From Marsupella aquatica (taxonomy: Eukaryota > Plantae > Marchantiophyta), in the NCBI GenBank assembly GCA_973895155.1, contig OZ316892.1, forward strand, positions 16,978,357-17,042,356: a stretch of DNA of 64,000 bases. The letters run 5' to 3'. A program made the translations under genes and the position numbers. How positions within the stretch are numbered: position 1 is the stretch's first letter; each line of letters begins with the position of its first letter. The notes under the pieces are model-generated. The model searched no databases, had not been told where the DNA came from, and saw only the letters and a program-made list of their open reading frames with translations. Of this stretch, positions 1 through 64,000 are shown in pieces.

Positions 1-385
1 CTGAAGTTGCTTCATGAAACTTGCTACTTCTTCAAGTCGCTGCTGTTGAGGCTGTTGCTGCTGAGGCTCGCTACTGCCTCCCAGCTGAATGTGTGGCCTC
101 CTCCCTTCAAGCATACGGCTGCCATAGCCAGCCACTGACTGCCTCTGCTCGCTGCGCCCTCGGCTGCCTCTGCTTGCTGCGCCCTCGGCTGCCTCTGCTC
201 GCTCCGCCCTCGGCTGCCGTTGCTTGCTATTGCTGCTGAATCGATTTGGTGTTTGATCTCGCTGCTGAATCGATTTGTTGCTTCAACTCATTGCTTGAAC
301 TCGCTCACACCTCGTTGCTGTCTCCCTCCAAATCTGAAATTGCTCATACCTGGTGCATTATTGGCTGCTCCAACATTGGCTCCTG

Positions 386-580
386 CAACATCAGCTGCTG
401 CAAGCTTGAATAGTTTGATTTGCTCTCGACAGGGTGCTGCTGCGAGTTGCTGCAACATCAGCTGCTGCAAGCTTGAATAGCTTGATTTGCTCTCGACAGG
501 GTGTTGCTGCAAGTTGCTACAACATCAGCTGCTGGTAGTTGCTACAACATTGGCTGCTACAAGCTCGAATAGCTTGATCT
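386..580. repeat. 67-bp tandem repeat (about 2.5-3 copies) within a CTG/GCT-rich low-complexity tract (1-1150)
   Basis: CAACATCAGCTGCTG begins at 386, 453 and 520 (period 67); the flanking sequence is dominated by CTG/GCT triplets. Confidence 0.8.
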
Positions 581-1306
581 GATCTTCATAGGGTGCTGCT
601 GGGAGGAAGGACCGGTTTTTGTTCGATTGAAGGCTGCCATAGGTTCATGAGCTGCCGGTCGGAGGACATACTTTTCTTGGAGGAGAGGCATCGGCTGCTG
701 CTCAGCTCCTGCTCAGCTCGGTTGTTGAAGGACCGGAAGCTTCAATCAAGGCTGCTGCTCGGCCTACTCCTGTTGTTGCTTGACTGTTGCTGCTGGTCGG
801 CTGCTTCTTGGTTGTTGCTGCTGCTCGGCTGCTGCTCGGCTGCTACTTCGCTGCTGCTCCACTGCCACAACTAGAGCTTCATTTTTCCAGGGCCCTCTAT
901 TTCTGCTCGCTGCTGCTGGTTTTGAAGTCGCTACTCATGGCTGTGAGCTCACTTCTCCTCCGTTGCCATAGCAAAAGCTCCGTTTTGCCATAGTGCACAA
1001 TATTGGCCCTGTTTGGTGCTCGCTGCTGCTCGGCTGCCGTACATAGCTACTGCCATTGCTGGAGCTACCTGGTTTGGTGATTGCTCGATGCTGCTTGTTC
1101 CTGTTGCAGCAAGAACTTGCTACTGCTCCTTGTTGCTGGTTTGTTATTATTTCAGATCGATTCTCGTTTGGCCAAGCAAAGCTTTTCGTGGCGGAGGCTT
1201 CAATTTTGTTGGCATTCAATATACAATCGTGAATGTGGTACATTTGGTAAAATTCTGAAGCTTTGGGGATATTGAATTTCTCACTCTAATTTCTCACGGC
1301 AAGAAG

Positions 1307-1705
1307 ATGGCACCAGTTAGAAAGTTGAAAGTCATGTTGACTGAACATGCAGATGGAGTTTACAAATTGTCTTGGCAGGATCCAAATCATGTTGAGGGTT
1401 CTCCGCCCACTATTCGGACTGTCACATTGCAAGAGGTCCAAACAGATTTTCCAGACTTTTGCAATGTAGTTAGACAATGTCATTCTGATCTCAATCCAAC
1501 AGTTGCGGTAGAACAATTCATCTTGTGTGCTGCATACACTTATGCAGAGACCGTCATGAGAAGAAAACGATTTCAGGTTTACACTCACTTGGCCTATGTG
1601 GCAGGCTTTGCCGATAGAACTAAGTTTCCTAAAGCAGTCGAAACTTGTGTGAAAGAAACTTGGCATGATGAAGGGGAGGAATTTGTAGGATTCCTCCCTA
1701 ATTAG
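1307..1705 (+). CDS. 132-aa KolX-like accessory protein (resembles the C-terminal part of the P2X7 ballast domain), convergent with the transposase
   Basis: Intact ATG..TAG ORF. Its C-terminus RFQVYTHLAYVAGFADRTKFPKAVETCVKETWHDEGEEFVGF fits the RxxxY...R..xP..V...xR/K..F/WP...Y/FxGF pattern I recall for KolX/P2X7 C-terminal proteins. It lies tail-to-tail with the transposase. Motif recall only. Confidence 0.6.
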   Translation: MAPVRKLKVMLTEHADGVYKLSWQDPNHVEGSPPTIRTVTLQEVQTDFPDFCNVVRQCHSDLNPTVAVEQFILCAAYTYAETVMRRKRFQVYTHLAYVAGFADRTKFPKAVETCVKETWHDEGEEFVGFLPN

Positions 1706-4700
1706 TTAGAGACATTATGGTGCCAAAGTTGATGTTCTCCTTGCAATTTGCTACACTACTAATAAATGTTCTTGCAGAACAACTCCTGCTGGCTGGCAGC
1801 GTAAGAGGTTCAATTCCTCTTGGGAGTACATTCTATAGCACAAAATGCCATTCATAGTCATTGCCAACCTTATGGAAGAGTATAACTGATACTGGTTGAT
1901 GCATGACAGAGGTGCCAAATTCCCTTTGGGAGTCTTCACCTTATTGACATACTTCACTCTCCGAGTCATTCTGCATTTTTGCTTCAGTTTATTTCAATGT
2001 TCTTTTCTCCCCTTTCAAAAGGTGTTGAAATACATACACTCTATAGTTTTAGTGGTAACATCTCATACAAAAAAGGGAAACAACTCCAATTGTTTGTTTG
2101 GCCATGAAGAGTCTCCCAATGTCACATTTTCCACAAAACTAGGCAAAGAAAACCAATTATATTCCACAATTTAGGGGTTCTTTTGTTCGCTTTTTATTTA
2201 GTGGTGGCCAAGTTATAAACTGAGTCGAATTCATAGGACTTCAAAGCACAAACCCCCCCCCCCCAAGCAAACCACAAATCAAGTAAAGACTCCTAACCAT
2301 ATAAGGTTGTTTGGCCATGATAAACAAAAACATGACATACAAGTCATTTTATATAAGTACAAAAACTTGACATAGCAGTCAACATAGTAACATTGTATCC
2401 CTCCAGTCTGAGGATGGTAAACACTCAAAAATGGTTGGAACACTATGGGTGCCAGGTCTCGGCCCTTCTCATGGAAATTATCCCCTGCAACATTGGTATG
2501 GAATAAATTAGCATAGAGGTAACATAAGAGATACCCTAAATTACAAGATCCATTCCACACTAGGTTTTCGAATGCAAAAAAATCCTGAACAATTCTTCAC
2601 TCACATGAGATATGTTAGCCGAGGTCTTATATGGAGGTCTCGCTCCATATGTACGCTGACTTTATCTGGACACAATACTTGGGTGGTACTATCTCCATAG
2701 GATGTCATGAAATCATCCTACAACAAAAACTCAGTACAATATATTAGAATTATTATGAACAAGCGCTATATCCTTACATTTCCTTGTACCAGTCAAATTT
2801 AGTCAGTATTTTTTACCTCATGGACATGACACTCCATAAATGCGCTCACTTGTAGCGTCCTTCCAACTAGTGGTCTAGTCCACCAATACTCTTGTTCGAG
2901 GAGGGCGCTCCCTGACAGCAGTATTCACGGGTGTGCGAGCATATACCTTCCAGACATGCCTTCTGATATTCTCGTTCCAATCCATGGCAGCACAACACAA
3001 ACGGGCCTCGTGACTGGCTGAGAAATGAATGCGCTTTGTCGCATATTTGCCCATCACGGAATGGTAAGTCTCTGACATGAAATTCTCCCGGGCCATGGTA
3101 TAAAACCTCATCTTCTCGGGAGTAATGTATTTTTTCAGAAAATTCTGCATGGCCTTATGAGTCTCGCCACCTACATGTACAAAAAAAAATCAATAATAAG
3201 TCGTGCATAACATGCAATCTTGCTTACCTAACCAAGTCACATTTCACAACAGAATTACATAAGTCAACACAAATTTTACCATTCTCATAGTAACGGTCAA
3301 GCTGGATGGCCCCAGGCTCCTCAAGATGCTGACATGGTCGATCAGACAATCTCGCACATAATCTGTGATCGCCGGCCCAATGATCACCACAGTTACCCAA
3401 CTCAAAGGCCAAGGATGCAGCATCTCCCCCACTGCATAGTGGACATTCCAATTACTTAGTCTTGTGAAATAATATGTAAGTTACCCATCCCACACTTAGT
3501 ACACCTACAAATGTAAAACCTCAAAATTCACACCCTATCCAATATTATGCATACCTGCTCTTACATCGCCGACAACATACGTAGAACCATGTCTTCAACT
3601 TTGTGGCAATGTTGTGTTGAGACAGCTCTGGGTACTTGAGGCCACGTGTTGCAATATGTATCAGTTCTCCAGGTGGCAACCCACGCATGTCCCCAACTTT
3701 ATGGACCAGTGCCTCCTTCCTAAGGGCAGAGTACCCTCTCACACCCCTAGCCTTCAACCAGTCCTACAACTTCTTAGCCGTAACTGCTTGCAACTCAGAA
3801 CGGGATGCAGCTCTATCAATATCAATGGTCACAGTGTAGGTGGCACTCACCATCTTCTCCACAAACTTCTTGATAAGGTTTTTGGCCTTATGCCACAAGT
3901 CTTTCTGGTTCCGCATTCCCATGTTCTCCACAATGTTATCAATAGTGGCCTTGTCGTCATGGATGACCTCAGTGATAGAGATCCATGCCTCTCTCAAATT
4001 ATCTAGTGCCCTTTGAGTACCCTTGTCCTCCATGTGCCAAGCATTTCTCTCTTCTCTCCTGGTAATTGTAACCATCTCAATTATCCTATTATCTTCAACA
4101 TTGAGGAGAGAGGTGGTACCATGATAACCGCTCCTCGAAGAATCCCATCGAGTATCCAAGTACACCACTAATCCAGGGTCTGTCATTACAAAGCATACAT
4201 ACAAACTATGAGAACTAGATCAAACCAAAAAATTGGTAAGAAGAGCATGACCCTTGAGTACCCAAAAAAATCAAGTAGGATTTATAACGGTCAATTACTT
4301 ACCAGTGTTAGTTGCTCGGCTCTGCTCAATGTCATCCTTTAGCTGCTGCCACATATGACTTTTGTTTTCATTCCATTGTTGTTTTACAGCTGCTATCCAT
4401 CCACCCCGAGGACGTCCACGACCACTTTGAAAGTCGTGCCAATGAGCTGCAGTAGGAACATGTAAGCCAATGTGTGCTACAACAGCAGCCAAAGAGGTAT
4501 AGGTGAGGCCTGCACAAAGGGTGGAATGATACAACTGGGGGGTAATCATAGGAGAAGACCTCCCAGGCTCATTCTCGCCTGTAATATAAGTCCAACCATG
4601 ACCAACCTCCCCACATCCAATGTGAATTGACCAAAGTTGATGCAACTCGGTCACTCGCTCAACTCTTGGAGTCCTCAAACATCCATGTATATGACATCGA

Positions 4701-5370
4701 GGTAGTAGCCTGTCCACAAAAGTAGCCACCAGGTTGCGATCAAAAAATGCAATTGTAGCTGGAAGACGAGGTGCTGCTCTACGAGTCGGTTGTGTGTCAG
4801 GAGATCCTGTAGGCTGAGAGTCAGGAACTAGAGAAGGCAAAGGGTCAACGGTTGGAGCCGCTCCTGTAGGTTGAGAGTCAGGGACAATGGATGGCTCCTG
4901 GTACAAGAAACCCACAAACTTGGTGGTCAAACATTTTCTCTTTTGTTTATAATTATAAAAAAATGAACTTTGATACTAGAGTGGTGGAAGGAGAGGATTC
5001 ATACTTGTAAGTCTCCCTCATCCACATTGATGTTTGCTCCTAAAGCCACAAGAGTATCTGGATCATCCTCGCGATATAATTCTTCATCTTCCGCATCCGA
5101 AGCATATTGCTCAGCAATGTCCTCCTCCAAGAGAATATCATCCAACACATGTGACTCCGTAGCATCCTGGACAATGTTATTGGAATCATAGATGATACAA
5201 GAACTTTTGAAAATAATACATTTTTATTCTGGGAAGTGTCATGACACAGGTCTATGGTAATCCAAACCCTAAACATGACCCAATAAATAAAATCATAGTT
5301 TAGAATAGTGTTTGGCATTATGTATGATAATCTTATGGTTTATAATGTGTGTAACCTAATTGTAGTGACC

Positions 5371-5538
5371 CTAATTTTATGGTTGGGTTTAGGATATTAT
5401 ATTAGATAAGTTATATATGTGTGCCCTAAATATAGGTTATAAGGTGTACCCTAATTTCATGATTTAGTTTAGGGTATTATATTAGATAAGTTATATATGT
5501 GTGCCCTAAATATAGGTTATAAGGTGTACCCTAATTTC
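5371..5538. repeat. 80-bp intronic tandem repeat; third unit split by the copia and resumes at 11346
   Basis: Units start at 5371, 5451 and 5531 (CTAATTT..AAGGTGTACC); the sequence continues ATTTCATGGTTTGGTTTAGGGTATTATATTAGATAAG at 11346. Confidence 0.85.
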
Positions 5539-5995
5539 TGTTGAGCATAGACGACGATCGCAACGGCAAGCCCATGAACCATCCAACGCACAATAGTCGA
5601 CACAAGAGATACGTGGTTCACCTCCTTGAGGCTACGTCCACGGGAACACACAAGAGAACTTTACTGAACTCTAAGCCCGTCGGCTATACCGAGTCTCCAC
5701 AGTGTAAGCTCTCCCTATCTCTCAAGTGGCTCCATAACAATGAGCCTTGGTTCTACCTCTCCAAGCACACATGCCTCTTATGATATAGTGTGCAACTTAG
5801 TTGTACCTAACCACATAGTTGTACCTAATCACGTAGTTGTACCTAACCACATAGTTGTACCTAATCACGTAGTTGTACCTAACCACATAGTTGTACCTAA
5901 TCACGTAGTTGTACCTAACCACGTAGTTGTACCAACCCACGTTGTTGTACCAACCACGTCATACCTAACCTAGACGTAAGAGTAAATACCCAACA
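5539..5995 (-). repeat. copia 3' LTR (457 bp) with an ~9 x 18-bp U3 minisatellite (5798-5958)
   Basis: TGTTGAGC...CCCAACA; unit TAGTTGTACCTAA(C/T)CAC(A/G). The adjacent purine tract (- strand AGTCAAGGGGAAGAT, 5996-6010) is the PPT. Confidence 0.95.
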
Positions 5996-6186
5996 ATCTT
6001 CCCCTTGACTCTGGTCTAGGGGAGAGTAATACTGCCAATGTATATGATCCCTCAGCGGGAAGTTCTGGACAGAAACCAAACCGGTTTCCCTCTCTAACTA
6101 GAGCAAACCAGAACTAAGCCGTAGCCTAATACATAGGAATGAGGAAGAGCATATATCAGTAATTACAATGAATGTTTAAGAAAACT

Positions 6187-9100
6187 CTACTTGTGATGCA
6201 ATTGCAAAACCTGCAATACGTCACGGTGTCTAGAGAAACTCTCCAAAGGAATCACTTTGGTAAATGCGTCAGCCGGGTTGAGTTTACCATCAATCTTGAC
6301 TAGCTCAAACAATTTATCAGACACAGCCTGCCTGATAAAATGGTACCTGACGTCAATGTGCTTCACTCTGCTGTCCATCACCTGGTTCACAGCAAGGTGG
6401 AGCGCACTTTGACTATCACAATGGAGCTTCACATTCCCCTGTGGCAATCCCATTTCAGTGATAAGTCTATCCAACCAAATCGCTTCCTTTGCTGCTTCCG
6501 CAGCTGCAACATACTCCGCTTCTGTAGTAGACTGAGCAATACACTTCTGCAAAGTAGACCTCCAACTTATGCATCCACCGCCAAGTGTGAACACGTATCC
6601 TGTTGTTGATCTCCTTCGGTCCAAATCTTGTCCATAGTCAGAATCTACATAGCCAATCAATGATCTAGCATTCTTTGCATTCGCATCAAATAAAAGACCA
6701 TGATCCACGGTACCCTTCAAGTACCTGATAATCCACTTCACTGCTTCCCAGTGTACCTTCCCTGGATTCGACATGTACCTGCTCACCTTGCCCATAGCCA
6801 TGGCAAGATCAGGTCTAGTGCAAGTCATCAAATACATGAGACTCCCCACTGCCTTGTCATATGGAACCTTTGACATCAACCCCTTCTCTGTGTCATCCGT
6901 AGGACAGAACGCTGATGATAACTTGAAGTGTGGAGCCAACGGGGTACTTACTGGCTTGCTATTCTCCATGTTGAACCTTGCAATTACCTTCCTCGCATAA
7001 CTGCTCTGCGTCAACCATAGCTTGCCAGCCTCCAAGTCCCTAGTGATCTCCATACCCAAAATCCTCTTAGCTGGCCCTAAGTCCTTCATCTTAAACTCTG
7101 CACTAAGCAGTGCCTTGAGCTTAACAATCTCAGACCTATCCTTGGCTGCAATTAGCATGTCATCCACATAAAGTACTAAAACAATGAACCCAAAGACAAC
7201 ATTCTTCACCGGTTTCAAATACACACAAGGGTCAAATACACTTCTGTGAAAACCTTGTGACCGAATCCAATCGTCAAACCGCTTGTTCCACTGTCTTGGT
7301 GACTGCTTCAACCCATACAAGGATTTCAGCAATCTGCAAACCAATTCCTCCTGTCCTCTCTTCACAAAACCTAGCGGTTGTCTCATGAAGATCACCTCTT
7401 CCAATGTGCCATAGAGGAAAGCTGTGACAACATCCATCTGATCTAGGAGCAGACCAAACATTACAACAAGTACACACAATAGTCGTATTGTAGAGTACTT
7501 AGCAACTGGTGAGAAGACCTCATTGTAATCCACACCTTTCTCTTGTGTGAATCCCTTTGCTACCAATCTAGCCTTGTAGACCTTCGATCCACCTCCTATG
7601 GAATTATCCTTCAGCTTGTAAATCCACTTGCTGTCCACCACTTGCTGACCCTTAGGCAGCTTAACAAGCTCCCAAGTTTTGTTGTCCTTTAGTGACTGCA
7701 TCTCTGTTTGCATTGCTGCAGTCCACTTTTGCTTCTCCTTTGAAGCACTTGCCTCATGAAATGAAGAAGGTTCTCCTTCTTCCAAAATTAACGCATCACC
7801 CTCATCATCAGCTGTAAAATCATCCTCTTGCAGTTGAGATGAATCAACCCACTGTCCATACCTTGATGGAGCGCGTACAGTGCGACCAGATGTTCTTCTA
7901 GCCGATGACTCCGGTTGATCTGCGTGTGCTGGTACAATTTGAAGCTCAACAGCATCCACTTGCTGCTCACCAGCATCAACAAACTCCTCTGGTTCCTCTG
8001 GCACAGGAACCAGCTCCATAATTGGAGCAACTCCTTCTCTCCGGTCATGCACCTCATAACCAATCTCCCCCTCAACGAGATCCGGGATAGGAGATTTTCT
8101 TTTGTCAGTACGGGAGACCTGAGTATTCTCCCCCTCCTTCAATAATCTGGATTCATTGAAGGAAACATCCCTACTGACAACGAGCTTACAGGCAATAGGA
8201 TCCCATAGCCTATAGGCTTTCACACCACTCTGGTACCCAAGAAAAACACATTTCCTGGAGGTAGGATCCAACTTGGTCCTATTCTGCTTTGGTGTGAGAG
8301 CATATGCATCACTTCCAAAAATTACCAAGCCATGATAGTCTGCTTGCCGCTTATAGCGCATCTCAAACGGCGTTTTGAAATTGATAGCACTAGAAGGAGA
8401 AAGATTTACCAAATAAGCTGCGGTATTGACAGCTTCTGCCCAAAATTCTTGTGGTAAACCTGATTGGCTCAACATACTCCGTGACCGCTCCAACAGTGTC
8501 CGATTGAGCCTCTCAGCGACACCATTCTGCTGCGGAGTATAAACTGTGGTGAGATGGCGAGTTATCCCCTGTTCTGAACAGTACTCTTCAAATTCCATTG
8601 AAGTGTACTCCCCGCCGTTGTCTGACCTCAAACTCTTCACCCTTGTATCCAAACACTTGATCGTGTTTCCAGTCTGATTCTCCACCTGGGCCTTCCATTT
8701 CTTAAAAATGGACAAGACATCAGACTTATGCGTCATGAAATAAATCCACACAAATCTTGAGTAATCATCAATAAATGATACATAGTACAACTTTCCAGAG
8801 TGTGAGGGAGTCGGGGATGGACCCCACACGTCACTATGTATGTACTCAAGAACCGCTTTGGAACGATGAGTTCCAACACCAAAAGCACGACGATGCTGCT
8901 TTCCAAGAATGCAATGCTCACAAAACTCTAATTTACAAGATTGCAAATCAGAAATGAGTCCATTCTTCCGTAAGATAGCCAAACCCTTCTCACTCATGTG
9001 GCCTAGCCGTGAATGCCACAGTTGAGTCATCTCCTCGTGAGACTTGGTTACATTGGCCTCTCCACATACAGTATTGCCCTGTAACACATACAAATTCTTT

Positions 9101-9459
9101 TGTCTACTCCCCTTCAAAATCACTGTCTCTCCCGACCTGACTTGAAGTTCACCATCAATAACGCTCCATTGATGACCATTTGAATCCAACACACCGAGTG
9201 AAATCAGATTCTTACGCATGCCAGGTACATACCTGACTCCGGACACTGTGCGCACAGCGCCATCAAACATTTGAATCTTCACAAACCCAATTCCCTCAAT
9301 TTGACAGGAGTGATCATTTCCCATCAGAACTGAACCGTTTGAAATAGAGTAAGAACTGAAAAACTCACGAATGTAACAAATATGAAAAGAGCAAGCACAA
9401 TCAAGAATCCACACATCATCTGCTCTCCTAGATGACGTGCACAGGGCATACCCCCGGCT
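6187..9459 (-). CDS. copia Pol (protease-integrase-RT-RNase H), in frame with gag beyond the gag TGA
   Basis: WILDCACSFH (protease, variant of DSG), WHSRLGH..CEHC, HSDVWGP, RSDNGGEY, YKARLVAKG, YVDDML, YVDSD, KHIDVRYHF. The frame is open from 9459 to the stop at 6187. Confidence 0.95.
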   Translation of the reverse strand, partial: SRGYALCTSSRRADDVWILDCACSFHICYIREFFSSYSISNGSVLMGNDHSCQIEGIGFVKIQMFDGAVRTVSGVRYVPGMRKNLISLGVLDSNGHQWSVIDGELQVRSGETVILKGSRQKNLYVLQGNTVCGEANVTKSHEEMTQLWHSRLGHMSEKGLAILRKNGLISDLQSCKLEFCEHCILGKQHRRAFGVGTHRSKAVLEYIHSDVWGPSPTPSHSGKLYYVSFIDDYSRFVWIYFMTHKSDVLSIFKKWKAQVENQTGNTIKCLDTRVKSLRSDNGGEYTSMEFEEYCSEQGITRHLTTVYTPQQNGVAERLNRTLLERSRSMLSQSGLPQEFWAEAVNTAAYLVNLSPSSAINFKTPFEMRYKRQADYHGLVIFGSDAYALTPKQNRTKLDPTSRKCVFLGYQSGVKAYRLWDPIACKLVVSRDVSFNESRLLKEGENTQVSRTDKRKSPIPDLVEGEIGYEVHDRREGVAPIMELVPVPEEPEEFVDAGEQQVDAVELQIVPAHADQPESSARRTSGRTVRAPSRYGQWVDSSQLQEDDFTADDEGDALILEEGEPSSFHEASASKEKQKWTAAMQTEMQSLKDNKTWELVKLPKGQQVVDSKWIYKLKDNSIGGGSKVYKARLVAKGFTQEKGVDYNEVFSPVAKYSTIRLLCVLVVMFGLLLDQMDVVTAFLYGTLEEVIFMRQPLGFVKRGQEELVCRLLKSLYGLKQSPRQWNKRFDDWIRSQGFHRSVFDPCVYLKPVKNVVFGFIVLVLYVDDMLIAAKDRSEIVKLKALLSAEFKMKDLGPAKRILGMEITRDLEAGKLWLTQSSYARKVIARFNMENSKPVSTPLAPHFKLSSAFCPTDDTEKGLMSKVPYDKAVGSLMYLMTCTRPDLAMAMGKVSRYMSNPGKVHWEAVKWIIRYLKGTVDHGLLFDANAKNARSLIGYVDSDYGQDLDRRRSTTGYVFTLGGGCISWRSTLQKCIAQSTTEAEYVAAAEAAKEAIWLDRLITEMGLPQGNVKLHCDSQSALHLAVNQVMDSRVKHIDVRYHFIRQAVSDKLFELVKIDGKLNPADAFTKVIPLESFSRHRDVLQVLQLHHK

Positions 9460-10464
9460 TCATAAAACATACTCATCATTGAGTAAATCAGCTTCTCCAT
9501 CAGCCCTAGCCACATTTGCCGATGAAGTTTCCGCTGCCTTTCCCTTACAGTCTCGCTTGAAGTGTCCAACTTGGTTGCACTTCCAACATGTCACCTGCCT
9601 CCTCTGAGGGGATTTACCCTTGGACTTAGATCTGGATTTAGATCTAAACTGGGTTCTACGGTCCCCAGTTGGTCGCTGCATACTCCTCCCACGGTTAACA
9701 TTGAGGGCAGCACCAGATGATGAAGGCTGTGACGTGATGTGCATCTTCTGCTGAAGATCATCACTAAGCAGAGAACTTACCACGTCATTGTATGAAATGG
9801 TATCCCTATCACGATGCAACAACACTCGTGATAGGGACTGGTAAGATGGAGGCAATGAACTAAGAAGCTGCAGAGCCTTCGTCTCATCATTCAAAGTCTC
9901 CCCAAGGTTTTCCAAGTCAACGACCATGTCGTTGAAAGCATCCACATGGTCTTGCAACTTCGTACCAGATTCCTTCATCCTGAAACTCATCAGTTTGTAG
10001 GAAGTGTAGAGCCGGTTCGACAACTCCTTGCGGTGATACTTGCTCTGCAATTCCGCAAATAAGGACATGCAATCCTTATGTGCACCCAACTGCTTGATGA
10101 TGGGAGGCATGAGATAGAGTGTAACACACCACACTCCCTGCTCCTGCATGCGGTCCCATTGTTTCTCATCAACATCGTCTTCACGAGGGCTCAGCAGTTG
10201 GCCCATCCCTGACGCATAAAGCACTCCCTTCACCTGCTTCTCCCATAGCAAGTAGTCAGAGCGCCCATCATACTTTGTCACTTCATACTTGGGTCCCCCA
10301 AGCTTGAAAGTCCCCATCTTCTTCTTTACCGTGAGCTCCGGTAGTAGTACTGCTTCCTCCACCACACGCCGCACCGGTGATGGTATCGGTGTCACGTGCT
10401 CTTCCTCCTGCTCCTCTCTCTGCCCCTGAAACCTCCGCGGTGATCCTCGTGCTTCAAGTTCCAC
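9460..10464 (-). CDS. copia Gag with CCHC zinc knuckle
   Basis: KYDGRSDYLLW, LLSSLPPSY, CWKCNQVGHFKRDC; ends DEYVL-TGA. The true start may be the ATG near 10317 (MGTFKLGG). Confidence 0.9.
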   Translation of the reverse strand: MELEARGSPRRFQGQREEQEEEHVTPIPSPVRRVVEEAVLLPELTVKKKMGTFKLGGPKYEVTKYDGRSDYLLWEKQVKGVLYASGMGQLLSPREDDVDEKQWDRMQEQGVWCVTLYLMPPIIKQLGAHKDCMSLFAELQSKYHRKELSNRLYTSYKLMSFRMKESGTKLQDHVDAFNDMVVDLENLGETLNDETKALQLLSSLPPSYQSLSRVLLHRDRDTISYNDVVSSLLSDDLQQKMHITSQPSSSGAALNVNRGRSMQRPTGDRRTQFRSKSRSKSKGKSPQRRQVTCWKCNQVGHFKRDCKGKAAETSSANVARADGEADLLNDEYVL

Positions 10465-10874
10465 GTCTTGTCAACAACGAATGTTGATCAATTGCACTTG
10501 GTGCCGTCACCAAGTCCAACAAGGTAATTGATTTTGCTTAGCCTTCCTCTTTGCATCAAAGAGCCAATCCCGGACTCAAAAACAATCGTCTTGCCTCAAT
10601 CTCTCCGTTGAGTCAAAACACTTGACGCTTCTCCCTCCGAGTCGATTGCCAACTTTCTTCACAAAATCCAGAACGACGAAAACTTAGATCTCTCTGCACC
10701 ACGAGCTCCGTTCAACGATTTCTTCACACCGTTAGAAAGCTCTTGCCCTGATCTATCCGTTGAGCCCATAAACTCCAAGTTCCATGCGATGGAACTCTGG
10801 AAAATCCACCAACACTCAACGCTGGAAAAACCGTCATGAAATCCCGTCACGAACACACGTCACCTCCCAAGCAT

Positions 10875-10886
10875 GCTCTGATACCA
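10875..10886 (-). promoter_or_regulatory. copia primer-binding site, tRNA-iMet
   Basis: TGGTATCAGAGC on the - strand, 2 nt inside the 5' LTR boundary. Confidence 0.95.
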
Positions 10887-10888
10887 AT

Positions 10889-11345
10889 TGTTGAGCATAG
10901 ACGACGATCGCAACGGCAAGCCCATGAACCATCCAACGCACAATAGTCGACACAAGAGATACGTGGTTCACCTCCTTGAGGCTACGTCCACGGGAACACA
11001 CAAGAGAACTTTACTGAACTCTAAGCCCGTCGGCTATACCGAGTCTCCACAGTGTAAGCTCTCCCTATCTCTCAAGTGGCTCCATAACAATGAGCCTTGG
11101 TTCTACCTCTCCAAGCACACATGCCTCTTATGATATAGTGTGCAACTTAGTTGTACCTAACCACATAGTTGTACCTAATCACGTAGTTGTACCTAACCAC
11201 ATAGTTGTACCTAATCACGTAGTTGTACCTAACCACATAGTTGTACCTAATCACGTAGTTGTACCTAACCACGTAGTTGTACCAACCCACGTTGTTGTAC
11301 CAACCACGTCATACCTAACCTAGACGTAAGAGTAAATACCCAACA
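10889..11345 (-). repeat. copia 5' LTR (457 bp)
   Basis: Matches 5539-5995; followed by the TSD ATTTC. Confidence 0.95.
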
Positions 11346-11954
11346 ATTTCATGGTTTGGTTTAGGGTATTATATTAGATAAGTTATATAAGTTAGATAAG
11401 TTATATATATGTCAAAACTATGAGTACATGGAACTAATAACTATAAATGAGTAATTGAGAGAGTGTCCGCACCTGATATGGTCGTGAAGGCTGACCTGGA
11501 TCCTGCTAAGCGGTGGGCGATGGTACTGCCTCAGGTGGAATTTGAGCTGCCTCCGCTTCTCGCCATGACCAAAGCTCTTGAACCACGGGTCGCACTCGAT
11601 CGAGCAGCCATGTCACAACGGTAGAGTGTGTTGTGTCTGGTCCAAGCAAGCCTCGGAGGTCCTCCCACTCATCCCACCGTTCAAGTGGGACCCGGATTTC
11701 TGGCTTGGCATCCGGTCTCCGTCTCTTCTTGTAATCTATATCATCACTCGGATAACGTTGTCTAGGTGGACCCCCTCCCCTTGGGCGACTTTTCCGCCTC
11801 CCATCTGGGAGATCCGGGGGCTGACCCCCGGTGCTCATAGAACCCTACCCTAACCCTAACCCTAACCTCTAAGAAAATACCCCTAACCTCTACAACATAG
11901 ACCGAATGCCAAGCCAAACCCGGTAAAACAAAAAATAAATTGACAAAAATAAAT

Positions 11955-14051
11955 TGTGGTGCGACCCATGGCTCCCTAAACCCAAGAAACCCCCCAGCTC
12001 AAGCCGATTCCCGCAGGTTTCGTGCTTGGCGAGGCCGTTTCCGCGGCTTAGCGGCATGGGACGCTGCTAACCTTCTACTACTACTATTAACATTTTACAC
12101 ACATATACTGGACAGATCCTTCATCGGGTCATGAGATACGTAGCCGGCCTAATATAGGCCTTCCCCTGTCTTCCCCTGTCTTCCCCTCCGTCTTGTTAGG
12201 TATGTTTGGATTCCGCCGCCGGAATGATCCCCAATAGGCTTGGTTAAGCCGCTAAGACCTCTCTCAGCTCGACACATCCAACTCTCACTCCCCTGCTTAC
12301 TTTCCTTCCTTCTGTTGATGTGGGCACTCTTCACACAAGTTAATGCGACACACAAATAGCAAAATGACTCATTCTGACTGAGTCATACCATGCACTTGCC
12401 ATACAAACAGTACATCTCATACACAAGTTCTGCGAACTAAGCCGTGAGGCCAACTCTATTCAGCTCTTAGGCATGAGGAAACATGAATATACACAAGGGT
12501 CACTGTATGACTAACCGAGAGCTTCTCGTACTACTTGATCCCAGCCCGGCTGGTGCAAACTAAAAACTTGCTAAAGAAGAGGCCCTGAGCTCCCCGCTGC
12601 CCAGGTACTTATCCTGGTAGTGGATCCGCCATTCTTTGCATCGTAAGCCTAATCTACTTAACAGTAATCTACTTGCCCGAATCTACCTATGTACAGCAAG
12701 GCAGGAGCACAAGTGTTGCTCCTACCAGTGGGACCGCAATCCCACTAAGCTAAGTGTCAGGGCCGCTCCTGGTTCTGATCCTAATCCTAAACGTGGAGAT
12801 CCGCGCCCGCCCTGCCCACTCACGCCTCCTCCCTCCACGTCCGCCCTCCCTAAAAGGAACGGCGCCCTTGCACCGTCACGACACCGGTGGTGGATCCTCA
12901 ATGGACGCCCCCAACACTTCCTCCTCAGCCACTGCCGTTGGCCCGCCTACTGACAGATTACCTGCCCTTGACCGAGTCAACTCTCCATCGGCCTGACTGG
13001 GTCCACCTTCGGCTTCAGCCATGGTAATCTTACAAAGGCCTCCAAGACGGATCCGGCCATGAAGCCTTGGTACTTCTTGGTCTGCATGGCTGTAAAGCAT
13101 GCATCCTCCTCCCGTGCAAAATGTAGTTGCACCTCCACCGGTAGGGTTGCCGCCCAGCCCTTCCAGGTGTCATCCCTGGTTGGAATGGCCTTGATGGGAT
13201 CGACCTCCTCCTCTTCGGCTTCTCCCTGCCTCCTGCTCTGCTGCTCGGCTGGCTTCTTTGGTGCCGCCGACCTCGTTCTTTTTGCCGGGGTGGCTTCATC
13301 GTTGACGGCTCCCTTCCTCTTCATCTCTGCTGCCGTGGAGGTTTCTCCTAGCACCGTTGCCTGGGTCCACCTTTCCGTGCTACCCTTTAATTCCCAGTGT
13401 ATGTCGTTGCAGTTCTTGATGGCCTCTCGGATGCCGACGACGCTGTCTTTGCAAAACAAAAGATCGTCGAGTTGATTGGAAGTAGGCGTCCACAAGAACT
13501 CGTCCTTGATGAGTTCGCCTCCTAAGAAAGCCGTCTTTTGCAGCTCCCACAATCGAGCGAGCTCCTGCCGTTCTCGAGCTGCCCTTTCTGACTCCTCGTC
13601 CTCGTAAGTCTTGATGTACTCAGTTGCCCGTTCGAACAGGCATCCCCAGAAATGTGCCGCTTGATTGACGTTGCTCATACCCTCCTTAGGTTGATCGTCG
13701 GTATCTACTCTCTCCCCGAGTGCTTGCCTAAGCAGCTGACAGTAGTTGGCCTCCTGTAGTCGTCTACCTAGTTCGTGCTCGCAAATGAGCCACCATCTCC
13801 TGCAAGCGCTCCTTACCCCTCTCCTCTGCCGGTCCTTCTTCCCGTTGATCCTTCCTAGCCGCCGACGCTTAACGCGCCCAAACCCTAATCGGGTTTTCAC
13901 CCTCAGCCTTACCTCCGGCCTCTGCCCGGGTTCCATGGTTGCCCCTAATTGTTTATATTTTCCTTGTTTTGTCACTATACTAAGGTGTTCCTAGGGTGCC
14001 TTCCTGCTTTACCCACTTAACCGGCCGAGTGATTCCTGTCTAGGCATCACA
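11955..14051 (-). repeat. gypsy 3' LTR (2097 bp)
   Basis: Copy of 20276-22372 at offset 8321 with at least 8 substitutions found by eye. A PPT-like TTAAGTGGGGAGCTA abuts it (14052-14066, - strand). Confidence 0.95.
12977..13936 (-). CDS. LTR-encoded orphan protein (319 aa from the ATG at 13936; 332 aa from the upstream GTG), 3' LTR copy
   Basis: Open in both LTRs. Arg/Lys-rich N-terminus, helical charged middle, bipartite-NLS-like KRKGAVNDEATPAKRTR, no transmembrane stretch. 5 of 6 coding differences between the LTRs are synonymous. Confidence 0.7.
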   Translation of the reverse strand: MEPGQRPEVRLRVKTRLGFGRVKRRRLGRINGKKDRQRRGVRSACRRWWLICEHELGRRLQEANYCQLLRQALGERVDTDDQPKEGMSNVNQAAHFWGCLFERATEYIKTYEDEESERAARERQELARLWELQKTAFLGGELIKDEFLWTPTSNQLDDLLFCKDSVVGIREAIKNCNDIHWELKGSTERWTQATVLGETSTAAEMKRKGAVNDEATPAKRTRSAAPKKPAEQQSRRQGEAEEEEVDPIKAIPTRDDTWKGWAATLPVEVQLHFAREEDACFTAMQTKKYQGFMAGSVLEAFVRLPWLKPKVDPVRPMES

Positions 14052-17000
14052 TAGCTCCCCACTTAATTGTGAAGCGTCCTCGCGAACAACTTCATCTTCG
14101 TCCATATAGTATTTCTTGAGGCGGTCATAATGGATGCGAACTGGATATACCTCTCCCGTAATGTTGGCCAATTGCACGGAGCCATTGGGGAACATCATGG
14201 TTACTCTAAAGGGTCCTAACCAGCGAGTGTAAAGCTTTCCTGGAAACCTACTATACCTACTGTCATAAAGTAGCACAAGATCACCGGTATGAATACTAAC
14301 TACTTTTAACCTTTTATCATACTGCTGCTTCATGATATTCTGTCTATATTCTACTCTCTCGGCTGAAATCATTCTCGTTTCCTCTAAAGCTTCTAACCTA
14401 TATTCTCGCTCCTTTAGGCTCTCCTCCGCTGAGGCTCTTTCCTCAATTGTAACTTGAAATGTCGGTATCTCAAGTTGCATGGGTACCAGGGCTTCTTGTC
14501 CAAAGGTTAAGAAGAAGGGTGTGTGACCGGTAGTGGATTTATAGGCCAGATTGTAAGCAAAAACAGCAGCAAACAATTTATCATCCCAATCGAGTTTGTT
14601 CTGAGCTACTGTCTTGTTCAATATCTTTCCTATGATTCCGTTTGCTCGTTCTGTCAACCCGTTTGCCTTTGGATGGTAGGGAGTAGTAGGCCTATGTTTA
14701 ACTAAATACTGCTCATTTAAACGACTAATTATATCATTCAAAAAATGGGTTCCTCTATCACTAACTAATTCTAGGGGTGCTCCATACCTGGTGAAGATCT
14801 GCTCATACATGAATCTAGCCGTAGTAATTGCATCATCCTTCGTTGTTGGTCTGGCCTCTACCCATTTAGTTGCATAATCCGTAGCCAGGATTATGTACTT
14901 GTTCCGTCGAGGGTGGGTCAGTGGTTTCAGAGGTCCAATGTAATCAATACCCCACTTCTCGAATGGTGCCAGAGGTAGAATAGGGTGCAGTGGATGCCTG
15001 GTGGACGCCCTTGGTCCTCCCGCTCGTTGACAAGGATCGCATTGTTTGATAAACTGATAGACATCTTTGTGCAAGGTGGGCCACCAGTAACCGGCATTTA
15101 ATATCTTCTTAGACGTGGTTACTGGGGCAAAATGTCCTCCGGCCTCCTCTCCATGCATGGCCCGTAGGACTCGTTTTACCTCTCTCTTCTCCAAACACCT
15201 TTGAATCGTGCCGTTGATTCCATGCTTGTGCAGTATGCCTTTAATGCACTGATACTGTCTGACCTTCCGCACAAAGACTGCGGCTTGCTCTCGGCTTAAT
15301 CCTGGCTGTAATCTGGAAGTGCTGAGAAATTGTAAAATCTCAGGGTACCATGTACCAGCTATTTCCACAACGAATAGCTCCTCGTCGGGGAATCGATCAT
15401 TGATGCAATCCGTGGCAGGTTTACCTGTGATCCTTGAAAAGAAGTCGACATTGGCATGTAACTTTCCTGGCTTGATCCTCAGCTCATAGTCAAACTCCTG
15501 TAATAGCAAAATCCATCTTGCTACTCTGCCTGTAAGGTCCGGCTTATTGACTAGGTACTTCAAACTTTCATGATCAGTATGAAAGATTACCTTGTACCCT
15601 AGTAAATAATGCCTAAACTTTTTACAAGAATAAATGACTCCTAATGCTTCTCTTTCCGTGGTAGAGTAGTTCCGTTCGGCATCAGCAAGCTGACGGCTTG
15701 CGAAGTATATGGGATGGTCCCTTCCTTTCTCATCTAACTGACTTAGTACTGAGCCAATACAGAAGCCCGAGACATCTACAAAAACATGAAAATCTTTGTT
15801 CCAGTCCGGTGCTATCATGACTGGGGCCTCTACTAACATCTGCTTCAATTCTACCACCGCTGTGACTCGTTCGGGTGTGGGTTCGAAGTCTGCTCCTGCC
15901 TTGAGCATATTGGTTAATGGTAAAGCTAGCTTGGCAAAATCCTTGATGAACCGGCGATAGTAACCAATGCATCCCAAGAAGGATCTTACATCCTTTATGT
16001 TCTTAGGTTGCATGATATCTAGCCATACTGCTAGCTTACCTTTGTCAATCTCAATGCCCTTCCTTGATACCTTGTGACCTAGTAGCACCCCCTCGGTTAC
16101 TGCAAAAAAACATTTATCTGGGTGTAACTTGAGACCCACCTCTCTACATCTCATGAAGGTTTTCCTGAGGTATTTAGCATGTTTCGATGCCTTCCCGAAT
16201 ACTGCAAAGTCATCAATGAAGATTTCCATGAACTTTCTCAAGTAATCATGAAAAATGTTCACCATTAATCGTTGGAACATAGCTGGTGCGTTGCAGAGTC
16301 CAAACGGCATACGATTGAAGACATAGATCCCCCATTCCGTGATGAAGGCCGTCTTGATTTGGTCTTCTTGCCGAATCCTGATTTGGTTATAACCAGAGTA
16401 TCCATCCATGAATGAATATAGTTCATGACTGGCTACCATGTCTAGTACCATATCAGTAAACGGTAAAGGAAAATGGTCTTTTAATGTTGCTTCATTCAGC
16501 TTCCTGTAATCCTGACAAACCCGGATCTTCGGTTTACCATCGGGTCCAGCTTTCTTGGGAACTATCACAATTGGAGACACCCAGTCTGAATGCAGGACTG
16601 GAGTGATGAATCCAGCTTCCACTAGTTTGTCGATTTCTGTTTTGACCAGCAGGGAATACTTCGGGTTCATCCTTCGAATTGGTTGTCGAAATGATTTGGC
16701 TCCTAACATGAGATCAATTCGATGTTCCCCTAGTGTTGGATCTACTCCCTTTAGATCTTGGTGACTCCATGCAAACACATCCTGAAATTCAATCAATAAG
16801 TCACTGATCTCTTTCTCGAGCTCAGGTGCTAGGTTTCTCCCTAAGTTCAGTTCTCTTCCCTCTCCTAAGTCGAGCTTCCGATATTGCCGTGCTTGGATCA
16901 TATTAATCTGCTTCTTCAAATTCGGGTCCAGTTCGGCTTCCAGTCTCTCTAATCTCATACCTCCATAAACTGGGATCTCGGCTGGACTAGCCGAGTCGGT

Positions 17001-17282
17001 CCCTTCCTTGGTGTCCATAGATTGTCCCCTTACCGGTCTATTCGGTTTTGAATTAGTGGTCGGCTCCCCTTCCTGCCTTGGCTCTGGATCGTGTCTGTCC
17101 ATCTCATCCACCTCTTGCTCCTGAGAGTTAGGCCGCTGTGCTCTCTCGGCTTCTTATAGGGCCTCAATTTGTTCTGCCCTCGTAATCGGCTTGTATGCCG
17201 ATCCCTTGGTATTTAATTCCTTGCCGATGATCGATGGCGTTGTGGACCCCGTCGGCTCTGCCACAACGCCTGCGGAAAATCC
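14040..17282 (-). CDS. gypsy Pol (RT-RNase H-integrase), reached by a -1 frameshift; TAA at 17154-17156 interrupts the transframe linker in this copy
   Basis: WVSPIVIVPKK, DYRKLN, MPFGLCNAP, FIDDF, FVDVSG, YSTTERE, GHF..CDPC, WGIDYIGP, SDRGTHF, ANGLTER, WLGPF. The stop codon lies inside the 3' LTR. Confidence 0.92.
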
Positions 17283-20206
17283 ACTGTCCCTGCTACTGCT
17301 CCCCACTTAGCCGTTTCATCCAATTGGTCTACATCCTTAACTTCCTCCGGAATTGCAGCTAAAAAGGTGGATTCTATTGTAAAGCAGTCCTCGACCTCTT
17401 CGTCTTCTTCTTCCAAGTCACCTTCCATTGGTTCTTGCCATAATCCGCTGGGGGGTACCTCTGGTCCAAAGACACCTTCTTCGGTTAGGTTAGTGAGGCA
17501 TTCTAACCAACGTACTTCATCGGCTGACTCCAGTCCACTATCGTACCCATCTACTTCCCTTATGCTTTTCCTACGGTCATCCTTAGTGTCCCAGGATACC
17601 GTGATAGAGGGGGTCCCGAAAGTGAACTGCTTTTTACCCCAATCTTCTATTACCTCGGCTAGGTACAGCCATGGCCTACCAATCAATAGCCGGAATGACG
17701 TAGGATTTACCGGCTTCATCACTACATAGTTAATGCTAAAGAAGATACCTCCTATCTCTGTCTTGATGCCGGTTAACACTCCCGTCGGAATGACCTGATA
17801 TCCATTGGCCATGTTCAACACTCTTCCAGTCATCTCCGGTGTTAGACCCCACCCTTTTGCTGTTGAATCAATCATAATACATACCCCTGATCCTCCATCG
17901 ATGGGTACCCGTAGTAATAATTCTCCTTGAATCATTAATGGTAATGCTGGGGCTCCTTGATCTTCTTCTATCATTAGTACGTCGGATCTGGTTGCTACCT
18001 TGGGTAATCTCGGCTTGCCGAGAATAGCCTTCCTTAATTGCTTCCGGAAGTACGGGCTATTTTTCAATAGTTGACCTACTGTTGCCGAGACTCTAGATTC
18101 TAGTACATCTTTAGCCAGGTCATAGGGAACAATCGGCTTCTCTTCTGGTGGTGTTTCTGTCTTGGATTCGGCCAGTTTTGCCACGCTAGTCTCCACAGCT
18201 GTTGGGTCTTCCGAAGCAAACAATGCTTTTGCTCGTTTTACATCCTTGGCAATGGCTTCGGTATTCTCCAGGGTTTCTAATTCTCTTAGTTGTTCCTTAA
18301 CACTAGCCGTAACAGAGGGGTAGAACAACTTAGGATGATCTCGATTGAAGTCGCTATCTTGTGAAGGATTGGTTTCACTGGTGGGCTCATGGCTTACCTG
18401 TATTGCCGGAGCCCTCCCTTCTCCTTTTGTTGATGTTGACGAAGAGTCGATCCTTTCCTCCGTAACCTTCCCTTTATTTTTGGCCAGCCCATCCCACCTT
18501 TCCTTCCTTCTGGTAGATCGAGTAGAGACCCGGTAGCAATCATGATCTAAATCCTCCTCTGAGAAGGTTGATAGGGCTTCGGCCTCATCATCAGATGGTA
18601 CGAACTCTGCCTCGGCATCCTCTTGCCATCCTAGTTCGATGTGGTTGATTTGAACTCCTCCGGGGGTAGTACCTGGCGGTAAGATCTTGATCGGCAAAAG
18701 CTTATGATTTGCGGCCAGGCCTGCCAACCAAGTAGGACATTGCCCTAGCATATGACCTTCCTGTCGGCATCCCATACATAGCTGAGCTGGTTGTCCATCA
18801 CCCTGTTTGCGTGCATTCGGGCATTCTCTAGCAAAATGGCCAGGTTGACCACAATTATAGCACGCCGCAAATCTTTGCACATTCGGCCTAGGAGGTACTG
18901 ACGGGTTCTGAATAATCTGAGGATACATCTCTCCTGGATTGTTCCTTAACCCTGACCACAGAGATGCAGGTCTGTTGGATAGGTCTCGTGCTCCAGTCTC
19001 ACTGATGCCGAAAACACTATCAGCGGCATCTCCCAAAAAGTACTCTACTTCTCCCTGACATGGTCTGATCTCGGCCACATGCCGAACATGATTAGTATTA
19101 AGCTTAGAACACGCATCTTTATGGTGTCCGGTTTTATAACATAAGGCACACCATACAGAGCTATCCTCCTGTACTACCTTCTTCTTTGGTTTTACCTCTG
19201 CAATGATAGCCTTAAGTTGCTCGGTAAGGGCTACGATGTTATCTGGTGGCTTAGCCTCCATCTTGACTTTCGTCTTCCCTCTCCTTCTACCCTTCCTTTT
19301 CCTAGTTTTTTCTTCTTCAGAACTAGAAGATGACTCACTCTTGCTACTCCCACTATCCGAGCTTGACTTATCACTTCTAGACTTCTTGGAATGTTTCTTC
19401 TTCTTATCTTTTTTCTTATGGGGTGATCCCTCCTCTGATGAGGAACTCTCAGACTTAAGCTGTTTCTTCCGGCTTGTGATATCTGCATTAATGTATAATT
19501 GAATATCCTTAATTGCTTCGGCTAAAGTCTCCGGGTTCTCCTTCCTAATTGCAAAACTCATCTTCTGTGGCAAAGCATTCACCAACCATTGAAGTTGCAT
19601 ACCTTCAGATGCATTGGTCTTTGTACGTCTTACCAGTTTCTGAAAGCGTTGCAAGAACTTCCTGAAGGATTTGTTCTCCTTGAACCGAAGTTGTCCCAAC
19701 TTCAGCACTGCTAGTTCTGAAGTTCCAATGGGTCGAAACTCCTTAACAAAGAGTGTTTTGAAGATATCCCAGATGGCTTGATCTTCCACATCTAATGCTC
19801 TGTACCAAGGCCTAGCCTCACCCTTGAACAGGCCGGGAAGAATCTGCATCTTGATGGCCGATTCTCCATTTGCTGCAGCGGTTCCCTCGAAATCATCCAA
19901 CCATTCGTCCGGATCCTCATCTCCTCTCCCATGAAATGCCTTGTAATGTATGCGCGACCGCTGGCTCAATCTGGTCCCTGGCCTCTCGTCTGGCCGTGCC
20001 TCTGGTTCCCCCATGTCGGTTGGAGACTCACTTCTCCTTACCGACTCTTCTTCTGGTATGTCTTCTTCGACGCCACTTCCAGTTTCGGAGCTACCAGCTC
20101 TTTCTGCCCCTCTTAGTCGCTGTGTATCATGCCACCCGGCGAGCTGCTGCAGTCGAGCTCTCTCCCGTTGAATCACTCTTTCTTCCCTCGGCGTAAGGTC
20201 AGTCAT
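17213..20206 (-). CDS. gypsy Gag-protease (997 aa; three CCHC knuckles, aspartic protease)
   Basis: FHGRGDEDPDEWL capsid motif; CALCYKTGHHKDAC, CYNCGQPGHFAREC and CMGCRQEGHMLGQC; VPIDGGSGV and LLIGRPWL protease motifs. Confidence 0.93.
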   Translation of the reverse strand: MTDLTPREERVIQRERARLQQLAGWHDTQRLRGAERAGSSETGSGVEEDIPEEESVRRSESPTDMGEPEARPDERPGTRLSQRSRIHYKAFHGRGDEDPDEWLDDFEGTAAANGESAIKMQILPGLFKGEARPWYRALDVEDQAIWDIFKTLFVKEFRPIGTSELAVLKLGQLRFKENKSFRKFLQRFQKLVRRTKTNASEGMQLQWLVNALPQKMSFAIRKENPETLAEAIKDIQLYINADITSRKKQLKSESSSSEEGSPHKKKDKKKKHSKKSRSDKSSSDSGSSKSESSSSSEEEKTRKRKGRRRGKTKVKMEAKPPDNIVALTEQLKAIIAEVKPKKKVVQEDSSVWCALCYKTGHHKDACSKLNTNHVRHVAEIRPCQGEVEYFLGDAADSVFGISETGARDLSNRPASLWSGLRNNPGEMYPQIIQNPSVPPRPNVQRFAACYNCGQPGHFARECPNARKQGDGQPAQLCMGCRQEGHMLGQCPTWLAGLAANHKLLPIKILPPGTTPGGVQINHIELGWQEDAEAEFVPSDDEAEALSTFSEEDLDHDCYRVSTRSTRRKERWDGLAKNKGKVTEERIDSSSTSTKGEGRAPAIQVSHEPTSETNPSQDSDFNRDHPKLFYPSVTASVKEQLRELETLENTEAIAKDVKRAKALFASEDPTAVETSVAKLAESKTETPPEEKPIVPYDLAKDVLESRVSATVGQLLKNSPYFRKQLRKAILGKPRLPKVATRSDVLMIEEDQGAPALPLMIQGELLLRVPIDGGSGVCIMIDSTAKGWGLTPEMTGRVLNMANGYQVIPTGVLTGIKTEIGGIFFSINYVVMKPVNPTSFRLLIGRPWLYLAEVIEDWGKKQFTFGTPSITVSWDTKDDRRKSIREVDGYDSGLESADEVRWLECLTNLTEEGVFGPEVPPSGLWQEPMEGDLEEEDEEVEDCFTIESTFLAAIPEEVKDVDQLDETAKWGAVAGTVDFPQALWQSRRGPQRHRSSARN
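17223..17282 (-). promoter_or_regulatory. -1 programmed ribosomal frameshift signal (G_GAU_UUU plus stem-loop/pseudoknot)
   Basis: Heptamer at 17282-17276 is phased in the gag frame; 5-nt spacer; perfect stem GGCGTTGTGG/CCACAACGCC; the -1 frame equals the pol frame. Confidence 0.8.
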
Positions 20207-20253
20207 TACCTACGCTTCCGTTCTAACTTCATATCTCACGGCTTAAGAAATGC

Positions 20254-20271
20254 CCCCTCCATCTAGCGCCA
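20254..20271 (-). promoter_or_regulatory. gypsy primer-binding site, probably tRNA-Asn
   Basis: TGGCGCTAGATGGAGGGG next to the 5' LTR; complementary, with one mismatch, to the 3' end of plant tRNA-Asn(GUU) as I recall it (CCCUCCUUCUAGCGCCA). Confidence 0.75.
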
Positions 20272-20275
20272 AAAA

Positions 20276-22372
20276 TGTGGTGCGACCCATGGCTCCCTAA
20301 ACCCAAGAAACCCCCCAGCTCAAGCCGATTCCCGCAGGTTTCATGCTTGGCGAGGCCGTTTCCGCGGCTTAGCGGCATGGGACGCTGCTAACCTTCTACT
20401 ACTACTATTAACATTTTACACACATATACTGGACAGATCCTTCATCGGGTCATGAGATACGTAGCCGGCCTAATATAGGCCTTCCCCTGTCTTCCCCTGT
20501 CTTCCCCTCCGTCTTGTTAGGTATGTTTGGATTCCGCTGCCGGAATGATCCCCAATAGGCTTGGTTAAGCCGCTAAGACCTCTCTCAGCTCGACACATCC
20601 AACTCTCACTCCCCTGCTTACTTTCCTTCCTTCTGTTGATGTGGGCACTCTTCACACAAGTTAATGCGACACACAAATAGCAAAATGACTCATTCTGACT
20701 GAGTCATACCATGCACTTGCCATACAAACAGTACATCTCATACACAAGTTCTGCGAACTAAGCCGTGAGGCCAACTCTATTCAGCTCTTAGGCATGAGGA
20801 AACATGAATATACACAAGGGTCACTGTATGACTAACCGAGAGCTTCTCGTACTACTTGATCCCAGCCCGGCTGGTGCAAACTAAAAACTTGCTAAAGAAG
20901 AGGCCCTGAGCTCCCCGCTGCCCAGGTACTTATCCTGGTAGTGGATCCGCCATTCTTTGCATCGTAAGCCTAATCTACTTAACAGTAATCTACTTGCCCG
21001 AATCTACCTATGTACAGCAAGGCAGGAGCACAAGTGTTGCTCCTACCAGTGGGACCGCAATCCCACTAAGCTAAGTGTCAGGGCCGCTCCTGGTTCTGAT
21101 CCTAATCCTAAACGTGGAGATCCGCGCCCGCCCTGCCCACTCACGCCTCCTCCCTCCACGTCCGCCCTCCCTAAAAGGAACGGCGCCCTTGCACCGTCAC
21201 GACACCGGTGGTGGATCCTCAATGGACGCCCCCAACACTTCCTCCTCAGCCACTGCCGTTGGCCCGCCTACTGACAGATTACCTGCCCTTGACCGAGTCA
21301 ACTCTCCATCGGCCTGACTGGGTCCACCTTCGGCTTCAGCCATGGTAATCTTACAAAGGCCTCCAAGACGGATCCGGCCATGAAGCCTTGGTACTTCTTG
21401 GTCTGCATGGCCGTAAAGCATGCATCCTCCTCCCGTGCAAAATGTAGTTGCACCTCCACCGGTAGGGTTGCCGCCCAGCCCTTCCAGGTGTCATCCCTGG
21501 TTGGAATGGCCTTGATGGGATCGACCTCCTCCTCTTCGGCTTCTCCCTGCCTCCTGCTCTGCTGCTCGGCTGGCTTCTTTGGTGCCGCCGACCTCGTTCT
21601 TTTTGCCGGGGTGGCTTCATCGTTGACGGCTCCCTTCCTCTTCATCTCTGCTGCCGTGGAGGTTTCTCCTAGCACCGTTGCCTGGGTCCACCTTTCCGTG
21701 CTACCCTTTAATTCCCAGTGTATGTCGTTGCAGTTCTTGATGGCCTCTCGGATGCCGACGACGCTGTCTTTGCAAAACAGAAGATCGTCGAGTTGATTGG
21801 AAGTAGGCGTCCACAGGAACTCGTCCTTGATGAGTTCGCCTCCTAAGAAAGCCGTCTTCTGCAACTCCCACAATCGAGCGAGCTCCTGCCATTCTCGAGC
21901 TGCCCTTTCTGACTCCTCGTCCTCGTAAGTCTTGATGTACTCAGTTGCCCGTTCGAACAGGCATCCCCAGAAATGTGCCGCTTGATTGACGTTGCTCATA
22001 CCCTCCTTAGGTTGATCGTCGGTATCTACTCTCTCCCCGAGTGCTTGCCTAAGCAGCTGACAGTAGTTGGCCTCCTGTAGTCGTCTACCTAGTTCGTGCT
22101 CGCAAATGAGCCACCATCTCCTGCAAGCGCTCCTTACCCCTCTCCTCTGCCGGTCCTTCTTCCCGTTGATCCTTCCTAGCCGCCGACGCTTAACGCGCCC
22201 AAACCCTAATCGGGTTTTCACCCTCAGCCTTACCTCCGGCCTCTGCCCGGGTTCCATGGTTGCCCCTAATTGTTTATATTTTCCTTGTTTTGTCACTATA
22301 CTAAGGTGTTCCTAGGGTGCCTTCCTGCTTTACCCACTTAACCGGCCGAGTGATTCCTGTCTAGGCATCACA
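20276..22372 (-). repeat. gypsy 5' LTR (2097 bp)
   Basis: Near-identical to 11955-14051; followed by the TSD TAAAT. Confidence 0.95.
21298..22257 (-). CDS. LTR-encoded orphan protein, 5' LTR copy
   Basis: Same ORF as 12977-13936, with one R>W change (21891). Confidence 0.65.
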   Translation of the reverse strand: MEPGQRPEVRLRVKTRLGFGRVKRRRLGRINGKKDRQRRGVRSACRRWWLICEHELGRRLQEANYCQLLRQALGERVDTDDQPKEGMSNVNQAAHFWGCLFERATEYIKTYEDEESERAAREWQELARLWELQKTAFLGGELIKDEFLWTPTSNQLDDLLFCKDSVVGIREAIKNCNDIHWELKGSTERWTQATVLGETSTAAEMKRKGAVNDEATPAKRTRSAAPKKPAEQQSRRQGEAEEEEVDPIKAIPTRDDTWKGWAATLPVEVQLHFAREEDACFTAMQTKKYQGFMAGSVLEAFVRLPWLKPKVDPVRPMES

Positions 22373-22623
22373 TAAATGAATGGGCAAATCCAAAGGGAAA
22401 GAGAAGAGAAGAGAAAAGAAAAAGTACCTTGGGAAGTCAATTTGCAAATGAGGCATTGTGTACCCACATTGCCCCTTTTGCCCTCATGCCCCTCCTCCCC
22501 ACTGCCTTGTACGTACACCTACTGAAACCCTAGGAAGACCTTGAGGTGGCGGCTATTTTATCTGTTTTGGCTCTATTTTGGCACCCCCATAGGGAGAGCA
22601 ATCACGGATGCAAAACATGCACG

Positions 22624-22698
22624 GTTTCCACAGCAGGATTTGAACCTCGAACCTGCTGCTTGGGAGGCAGAAGCACTAACCAGTGAACCAAGAGGACT
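22624..22698 (-). other. tRNA-like (Pol III A/B-box) module in the transposon's subterminal region
   Basis: - strand reads TGGTTCACTGGTTAG (A-box-like), CTGC-CTCCCAA-GCAG (anticodon-like arm) and GGTTCAAATCC (B box). The acceptor stem is poor, so it is not a real tRNA. Confidence 0.55.
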
Positions 22699-23158
22699 CT
22701 TCAGAGCATAGCTACTATCAACTATAAATAAAGTCATCCGAAAGATAGCAATCCTAACCGGCCCAGGCGAGGCTCTTGTTGGACCTGCTATGGGCGGATG
22801 CCCGCACAGGTTTCTTCACCCGGTCGCCCAATAGTACTCCGGGCCACCTGTCCCTGCCCGACCTTCCCGAAAATTCAAATTTCAAAATTTTGGGCTTCCA
22901 CCAATCACATTGCTTGGATAGTTTTTTTCATTTTTTTCACTCATTTTTCACTATTTCAAGATCTGGTTTTTCCTGAGACGTAGATCTAGGAGAGACCTCC
23001 ATTTTGAGCCATAGATTGGCTCATTTGACGAACGGACGAAAATGATCAGGCTCCTGATCGGAGGGCTGCGGAAGGGCGCTCGTCCACGGACACCACAATC
23101 GCATTTTGGGAGTGACTACTCCGGGTCACCCGGAGTATTTTATACAGTGATTAGTGGT

Positions 23159-24168
23159 TTAAGGTGGAATAGGATCTAGCACACGGACAGAACACAAATG
23201 GAGTGGAACAAGTGCTGGAAGGATCTTTGGAGCTCGGACCTCTCCACCAGGGCTAAGACCTTTCTCTGGCGGATTATTGCGGGGGGACTCTTTACCGGGG
23301 CTAGGGCTCTATTGATTGGGGCCTATACAGGAGCTTGCAAGCTCTGCCCTGGGGTGTTGGAAAGCATACCGCATCTATTTGTGAATTGTCCACATGTTGT
23401 TGAGTGTTGGAAGATGTGTTGCGAATGCTGTTCAGGCTCTCTATTCAGGACTAATCAAAGTCTGCTGGAGCGTTTGGAGTGCGCTGTGGGCAAGGGAGTC
23501 ATACAGACTGTTAGGATGTTTGTGCTATATCAAGCTATGTGGTCGATGTGGCTGGGACGAAACAAACAGGTTTTCAATGCGTTGAACCGCAGGTCCTTTG
23601 ACATAAGGATGGTCCTTTCTGAGGTTTCTTCTCTTCTAGTGGGTGCGAGCATGGGCACTCCCTTGGGGCGAAAGCACACTAGGCTTTTAAGGGCTAAAGA
23701 AGTTATTGAGATTGAAAGACATAGGACATTGATTAGCGGTGCTGGCAGCGTTTCTTCTTTCACCTTAGCTTGATGTGCTTGGTAGACAGCTATAGGTGTG
23801 ATGCGCCCTGGACTGGGGCTTTAGGGTTTTTTTGCAGATATGCTGCTTGTGAGGGCTCTTAAAAGGTTGAGGTACTTTTTTGGTAGGAAATGGCTAGTTT
23901 GATGGTGGGTGGCCTCTGGCGGCGATGGCGGTGATGTGGTAGATGTTTTTTAGTCGGGTGGGGTGGATTCCCCTGACTTGATTGATTCCGGTGTTAGATT
24001 GCACTTGACGGGCACTTGGATGTGCTCTTGATGTTATTTGTGGGTTCTTGGCATTGGGTGTTGTATTGGCCTTTGGGGGGCTCCCCCGTGGCTTGTTGTG
24101 GTTGCCTGTGCCGTTGGCTTCCCCCCCACTGTGGGGTTTTCGCGGTGTTATTTATAAAACAAAGAAAA
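23159..24168 (+). mobile_element. L1-clade LINE 3' fragment (zf-RVT C-terminus 23198-23773, 3' UTR, A-rich tail)
   Basis: WKDLW..RAKTFLWR..CKLCPGVLESIPHLFVNC..MWSMWLGRNKQVF. GT-rich UTR, CCCCACTGTGGGG hairpin, then ATAAAACAAAGAAAA at 24154-24168. Confidence 0.85.
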
Positions 24169-27100
24169 TTCCCCAGGAAGTATGGTAGGGTTCAGGCATT
24201 TATACACACATTTTGTAATGGAACAAATAAATTATGAGAGTGACAAAACATGTCAAATAATAAGACAAAAGTTCAAACACTCTTTTACAACTCATGAGAG
24301 ATGGAAATATTCAACAATAATAAAGTCTGTAATACTCAATATAGTGCATAATTAATATGCCAACTAGCCCAACAACACAATACAAGTAAATTGCTCTCAT
24401 CTCTTACTTGTCTTCAAAGGAGAAACTATCTACAATAATAACAAAAAATTCAAAAACCAATTAGACCAAATGTGAATATAAAAAAAGGTTACATAAGCTT
24501 AGGTCACATCCCTCATCAATGAAATATATTTGAATATAAACAAAGGTGATTTTGAGTGTGCAACATCCTTGTACCTGAGATCAGTTAGTACGTTCAGTGA
24601 GATCTAAGATGGAGGCCCTACTCCATAGATATGTTGACTTGTCTCCTCCTTCCAATTTGTAGTGCGGTCCACTAATACTCGTGAATGAGAGGGTCTATCT
24701 CGAACAACAGTGTTCATTGCTTGATGGTCAGAACCTTCCAAACATGTCTCCTTATATTTTCGTTCCAATCCATAGCAGTACAACACAAATGAGCCTCATG
24801 TGTAGCTGAAAAATGGATAAATTTTGTGGCATACTTTCCTATTACCAAAGGGAAAGTCTCAGACATGAAATTTTCACGGGCCATGGTATAAAATCGCATT
24901 TTCTCTAGCCTTATGTACTTTGCCATAAAAACTTTCATGGCCTTATGAGTTTCTCCACCTACATTCTCCATAGATGAATTTGATTATTTTCTATCATGAT
25001 TACCACATTGATATACAAAATACAAACATTGAATGATTTGGAAACCTATATTAAATTTATAGGATAAAGTTTAAATTTTACCCATCTCATAGTACAAGTC
25101 CAACTGTGAAGCATTAGGTTCTCCAAGATGTTGACAAGGTCGGTCAGACAGAGTCATACACTTTTGATGATCATCGGCCCAATGATCAACACAATTTCCT
25201 AGCTCAAAAGCCAACAAATCACTATCCCCGCCCCTGCATTGCAAAGTAGTAAAAACATAAAATATATTAGAAATTCAACCCAACAAGTTAACATATATTT
25301 ATTTAATAAAAAAGCATATTACAAAAAAATTGTCCTTACTGCATGAATGTTGACATACCTATTTTTACATGTTTGACCACACACAGAGATCCAAGTTTTA
25401 AACTTGCTTGCCAAATTATGCTCCACCAACTCTGGAAACTTTAGACCACGAGTGGAAATATGCACTAGGTCCTCCTCAGGGAACCTACGCAAATCACCAA
25501 CTTGATTAACTAACTCCTGTTTCCTCCAATTAGAGTAGCCCCTCACACCACGATCCTTCAACCAGTCTTTCAACTTCTTATTTGTAACCACTTGCAAATC
25601 AGAACGAGATATTGCAGTATCTATGTCAACAATAAGAGTAAATGTGGCACTTGCCAACTTCTCCACAAATTTCTTCACTAGGTTTTTTGCTTTATGCCAT
25701 AACTCCTTTTGGTTTATGAATCCCATATCCTCAACAATTCTATCTACGGTACTCTTGTCATCATGAATGACCTCCTTAATTATCACCCGTGCCTCCATAA
25801 AAGTCTGTAGTACCTTTTGCGTTCTTTTGTCCTCCATATACCAAGAATTGCTCTCATCTTTTTTACTCACGGTGACCATGTCAAGAACTTTATTATCATA
25901 GCTGTCAATGATGGAGGAAGTACCATGATACCCACTCCGAGAAGAATCCCAACGACAATCCAAAAACACTACTAATCCAGGAGCTGCAAAAAAGCATGTA
26001 AGGGAAATATATTGTGGGGAAAAGCTAATTGTAGCACTAAATACCATCCAATTATAATAAAATGTATTTTTTTAATTTTAGTCTAAATTGCATAATGATG
26101 GTGACAAAATTTGTTGCACATAAGTCTCCAATTTTTTTAATCTTATTAATGACTGCAAATGGTAGTCTAGTTTATAGTACAAACCTTCTTCAACTGCACG
26201 TTGTTGTTGAAGTCAAATTTTGACATCCTCCCGTATCTTCTTTTTGTTTGCATCCCATTGTTGCTTCACAACATCTATCCATCCAGCTCAAGGTCATCGA
26301 CATCCACTTTGGAAATTATGCCAATGGGTTGGAGAAAGAACATGCAGACATAAATGCAATGTTATAGCAGCTAGAGTAGTAAATGTGAGACCAACACATA
26401 GGGTGGAATGATACAACATAGGGGTCACCAAAGGTGTGTTCCTCCCTGGCTCATTCTCTCCTGTTACACATGTCCATCCATGTCCATCTTGGCCATAACT
26501 GATTCTAATCTCGATTCTAATGGACCAAAGTTGTTGCAACTTTTTAATGCACTCCACTATTGGAGTCAATGAACATCCATCAATTCGGCAACGAGGATGT
26601 AGTCTCTCAACAAAAGTATGAATTAAGTGTCGATCAAAAAATGCTACTTTAGCCGGGTGATGAGGCAGTGACCTACGTGTAACTGGTGGGTCAGAGGTTG
26701 ATGGTATTGATTGTGAGTATGATGGTAAGGATGGTTGCAAGGCAGGTGATTGGGAATCCAGAACTACCACTTCCTAATTGCATAGAAACATTAATAATAA
26801 GTAACCTTCAACAAAATGCAAAGGTGTCATGTAAAATCACACTATCATTGGTGCAGAATTTAATAAATGAAATAATGCACCTCCTCAAGTATGGCAGCTC
26901 CCCCGATAGCTCCTAAAGCATAAATAACTGTTGTTTCTTCATCGCAGTAATTGGCTTCATCCTCTTCATTTGAGGGGTACTCTTCAACAATAAGCTCATG
27001 CAATTCCTCTTGCTCTTCCAAATTAACATCACTTGTTAGAGATTGTTGGCTCTGTAACAATTAATCAATGACATGTTTGCATCACAATATAGCTAGGTAT

Positions 27101-28743
27101 GGTCTTGGGAAAACTTTTTATGCAAAGTTTATATGTAGAACCACAAAGAAAAACAAATTATTCTAAGAAAGCATGACCACAATCTTACAAGTGAAAGTCA
27201 TCCACAAAAAAATCTTAGATAGGTCCCTTTCAAAACATAACAATTATTCATGAACATACCTCGGGTAAATTGGTATGTTGGCTATGATCCTTTGAAGGGC
27301 AATCACTCACAATGTCCATAAAGTTTGAGGAAGCTCCAATGTCTGTGTCTGATGCAAGTTCATCCTCTAGCATCTTAGCAAATTGCATCATTTCATAGTT
27401 CCTCAAATGGTCAATCCTATCATGCACTTGCTGAAACAACCATTCAATGACACTCGAGTGTGTAGTTTGTTCATCTCAGAGTAAGCATCTCAACTCCTCC
27501 CACTCATCCCACAAGTGAAGTGGTACTTGGATGGCAGGCCTAGCATTCGGTCTGAGAAGTCTCTTATAGTTTATGTTATCACTAGGGTATTTTTTTTTTG
27601 GAAGACCACCACCTTGCGGAGGACGTTTGCGATGGTCTGGCGGAAAATTAGGGGTTTCACCCCCCAAACTCATTGCAAGCCCAAAGAAACACTAAAAACT
27701 TGTTAGTTATAAGTAACAAAGATCAAATGACAAACTACTTTGGAACGTCAAGCTATGCGGCTCAGCCTCTACCTCACTATTCAGATAGTCATGGTGTGAA
27801 GAACAAAAGGCCCAAAAAGACTCTTTGGCTTACTAAAGACATTCTTTGGCTAATTGTGAACACTGTGAACTGGTAAGGGTTTGTGAGGGCTCTTCATAGA
27901 CATTGTGCATCATTTTCTTTTGCTGGTAGCCAAAGTTACGCTCACACTCTCTCGGCCCATAACTCTCCTTGTGGCTGTTCCACACTTGGCACACTAAATT
28001 TTGTGGCACACTCACTCGCACACTCAGTCTCCCCTCCTTCTTCCCCGTGGTTGTTCCCACTTTGTCACTTGCAATATTCGCCCTCAATTGTGGCCAACAT
28101 CGAGGCGGTAAATCTGCTTGTTGCGACAACGAAGCTTGGACTCCCAGCCCCATGACTACGTGGACGCTTTCCACTCTTGGCCCCATGACTGCGTGGTCGC
28201 TTTCCACTTGGAATCCTAAACTTGGCGCCCTCAATCCCTATATCCCCTCCATGAGACCGCCGACACTCGCTCTGGCTCCATGCCTCTATCACCCCCATGG
28301 GGCCCGCAGCCAACCGGCCAAAGACACCTGGTGCCCCCTGATCCTCTCCTCTTTGGGGGATTTGGGCCTATTTCTTTGACCCTCCATGGGGCCTGCAGCC
28401 AACCTTGCAGCCAACTCCCCATCCTCCCCTTTGCAGTCGTCACCACTTGGTGACATTAGTTCAAGGGCCAGGTGGAGGACAAAACTTCTATTCCGGTGCA
28501 AGGTTTGAGCTCTCGACCTCTCACTGCACAGCGAATGCCCAACCACTAGAACCATGACAGGCTCTTGAAAACAGTTTCGGTTCAATAATATATAAACACA
28601 TACGTACTACCCATATCGGGTAGGAATCCAGAATACCTGCCCAAAATTGACCCGGCATCTGCCCGATGTTCGGCCCGGCAATAAGTCTTCTTGTACATTG
28701 AGGACTACGGGTAACCCGTAGCCCTCTCAGTGGAAGTTGTGGT
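24169..28743 (-). mobile_element. Kolobok-like DNA transposon copy 2 (end at 28743 followed by TTAA; left boundary uncertain)
   Basis: CTACGGGTAACCCGTAG palindrome at 28705-28721, then ...GTTGTGGT|TTAA. Confidence 0.6.
24604..27673 (-). pseudogene. Kolobok-like transposase copy 2, decayed (frameshifts and stops), same exon layout as copy 1
   Basis: Collinear homologues of the copy 1 segments: MSLGGETP..WDEWEELR, AFFDRHLI..GENEPGR, FLDCRWDSSRSGYHG, IHDDK, GGETHKAM..RENFMSET, VLVDRTTNWK. Confidence 0.85.
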
Positions 28744-31088
28744 TTAACCATAACAAACAACATAAGAGCACAGGGAAACACTTGTAAACACTAGAGGGAA
28801 ACACTTGCAGGCAGGGGAAATTGTATTGAGTTGAGTGGCGATTTCCATTTACTAAGACTAGTGTGAGGACATTGGATGGCTAGGATCACACTCTAATTAG
28901 CAGCAGGCAACTTCTTTTCCGTCACAAACCCACTGGCTCACCCATCTCACAAGACCTCTACAAAGCAAAGGTAATTAATCCCAACTTTGCGGCTCAATAT
29001 AACAGAACCCTTCATTGTGAAAATTCCCAATAAAATTTGTCTATCTAACAGCTACACTGGAATTACTCGGCCCCAATACAGATGGAATGGAATCAATATT
29101 TCCAAACTAACCTCTGATGGCAAAATCTGCTTAAAAATATTCATATTGTAATGGTTTGGAAAAGCCAAAAACAAAAACACTGTGAAAAAAGTTGTAGGAT
29201 TATTTATTTACGGACCCCACTAGAGGTCCCCTCCAAAATTGGAGACTCCACAACATGCCACTTCATCATGACGCACTACAAATAGGTACGGATTGGTTTA
29301 CAAAATAAAATTACTTCATCATTCGTGTTTGTGGCAGGATTGTGATAAAATTGAGGACGCCATGCTGTAAACCTTGATGTAAAAATGTTTCAAAAATAAC
29401 CATTTTATTTACCCTGAGTAACCGACTGTTCAATTAGTAGTAGGCCCACCCTCCATTTTATTTACCCTGAGTAATCGATTGCCCACCCTCATTCTGAATT
29501 GTGGTTCAATTGAGTAAGTAAATCTCTCTCCTCAAGCTCTGCAACTTGAGCACTGATGACAAAGTAATCAATGACGGGATGGAGCGCCTCTGTAACTTGA
29601 AAATTGTCTGGACCGGTTGTTCTTCAAGAATAGAAAAGAAAGGAGAACAACGATGGTCTTTGTGTCGTGACAATTTTCTCGACCTTCTGCTGTCACTCGC
29701 TTTTTAAGAAGAAGGAAGAAGTGGACAGGATTCTCTGTAGGTTGACAATTCTCTCGACCTTGTGTCGCCCATCTATACAGACTAGCTATCTGTATAAAGA
29801 ATTTTATTTTTCAGAACACTATGAAGTATCATGCAAAAACATCAACGTACTAATCCCAATAAAGATATCTTCAACATCACACATTGTATAACACATTTAT
29901 CTATATCACACATTCTCCAACACATATCTCACTACTTTTCAATCTCAAATAGATAGGGGGTCCACGAACTAATTAAGCGTGTAAACTTAAGTTTCCCTCC
30001 CCCAAAGTTTCCGTATCGGGTGGTGGCAGCGGAGGAGGTGTAAGACAGGAGTTTAATTGCAGGTATTACATAGTATAAGGTAGTGCGATCGTAATCAATG
30101 AGAGAAAGAGGAGACCAAAAAAGAGTGAAAAAGAGGGGGGGGGACAGGGTTGAGGTTTAAGAGGGAAAAAATGAAAATGAAATAAACAAAAGAAATAATT
30201 CTCACTTTCTTGTACTTTGGTGGTGATGTCACCTCTCTTGTGCACCATAACATTTATTACTCAACTACATTTTGTACTTAATGAGATATTTTTAACAAAC
30301 AAAATCTTTTACTCAAAGATATCTTTTGTACCATGATATTTTTCTCAACTGCATCTTTAGCACAAAGTCAGCTATTACCCATTGACATCTTTTGCAGTGT
30401 GATATCTTTTTGAAAATTATATCTTTTACTTAATGATATCTTTTGAGCAACATCTTAAGTGTTTTTTTTCTGCGCATACAATTCTCTGCGTAAGATTCTC
30501 CGCATACAATTATGTGCATACATTTCTCCACAAACATATAGTATACTCTCTTTCTGCAACCCTTTTTAACTTCTTGTTAGACAATGCCTTAGTTTATACA
30601 TATTGTATCTACAACTAAAATAAGGGATCCGGCCTTTTTTCATCCAAATACAAAAACTTCTGGGTAGGAAAGATTTACAGTAGTTGGATTTGATTGAGTG
30701 TTTTTCCTGATCATTGATGGAGAAAATGCGCACCCCTTGACCATATGTGATTCCTGCTGCCCCATAAATGCCCTGACCCGACTCCCTATGGGTTGGCCCT
30801 CTTTGCGCCGTGCAACAACAGGCATAGGGCTTGTATACTATAGAAAATTAAAGAAAAACAATCTTCTTATCCTTTTATCCCTTTAAGGTACCCTTAATTC
30901 TCCTTCCTGGCCAAAGAATAAAAATGTCTCTTTTTTGTCTTTTTCATTTCTCCTCTCCTTTAAGATACCCTTAATACTCCATCCCCGCCCCCCCTCAAAG
31001 AAAAATAATAATCTAAAAAATTTCGCGATCTCTTCTAACTTTAATCGGACGGCTTCAAATCACAGTGTGCAGCTAGAGCGCGAGCCCT

Positions 31089-31096
31089 AACCCTAA
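31089..31096 (+). promoter_or_regulatory. telo-box-like element upstream of RPL5
   Basis: AACCCTAA about 160 bp upstream of the ATG, followed by pyrimidine-rich CTCTCTCTTTC (~31139); typical of plant ribosomal protein genes. Confidence 0.5.
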
Positions 31097-31249
31097 TGGT
31101 TTTGCCTCTGAAGTAAAGGTTTCCGAAACTCGACGTGCCTCTCTCTTTCGCGCTGCTGGGCCTCCTCCCAAGTGGAAGCAAGCAGTCGACGGGCGGACGA
31201 CGAATTAAGGAAGATCTTCCGGTGTATTGCTCTCCAACGCTTGGCAACG

Positions 31250-33205
31250 ATGGTGAGTCCCGTGTGGCATTTCTCTTCTGCGTATCACAGAATCGAACGA
31301 TTTGCATTTATTCCAATGCCGTTGTATTGAAGAGTTTTCTTAGTGTCTTGCTATCATGGTGTATCCCTTGTTATTGTAGATCTTCGCTTTCGTGATCTAC
31401 GGAAACGAGAGCTTGAAGTGATGCTCCTCGTAGTAAAGACTGAAATGTGACATCCTTCTCGGTTTTTTTCTCTTCCGATCGTTATTCTAGGCTTTCGTTA
31501 AGCCTCAGAAGAGCAAGGCCTACTTCAAGAGGTTCCAGGTCAAGTACAAGCGTCGAAGAGGTATGAGATTGTAGTACCCACCTTGCTCCATGTTTGCTTG
31601 TGCCGGTCAGTTCGTTGACGGCTGTGCTTCTGAATGGAACCCTGTTGTCATGGGAAGGAATGCTATTCTTACGACTGGACGTTTTCTTCAGCTGGAAAGA
31701 CCGATTACCGCGCGAGGGTGCGCCTGACCACTCAAGATAAGAATAAGTATAACACCCCAAAGTACAGGTTTGTGGTGAGATTCACGAACAAGGACATTGT
31801 CGCACAGATTACCTATGCGACTCTCGCTGGAGACATTGTCCTGGCCGCAGCCTACTCGCATGAGCTCCCGCGATATGGAGTGAAATTTGGTCTCACCAAC
31901 TATTCTGCAGGTGCGTTCCCTCTCCTTTGATTCTGGCAAACTATGAATTTCTCAAGGAATGTCGCGAGTATGTGTGTTTGTGCCCTAGTTGCTCAATTTT
32001 TTGCTGGACACTGTTATTAGCATTCCTCTCCTATGCTTCTGTCCTCCGTAACCCACAACCGATGCCATTTGAGTTGTTCATAAACAATTTCTTAAGATTT
32101 ACTTATTGCGTTCTCAGCTTACTGCACTGGTCTCCTCCTGGCCCGAAGAATCTTGAAGAATTTCGAACTAGATCAGGAATATGTCGGCAACACCGAGGTA
32201 TTTAAAACCTATTATTTTTGCAAATCAACCTTTATCTTTAAGCTAAGGTCAATCAATTGAACCAGTGGAGTTTCTTTCTTTTCCTTGTGAATCCTCAGTG
32301 TGTGGCTATATCCGATCCCGTTCAGTGGGTCGAATTTGTTCCTAGAGATACTTCATGTGCATTAGGATTCGGCTTGTTTCCGGCAGCCCCCTACAATGTG
32401 GTGATTTACTCCTCTCTGCCCGACAGGCTACCGGAGAGGATTACAACATTGAGGCTGGAGATGAGGCGAGGCCATTTAGGGCTCTCTTGGACGTTGGGTT
32501 GGTCCGAACAACCACTGGCAACCGTGTTTTCGGAGCACTGAAGGGTGCTTTGGACGGTGGTTTGGATATTCCTCACTCCGAGAAGAGGTTTCCAGGGTAT
32601 CAGAAGGAGGAAAAGTCTTTGAATGCCGACATTCACCGGAAGTACATTCTGGGTGGACATGTCGCCGATTACATGAAGGTCAGTGTACCAGAAACCTTTC
32701 TAGTCGTTGCGAATTTTGTTTTAAGTCTGTAAGTTGCAGTTGGGACTAATATTTGACATATCTATCAGTGCTCTCAGGCTATGTTTTACTAAATCCCGTT
32801 CCCCCTACAGATGTTGAGGGACGATGCCCCTGAGAAATATCAAGCCCAGTTCTCAAGCTTCGTCAATGGGGAAGTAGAGCCCGAGGATCTTGAAAAGATT
32901 TACCTGGATGCTCATGCAGCCATCCGTGCTGATCCTTCCGTCAAGCTGACCGAGAAGAAGGCCCCCGCTGAGAAGAGATCGTAAGGAACTTAAAGCATTA
33001 CTTTTTGGATTATTGTATGATACATGGTTTTTTTCCACTCACTGCTTTCATTGCGTCTCTACGTCTTTAGAATTTCGCATCGGATGTAGGCCTGTCCGCT
33101 GATAGCCCTGGTCTGTGCAGCTGGAAGATGAAGAAACTCAGCTACGACGAGCGAAAGGCCAACCTAGTGGCGAGGTTGAATTCTGTCAACGAGGAGGACG
33201 AGTAG
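31250..33205 (+). CDS. RPL5: 60S ribosomal protein L5 (uL18); exons 31250-31252, 31491-31560, 31692-31910, 32118-32197, 32427-32678, 32811-32980, 33121-33205
   Basis: M|[88 protein letters not shown]. All introns are GT-AG with consistent phase. Confidence 0.97.
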
Positions 33206-34594
33206 GGGCGTTATCTAGAGGGGCAGTCGCCAATGTGTGAACCCGCACCGCTTGCTTCTCAAACGTGATTGGGTATATACACATAAAACAAATTTTACTG
33301 TTGACGCCCAAGACTGATGGGACATCCAACGGGAAGGCATGATCTCGTATTCCCTGTCATGCTGGGGCTCCCCATCATTCAACATGTCTTCGTAGGTAGC
33401 GACTGTGTTTCACTGATGTTCTCGTTTGACCCAAGACTTCTCGAAATGAAATGCTGTCTTGAATCCACGGCAAACAAAATCTGGTTCAGTGGCAATAACT
33501 GTGGCAGGGGGGTGTCACTGGGACCAAAGGATATGTATAAACATTAGGGTCCGGGTTGTGGAAATGATGTTTTGAAAGCATGTCCTTAGCTGAGATTATA
33601 TATTGGATCTTGTTCAGTGACCTGAGATGCCGTCCTTGTTCAGTGACCTGAGATGCCGTCCTCTTGCTCATGCTAACTCGTTTTCACGTGTCATAATCCT
33701 CAGACATGATAGTGCGCTAGTAGGTTTTGGAAGTTAATTGTTCTGGCATAGTTGTCCATTGCTGCCATCGGATGCAGATCGACCTTGCTGTGTATGAGAG
33801 CAAAATGTACTGACTAATTAAATATTCGCCCTTTTCATCGTATCTTGTTAAGCAAATGTCGAAGTGTAGAATCTCACGAGCGAGATTTTGAGAGGACCCA
33901 GATAACACTTACCGTTTAAAAGTCGATCAAAGCAGATTTGATCGAGAACCATTCTAAGTAATGGAAGAGCTAAAAGCCCTCCATAACAACTAGAATTGAG
34001 CATTTGCTCGACCATGAATACAGCAACACTCGATACCTAGCAGTACATCTGCACCAACATGTGCTACACTGGACGAGGAAACTCGAGTCGTCCGTGTATT
34101 CCAAAGGCGACTGATGAAATCGAGGTCTGTGGAGTTTACCCATCATTCGTTAGGAGTAGCTTTCCCACTGACTACCAGCAGAACGTGCGATGTGAAATTT
34201 TGGAGTCCAATGTGTATGAGTAAAGATTCATTTGAAAACACTAGATAATTTCATGATTGAATGATGACGTGTGGTCTGGTTAAGGATCCCTCCTTTGCCC
34301 AAGAATCATTGTTTACACTATCAATTCACATAATTCTAGCTTTCATGCACAACGTGACTTCAATCAAAAATCAAACAATGGAACTTATGAGGTGCACCGT
34401 AAAATAAACAATGAATGACACTTATGTGGTTCACTTAAAAATAAACAATGATACTTGGATGTATAGTTCGCTTGGATATATGGCCAAAATAAACACTGAC
34501 ACTTAGCTATATGGTTCACAACCACAAATCAACACTGACACTTAGTTGTATCGTTCACCCGACTATATCCGTGCCTGAGAGAAAATCTTTATCT

Positions 34595-34839
34595 GTGCAC
34601 TATCCGAGTAAATTTAGTGCAGCCATGCACAGTGTCACATGGAACTGGTGTACAACCAAGAATGAAGAATGACAACATGCACTATCCTAGTATATTTAGT
34701 GCAGCCATGCACAGTGTCACATGGAACTGGTGTACAACCAAGAATGAAGAATGACAACATGCACTATCCTAGTATATTTAGTGCAGCCATGCACAGTGTC
34801 ACATGGAACTGGTGTACAACCAAGAATGAAGAATGACAA
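34595..34839. repeat. 82-bp tandem repeat x3
   Basis: GCACTATCC..TTTAGTGCAGCCATGCACAGTGTCACATGG..GAATGACAA recurs at period 82 (34677, 34759). Confidence 0.9.
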
Positions 34840-35039
34840 TGAGATATGTGGTTATCTTTTATTGGGATTAGATATTGGGAATCACTTTCAATGCACGATC
34901 ATATATCTACCATACGGGCAAACTTGCAAGTTCCCTATGACAATCCTGTTCACGGCCGTGAGAAAATCATTGTCAATGCACAATCCCCATATATCTACCA
35001 TAGCCTGCCTGAAAAACTTGCAAGCTGCTCTATGATAAA

Positions 35040-35588
35040 CCCACTCCTGAAATTAAAATATAAATATGATCAAAATGAAGTGCTTAATCACAAAAGTATG
35101 CCCTCTCCACTGAAATAATCTCCTCTCACTCTGAAACTAGTATGCTCTATGACAACCCTCTCATCTTCTCGATATCTCTCACTCCTGAAATTAACACATA
35201 AAATACGAGCACAATGAAGTGCTCTCACAAGGGTATATTCCCTTCCACTAGAATAATCTCCTCTCACTCTGAAACTAATATATAAATATCAGCACAATGA
35301 AGTGAACTCACAAGAGTATACCCCCTCTCCACTAGAATAATCGCTCTCACAAGGGTAGATTCCCTTCCACTAGAATAATCTCCTCTCACTCTGAAACTAA
35401 TATATAAATATCAGCACAATGAAGTGAACTCACAAGAGTATACCCCCTCTCCACTAGAATAATCGCTCTCACAAGGGTAGATTCCCTTCCACTAGAATAA
35501 TCTCCTCTCACTCTGAAACTAATATATAAATATCAGCACAATGAAGTGAACTCACAAGAGTATACCCCCTCTCCACTAGAATAATCTC
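35040..35588. repeat. 122-bp tandem repeat x3 plus degenerate upstream units
   Basis: GCTCTCACAAGGGTA at 35221, 35343 and 35465; related units at 35040-35220. Confidence 0.9.
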
Positions 35589-36488
35589 AGTAACCCTTAT
35601 ATGTGTTTAAGCTGTGCCCAAGTTAACCTAATAAGCGCTAGAGTTAAGTACTAACATAATCTTCTCAATGTAAAAGGCCCACACAATATAGTTGTGGGCT
35701 CCAACTAGAATATAAACATATAAAAGGAAGGCTTAATAGTGTCTCTCATGGCCATAGGTAAGAGTTGGACTTCTGAAACGCAGGTTCCAAGAGCAGATAG
35801 CTTGGATACCATGGAGAAGTTTACAACTAGTAAAGGGTTGACTAGTTTGAACATAAAAGAAGAAATACATGTAGCAGGGAGAGAGACCAGCTATGAGTCT
35901 GCAATAGTGGACCAATGAGATAGGGTCCTGAGTATTAACCTAAACATTCATTTAGTCAATGCTACAAGACAAACACAATTACTACTTATCTTAAATGGAT
36001 CCTTGACAGCCTGCAGCTTAAGTGATTTGGTCAGCCAGATCAAAGAGAGCTAGGGACAGATGAGTTTATCCTGACTGCAACATATAATTGTACCACATTT
36101 CAATGGCCCTACCTCGGGACCACCTTCCAATGGTTTGTGAGGTCTGCAGTCATCTTTAAGGGTTGCTTACCCTAAGACTTAGACAAGTTATTTCAATGTC
36201 CTCGTTGCTAGACAAAAGACTGACTTGGATTGATCGTCTTGAGATTTTTTGTTCCACTACATGACCTGTGTCCCAAGCACTCCTGGGAAATACTCTCATC
36301 CAACCTTCCGCCAAGTCCTGCTTTAGTGTCCTTTGTTACAATGCCTTGAAGTTACCACAAGAGCACTCATTTTACAGCTGCCACTGTAATTAGTCCGTTT
36401 ATTTGAGCATTCCCAATGTCTTTTTGGCCATCCTCTCCTTCTGAACAACTGCATATTCATTCAGGCAGACGAGAGAAGTATCATCACC

Positions 36489-36820
36489 CTATTCATTAAA
36501 AGTGTGTTTTTATTTTGTTCACTTTTAGGCCTCTAAATGTTCACTTTTTGGTCTTTAAATGTACACTTTTTAAACCCAAAAGATACAATATGGTATAATA
36601 CTTGACACTTAAATGATCAATTGTAAATTTGAGGGGGCAAAAATGATCTTGACTAGAAAGAGCCTCATCCTAGTTCGTTTACAAAGGATGAACATGGTGG
36701 TACATCTCATGGCCATCACCTTTATTTCTTGCCCAATTGTACACTTTTTGAAGGCCAAATGTACATTTTTTATTGCCTAAATGTTCATAAATTGAATAAT
36801 AATTCACTTTTAATGAATAG
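36489..36820. mobile_element. MITE-like element with 16-bp perfect TIRs
   Basis: CTATTCATTAAAAGTG (36489-36504) and CACTTTTAATGAATAG (36805-36820); AT-rich interior with TGT(T/A)CACTTTT repeats. Confidence 0.65.
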
Positions 36821-37799
36821 ATTGATTATCAAACATTCACATAATTATATGGTCTCTTGCACATGCTTATGGTGGACCAATACCAACCTTGGATCATTTT
36901 TTATGCACTCTTACCCGCCTAGGAGATCAACTTAAACGGTAGAGAGGTGTCCTCTCCAAAGATGGGAACTACCACTATGTTGACCAGGAAATTGGTCAAC
37001 TACTCGGCCATGTGTTTTTCACATTAGTCATTTTTTTGCAACTTCACTATTATTGAAGCCATATCAGAGTTTGGTTTTCTGGAGGAGCTAGTAGGCAGGC
37101 TGTGGACACATCCCATCATCCACTGTGTATAGCACCTTACAGCATTTCCATGGGTTGCACTATATGCAACCAGATATTCGGGTCAATGGTAAGGCCACTT
37201 GAGTTCATGGTTGTCTTTGGTGGATCTGAGCCCCACTAACTGTTATGAGTGAAGCAAAGTGCTTTGTGTGAGAGGACGCAACAATGGGTTAAGTGAAGAT
37301 CTTGTTTTTGCACTTTAGAATGGATGATCGGTGCCGTTCACGCTATTTGGTGAGACTGGGCATGGGCTTAAAATTCCAGGCTCAGTGGGGACTGAGAAAG
37401 GGATTAATCGAGAACCTCTCACTTGAGCTCTTGTTATAGTTGCTGCTGGCCATACATTCCTGGTGACAGGTGGGGATATTTGATGCTCTTAGGATGACTT
37501 CCCATACACATATTGATGCTCAGAATTACTGGCCCACTGTACTTACAGGATTGAGTACACGATTGACTGTCTACATTGCTAGAAGTAACCATATAGAACA
37601 ATCTTACAATACTAATGGGCAAGCCATCATACTCTTCCAAACACTCTCATGAAATATTATTCTTAGATATGCACATTTAAAGATATTTCACTTCTCTGTC
37701 ACCCTGTTGACACTTATGTCAGATTGACAAGGTAGTTTGGTTAGAACCACAGCGCCATGCCACTCTGGGCTAGAGCTTGTGCACTATGAACTAATTGAG

Positions 37800-37920
37800 T
37801 GGGGCCTGGTGGACTAGCTCAAGTGGCTAGGAAGTGGGACTTGGGACCACCAGGTCTCAAGTAAGTTCAAGCCACACTCTTGCATTGGGTGTGGTGGAAG
37901 GTTGGTGTGTGTGTGTGTCC
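37800..37920 (+). mobile_element. possible decayed tRNA-derived SINE
   Basis: TAGCTCAAGTGG (A-box-like), GTTCAAGCC (B-box-like), followed by a (GT)n tract. Confidence 0.3.
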
Positions 37921-39719
37921 ACGGTGAGTTAGGCCACTGGGCCATGAAAATCTCTTGCGGATGAATTAATTTGGTTCCAACAAAGGAAGAAATAGTGGAG
38001 GTGCTGATCTTTAAAAACTGATCATTAGTTGTGAATCACATTGAAAAGACTGACCATAAGTTGTGAATGTAATAACACTGTCCCTGAAGAAACTAAGTAA
38101 TCTATGTGATCCAAGAAGGCCCAAAAGGAGGATTTATAAGCAGAATGGAGATTGGAACCAAGTGGTCACCTTTAAGTCCAAGTATAGACTGCAATCCCCA
38201 AAGGATTCTAGCCCGTAGCCCCCAAGACAACATGGATTATCAGGAATAAACTTGACTATGCCTTTCTTCTCAATCACCAAATGACTTCTACCCAAGTGTC
38301 ATAACCCCCAAGCTAGACTAGCCAGGGTATGCCCAAAGTCTCATAACTCCAATCCAGCCTGGCCACGGCATACAATTAGATCATGAACAAAATTGCAAAG
38401 AAAGAGAAAGAAACTACAAAGAAAAATAACATGAGAGATTTATGACATAAAAGATCACTTACTCCCCAAGTCCCTAAATTCATTGTAGATTGAGCATCAG
38501 AAATTTAACATCTAGATGAGACTTGTTTCACACTTGCACCACCTCACAAACTCATGCAAACTCCAGCATTTAACTTCTTTCACACAGTAGAGAACGCCAG
38601 AATTGAATGCCACTGAAAAATCATGTGTAAGGTCTCCCATGCAAATGAAAGCTCTGTCTGAGGGCTTTCACTCTGAGAAATCTCCAATTTGGGAGAATGG
38701 CCCGATTGATTGGCTACTAACTGGCTTCTAACCATACGTCATCCAAACTTTCTAGTTTTATATGCTTTAGATCTGATGTGTCCAGCTAGATTTAGTATGT
38801 GATATGCAGAATCATGCCTTGGACAGCCTGTTGAGGGCATTCTTACAATGGCTGAATATGCCCAACATCAAAATGCCAAGCCAGGGAATCAAAAGTGGTT
38901 TGAAAATTGTTTCTAATGTGTCTTATATGTTGGAATATCATTGACAATTGAGGGACCAACAAATTTCCAAAGGCTCAAGAGCTTATTACAAAAGGGATGG
39001 ATGTCTGAGCAGTTGAAAGAGTCGGTCTTGAAAACCGAAGTATTGAGAATACCGGGGGTTTGTTTTTTAGTTTTCTTGACACAATTGACTCATTTTGTGT
39101 AATATGTACCAATATATTTAAGTAAAGAAGGGGGTTTGCAGTCCATCCCAGCAGTGAAAGTCTAGCTGAGAGTTTTGGCAAACTTGGAAGTCCATTGCGG
39201 ATTCAATTGTTTCATTTTTTAACTTTAAGAGCAATCTCAAACCTGGAAACTTAGTGTTTACAACAAGATGTTTAGAATATTCCTAAAATGTATATGAGGT
39301 CTTTTTGCTGAGGTCTTACAAGGATCCTTAAATTTTTTGTCAGTTAAATCTATATTTATAATGATATTTATATATTGCACTAACCAGAATGGCACTATGT
39401 AGGCCTGGTTCTCCATTACAGCCTGTGTTGTGCCTTTCAGCACTCCTGATTTTCAGATTTGTTGTCAAAGTACCATTATATATAGAAAAAAATGATGTTG
39501 GAGATGTTGAAAGTAGAAGTTAGCTCTTTCAATTCTTCATGATAACTATTGCAATTAGATTGGTTGGAAATAGCTTCTAAGCAACCCAAAATAGATGATT
39601 CATTTGGATATAGAGTAAGATACTGAAAGTCAAATTACTTACTGTGGAAACACTTTGGTTGAAAACCAAAAAGGTGATGCCTGATTGAAAACTAAAAGGG
39701 CTCACTTGGTGAAGCTTAC

Positions 39720-39970
39720 AAAAGGTGTCAAGCCATGAGTGTTGCATGGTTGATGGGAGCATCATTTTCAATATTTTATTTAGGCACTCAGCTATACCTG
39801 GAAAACAATTCATCTAATCAATCCAGTTCTGTAAAAGGTGTCAAGCCATGAGTGTTGCATGGTTGATGGGAGCATCATTTTCAATATTCAGGCACTCAGC
39901 TATACCTCAAAAACAATTTATCTAATCAATCCAGTTCTGTAAAAGGTGTCAAGCCATGAGTCTTGTATGG
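39720..39970. repeat. ~110-bp imperfect tandem repeat (about 2.3 copies)
   Basis: AAAAGGTGTCAAGCCATGAGT at about 39720, 39833 and 39941. Confidence 0.8.
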
Positions 39971-40270
39971 TTCATGGAATTTGAAGGCCCCATGGACCAC
40001 AAGGTTGGTTTGGAAACCCCCATGGACCACATTTCCCAAAAGATGAGTTTTATTGTAATAACTTGATACTCATAAATTCAGTTATTATCTAGTTTTGGGG
40101 ATATGCTAGAGGCATAGGTAAAGCTACACTTCTATCAAAGTGAACAGAAAGTTTTGGCCATCATAAAATATAAAATGACGAGAAGTAACTTCCATCAGAT
40201 TAATTTTCATTGTGTCAACATGACATATTTGGGCTTGTTTTCTTCCATGTCTCCAGGCTCTAGTTGCCTT

Positions 40271-40406
40271 GCAGGTGCAGAACTAGAACTATCTAATAGT
40301 TGAAGACTCATCATCATCAAGTTATGGGCCCCAAACTCGCAGGTGCAGAACTAGAACTATCTAATAGTTGAAGACTCATCATCATCAAGTTATGGGCCCC
40401 AAACTC
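40271..40406. repeat. 68-bp perfect tandem duplication
   Basis: GCAGGTGCAGAACTAG...GGCCCCAAACTC occurs twice. Confidence 0.9.
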
Positions 40407-40500
40407 CAACGGACCACCACCAAAATGTGGTACACATGAGCACTCTCTCCAATACGGTGGTCCATCCTGGCTTCATTTCCAAAAGGGTTCATGGGATTAA

Positions 40501-40856
40501 GGACGAAAGGCAATCTCGAGGGCAATCAATGCGGATTAGCATTGATTACCCCATAAGTGCTGCCCGCTGCCCGCATGTGCTGTATCTGATTTCAGTTTAA
40601 ACACCTGGCGCGAATGTACCTCATCATGAATTGAGGAAGGGCTCAATGGTAGCCCAGATCAGTTGGGGAGTTGGAGGTCCCGGGTTCAAACCCTGCTGTA
40701 CGGTAAGAATGCTTTTTAGCATTCACCCCACCCAAAAAGTGGGGATCATTCATGCTAGTAAAATTCGAAAAAAATGTGAGCGGGGCGGGCAGTAGGCGCG
40801 GGCAGGTGTACCCGAGGCTCTTATTGTCTTATGAGCCTCGAGATTGTCTTTCGTGG
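40501..40856. mobile_element. MITE-like element with 19-bp TIRs and an internal tRNA-like module
   Basis: ACGAAAGGCAATCTCGAGG (40503-40521) vs CCTCGAGATTGTCTTTCGT (40836-40854), 18/19 match. Flanks are TTAA and TGAA; contains GGTTCAAACCCTGCTGT. Confidence 0.7.
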
Positions 40857-41784
40857 TGAATGTTCATGGGAGCATCATTTGCAACATTCGTACATACATT
40901 GTGCTATATCGGGAAAACTAGTTCTGGACCATTTTTGCAGTTCGATCGAAGCGAACGCATGACAGCTGGAGAAGAGCCGTTCATTCTCATTCGTGGTTCC
41001 AAAGGATTGGAAGGCAACTCCAAGCATTCAGGCATGCGAAAGCAATGGTCGGAGCTGAGCTGAAGTGAAGCTGACATTGGGCATTGGGAATTAGGCAGTA
41101 GCTGTGCATGAGGAGACGCCTGTAATCAAGAACAAACCATCATGCATGACTCTTTTCTTTAGTTAGCGGTCTAGGCCCTAGCTACCAATGGCGCGTGTCC
41201 ATACCATCTCCACTCGGCTCCCCTCGACAAGCCTGGCGCTGCTGAAAATCTGAAACCTAGCAGCGCGTCTGGCTGAAGTCGTTTCTGCCGAAGTCGCACT
41301 CGTGCCGCTCTGGATGATGGACAAGTAGCGGTAGGTGACCAGACTCTAACAGCTAAGATAGCTGTGGTGTTATCTGGGGAGTGGGGAGGGACTTTGCTAC
41401 ATTTCTGTCTTTCTGAGGATTTCTCTATAATTATGATTATGTGTTGCTGTAGCTACTACGTGTTATCAGCGAGACTGTGCCTGCCCGTAGCCGTCAGTCA
41501 ATTGATAGATTTAGCTAGGGTGGAAGTGAAGAAGCGTTGAGCACTTCAGGTTGCCCTGCTCTCACATCGTTGTGGACCCACTTGAATTGTTTCTGATCTT
41601 TGCCTACAGTACAGTGAAGTGGAGAGTAAGTAGCTGGACTGGTTGATTGAATCCTCTCTGAATTGACGCATTGCTCTCTCCTCTCCTCGATCGATCGAAC
41701 TCGACATCGATCGACCTGGCTGCATCGATCACTGCGAGCACCGCGGCGTTCCAGTGCAGTAGTAGATTCAGTTCATAGATACGA

Positions 41785-43200
41785 ATGCCGAATCCGGAAG
41801 AGTTTCGATGGCATTCGGGCCTCGTCGATTGGAAAGATGTGATCTTGAATCCGGTCACGTGCTTGACGGGCACCTTTGCCCCGAGTGTTCTGTTTGGCCG
41901 GAACGTGAACCGAATTACAGATGGTCAAACCTCGTTCGTGAAGTAAGTATGCATACACGTTGGCAGTGAGTTTGATTCCTCCAAATTGTTCGTTCACCTC
42001 TACGGTGGAGCAGTTGGTTCGCTAACATGCATTCATGCTTCGATCAGAAAGATGGACTGATTCTGAGATGCCGTGTAGGCAAGATGAATTGTATTGACCG
42101 CTTCTTGGACCTGAATGGTTCTTGGTTTCCAAATAGGGGATGGTGCTAGCTATTTCCGTTTCTTGCATAATGGATGGAAGGCGGGCTGAAAAACGGCTTT
42201 CAATGTTTGCTGCACAGTAGTGCACTCTGCTCAGTAGTAGACGATTCTTACGTTATGGTCGTCATTCGAGATCTGTAATATTTGCTCGGACAATCAAGCA
42301 AGCAGAATTATTTACGTTAGAAATATATCGATATGGCCAGGGCAAGGTTTGACTGTTTGCTTCTTTTCATGATTGTCCTGAATTTCATGGAAAACTTTGC
42401 TATCCTGCACTTGAGAATGTTGTGCAAGTTGAACCTCTTCGACAATAAATTATTGTATCGTCTGCGATGACGAGTATTGCAGTAGAATTGCTGTGTGTAA
42501 CCTGGATGAACCTGGCAAGGTAAAGTCCGAAATTTTTGGGAAGAAGATGCGAATGACGCACAATTGCGGGTTATACTATGATTAATGGCTAGTCAGTTAA
42601 TGAATGTCAATATTGTGCGCATGCAGAGCGGCTTTGACCCATCTGGCCATGGGAGGGTGTTATTGCTGGTGCTGCTGCCTTCCATACTACGCTGCTCCAT
42701 TCAGAGAGGACCTGCGAAAAAAGAGGAATCTTCCCATGGATCCCTACAGCGATTTGAATACTCATAGGTGGTGCCACCCCTGTGCCATCTGCCAGGTATA
42801 CAACCCATGGACCGTGGAGGCCGTGCTTGATTTTACATATCTGCTGTACAATCCCAGATTCTCTGGGTCTGTTTTGTTGAATTGGAAGGTTGTCGTAATG
42901 TTGGACACACCAACCCACGGCAGCTCGTGCTCCAAAACTTAGTAACTTTTCGTACTACTACGTTAAAATCTTCAATGAAAATTCCGCTCTGCTTGAGTTG
43001 TGTGCCGTACCGTGCTTTTGAAGAGAAGATGACAACGTTCGATTTCTTGATAAATGACAATCTGGTTGCAGGAAGTGCGAGAACTAGATGTTGCATCGGA
43101 ATCAGCTGTAGTCGGTCCAAGCGAGGCGACTGTTGATATAGGTGTCGAGGATACAATGAAGAAGCTAGAAGACCTGCGAAGTCAAGAAATGTTGAGATAA
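41785..43200 (+). CDS. PLAC8-family (PCR/CNR-like) cysteine-rich protein, ~151 aa; exons 41785-41942, 42627-42795, 43072-43200
   Basis: WHSGLVD..CLTGTFAPSVLFGRNV, CYCWCCCLPYY..REDLRKK, WCHPCAICQ|EVREL; GT-AG junctions are in phase. Confidence 0.88.
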
Positions 43201-44957
43201 TTTAGCTCCGCTCCGCTCCAATAGCTGCTGTGACTCGTTTCTTTTTGGGAATTTTGGGGGAAAGGAGCACCTTGGCGCCACTCCGAGAGATAGACACGCT
43301 CTGTAGGATAGTCACAAAAGTGAAGTGATGGGAAGTCTGACCAGCCTGACTGAGAATTGGAGATTTGAAAGTACCATTGATCTGCGACTGACGCTAACCT
43401 CATTAATCGATAGTTGCCAATTCATGTTGATGACTACTGTCAGTAGTGGAAAGTTTACACGTTGCATATACCGAAATCTTTGGCTAGGATAGTTGGTTTG
43501 AGTTTGGTTTGGGTTCCATCGATCTAGATTGAACTTCACTGTTAGCGTGGAAATGTGGAGTAGACCAAGAACCTTGGCTCGGACAGTTGGATTGAGATCC
43601 ATTCATCTAAATTGTAGTTCACTGTTAGCGACATCAGAATGCAATGTAGTCAATGTTCATGTTAGTGGACGAAACAAGGTTGTGATGTCCTCAAAGAGGT
43701 ATAAATGAAGGGAAGATCGAAATCATGTTTCACTTGGATATTTTGTATTTTACTGTCACACAATTTCCATTTCTTTTTCTTGAAATTTAATATAATTCAT
43801 TGTGAATATTCCAGTCTCATTCCATTTCTTTTTCTTGAAATTTAATATAATTCATTGTGAATATTCCACTCTCATCTTCAAGTCCTCAGTGAAAACTTGC
43901 AAAATTGGTAAAAACATGGATCTTCGGTATGAATTAGAATTGATAACGAATCCATATTCCAGAATTCAGATAACCAGGCAGTTCCAAATTACACACCCAC
44001 TGTTTCCACCTCTACCTTGAATAGAGTAAACTTTCGCAAACGACAATTGTAACGAGAAAATGAACATTACCAATTTGAATGAAACAAAACTCACCTCCAT
44101 TCCCAACTAGTAACGTAGTCGAGAAAGTAGTTTTTGAATTGTTTGATTTGCTTAGAAAGCTTTCTTACAAAGCTCAGCGTCATGCCTACATCGATAATCT
44201 TAGCGTCATGTCTTCTTCTCGGCGACCCTTTCATACAAGAGACTTTTGGGGTTACTAAAATTCAGACATCCGGAGGGAGACAGTTCTTTTCTTCTCAGCC
44301 CTACCAAAGAAGAGGGGCCACCATCCTTCATTTCGGCTTGGCTCTCAACAACAGTTTTTTGGATATACTAAAATTCCCTGTATTTTAAACAACTATCTGA
44401 CCACAGAAAAACAACTGCAGGCAAACCTCATAAACAATCCATGACAACGATGGAAAGGTAAGCGGGAAGGTAAGGGGGACAACCGCAGCAAATCGAACCT
44501 GGTACCACTACACGCTTCCATTATTGGAGTGCAGTTGCAAAAAGGCGAGCGGAAAGTTACGATAGTGCACAGGCAAACCCTACGAAAGAGAGAAGCAATA
44601 AGCTGCTGAACAACAGCTTCGTACACAACAACGAACAAATCTCGGAGCATAAATGCTAAAAACTTATCCATATCGTACCAAAATCGACAGGAAGCAGCAC
44701 ACTAGCACCTTGCAGGCAGACAAGCTCAAACAGAATCTTTGCACTACGAGGTTCGTAGCCGTGCTACGAACAACACATAATCTCGTCGACATCCAGATAG
44801 ACAAATCCTCGCTACTTCACTGCCGGTAATGCAGATGGGGGGATCGATCGCCCTCGACACGTAGGACAGGTCATAAGTTGATGTAAAGCACTGGGAAAAA
44901 CCATCGGATAGTCTCATCACCTCTCGACAGACAAGCGACTTCTGTAAACTACATACA

Positions 44958-45037
44958 TTCGATTCCTCAGACACTAAAGAAAGTAGTAATCATGAACATC
45001 ATAATTAGCATGGTAGTTCATCATCACCGGAATCGAA
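44958..45037 (-). ncRNA. box C/D snoRNA (guide CCAUGCUAAU; U6-A53 or snR53-type 18S target)
   Basis: Terminal stem TTCGATTCC/GGAATCGAA, C box GTGATGA, D' ATGA, C' ATGATTA, D CTGA. The guide is complementary to AUUAGCAUGG. Confidence 0.75.
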
Positions 45038-45172
45038 GACGGCACGCATTAGAGAATAAAGCAAACAACAAGATCAAAGGTGTTTACTGGAAAACTACTC
45101 ATCCAACAGGTAAAGGCAGACAACAACCAGTGCAAAGGCACAACCACGAACACAAATCATAACACTTTAATG

Positions 45173-45268
45173 TTCCACTCAGGTATTTGTCGTGTTGGAA
45201 ACCAAGTTCTCTTCAACGACCCAAGGGTCTCAAAGCGAGCTGGGGTTATGTGAGTCATCATAGTGGAA
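45173..45268 (-). ncRNA. box C/D snoRNA (U29/snR71-like D' guide)
   Basis: Stem TTCCAC/GTGGAA, C box ATGATGA, D' TTGA, D CTGA. CCCAGCTCGC pairs with LSU rRNA GUGAGCUGGG (one G-U), putting the +5 position on the A. Confidence 0.72.
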
Positions 45269-48200
45269 GAGACACATACTATTACACCTGATGACACAGA
45301 ATGGCTCAATAAAAAGTCGAACAGAGCTACTCCATACTTAAACTTCTCGCACAGTCATATGTAACTCCACAGGCCACAAGGCTAATCGGACGAATGGATG
45401 AGGTACCTAAAGTTTAGAACATTACAACCCATCTCTGGAGAACGACCAAAAGCTGTGAGCAAAGACAAGAGACGAAGGGCGTGACAAGGCTTGTGATATA
45501 ACAAGCCCTACTACTACAATCCCAGCATTGCTTCTACAACTAGGGGGTTCACAGATGAGATTGCGCGTCGATACCGAATTTACCTTCCCACCCTCTCATC
45601 GACAGTGGAACTTGTGAGTCCAGTCTACTGTCATCCCATTTTCTCTGATCGAGAGGCACAAGGCCATGTCGGGGTCCTGAGGCCGAGCCTCCAGTTCCTC
45701 ATGTGACTGAAAGAGGCGTTGCCGCCATCTTCCGTTACTAGATTCGTACTGAAGAAAAAGGGCAGCACACTAGCAAGGGTTCCCAGAAACCTAAAGCCGC
45801 CAATGGTGACAACATTGTAGGCCAAGGCAACCGCCTGCTATTGAAGCTCGTCGGCTACAAGAGAGCCGACGACTCAGCGAGAACACCTGAAGCGGGAGCA
45901 AAGAAAGAAGCTTCCAAATCGAACTAAATCTGCACACGGATGAAACAATTGCGATATTAGGGTTGAAGCTCGAGTCTCGACAAAGACGGCCGCCCGATCC
46001 CTTTTTTTCGTTTCCCTTGAAAGGAGCTTTGAAGGGAACGAAAAACCAAATAAAAACCAGGATTAACAATCCCCTCAAAAGGTCACAGGCCACAAATCAC
46101 TCGACGACCACATTCATTTAGTTAAGAGGGAAAAATGTAATACAAATAACTACAGGTGCAAGGTAACAGCAACTCTTACACCCCCAAAAAAAAAACCATC
46201 TATAAAACTACCAAAGTGAGGGCCGACATAGTCCACAGAATAGGAAGAGATCTAGCAGTAAGATGTGAGTCTTCCACCGGCTAAAATCCAAAAAGGATTA
46301 ATCATCTGTAAGAACAAAGAACAAAGAACAAAGAAAACTGATGCTAAAATTCTACGATCAGAGCAGTTGAGTGAATCTCATAAATGCAAACTCAATGAAA
46401 TCAAGGTGGGTCACAAGCCCACAGAGGACAGAGTTCCACCAAAACAACACCTTCCAGCATGGAATAAAGCCCTCCGTCGCGACCAAAGTCATGTTCCAGC
46501 TTAGCAATCAACCCCTGCAAGCAATCTCCACCCTTCTTTCAAAGGTCAAGTAAGCCTTTGTTTACACATAAGTTTCGTTCCAATGACCCTAATATGATCA
46601 AATTTCCAAAAATGACTACTGCAAAGACAACCACACCATCCCATCGCCTGAGGGCCTCTTTGCATGAGCTCAGCTAACTTTGACATTCAGTATGTCCCTC
46701 TATCTCTAATGGATCTGATTTGTTTGGGTTAGTTAGAAACTGCTTGGAAAGATCTTTGCAATGGGTCTAAAATTATTAAATTTCTTGGGAAGACATACAA
46801 ATAGACGATGATGATCTGATTTTTTTGTCACTTTGCTCTCAGTGGTGGAGTATGTACCACATATGAGGAGAAACTTGAGCTTCACTGCAGTCCATCCAAT
46901 TTATTTTTGGGGCAAATATGGAAATCCATCTGGGCTTCAATTTCCCCAAGATATGAGTGTAATATACTGTTCATATTTAGTTTAAGTCTGGGTCTTATAA
47001 TAAGTACCCATCGTTTACAAGAGCTTCAGACCCATTCAGATATGCTGTCTACCAACTTTATATTGCCAGCAATAGGTCTACATAAGGCCACTTTGTATGA
47101 CCTATGCCCAATCTTTGAGGCCCATTTCCTGGACCTGAAAGTTTTTTCATTGGCTCTCCCAAAAAGGCAAGTCCAATGAACCTTTGGCCTGTAGTCCATG
47201 GATAGTCACCCTTATATCTCCAAATCTTCAGGGAAGATCAAGTCTAAGTTTTCAGGAAGTTTTCCAACCCTCAACTTCAACTTGGTAGTGGATTGGACCT
47301 AAACCCTAAACCCTGCTTCCTTCACCCTAATGAGGGTGAGGGCTCGCTGGACCATCCACTCTGCTTCCTTCACCCTAAAGAGGGTGAGAGCTAGCGTGCA
47401 GGCTGATGGAATAAAACCCCTCACCCCATCACGTGGTATTGTTTGGGAGTTCCAAGCCCACAGAGCCTCCTTTATTTGACTGAGAAACGCTGCACATAAC
47501 TTGTCAAAGCTTGACACTATCTTCCTCAGATGGGAAACAACATTCTAGTCCATGTCCATAACCTATAAGTGAAAGGTTTCCTCGTTTTCTTTTTGAATGG
47601 CCAGATTAAAGCTAACAGAACTTTTGGGGCTGAGGGATGAGGCTGAGCTTATAGTGACCCTTGACAGACATGTGTGCTCAAAATGCGTTTGAGCCCCCAA
47701 GGTTAACCATTGACTGGATGATGGGCACTCACCTTCTTTCTATTGGGCAAAAGAAAAAAAACAGAGTAAGTGCATATATTTCTTATATTTAGGTGACACT
47801 AACTCATGAGTGTAGCCAACAAAATTAGTGTAGAAAACCCATCCCGCAAAAGATGAAGGGGCAGGGTTCTCCTACCGTGCCACTCTTCAAATGAGCCCCG
47901 ACATTGCATGAAATGTGGGCAAATCCAGCGATTGGTGTCTACAGTGAGTGTAGTCACTTGTTGCCATGATAGTTCTTCTCGAGTCCATGTGCAAGCGTGG
48001 TAGTTGTTTCCCAAATGATAGTGTTGAGCCCAAGTGAGCATTAGAGCCCCGATAGAAATCAAAGAGGGCAAGGGGGTGCGTGTATTGGGTGGAGGTTTCT
48101 TTCCTTATGATTGTATCTGCTGCGCTCGAAACCAGGACAACCACATAAGGATGAAACTAGAAATTTCACCGTCAGGAATGACCGCACTGCTAAACAGATC

Positions 48201-48672
48201 TAAACGAGTATCTCACCACGATCACAAGAGATCGAAGTGGTTTCTGCAGAATTTTCAAGGGGTGAAATCCATTACAGTACACAACCCAGAAAGTTCACAG
48301 TAAGGAGTGAACGCACTGCTAACAAAATCATAACGGGTTGACGTGGGTTCTGGAAAAATTCAAGAGGTGAAATCCACTACACAACCAGATGCGCATGTCA
48401 CCACAAAGTCCACCGTCAGGAATGAATGCACTGCTAACCTGATCTCACCTTGCCAAAGACTTCTCCACGAGGACTGGACCAACTACCAGTCGACGACAAA
48501 GAGGTCCATGTACTTTCACACTGACCTTGGAGCAAACAACACACGCTATCGTTCTACACATAAATAAAAACTCAAACTCCTTCACATGAACGTAAATCAA
48601 ATAATAGTGGTGCGAACCATGAACAAAATTTGAGGGCTCCAAGCCCATCCCACCCCTAGAAAAAACCAAGAC

Positions 48673-51600
48673 CTAAAAAGCTCTCTTTGTCCTGCCGACA
48701 ACCTTTCGAACCTCTATTTTGGGCTTCGGAGGGGAACTTGACCAAGTTGAACCTGCTACTGATTGGTAGGCATCCTTTAACTTGGGCAAGCTAATGAAGA
48801 TAATAATTACAGCAATACCTACCACCAAGGGGAGCACTGGAGCAGATGTCAGCTCCTGACCGTGAAGGTGCTCCTCGACTGTAAACGTAAGCGTTCCCAA
48901 GTGTACTTGACTGGCACTTTCCAAATCAACCTCAACGGCATCAGATACAAACTTATGGGTCTGGTTTGCTGATCCCAGCGCTAGTAACCTAACAGTATAC
49001 ATCCCCTTGGGTAAGCCCTGTACTTCGAAAAAGCTCGACATTGGTAATGGCACAGTTTGCCGCACTTTCACTGGTTCAATCGCTGACACAACCTCTATTA
49101 AAATATCAGGTTGCCATTTCTCCACGTTGGGACCCTCAACAGTTCCAGTCAATATGGTCGCAGGAGCTTCTTCAAAAATTACAAATTGAACTCCGCTTGT
49201 GTCATTCTCTGTGACCTTTAGGGTAACTGAACCTGGAGAAGACCTTTCCATTTTCACTGGGCTCCCTTCCTTAATAAGAGGCCTAATGGTGTAGATAGTA
49301 TCTGGTAATAGCCCCCTCAGTCGATACTTCCCTTCAGAGTCAGAGACGGTTCCTTCATAATATCCTTTGTCAGACCGTGCTTCCAAGGACACTCCTTCCT
49401 CAGGTCTTCCCGAGAGCGACGTGACTGTTCCCAAGACACTGTACGCAAAGCGTTGTGCACTGAATGTTACCTCTTTGATTTCTCCAGAACCCACCTCAAT
49501 GGCTTGTGCTGATGGTGAAAATGTGTATTCTTTCAAGAGAGGTCGCAAGTAGAAACTTCCAGGAAAGAGGTTTTCAAAGACAAACGCTCCTCCACTTCCA
49601 GTAGCAGCATTCTTCCGGTAGCCGTCATCACCACTTAGTGAGAGTAGAACAGCAGGCAGGAATTCCTCTGCGCCCTCACCTGGAATGATGTTCACAACGA
49701 TCTCACCAAGCTTCTGGACAGAGAATACATTGTTCCCGATTGACTTCAGATAAAATCCTTCCTTCGTAGCTTGTACAGAGTATCCTGTGTCATCATATAA
49801 AGGACCAGCACGGAAGGTACCATCATCGCCACTAACGGTCCACAAGGCTATGTCACCTGACTTCAAACCCCCAGCTTCACTATCCTTTTCGGGTGATATG
49901 GTGATATTCACTCCCGCAAGAGGAGGGATCACACTGCCCGCTATGTACACTCCAGGACGACCATTGAATAGAGGAATTTCTGGTTGACAACTATCTGTTT
50001 CCACATAGACCTTCTGATACTTGGGATAAACCAACACTTTTTGGCCTTCAATGGATGACCCCCCAATGTGCCTTGGCGAGAATACTAGTTTATCACCGAG
50101 CTGTGCCCAATGTGCATACTTGTACACTGCAACTGGATGGGTTGCATTTGCTTCTGAAGCAAGATGCACGCCAACTTCAAGAGACGTCCCATCTTCTTTC
50201 CTGATGTCTACAAATAGGGAGTCACCAAAACTATTTGGATCAAAATGAGATTTTGAATCAATGTGGATATGTCCTGTCAACACATACTTTTGGCCAACCA
50301 AATGGAGTGGCCTCGGGTGAGATGTGTCCAACTGGAAAGATAGAGCTCCAAAGAAAACACATGGCCAGAGGAAACTCAATTCATATACGCCTGGAGACTC
50401 CAAGCTCACCTCTTGCCAGCCCTTCTCAATCTGTAGTGGCAAGGCTTCTTTGCTTCCAAGCAAGGTAAATGCTCTGGCAGCGTGTGTTGAATGGACACGC
50501 ACGAGATACCCCTTTTGAGCAAACATCAACCCAGCCACATCTTCAGTACCTACGTCAACTTCCAAGGTCTTTTGCTCCCAGGACCAGTCATCGTCCCAAA
50601 ATGCACCCTCAGTCACAGGCTCATGCCGAATCTCAAGAAGATATTTACCGGGCAGAACTTTCTTGAATGAAAACTCACCCCCTTCCATGGCAACACTGGT
50701 TTTCTGCATCCTGCTAGTATCCATGCTTAAGGGTCTCAGTTTAATCGTCACCAGAGGAGAAGACGGACCTTTGAATTTAACCACACCAGAAATGCTCACT
50801 TGGGCCTGACTAAAATTGGCATCCAAAACTGGTCGATTGACGGTAATCTCCAAATGAGACGGTGTAAACAAAAGACCAGTCTTGATTTCTGCCTGAGTTG
50901 TCAAAGGTGAAAGAAGATAATCTCCAGGGGGAACCTCAAAGCAAAATGAACCATCTTCGTTTGCTCGCTTAGTTTGCGGTTTTGCCGGGCCATGAGTAAG
51001 TGCAACCTGGCGCTTGCCAGCTTGTGCAGGGGTTATGACATTGATAGATCCACAAACTGCATATTGCGTTGCTTTGATCTCTGGAACAGACGGCATGTTA
51101 GGAAGGACCTTTAAGTTTTCCAACGAGCTAAACTTGTAATTAGCTTTGCTTGCCTTGATTGTGTAATGTGTAGAAGTAACTTGATCAAGCTTGTAAAACC
51201 CTTGAGCGTCAGTAGTCGCACGCTCCACATCCTCAATCAATATTTTCACTCCTTCTACACCGGAACCCTGAGTGTCCACCACACGACCTCCAATTGAAAA
51301 TCCAGTAACCTGGAAAGGCTTTGCAATTTCCACAGAATCATGATCAACAGTTATGTCAACCGAAGATGGTGAGACGTCAAAAATTGTATTTTCTCCCTGA
51401 TAAAAAGGCACCAGCTTGTACTTTCCGCATGGAACTGCAGAAAATGTGAACCTCCCTTCCCCATCTGACGAAACCTGGCAGAGAGCTTGTTTCGGCAGTG
51501 GGCTAGATGTCCCTGGACCTTGTGGACAGGGAATGGCAGCAACATCGTCAGAGTAGATATAAAACTGAACACCCAAAACAGGATTACCTTGTGATGAGAC

Positions 51601-52317
51601 AGATCCCTCAACACCATACCCAGCAACGCAGAAAACATCCTCAATCGCACCGTCGCCCCACCCGAGCTCCACTACGGCCGAACCCGTCAAGTCAACAGCC
51701 CATTTGGGATGGGATGCAGAAATAAAGTACTTTCCAGGCGGCAGATTCACAAACTCATAGCCACCTCCTGGCGAAGTGGTCACAGAGTACACATTCCCAC
51801 TTTCTTTGCCTTCTTTGAGTGGAGAAAGACTAACTTCGACACCAGCAGGACCTTCTGTCTTGCCTTTGCTCAGTACCTTTCCAAAGAGAGTAAATCCGGT
51901 GTATCGAAAATTGATATCCTCATTCTCGTTGCAGCTGTTCTGATCCACCACAACCGTGACCTCTTTAGGTTCAAACGACCAACCCTCCGGGCCCTTGATC
52001 TTGATGACAAAAGTGCCCCGGTCGTACACGGGAAGGAAGTAGTAGCCATTCGGTGCACAGTGCGTCCTGTCCTTGACTAGGCCGTCCAACGTATGGAGCT
52101 CCACAGTCATGTACGAGTAGTCCAGCTTCGGATCCGTGGGTTTGCGCAATTCAGCCAGGCTCGCGCTTGCCTCCACAAAACCTCCGCATCCTTGAATAGA
52201 ATCGGTAGCACCTACGAGATCGGCGGCAGACACGACTAAGATAAGGAGGACACCGACGACGAGGGGGAGGAGGCTTGCCAGGAAGAGGCTCCGGCTGCAG
52301 ACCGGAGTCCCTTTCAT
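48673..52317 (-). CDS. NOMO: Nodal modulator (NOMO)-like ER type I membrane protein, 1214 aa, single exon
   Basis: Signal-peptide-like N-terminus, GCGGFV..CAPNGYYFLPVYD, repeated beta-sandwich (prealbumin/CnaB-like) segments, and a C-terminal TM helix (VLPLVVGIAVIIIFISL) with a basic tail. Confidence 0.92.
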   Translation of the reverse strand: MKGTPVCSRSLFLASLLPLVVGVLLILVVSAADLVGATDSIQGCGGFVEASASLAELRKPTDPKLDYSYMTVELHTLDGLVKDRTHCAPNGYYFLPVYDRGTFVIKIKGPEGWSFEPKEVTVVVDQNSCNENEDINFRYTGFTLFGKVLSKGKTEGPAGVEVSLSPLKEGKESGNVYSVTTSPGGGYEFVNLPPGKYFISASHPKWAVDLTGSAVVELGWGDGAIEDVFCVAGYGVEGSVSSQGNPVLGVQFYIYSDDVAAIPCPQGPGTSSPLPKQALCQVSSDGEGRFTFSAVPCGKYKLVPFYQGENTIFDVSPSSVDITVDHDSVEIAKPFQVTGFSIGGRVVDTQGSGVEGVKILIEDVERATTDAQGFYKLDQVTSTHYTIKASKANYKFSSLENLKVLPNMPSVPEIKATQYAVCGSINVITPAQAGKRQVALTHGPAKPQTKRANEDGSFCFEVPPGDYLLSPLTTQAEIKTGLLFTPSHLEITVNRPVLDANFSQAQVSISGVVKFKGPSSPLVTIKLRPLSMDTSRMQKTSVAMEGGEFSFKKVLPGKYLLEIRHEPVTEGAFWDDDWSWEQKTLEVDVGTEDVAGLMFAQKGYLVRVHSTHAARAFTLLGSKEALPLQIEKGWQEVSLESPGVYELSFLWPCVFFGALSFQLDTSHPRPLHLVGQKYVLTGHIHIDSKSHFDPNSFGDSLFVDIRKEDGTSLEVGVHLASEANATHPVAVYKYAHWAQLGDKLVFSPRHIGGSSIEGQKVLVYPKYQKVYVETDSCQPEIPLFNGRPGVYIAGSVIPPLAGVNITISPEKDSEAGGLKSGDIALWTVSGDDGTFRAGPLYDDTGYSVQATKEGFYLKSIGNNVFSVQKLGEIVVNIIPGEGAEEFLPAVLLSLSGDDGYRKNAATGSGGAFVFENLFPGSFYLRPLLKEYTFSPSAQAIEVGSGEIKEVTFSAQRFAYSVLGTVTSLSGRPEEGVSLEARSDKGYYEGTVSDSEGKYRLRGLLPDTIYTIRPLIKEGSPVKMERSSPGSVTLKVTENDTSGVQFVIFEEAPATILTGTVEGPNVEKWQPDILIEVVSAIEPVKVRQTVPLPMSSFFEVQGLPKGMYTVRLLALGSANQTHKFVSDAVEVDLESASQVHLGTLTFTVEEHLHGQELTSAPVLPLVVGIAVIIIFISLPKLKDAYQSVAGSTWSSSPPKPKIEVRKVVGRTKRAF

Positions 52318-55300
52318 CGTTCCCCACGATTTGATTATCTTGCGTTCTCCTCCGGCGCCACCGCAATTCGGGTTCCTTCCTGTTCTCGGCGTTTTACAAT
52401 TGCCGAAGCTGCTGCTGCTGAACGGGCATCATCGCGACTTCGACTTCGATGCAATTTTCTTTCTGCTGGTCAAGTCGAGGAGTCGTCGAGGAGTCGACTA
52501 GAGTAGAGAATCCTTTTCCCTCATTCCTTCTCTTTCCTGCTGTACAGTACCGATACAGTACTGATGCTCGTTTTAGTAGTAGAAAACTCCTCGTCGGTAT
52601 GCCGGCAGGAAAGCAAGCCTCCAATAGGCACTAACGTGTAGGGTGACCGAGGGCCTGGCCTGGCCTGGAGGGGGTTATGGGCCTATAATAATACACCTTT
52701 ACTTGTGTTTGTCACCCATGACCCATGGTCTGGTCTGGAGGGGCCCAGAATTCTCTTAAATGTAGGGGTAACCAATGGCCTGGTCTGGAGGGGTTTATGA
52801 GCTGTAAACCCCTTATGTGTAGTGGTACGGGCTGTGTTCCATTTGCCCTTGGGCACAGTAAACCCCCTTCCATCCACCCCCTGTTGGGCGATCCCTCCCT
52901 CTTATGTCCTTTGGGTTGCATAGTCATTCCTCACCCCCGAAAGGCAGGTTTTGAGGTGAGGGTCCACCAGCTCCACACGATGGTCACTCGGGATTGACTG
53001 GCAACTTCTCGCTTTTCTTGACTGGGTCCAATCCTTGTTTCGACCTTTGTAGTTCTTTCCCCTTTAAGTTTCAGTTTTATTGATCAATGCCAGGCAGTCA
53101 TACAAGCAATTGTCATTGCAAGCACTTTGGAGGCAGATTTGAGGAAGAGTGTTGAGTTTCCTGTGCTCTTGGCAAATGTTAGTCAAAGGAGAATCTATTT
53201 TTGTTTTGCCCTTTTCATCGTTTTCTTGATACAACGTGAATCAAGCTCGCACTCATCTTGTGATTCGATTTGCAGTGATCGACAATTGAATCAATCCCAG
53301 CTGGTTAAGATCGGGTACCCTCATTTTGGAAACCATCGCTGTTTGCTTTTGTCATCGGTCTATGCGGGATTTGAGGAGTTAAATCCAATCCAAGCGTGCT
53401 CAACACTAGAGAGCCAAATCTTTCCTTTCTCTGGTCAAGAACTTTGCAGTTGAAGGGTATTATGCGTACCGATTCTTCTGACATCACCTTTGAGCAATGA
53501 CCGTCTGGTTATTTGCAGGCTGGTGGTAGATCTCAAACCAGATTAGACACTAGCTTTTACTGTGTATGTTAGAGTGAAATTCTTTATTATTCATAGGAAT
53601 TGAAGACTACAGGGTGAAAGGTTGAAACTTCTCATACATGGAGATACTCGATGGACCCATGAGTGATCCAGACAGTTGATAGATCTCAAATCAATGTACC
53701 CAAAAGCTCATGGGGTCTCATGGGGTCTATCAAGTAAGGCATTTCAATTTAGGGGTCCATCAAGTAGATATTTCCTTCTCATATATGATTTATTGGAGTA
53801 TTTCGTTGTGTGCAGTCCTCAAGGAAACTTTGTGGTCAGATTGATTCTTGTCAATTGGGATCTTTCTCCTTTCATGGGATTTTGTCAAATGCCCTTGTGA
53901 TCTGCCCACCCAAGCTTAGGCAAAGTTTTACACCTAGAGATCAAGGACTCAAACAAGGCTAGGACACAAAGCACAATGTAACAGGAAGAGAATTCTACAG
54001 ACCAAGTCAGGACGAGTAAGAAGATACTAGAAGAACATTTTTCCCTGATCAGTTTGTTTTCAAGATCACTCTCACTGTCGGAACCCTCATTCACTTCAAT
54101 AGAAGATGCATTAAATCATTTGAAGTGCATGCGCTCTCTCTTGGATGATATGGATGCAAGCAATGTAATAAATGCTTGTCATGTCAAGAACAATTCAGTT
54201 GAATATGTCATGATCAAGCTCAGGGGCACTTGTTGCAGAAGCACTGTGGTGTCTATTATTGTTCTGAGAAGCAAGGGTGAAGACACTACTAGAACAAAAT
54301 CAGTTGACAGGATTTGACAAGATGAGACAAAGTAAGCTCATAGAGAAAGGTGCAGTATTTGGTGCAATCAAAAGGCAATGGGTTCAATGTCTGCATATTT
54401 GCTTATAAAAAAACTTGGTGGGAAACTTAACAAGTGATTACAATGGAAACTTTTCTGAAGCGTTGTAGTAGATTTAGCAGCCATATGATATCACTTCTCT
54501 GAGTACATTGACTAGAGAAGTAAGGAGCTAGACATTAAAAAAGTAGCTTCATACTACCCTTCTTAAGGGCAATATAAGACATGATATATGCAGTTCCAAA
54601 TTATACTTTTGGGCTCGGTGAAACTTATTTCCAAGATTGCAAGTAATGCTAGCAAATTTCTATGGAAATGATAACAACTAATGGACTCGGCTGCTTGTAA
54701 AACCTGTCTTTTGCATTGAAGAGGTTCTATTGTGCATGCGTGATTACTCGTCCATTGGACATGAGCAAGTTTGTCATTTGTTTGGCAATAAAGATTCTGT
54801 TGTTGTTGTTACTGGGTTTGACCTCACCCTAATGCTTTTCGCTAATTTCTTCAGCTTAGGGAGCTTATTGGTTCCGTTGTTCCTATTTCATGAGTTCAAA
54901 AGGAGAGTATTTGCAATTCTTTTGGAGCTTATTTTCTACACATCCTAGTTTTGATAGGCAATGTAATAAGAACCTATCTTATGACGGTTCCCAGGAGACT
55001 AAGGAGTTGTCTAGATGGAGCAGATTGTATCGAGTATTTTAGTGTCAACCTTGGAAGGAGTTCTTCTCATCGATTGCCAATGTCCAATTTAAACTTGTTC
55101 TGAAGATGAACTCGGGGGTTTCACTTCCACAAAAATGGCATATCACGTGCGACAAAGGATAGGGTCATTTTATTGGTTGTAAGGGAAGACTTAAGAATTT
55201 TTGTAGAAGAACAATAGGGTATTTTAAATTCAATTTTGAGACTTATAAGAACATTAGGGCCTTTTTAATCCAATTTTTGGAATATTCCAAGAATATTCCA

Positions 55301-58300
55301 ACTTTATAGGGGTTAAAAAATGATATTTTTTTCTTACATTTGAGGGGGTCCAAGGCCTAAAAACGTCGCAGGTGATGGGGAGGTCCCCATGTAGTGAGAC
55401 CCCCGAGAAGATGAATGCCAAGCTCCCATGCAAATGTTGGTACCAAATCTACTTTGTAACTAATCCTCGGACATTTTAGTTCCAACATGTTGATATTTTA
55501 CAGAAAATCCCATGGACCATAAGGAACTTGATACAATTTTGAGTGTTCGTTACCCAAGCACTGCCCTTAGAACCAAAATGAAGTTGTGGAGCTGGGCTTT
55601 TATAGAGGTCCTGATGTGTCCTGACAACACATGTTCAGGTTATCAACGGTATCAAGCATAGAAATGGCACATTCTCCTTACGCACAAGCCTGGCACACAA
55701 GCACAACCTGACCTTATGATAAAGAAAGTTGAAGAAGTTAGTTCATTACCTGAACGTAACCATTACTAATAAACCGTGTAATAAACTCTAGAAAATATTG
55801 AGCATATTTTACGTTTGCTGTTAATTTGCGCTCCATCCATTCAATACAGGTTGATTTGCTCCAGTGGGAGTTGCTTAGGGTAAACACCTGACAACAACCG
55901 GATCTCAACTGTGCCTTACAAGTCATGAGTGCTACTGAAAATGAGATGACTTCCAGCTTGCAACCGGGTTGCAACCGTGACTTGATCCAAAAGCATCACA
56001 ATCTTTGCAAGTGACATCCATGATCACACTTTCGATCATGCCCTTATTGAGAATATGTGCAATTGACAGCAAGATTTCCTGGGCACAAGAACTCAAGGTG
56101 CAAGATGAGAAAACTGACATTGAAAGGGACAATTGTTGTCAAAGCTCTGTCGAACTAATGCATGCTTGAATAACCAGACCAAACATTTGTCTAAGTAGAC
56201 TATGAAGAAAATTGGTGTGAGCACGGATTTAATAAGTGAGTCCGTATCTCTCAAACTATGCGAGCCAGATGCTCTCCATACTCTTCCTTAGAGGACCATT
56301 TTGGGATCAAGATGCGAACAACAAAGGAAGCTGCCATGACTCCTACTTCACGCTAATATTGTGGCCAGTGCTACATAGCCAACTGTGTGTGCCGGCCCAA
56401 AATAACACACAATCATGTAATTGACTGAAGCTCACCTTCCACTGAAACTCAGATGTACTTGAGGCATCCTGCAAATGTTGCAGAGTGGACACAAGTAAGT
56501 ATAAAGCATCTAAAGTACACAAAAGGTTCTACGTCTGTCAAAAAACTTGTAGTCAACAGTATTCCTTGAGCCTGCAGACTGCCGGTGGCCACTACCTTAG
56601 AGTTACCTTGGGAATTGTGCATGACATTTGGAAGGGACAAATTCAAAGTCTGAAGGCCCTGTGCTTCAACAATTTCAGGTGTAAAGTTAGATATGGCCTT
56701 GCTTGTCTGTTGTATATACACTCTATACGTGCCTATTCTTCAAAGCAAAGTTCCAGCTCAATTTATGAGGGCAAACCTCAACTCAATCTCAAGTGTTGCT
56801 TTGGTTGCACAATCATGGCTCTTTGTCAAACTGTATATGAAGTCTAGCAATCCATGGTGGCTTGATAAAAAAATGTCTACGGCCCTTACTAGCCATTTTG
56901 AACGTTGACCCACAATGGTCCCCAATGACCCCTTCTCAAACCATGTACCCCCTGGGTTGTGCTGACCCAAGACTTGGGTTTCAGTCCCCAAATCAGACTG
57001 GAATTTTGTAGGCCGGTGTGGGATGCTGTCGCAACAGGTGTTGCAAATTCATCACAATAACTCTTTAGTCCAAGAAGGCAGGTTAAACCTCAACTTTATG
57101 TGTAAGAGCTGCCGGTAACTCGGAGCCCTCATTCTATACAATCACATTCACAGAGGGATGGACAAGAGTGTTGCTTCAAGAGTTTAATTTGCCTTTTGCT
57201 TGCAATTTCACATTTTTTGTCAGCCTACAAGCATGAATGAACAGTAGCCAGGCATGGAAGGGGGCCCTTTTATATGGGCAGGTGTGGTTTAACAAAGGCG
57301 GTCTTGAGTAGTTTCTAGTGGCACCATGATGAGCTCCTGATTGATGTGAACAAAATGCCATTCCTAACATTGGCAACGGAGTCCCAGGTTTGAAGTTGTG
57401 GTCCCCACTAGATACAGGTTGGGGGCCAGAACAAGGGCCAGAAATATGAGACCAAAGCTAGTCCACGGGTCGCGGGTCTCAAAGAAACCAATGTAAAGTG
57501 AATATACGTTCTAAGAACCCTCACAAGCCATCGAGTTGTAATCAGTTTGAGATCCGTTGCTACTCTCACTAGGCCAAGGGACAAAGCGTAGCGCAAGAGT
57601 GTTGATGCATACAGGCCCCAATACAGGAAGACCATAAGGGAGGTTGGTTGACTTCCAACTTGTGGTGCACCCCGATTGAGGTGCGTGGCCTCGGCATGCC
57701 ATTTCCATTGATTGGGCAATCATTGCTGCCCGTGGGCAATGGACCATAGCTCAAGATGGGCAAGTGACCCGGGAAGTGACCTCAAGAAGCTAGTGGATGC
57801 ATTGCAAAGTGGGTGACAAGGGCTATGAAGGGAGAAAGTCAGTAGCTAGACCCCAGGTTGGGGTTGAGATGCCATATTCTTTACCCTATCACCACAATCG
57901 TGTGACAAAATAAAGCTTCCAATTCAGATGTAGTCCCCTAGTGGGAATGATGTGAGAGGTAGGGTTCCATGGGCAGGAAACAAGGTACTATATTTAAAGA
58001 ATAATCACAACTCACTCTACACTATCTTACAAAGAGAGAGGATACAATGAACATCAACTTTTGTGCAATACTTTCTCTACTTCAAGTGTAATGGCATCAA
58101 GTACTCTTTGACATGCTCAATTGCAAGTATTACACAAGAGATTGATGTTGTGCACGCTGGTGTGCAATATCCAATAGTTGGATATACTCTATCCATTATG
58201 ACCATGCATTTCTTGATAAAGGAAACTTGCAGTACTTTCAACACACTGCCCATATAAAAGCCCCATTCCCTCCCTCGCTACTCCTCATTCTTGTCCTATG

Positions 58301-58342
58301 CACTCACCACCTTTTCTGAATCTATGCATTTTATAATGAGAG

Positions 58343-58386
58343 CTATGGGTAACCCGTAGTTTGTTATAGTGGCAGTTGTGATTTAA
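58343..58386. mobile_element. orphan Kolobok-like terminus
   Basis: CTATGGGTAACCCGTAG...AGTGGCAGTTGTGAT|TTAA, closely matching the copy 2 end (28705-28747). Confidence 0.55.
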
Positions 58387-60419
58387 TAAGAGGGCTCAAG
58401 ACAAACAAGAATGAATGAAAATGAAGGAGTGGGCATCTCAAAAGTAGATGGCAGTGGGACTCTTCCACAGTTATAGACCACTGCTACGGTAATTTTGAAA
58501 CAGGCAGGGCACTTCTGGAGGTCTTTTGTAGCTTTCTGCTGGAACTGTCAGCAGACCGCAAGGATTACCATTCCCCAAGGTGACCACAACGGAACCTACC
58601 CTAGTTGGTACTCACATTGGAGCTTTGTCTTCAACTGAGCACATTGTTGTCGAGCGTCAAGCTCATTGTCTTTGAGCTGTGTAGATTGTCATCAAGCTTG
58701 ATGCAAACTTGCAAGTGTCCACAGCCAGGGAAGGTTTCTCTTTGCAGATGGTTCACATGGATCCCAGCAGAGGTGACAACTGACTTATCAATGTGGATGC
58801 AGCTTGAGATGTATTTCTTGATCAGGTCTGGCATTGAATGACTTCTGAAGCTTTGTGTCTCGTGTGAATTTGAATCTCCTACTAGACTCCAGATTCATTC
58901 ACTGTCTCCATTGGAGTGAATGAATGACCTCCTTTAAAAAAGTAAAAGCTCTAAAAGTTGTATGAACTAATAGCTACTATGAGGGCATTCATGTCCAAGA
59001 GCAGTGGACAGAAAATTTTGGTTTGTCCAGTTAAAACATCTCAGGTTTCAGATAAAAAAGGTTTAACATTTGTGAAGTGGAAACTGGAATGGAACCTGAA
59101 ATTGACATTCAAATGACTAGCTTTAAGTTCAATGAAGATGACCTGTTTTGGGATTTGATGACCTGTGAATATGACCCTTTGGAGCTGGAAGGTCATCCAA
59201 GTGAAGTGCTTGAAGTACGTTTTGTTGCTTGAGGGTCACAAGTGCACTGCTTGGAAAATACTTTGTTATGCACCACTCAGTGGTATTTTGTGCTAAGTGG
59301 ACAACAATGGACTTTTGCAAAAGTTTCTGTGATGGCCTGGGACCTAGACCGAGGCTATGTAGGCAGATGGTTCGCATGGACAAATTATCGTTCTTGGTCT
59401 TGGGACTAGATCTACTAGCGCATAATGACAATGGTGCATGTCTCCATAACAGTCACTTATTAAGTGCATCGATATAGCCAGAGGTGGGATAATCAAGCGC
59501 CAATTGAATGGAAGTTAGCTGTCACCTTAGATGGACTACACACTGGGGCATGGTGACAATGGTGCATGTCTCCGTCAACGGTCGCTGATCGAGTGCATCA
59601 ATCGAGCCAGAGATGCCCATAAAATACATAATAGTCCTCACAATCGGGATGCCCTGAAGAGGATCGGCATCAAAATCTTCCAACAAGCGAAAAGTACAAA
59701 AAAGGGGTGGGGAGGTCGGAATTGCATACAAGAATATTCATGTTCAGCGTGTGCAGGAACGTTCTTCATTACAATGCATTCCCAAAACGAAAGATAGGGC
59801 GCACTTAAACATCCAAATCAACAAGAGCAGCTTGCTGAGTGTCTTTCAATCTGAAAATTGTGTTACATGCAATTCCCTAGGGCCACACTAGATATGATTC
59901 TTCAAAAAAGAATCTGGCTAGATAAAGCCTTGCTAGTCAGGTCAAGCCCATTCTATTCTATGTAGGACTACAAAGGAGATCATGGAGTAACTAAGACTAG
60001 TACAAGGTGAGTGCCTCGGATGCCTCCCATCGACCACAATCCTTGTTCACTCAATCATAACAGGTGTCACGCTGCAGTGCCAGGCCCATCTGACATAAAT
60101 TCCAAGGCACCAATATTCTTACCTAACAGTGCCTGGGAAAAAATTAGAACTAATGAGAGTACAAGCTTCGCTCTCGGAGGGGGAATGGTAAATCAGTTTC
60201 CAACCCTTACGAAGTAGCTAGTGCGTGCGCTCCAATGGACGGAGAGCTACAGGATGGGCAATGGTAATCAATTTCCTACCCGTAATTAGCCAGTGCATAC
60301 TCTGATGGAAGAGACAGCCATACAACACTAGTGAACGCCGACACGACCTGAGGATCACTTGGTCTCGAAAAAAAATTAGAACTTTCTAAATCCAACGCAT
60401 TTGGTGCTGACCCTCCAGG

Positions 60420-63400
60420 TTAGGACTTAATGTCATCGTCTCCCACAGACTGATCATAATCACTGCGCCAAAAGTTGACATCGTTGAAAGTTGGGTTTCC
60501 AGCCGCTTCCTTCTCCTTGGGGTCAACCTCAGTCTCCACACTGTCAGGCTCCTTCAGAACGTCAGGTATGATAGGTCCTGCTTCTCCCACAATACCTTCC
60601 TTGAGAGCTTTCTCCATTGCCATTGCTGTGCCTTCAGGTTCCACCCCAATCACTGGTGCACCCCCAAACAATGGAACCATCATCGGTTCCACACTTGCAT
60701 CAATATGATTTTCTATAGGCACTAAAGAAGCCTCTGGCGTTGAGTCGAGGCTCGGTTCATCCCCAACTTCAAAATGTGCAGTACGCTCTGACGAAGACTC
60801 AGGATCAGCTACGGACTCATCCGCTTTCTCCACATCGACTTCAGATGGAACAGTCTCTCCAGGAGAAACGCGCCCCGAAGTTCCTTCTAAGTCTCCATGC
60901 TCCTGTAATCCTTCCCAGTCCACCGATTTTGAAGCAAAAAGATCTACATTCCTTTCGGCGGGGTTGAATAAAAATAGATTATCTGAAAGTCCAAGCTTTT
61001 CAAGCTCCGTAGATATATCTTCTACTGAAGTATTCGTAGAATCCCTGGAACTAACACCATTGTATCCAGGTCCTTTGTCAAATCGTTGTTCAAATCCAGG
61101 GTCGCCAGGAGCGGCAGCATTTGGAGAAGTTGCAGTATCTGCTAGATCCTCATCTTCTCCTACAACCACCTCATCATCACTGCTGCTCCCACCACTGCTA
61201 TGTGGTGGTGACACGACATTGGTCACTTGCTCGTCTTCCACTCTCTGAGATGGTGGAGATATGAGGAAAGAGGGTAAGGGTTGCTTGGACCGGCTTTCAT
61301 CCTGGAAAGCAAACCAACTCTTGTTGCCATACATGCTGTCCTTGGTATTCCTGTGCGAAAATATTTTATTAGAAATCTAATCACACTTGCAATCATAGAT
61401 AAAAAAAAAACGAGAGATCACAGTCCACAATTGTCACTCGCATGTCGTCCGATGAATAGGAGGTCTTATAGGGCACCACTAAAGTATCCTGTGGCATACA
61501 GTACTCAAGTTGGCAACCTTCAGGACCGGTTTAGTGGAGGAACCCGGTATTCAGCTAATCCTTGTCTTTCTTCAATGCCTCGTATCAGCAACGTTGACTA
61601 AGTCCGTTAAATGAATCAGAGTCTAAAGAAAGCATCATCGATACTCTGACAACCATTAAATAGAATTGGTTACAAGTTCTGTAAATCCTCCGTACCTGTC
61701 CTGCTCATCACCTAGTCGCAACGAAGATATTACTACTTCTGCTGACTCGTCATCAAAATAAACATCCTAAGAGTACACAACAACAAAATAGGGTCAGGGT
61801 CAGAGGCTATCCACTCTGTCTACACAATTTACTTTAGACTTCTACTTCAGTCTACACAGTCTACTTGCACCAAAAAGAAGAACCGCTCATTTCAAGGTAA
61901 AACCCGCCTACAACTGCCTCACTCGTGCTGTCTTCTCCGAAAAAACAAAATCCCCCATAAGCCTCAAAGCAAAGCAACTCTCATCTTCAAAATGAACTTC
62001 ATGACCGCCATAAATTGCACAGAATTCTAAACACAGGGGAACTTGTACCTCTTCGTCTCGCTCTAGTGATCCATGACCCTGGCAAGGACGTCATAGAAGT
62101 GTTAAACTCAGAAATACGTAGATCAGAAGAAGTCAGACAGCCACCATTGCTAATGATACTTCACGACCCACTGCTTGAGTTAACCATCACGGAAGGCACC
62201 AAGCCAAACCATCTTCCAGTGAGCTAACGGCATATAACATACAAGGCAAGATGTTCATACAAAAACTGTAGGTATGTGAGTGCAGTGCTGTGACAGAACT
62301 AATTGACCGTTTGTAATTTAATGAATCTTGGGATCTTGGGATCAATGATATTACCTCTTCCACATCCTCATTGTCAAACATGCCATAGCGATAAACTTCT
62401 CTAGTTATGCTGCCTGCCATTGTCGATATGTCATAATCTTTATCACGGAAGTCGTCCTCGTCACTATCCACAGGACGTTCCTGAACAGCGGTTGGACGCC
62501 TGAAGAGACCCATATCGGGACGAGAGCCCACCAGAAATATGGTCAATCAAACAGGAGATAAATTTCACGATTAAAAACAATACCGGGCTTTGATTTGACT
62601 GTTAATGGAGAATGAAAAATGCTGCATATGTTCAATAGTACACCTTCCTCCAGATCACACAGCATTTATATTTTCTTGAAAGGTATACTAGCCTCCGGAT
62701 GACAAAACATTAATCGATACTCGGCAGATGAATTCGAATTTCATTTCATGTCAAACGTACTTACCCGCATGTCCACTGGAAAACATTCTCCAATCTATTG
62801 CGATTCTCAAGAACCGTTGTCTGCCACTCACTCCATCTGGGGTCGGCCTGAAGATGATTCCAAGATGCAATGATGACTCTAATCAGAAAGGAATGATAAG
62901 TAAATCTCCAAGAGCTACAGAATTCTTTACTGTGCCATGACAGCCAAGACCTACAGAGTTGAACGAGGTGTGTTTCTTAAATCCACAAACCTGAAGGTGG
63001 GTTTGAATCAAAGGATTGCTCGAATGAACAAATTTGTTCGCAATCCTCGTTAAGTGCCCCATGTTTCCTATTCTTGGAGGACTCTTGTTGGTAGCCGCCC
63101 TTGGCTACAAATACAACCAAGCCGTCATAAACTGTCAGAATCGTAGCCAACATAAAGCGCAAGGACATCATCCCGAACAAACTCTTAGCCACCACCATCA
63201 TCAAAAACTCTGCGTCTGTGAAGCACACTGCTCATAGTCGGCTTTTAGGCAACTCCAGCGATGCACATTATCTTTGACCGTGTCCGCAAACAAAAGAAAA
63301 GGACCAGCCTACCAAGACTCAACTTTTTGTAAAAAAAATGGTTTTTTACTTTTTACCGCTTCGAATGCCCTATGGGTGGACTCAGAGCTTGTGTCCAAGC

Positions 63401-64000
63401 ATAAAAGTTGGGATTTATATACAGTTACTAGAATGAATCCTAAAGTCCAGAAGTCATAGATTATGTCTCGACGACGTGAAACTATTGCCACCACCAACAA
63501 AAATCTGCTCAAGAAGCTCATGAAGACAATAGTTGCCACCTTCCTAATCAAATAAGAAACACATTCTAAAACCACGTCGAAAAGGTAAGTTTATGAACCT
63601 CTGGACGAGTGTCAGGTGCATAAGGGTTGTCATCTGCAGCAAGAATTCTTGTAATGAAATCACAGTCTTTAAAAAGGTGATCAATGAGAGCTGGGCTGTT
63701 GCTCTCTAGACAAGAGCTAATGATACTTTCCACGTGATGATGTAACATATTGTTGAACGGGTAACTGCATCCACAGACCAACATAAACATATAATGTTCG
63801 TCCGTTATGAAGACTTGAAAGGGAAACAATAATGAGTGGAATCAGGCGATAAATGGCTCAAGAGCAAGAGAAGCCAGGCGAATCCAATCACGACCGAGAG
63901 GTTTATTAAGAGCATTGCTGACTTTTGAAACATTATAGTTCTGTGATCAGCATGTTTGAAAACAAACAAGATTGATGCTTACTTGAAGAAGAGGTTCAGT
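60420..64000 (-). CDS. SIT4-associated (SAPS)/PP6 regulatory subunit, 3' part; exons >64000-63983, 63764-63599, 63104-62991, 62847-62765, 62499-62355, 62078-62049, 61766-61696, 61350-60420
   Basis: LFFNYPFNNMLHHHVE, PRIGNMGHLTRIAN, ENVFQWTCGRP, DSDEDDFRDKDYD, DVYFDDESAEVVISSLRLGD, FNDVNFWR; GT-AG junctions are in phase. Confidence 0.93.

Follow-up and report, generated by a model that had tools for sequence, protein, structure and literature searches.

An accessory ORF of an unnamed family, with signs of selection, inside both LTRs of a liverwort Ty3/gypsy element

Results and discussion

The stretch of Marsupella aquatica DNA analysed here (64,000 nucleotides; hereafter the window) contains a Ty3/gypsy element of 10.4 kb on the minus strand, and each of its two LTRs of 2097 bp holds a whole sense open reading frame (ORF) for an accessory protein of 319 aa. 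Judged from sequence comparison, this ORF is a real, selected and lineage-restricted gene, since an excess of synonymous variants, indels that keep the reading frame and a small set of homologues point the same way together. The reading preferred here, to which a probability of roughly one half is given, is that of a selected sense accessory gene that has likely been shortened in frame and whose product is likely a nuclear helper of the element that binds nucleic acids, translated from a short transcript of the gene's own. The coordinates of all features are collected in Table 1.

Table 1. Features of the Ty3/gypsy element and of its accessory ORF (positions in the window).
Feature	Position	Strand	Remarks
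Target site duplication	11950..11954; other copy 22373-22377	-	ATTTA, 5 bp
3' LTR	11955..14051	-	2097 bp, TGTG...CACA
Accessory ORF in 3' LTR (P0001)	12977..13936	-	319 aa; ATG in strong context GCAACCATGG
Second-domain start	13004..13198	-	Residues 247-311; homologous to N-terminal part of P0125; cut off here
Overlap of two junctions	13005..13013	-	9 nt; likely deletion scar; from contig breakpoints
Bipartite NLS-like motif	13271..13321	-	KRK-x10-KRTR, residues 206-222; putative NLS, by motif
Conserved helical core	13337..13666	-	Residues ~91-200; common to P0122, P0123, P0124 and P0126; helices from low-confidence model only
Arg/Lys-rich N-terminal arm	13796..13906	-	Residues ~11-47; by composition
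Putative promoter motif	13952..13958	-	ATATAAA, sole TATA[AT]A match in LTR (LTR nt 94-100); ends 15 nt before ATG
Pol ORF	14040..17102	-	1020 aa; RT-RH-INT; one RNase H region, no chromodomain
Polypurine tract	14052..14064	-	Within pol coding sequence, directly before 3' LTR
Gag-pro ORF	17213..20206	-	997 aa; Retrotrans_gag, CCHC knuckle; protease motif by eye, no Pfam match
Candidate -1 frameshift signal	17223..17282	-	Between gag-pro and pol; G GAT TTT, 5-nt spacer, 10-bp stem, possible pseudoknot; putative role
Primer binding site	20254..20271	-	Starts TGG, 4 nt past 5' LTR
5' LTR	20276..22372	-	2097 bp, 8 differences from 3' LTR
Accessory ORF in 5' LTR	21298..22257	-	319 aa, W123

Architecture of the element

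Self-comparison of the window retrieved one direct repeat, of 2.1 kb, with its copies 8321 nt apart. A preliminary description of this DNA had placed a sense ORF for 319 aa in each of two LTRs of 2097 bp, and this was borne out, as the TG..CA ends, the target site duplication, a primer binding site (PBS) as well as a polypurine tract (PPT) define the repeats as true LTRs. The PBS is presumably tRNA-Asn-like, and the window contains no tRNA gene with which to compare it. The internal region has the domain order GAG-PR-RT-RH-INT, of which gag, RT, RH and INT were recognised by Pfam, whereas the protease motif was seen only by eye. Pol ends with a stop at 14040, within the 12 nt that open the 3' LTR, and in this copy of the element a stop is present in the pol frame ahead of the pol ATG.

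The two LTRs differ at only 8 of their 2097 sites, every one a transition, so that the insertion is young. Six of these differences are located in the accessory ORF, five being synonymous and one exchanging W and R at residue 123 (W in the 5' LTR copy as well as in the homologues P0123 and P0124, R in the 3' LTR copy). Because five of the eight are packed in 112 bp (p=0.002 against an even spread) and four of them are also polymorphic among copies in public runs, the cluster is more in line with sequence brought in from a sister copy, through template switching or gene conversion, than with mutations that arose once the element had inserted. The summed contig depth was higher for the LTR than for pol, depth not being equated with copy number.

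That the repeat might not be an LTR at all, representing instead a tandem element, a segmental duplication or an assembly artefact, or that the ORF might be a by-product of purine-rich composition, is scarcely credible, as far as a single assembly can tell. Such false cases do occur, as in the metagenome locus L001, in which a 4.6-kb repeat contains an env-like ORF; in the present element, however, a PPT and TG stand ahead of the ORF, a PBS follows the other copy, a 5-bp duplication surrounds both and the copies differ at eight sites. Indeed, L001 was also rejected as a precedent for an LTR-internal ORF, as its LTR begins after the env-like stop. Another PPT-TG, at LTR nt 1136, was considered as the start of an older LTR and rejected, as this site is not conserved and its T is replaced in ~55% of the contig depth of run X1 (place 12916). 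With respect to composition, none of 1000 order-2 Markov copies of the whole LTR gave an ATG-started ORF of at least 319 codons (99th percentile, 193), and none of 1000 copies of its first 1100 nt reached 319 codons (99th percentile, 205).

The accessory ORF and its protein

The accessory ORF occupies LTR nt 116-1075 in sense orientation, within a stop-to-stop frame that opens at LTR nt 62, and its ATG lies 103 nt past the pol stop. The preliminary description had given the same start within the LTR and a distance of about 100 nt from the pol stop, both of which are correct, whereas its end coordinate of 13975 falls 39 nt upstream of the ATG. The predicted protein (pI 8.9; 36.9 kDa) has a net charge of +10 in residues 21-40 and is devoid of a transmembrane (TM) segment, the highest 19-residue hydropathy being 0.74. 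This agrees with the basic N-terminus, the KRK-x10-KRTR motif and the lack of a TM segment that had been noted before, and the first basic cluster of the motif is also kept in the homologue P0122. Such a basic arm and NLS-like motif would fit a protein that acts in the nucleus and binds nucleic acids.

Among 1.84 billion representatives, an exhaustive HMMER search (E<=0.001) retrieved five homologues (P0122-P0126; 33-41% identity; E 3e-10 to 9e-4), all of them unnamed single Logan proteins. Four of the five span residues 91-246 of the accessory protein, and the conserved core starts just after M87. No match to the accessory protein family was found in Pfam, NCBIfam or the PDB sequences, so that the family is indeed undescribed, as had been proposed; no family, fold or binding motif lends support to a particular function. 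A word-indexed search with P0001 yielded none among 2753 candidates (lengths 175-559 only), and that with P0125 only P0125 itself among 1635 candidates (limited length range). Exact look-up matched none of six window proteins, none of the 42 pattern matches of a metagenome scan with P0001 was confirmed, and the best 80 of 557 metagenome loci held no homologue of P0001 or P0125. Capture of a host gene fragment into the LTR, without a role for the element, is very improbable in this light. Plant LTR elements are known to take up genes by transduction (PMC7264820), but a named or cellular homologue was absent from the 2753 candidates of that length range, the 1.84 billion representatives contained only the five unnamed Logan fragments, and the frame is common to many contigs in several runs.

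Variation and selection

Among the public runs listed, 14 of 15 share part of the stretch (nine studies, several organism labels) and five share at least half of its words; one of them may be the source of the window itself, and none is recorded as RNA. Variants were taken from contigs of seven public runs (X labels), which represent mixed copies and sister families. The best-supported 40 of 399 and 40 of 104 rows of the variant tables gave 45 sites in the ORF, of which 21 are synonymous, 24 nonsynonymous and none a stop. The X1 substitution spectrum predicts 26.7% synonymous sites, so that 21 out of 45 is an excess (p=0.003, pN/pS 0.42). Similarly, X1 sites at a share of at least 10% (24 of about 55) comprised 14 synonymous and 10 nonsynonymous ones (p=0.001, pN/pS 0.26). 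Removal of the four sites common to the LTR pair gave p=0.03 for the 45-site set and p=0.02 for the X1 set, and a transitions-only null on the 45-site set gave a pN/pS of 0.58 (p=0.048). Across the main estimates, pN/pS is thus moderately low (0.26-0.51). The zero stops among the 45 sites are by themselves non-significant (p=0.18). The other two sense frames had 12/45 and 10/45 synonymous sites; one antisense frame had 22/45, as expected from sharing the wobble position, and is not open over the length. Replacement variants were concentrated in codons 75-83 and 210-238, and the core codons 84-200, limits that were picked post hoc, had seven synonymous versus two nonsynonymous sites.

The indels were distributed along similar lines. 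In the whole-LTR alignments, 11 of the best 12 of 30 indel rows are 1-2 nt long and all of these lie in the non-ORF 3' half of the LTR, where two pairs offset each other so that about seven events are left (p=0.03), the twelfth being a 3-nt insertion in the ORF. When contigs were aligned to the ORF alone, the complete table had seven indel rows, all from X8, with sums of net 0 and net +6, and no indel at 10% share was found in X1 (6489 contigs), X7 or X9. In-frame indels occur at codons 10-11 and ~41-45. Nine rows of 1-2 nt in the non-coding half stem from X4 in the whole-LTR alignment. Indel thresholds differed between the two types of alignment, and at an equal threshold of 10%, X1 has one indel in the non-coding half versus none in the ORF, a weak contrast. 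A dN/dS near 1 with frequent frameshifts, named in the preliminary description as a sign against a functional gene, was not what the contigs gave; synonymous sites are in excess and indels in the ORF keep its frame.

Probable shortening of the ORF

The homologue P0125 (288 aa) matches with its N-terminal part residues 247-317, i.e. the last ~70 of the accessory protein (34% over 97 residues), and extends about 200 aa beyond this region. Among the contigs listed, two from X1 and those from X2 and X8 (81-86% identity), as well as one from X6, stop matching at 13004/13005, codon 311, the minus-strand breakpoint coordinates being read by means of another table row. At the loose end of this X6 contig, in-frame reading by eye gave ten residues, 6/10 of them identical in register to P0125, its LLEF motif included. 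In addition, six X1 contigs join the window at 13013 coming from other sequence, which codes for a Pro-rich stretch. Between the two junctions there is an overlap of 9 nt, such as a deletion between short repeats would leave behind; the junctions come from different runs, and no single contig spans the whole long form. Based on the P0125 match, the common breakpoint and the junction overlap, the 319-aa ORF probably arose from a longer gene with two domains through a deletion that kept the frame. Insertion into the long-form copies, instead of deletion here, is formally possible but leaves the P0125 match unexplained.

As the variants derive from mixed copies and sister families and the ORF has probably been cut short, selection bears on the gene and not necessarily on its 319-aa form; the signal may have arisen in the long form, before the shortening. 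A less likely alternative, though one with a real chance, is that the 319-aa ORF has been left as a disabled remnant, the working gene being the longer two-domain form of sister families, with the short form riding in U3 and being complemented in trans if needed. It would account for an ORF that stops ~65 residues into the second domain, the stretch best kept in sister contigs, with a microhomology scar at the junction, for R123 in the 3' LTR copy in place of the W seen in homologues and in the 5' LTR, and for the stop in the pol frame of this copy before the pol ATG. Yet, the deletion is in frame and retained a natural-looking tail and stop, its presence in both LTRs implies that the short form went through a replication round, X1 has no frameshift at 10% share across 960 nt, and the core codons 84-200 with their post hoc limits favour synonymous changes as given above.

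With regard to the nature of the second domain, single-sequence AlphaFold models were poor (pLDDT 40 for the accessory protein and 37 for the second domain), and Foldseek with the latter model gave no match. By eye, the second domain resembles the start of Athila ORF1, Transposase_32 and plant mobile domains (PMD). Neither P0001 nor P0125 had a Pfam match to ATHILA ORF1, Transposase_32 or PMD. Against a profile of eight ATHILA/Transposase_32-type ORFs from metagenome loci, hhalign gave a probability of 0.2% (E 0.3); the match fell on the same segment that looked alike by eye and ranked outside the top 12 against 1000 shuffles. The likeness to PMD and Transposase_32 is thus an unconfirmed lead. 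If it held, it would connect the gene with the domain found in MAIN/MAIL1, which are silencing proteins (PMC5418596, PMC7156037, in the parts consulted).

Proposed route of expression and mechanism

The preferred reading of a shortened, selected gene can be set out in steps. A first step concerns its placement. As follows from standard reverse transcription, a PPT within the end of pol would cause all sequence 3' of pol, the accessory gene included, to be copied as U3 into both LTRs, which is considered very likely. Secondly, the ancestral gene would have consisted of a core domain, an NLS linker, a second domain and a Pro-rich tail, and most of the second domain would have been lost when reverse transcription switched template between 9-nt repeats, the short form continuing to transpose; this step is held with considerable confidence. 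Thirdly, the accessory gene would be the last cistron on the genomic RNA and would be expressed from a subgenomic mRNA that starts near the end of pol or the start of the LTR and ends at the LTR poly(A) site, by analogy with retroviral internal promoters; the odds of this step are put at about even. Lastly, the Arg-rich arm and the NLS would direct the protein to the nucleus, where it would bind DNA or RNA of the element and favour its expression against silencing, which is proposed only tentatively.

Of the routes of expression considered, the simplest is a subgenomic mRNA initiated close to the end of pol or the beginning of the LTR. Read-through from pol was rejected, as the ORF occupies the +1 frame relative to pol, whose own frame is closed once more by a stop near LTR nt 70. 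For a spliced mRNA there is no good acceptor near the ATG, at most 5 T occurring in the 20 nt ahead of any AG inside the LTR. Transcription typically starts 25-35 nt past a TATA box; as the TATA motif ends 15 nt before the ATG, a start at that distance would miss M1, and the true start may be further upstream. It is improbable that this motif instead starts the genomic RNA, which would place the ORF in a very long R region as first cistron (from M1 or M87) and leave gag to splicing or internal initiation. Although the motif is the only one of its kind in the LTR and the conserved core begins just after M87, 20 ATGs lie between the accessory ORF stop and gag, further TATA-like motifs are found at LTR nt 1561 and 1896, and the in-frame indels at codons 10-11 and ~41-45 indicate that upstream of M87, too, the reading frame is maintained.

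A bolder proposal is that a liverwort gypsy clade transferred an entire regulatory gene to its LTR, where it forms a self-contained unit complete with promoter and poly(A) site, so that every 5', 3' and solo LTR could make a nuclear protein that activates or un-silences the family. This is judged unlikely; if true, it would provide a plant counterpart of the U3 genes of complex retroviruses, outliving deletion of the element. Under the preferred reading, solo LTRs would be silent if the start of the accessory gene needs pol sequence. They could retain the gene in any case, as the usual host removal route would leave a gene in the LTR intact. Plant LTRs are treated as non-coding, and a selected gene inside them alters the possible roles of solo LTRs; coding LTRs also bear on LTR annotation and on the dating of insertions from LTR divergence. 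In addition, the accessory gene is a small, testable candidate for what accessory proteins of plant retrotransposons do, and its long and short forms lend themselves to a natural comparison as to which of the domains is important.

Comparison with known systems

Reviews and studies of plant LTR elements, cited in this section for the parts consulted, place extra ORFs in the internal region (PMC7264820, PMC6317226, PMC11963269, PMC11728184), whereas the U3 of mouse mammary tumour virus (MMTV) contains the entire sag ORF and that of HIV part of nef (PMC12789967). The earlier contention that extra ORFs of plant elements are normally internal and U3-encoded proteins retroviral is in keeping with these sources (PMC7264820, PMC6317226, PMC12789967). 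Titles and abstract openings of largely non-subscription literature revealed no plant retrotransposon whose LTR encloses an entire protein gene, and the consulted parts of PMC3601003, PMC6431247, PMC12885004 and PMC11302176 contain no plant LTR-internal protein gene either. The present ORF is thus an accessory ORF of an unnamed family in an unusual place, with MMTV sag as an architectural parallel.

A first group of comparable ORFs consists of the env-like aORF-3S / eORF-3'F of Athila, SIRE and related plant elements (PMC7264820, PMC6317226), which are likewise in sense orientation, directly after pol, orphan in protein sequence and family-wide. However, aORF-3S sits between pol and the 3' LTR, whereas the accessory ORF lies inside the LTR and hence occurs twice; moreover, the accessory protein has neither a TM segment nor a Pfam match to ATHILA, Transposase_32 or PMD, and the element falls outside Athila in the RT tree. 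Secondly, MMTV sag, HIV nef (in part in U3) and the foamy-virus internal promoter (PMC12789967) offer the likeness of a complete ORF in the 5' part of the LTR. In contrast to the sag type, a plant element without env is concerned here, and the protein is predicted to be soluble and basic instead of a type II membrane protein, without homology. Thirdly, GENE23 of Grande, the antisense ORFs of Retand and the 5' aORF of Tekay (PMC7264820, PMC11963269, PMC11728184) resemble the accessory ORF in that their products are orphan proteins, helical and disordered, which bear an NLS and for which a role in regulation has been proposed; nuclear localisation is reported for GENE23 and predicted for the aORFs of Athila and Tekay (PMC7264820, PMC11728184). 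These ORFs are internal, however, being either antisense and 3' or between the 5' LTR and gag, and none gave a positive result for sequence likeness. Lastly, Cassandra TRIMs have a 5S rRNA-like sequence in their LTRs and thus share a gene-derived module in both plant LTRs, but they are non-coding and non-autonomous, whereas here a protein ORF is carried by an element that possesses gag and pol.

Classification and relatives of the element

The closest named relatives of pol are proteins of Calypogeia fissa (64-65% over the searched region). In a quick RT-RH tree (64 rows, midpoint root), the element groups with P0006, an unnamed ENA protein, and two C. fissa proteins (SH-aLRT 100), and this group nests in a clade with Riccia proteins (SH-aLRT 99). 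Judged from these transposon proteins, a leafy liverwort is the likely host. The element is a member of a bryophyte non-chromovirus clade, with Calypogeia as the nearest named source, and cannot be assigned to Athila, Tat or, on structure, Phygy. Indeed, the tree puts it apart from loci carrying ATHILA or Transposase_32 ORFs, which excludes Athila; the additional RNase H of Tat, Ogre and Retand is missing, pol having one RNase H region (409-537); and a chromovirus was rejected, as there is no chromodomain match at E<=1 and pol stops soon after the integrase. Phygy and Selgy (PMC6317226, in the part consulted) are alike in being non-chromoviruses without additional RNase H, in having a non-seed-plant host and in their polyprotein filling the internal region. 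They are described there as short and are contrasted with the OTA group that has extra ORFs, and Phygy prefers NCGN as target; these published descriptions set them apart from the present element with its 2.1-kb LTRs, extra ORF and 5-bp ATTTA duplication.

Alignment of pol to viral contigs gave none out of 77. The best 80 of 557 confirmed metagenome loci were mostly Athila-like, with 34-53% pol identity. The nearest of these loci by integrase (L057; 52%) has another sense ORF after pol, of 606 aa, which bears no significant likeness to the accessory protein and has a TATA box and a pyrimidine-rich leader.

Expression of the gypsy element and divergence of its LTRs

The pol ORF of the gypsy element is separate from its gag-pro ORF (Table), and both are likely joined by a -1 frameshift signal consisting of G GAT TTT, a 10-bp stem, and a possible pseudoknot. 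In the -1 frame, a TAA occurs at position 17156, ahead of the pol ATG, so that this copy may be defective or may require another route to pol. The closely related, unnamed protein P0006 has gag-pro-pol in a single frame. Shortly 5' of the candidate signal lies TAAGTGGGGAGC, a second occurrence of the 3' polypurine tract (PPT) sequence, possibly representing a central PPT or a coincidence. Candidates for the main promoter are the TATA-like near-palindrome and the GC-box-like stretch. Five of the eight differences between both LTRs fall inside 112 bp, and most are synonymous family variants. This cluster is likely a conversion or template-switch patch, in which case an LTR-based age estimate would be too high.

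Table. Coordinates of features in the window and in two related metagenome loci
Feature	Position	Strand	Remark
Copy of the 3' PPT sequence	17320-17300	-	End of gag-pro
gag-pro/pol junction	17282-17154	-	Two separate ORFs; candidate -1 frameshift signal
LTR-LTR difference cluster	13459-13570 and 21780-21891		112 bp
Near-palindrome around TATA-like motif	12144-12158 (LTR nt 1894-1908)		Late in LTR
G-rich GC-box-like stretch	LTR nt 1200-1250		Shortly 3' of 319-aa ORF
Ty1/copia element	5539-11347	-	Young
NOMO1-like (BOS complex) gene	48673-52317	-	1214 aa
Unnamed repeat	2831-4800 and 24620-26694		Two copies
Sense ORF after pol	L057 2848-4978		606 aa; no Pfam match
Near-identical repeat	L001 1-4617 and 12557-17173		4.6 kb

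Related elements

Among the loci fetched by pol likeness, L057 is the nearest relative by integrase, and TATATAAA and a pyrimidine-rich leader lie upstream of its sense ORF. The repeat of L001 takes in most of a 1226-aa env-like ORF. Its interpretation as an LTR holding this ORF was rejected; the repeat is a tandem or looped assembly, because the true LTR start falls downstream of the ORF. Such repeats can mislead claims of ORFs inside LTRs. Contigs of the public sequencing run X4 share the pol end, the PPT, and the first LTR bases with the window, diverging at 14045-14047; they represent sister families whose LTRs differ.

Other features

The Ty1/copia element has identical 459-bp LTRs containing an 18-bp tandem array; its gag ORF encodes 285 aa, and a separate pol ORF encodes 1045 aa. 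The NOMO1-like gene is intronless. Both copies of the unnamed repeat, perhaps a DNA transposon remnant, are about 67-69% alike, the second containing a 242-aa ORF with weak hits to Ish1/Rho_N-like sequences.
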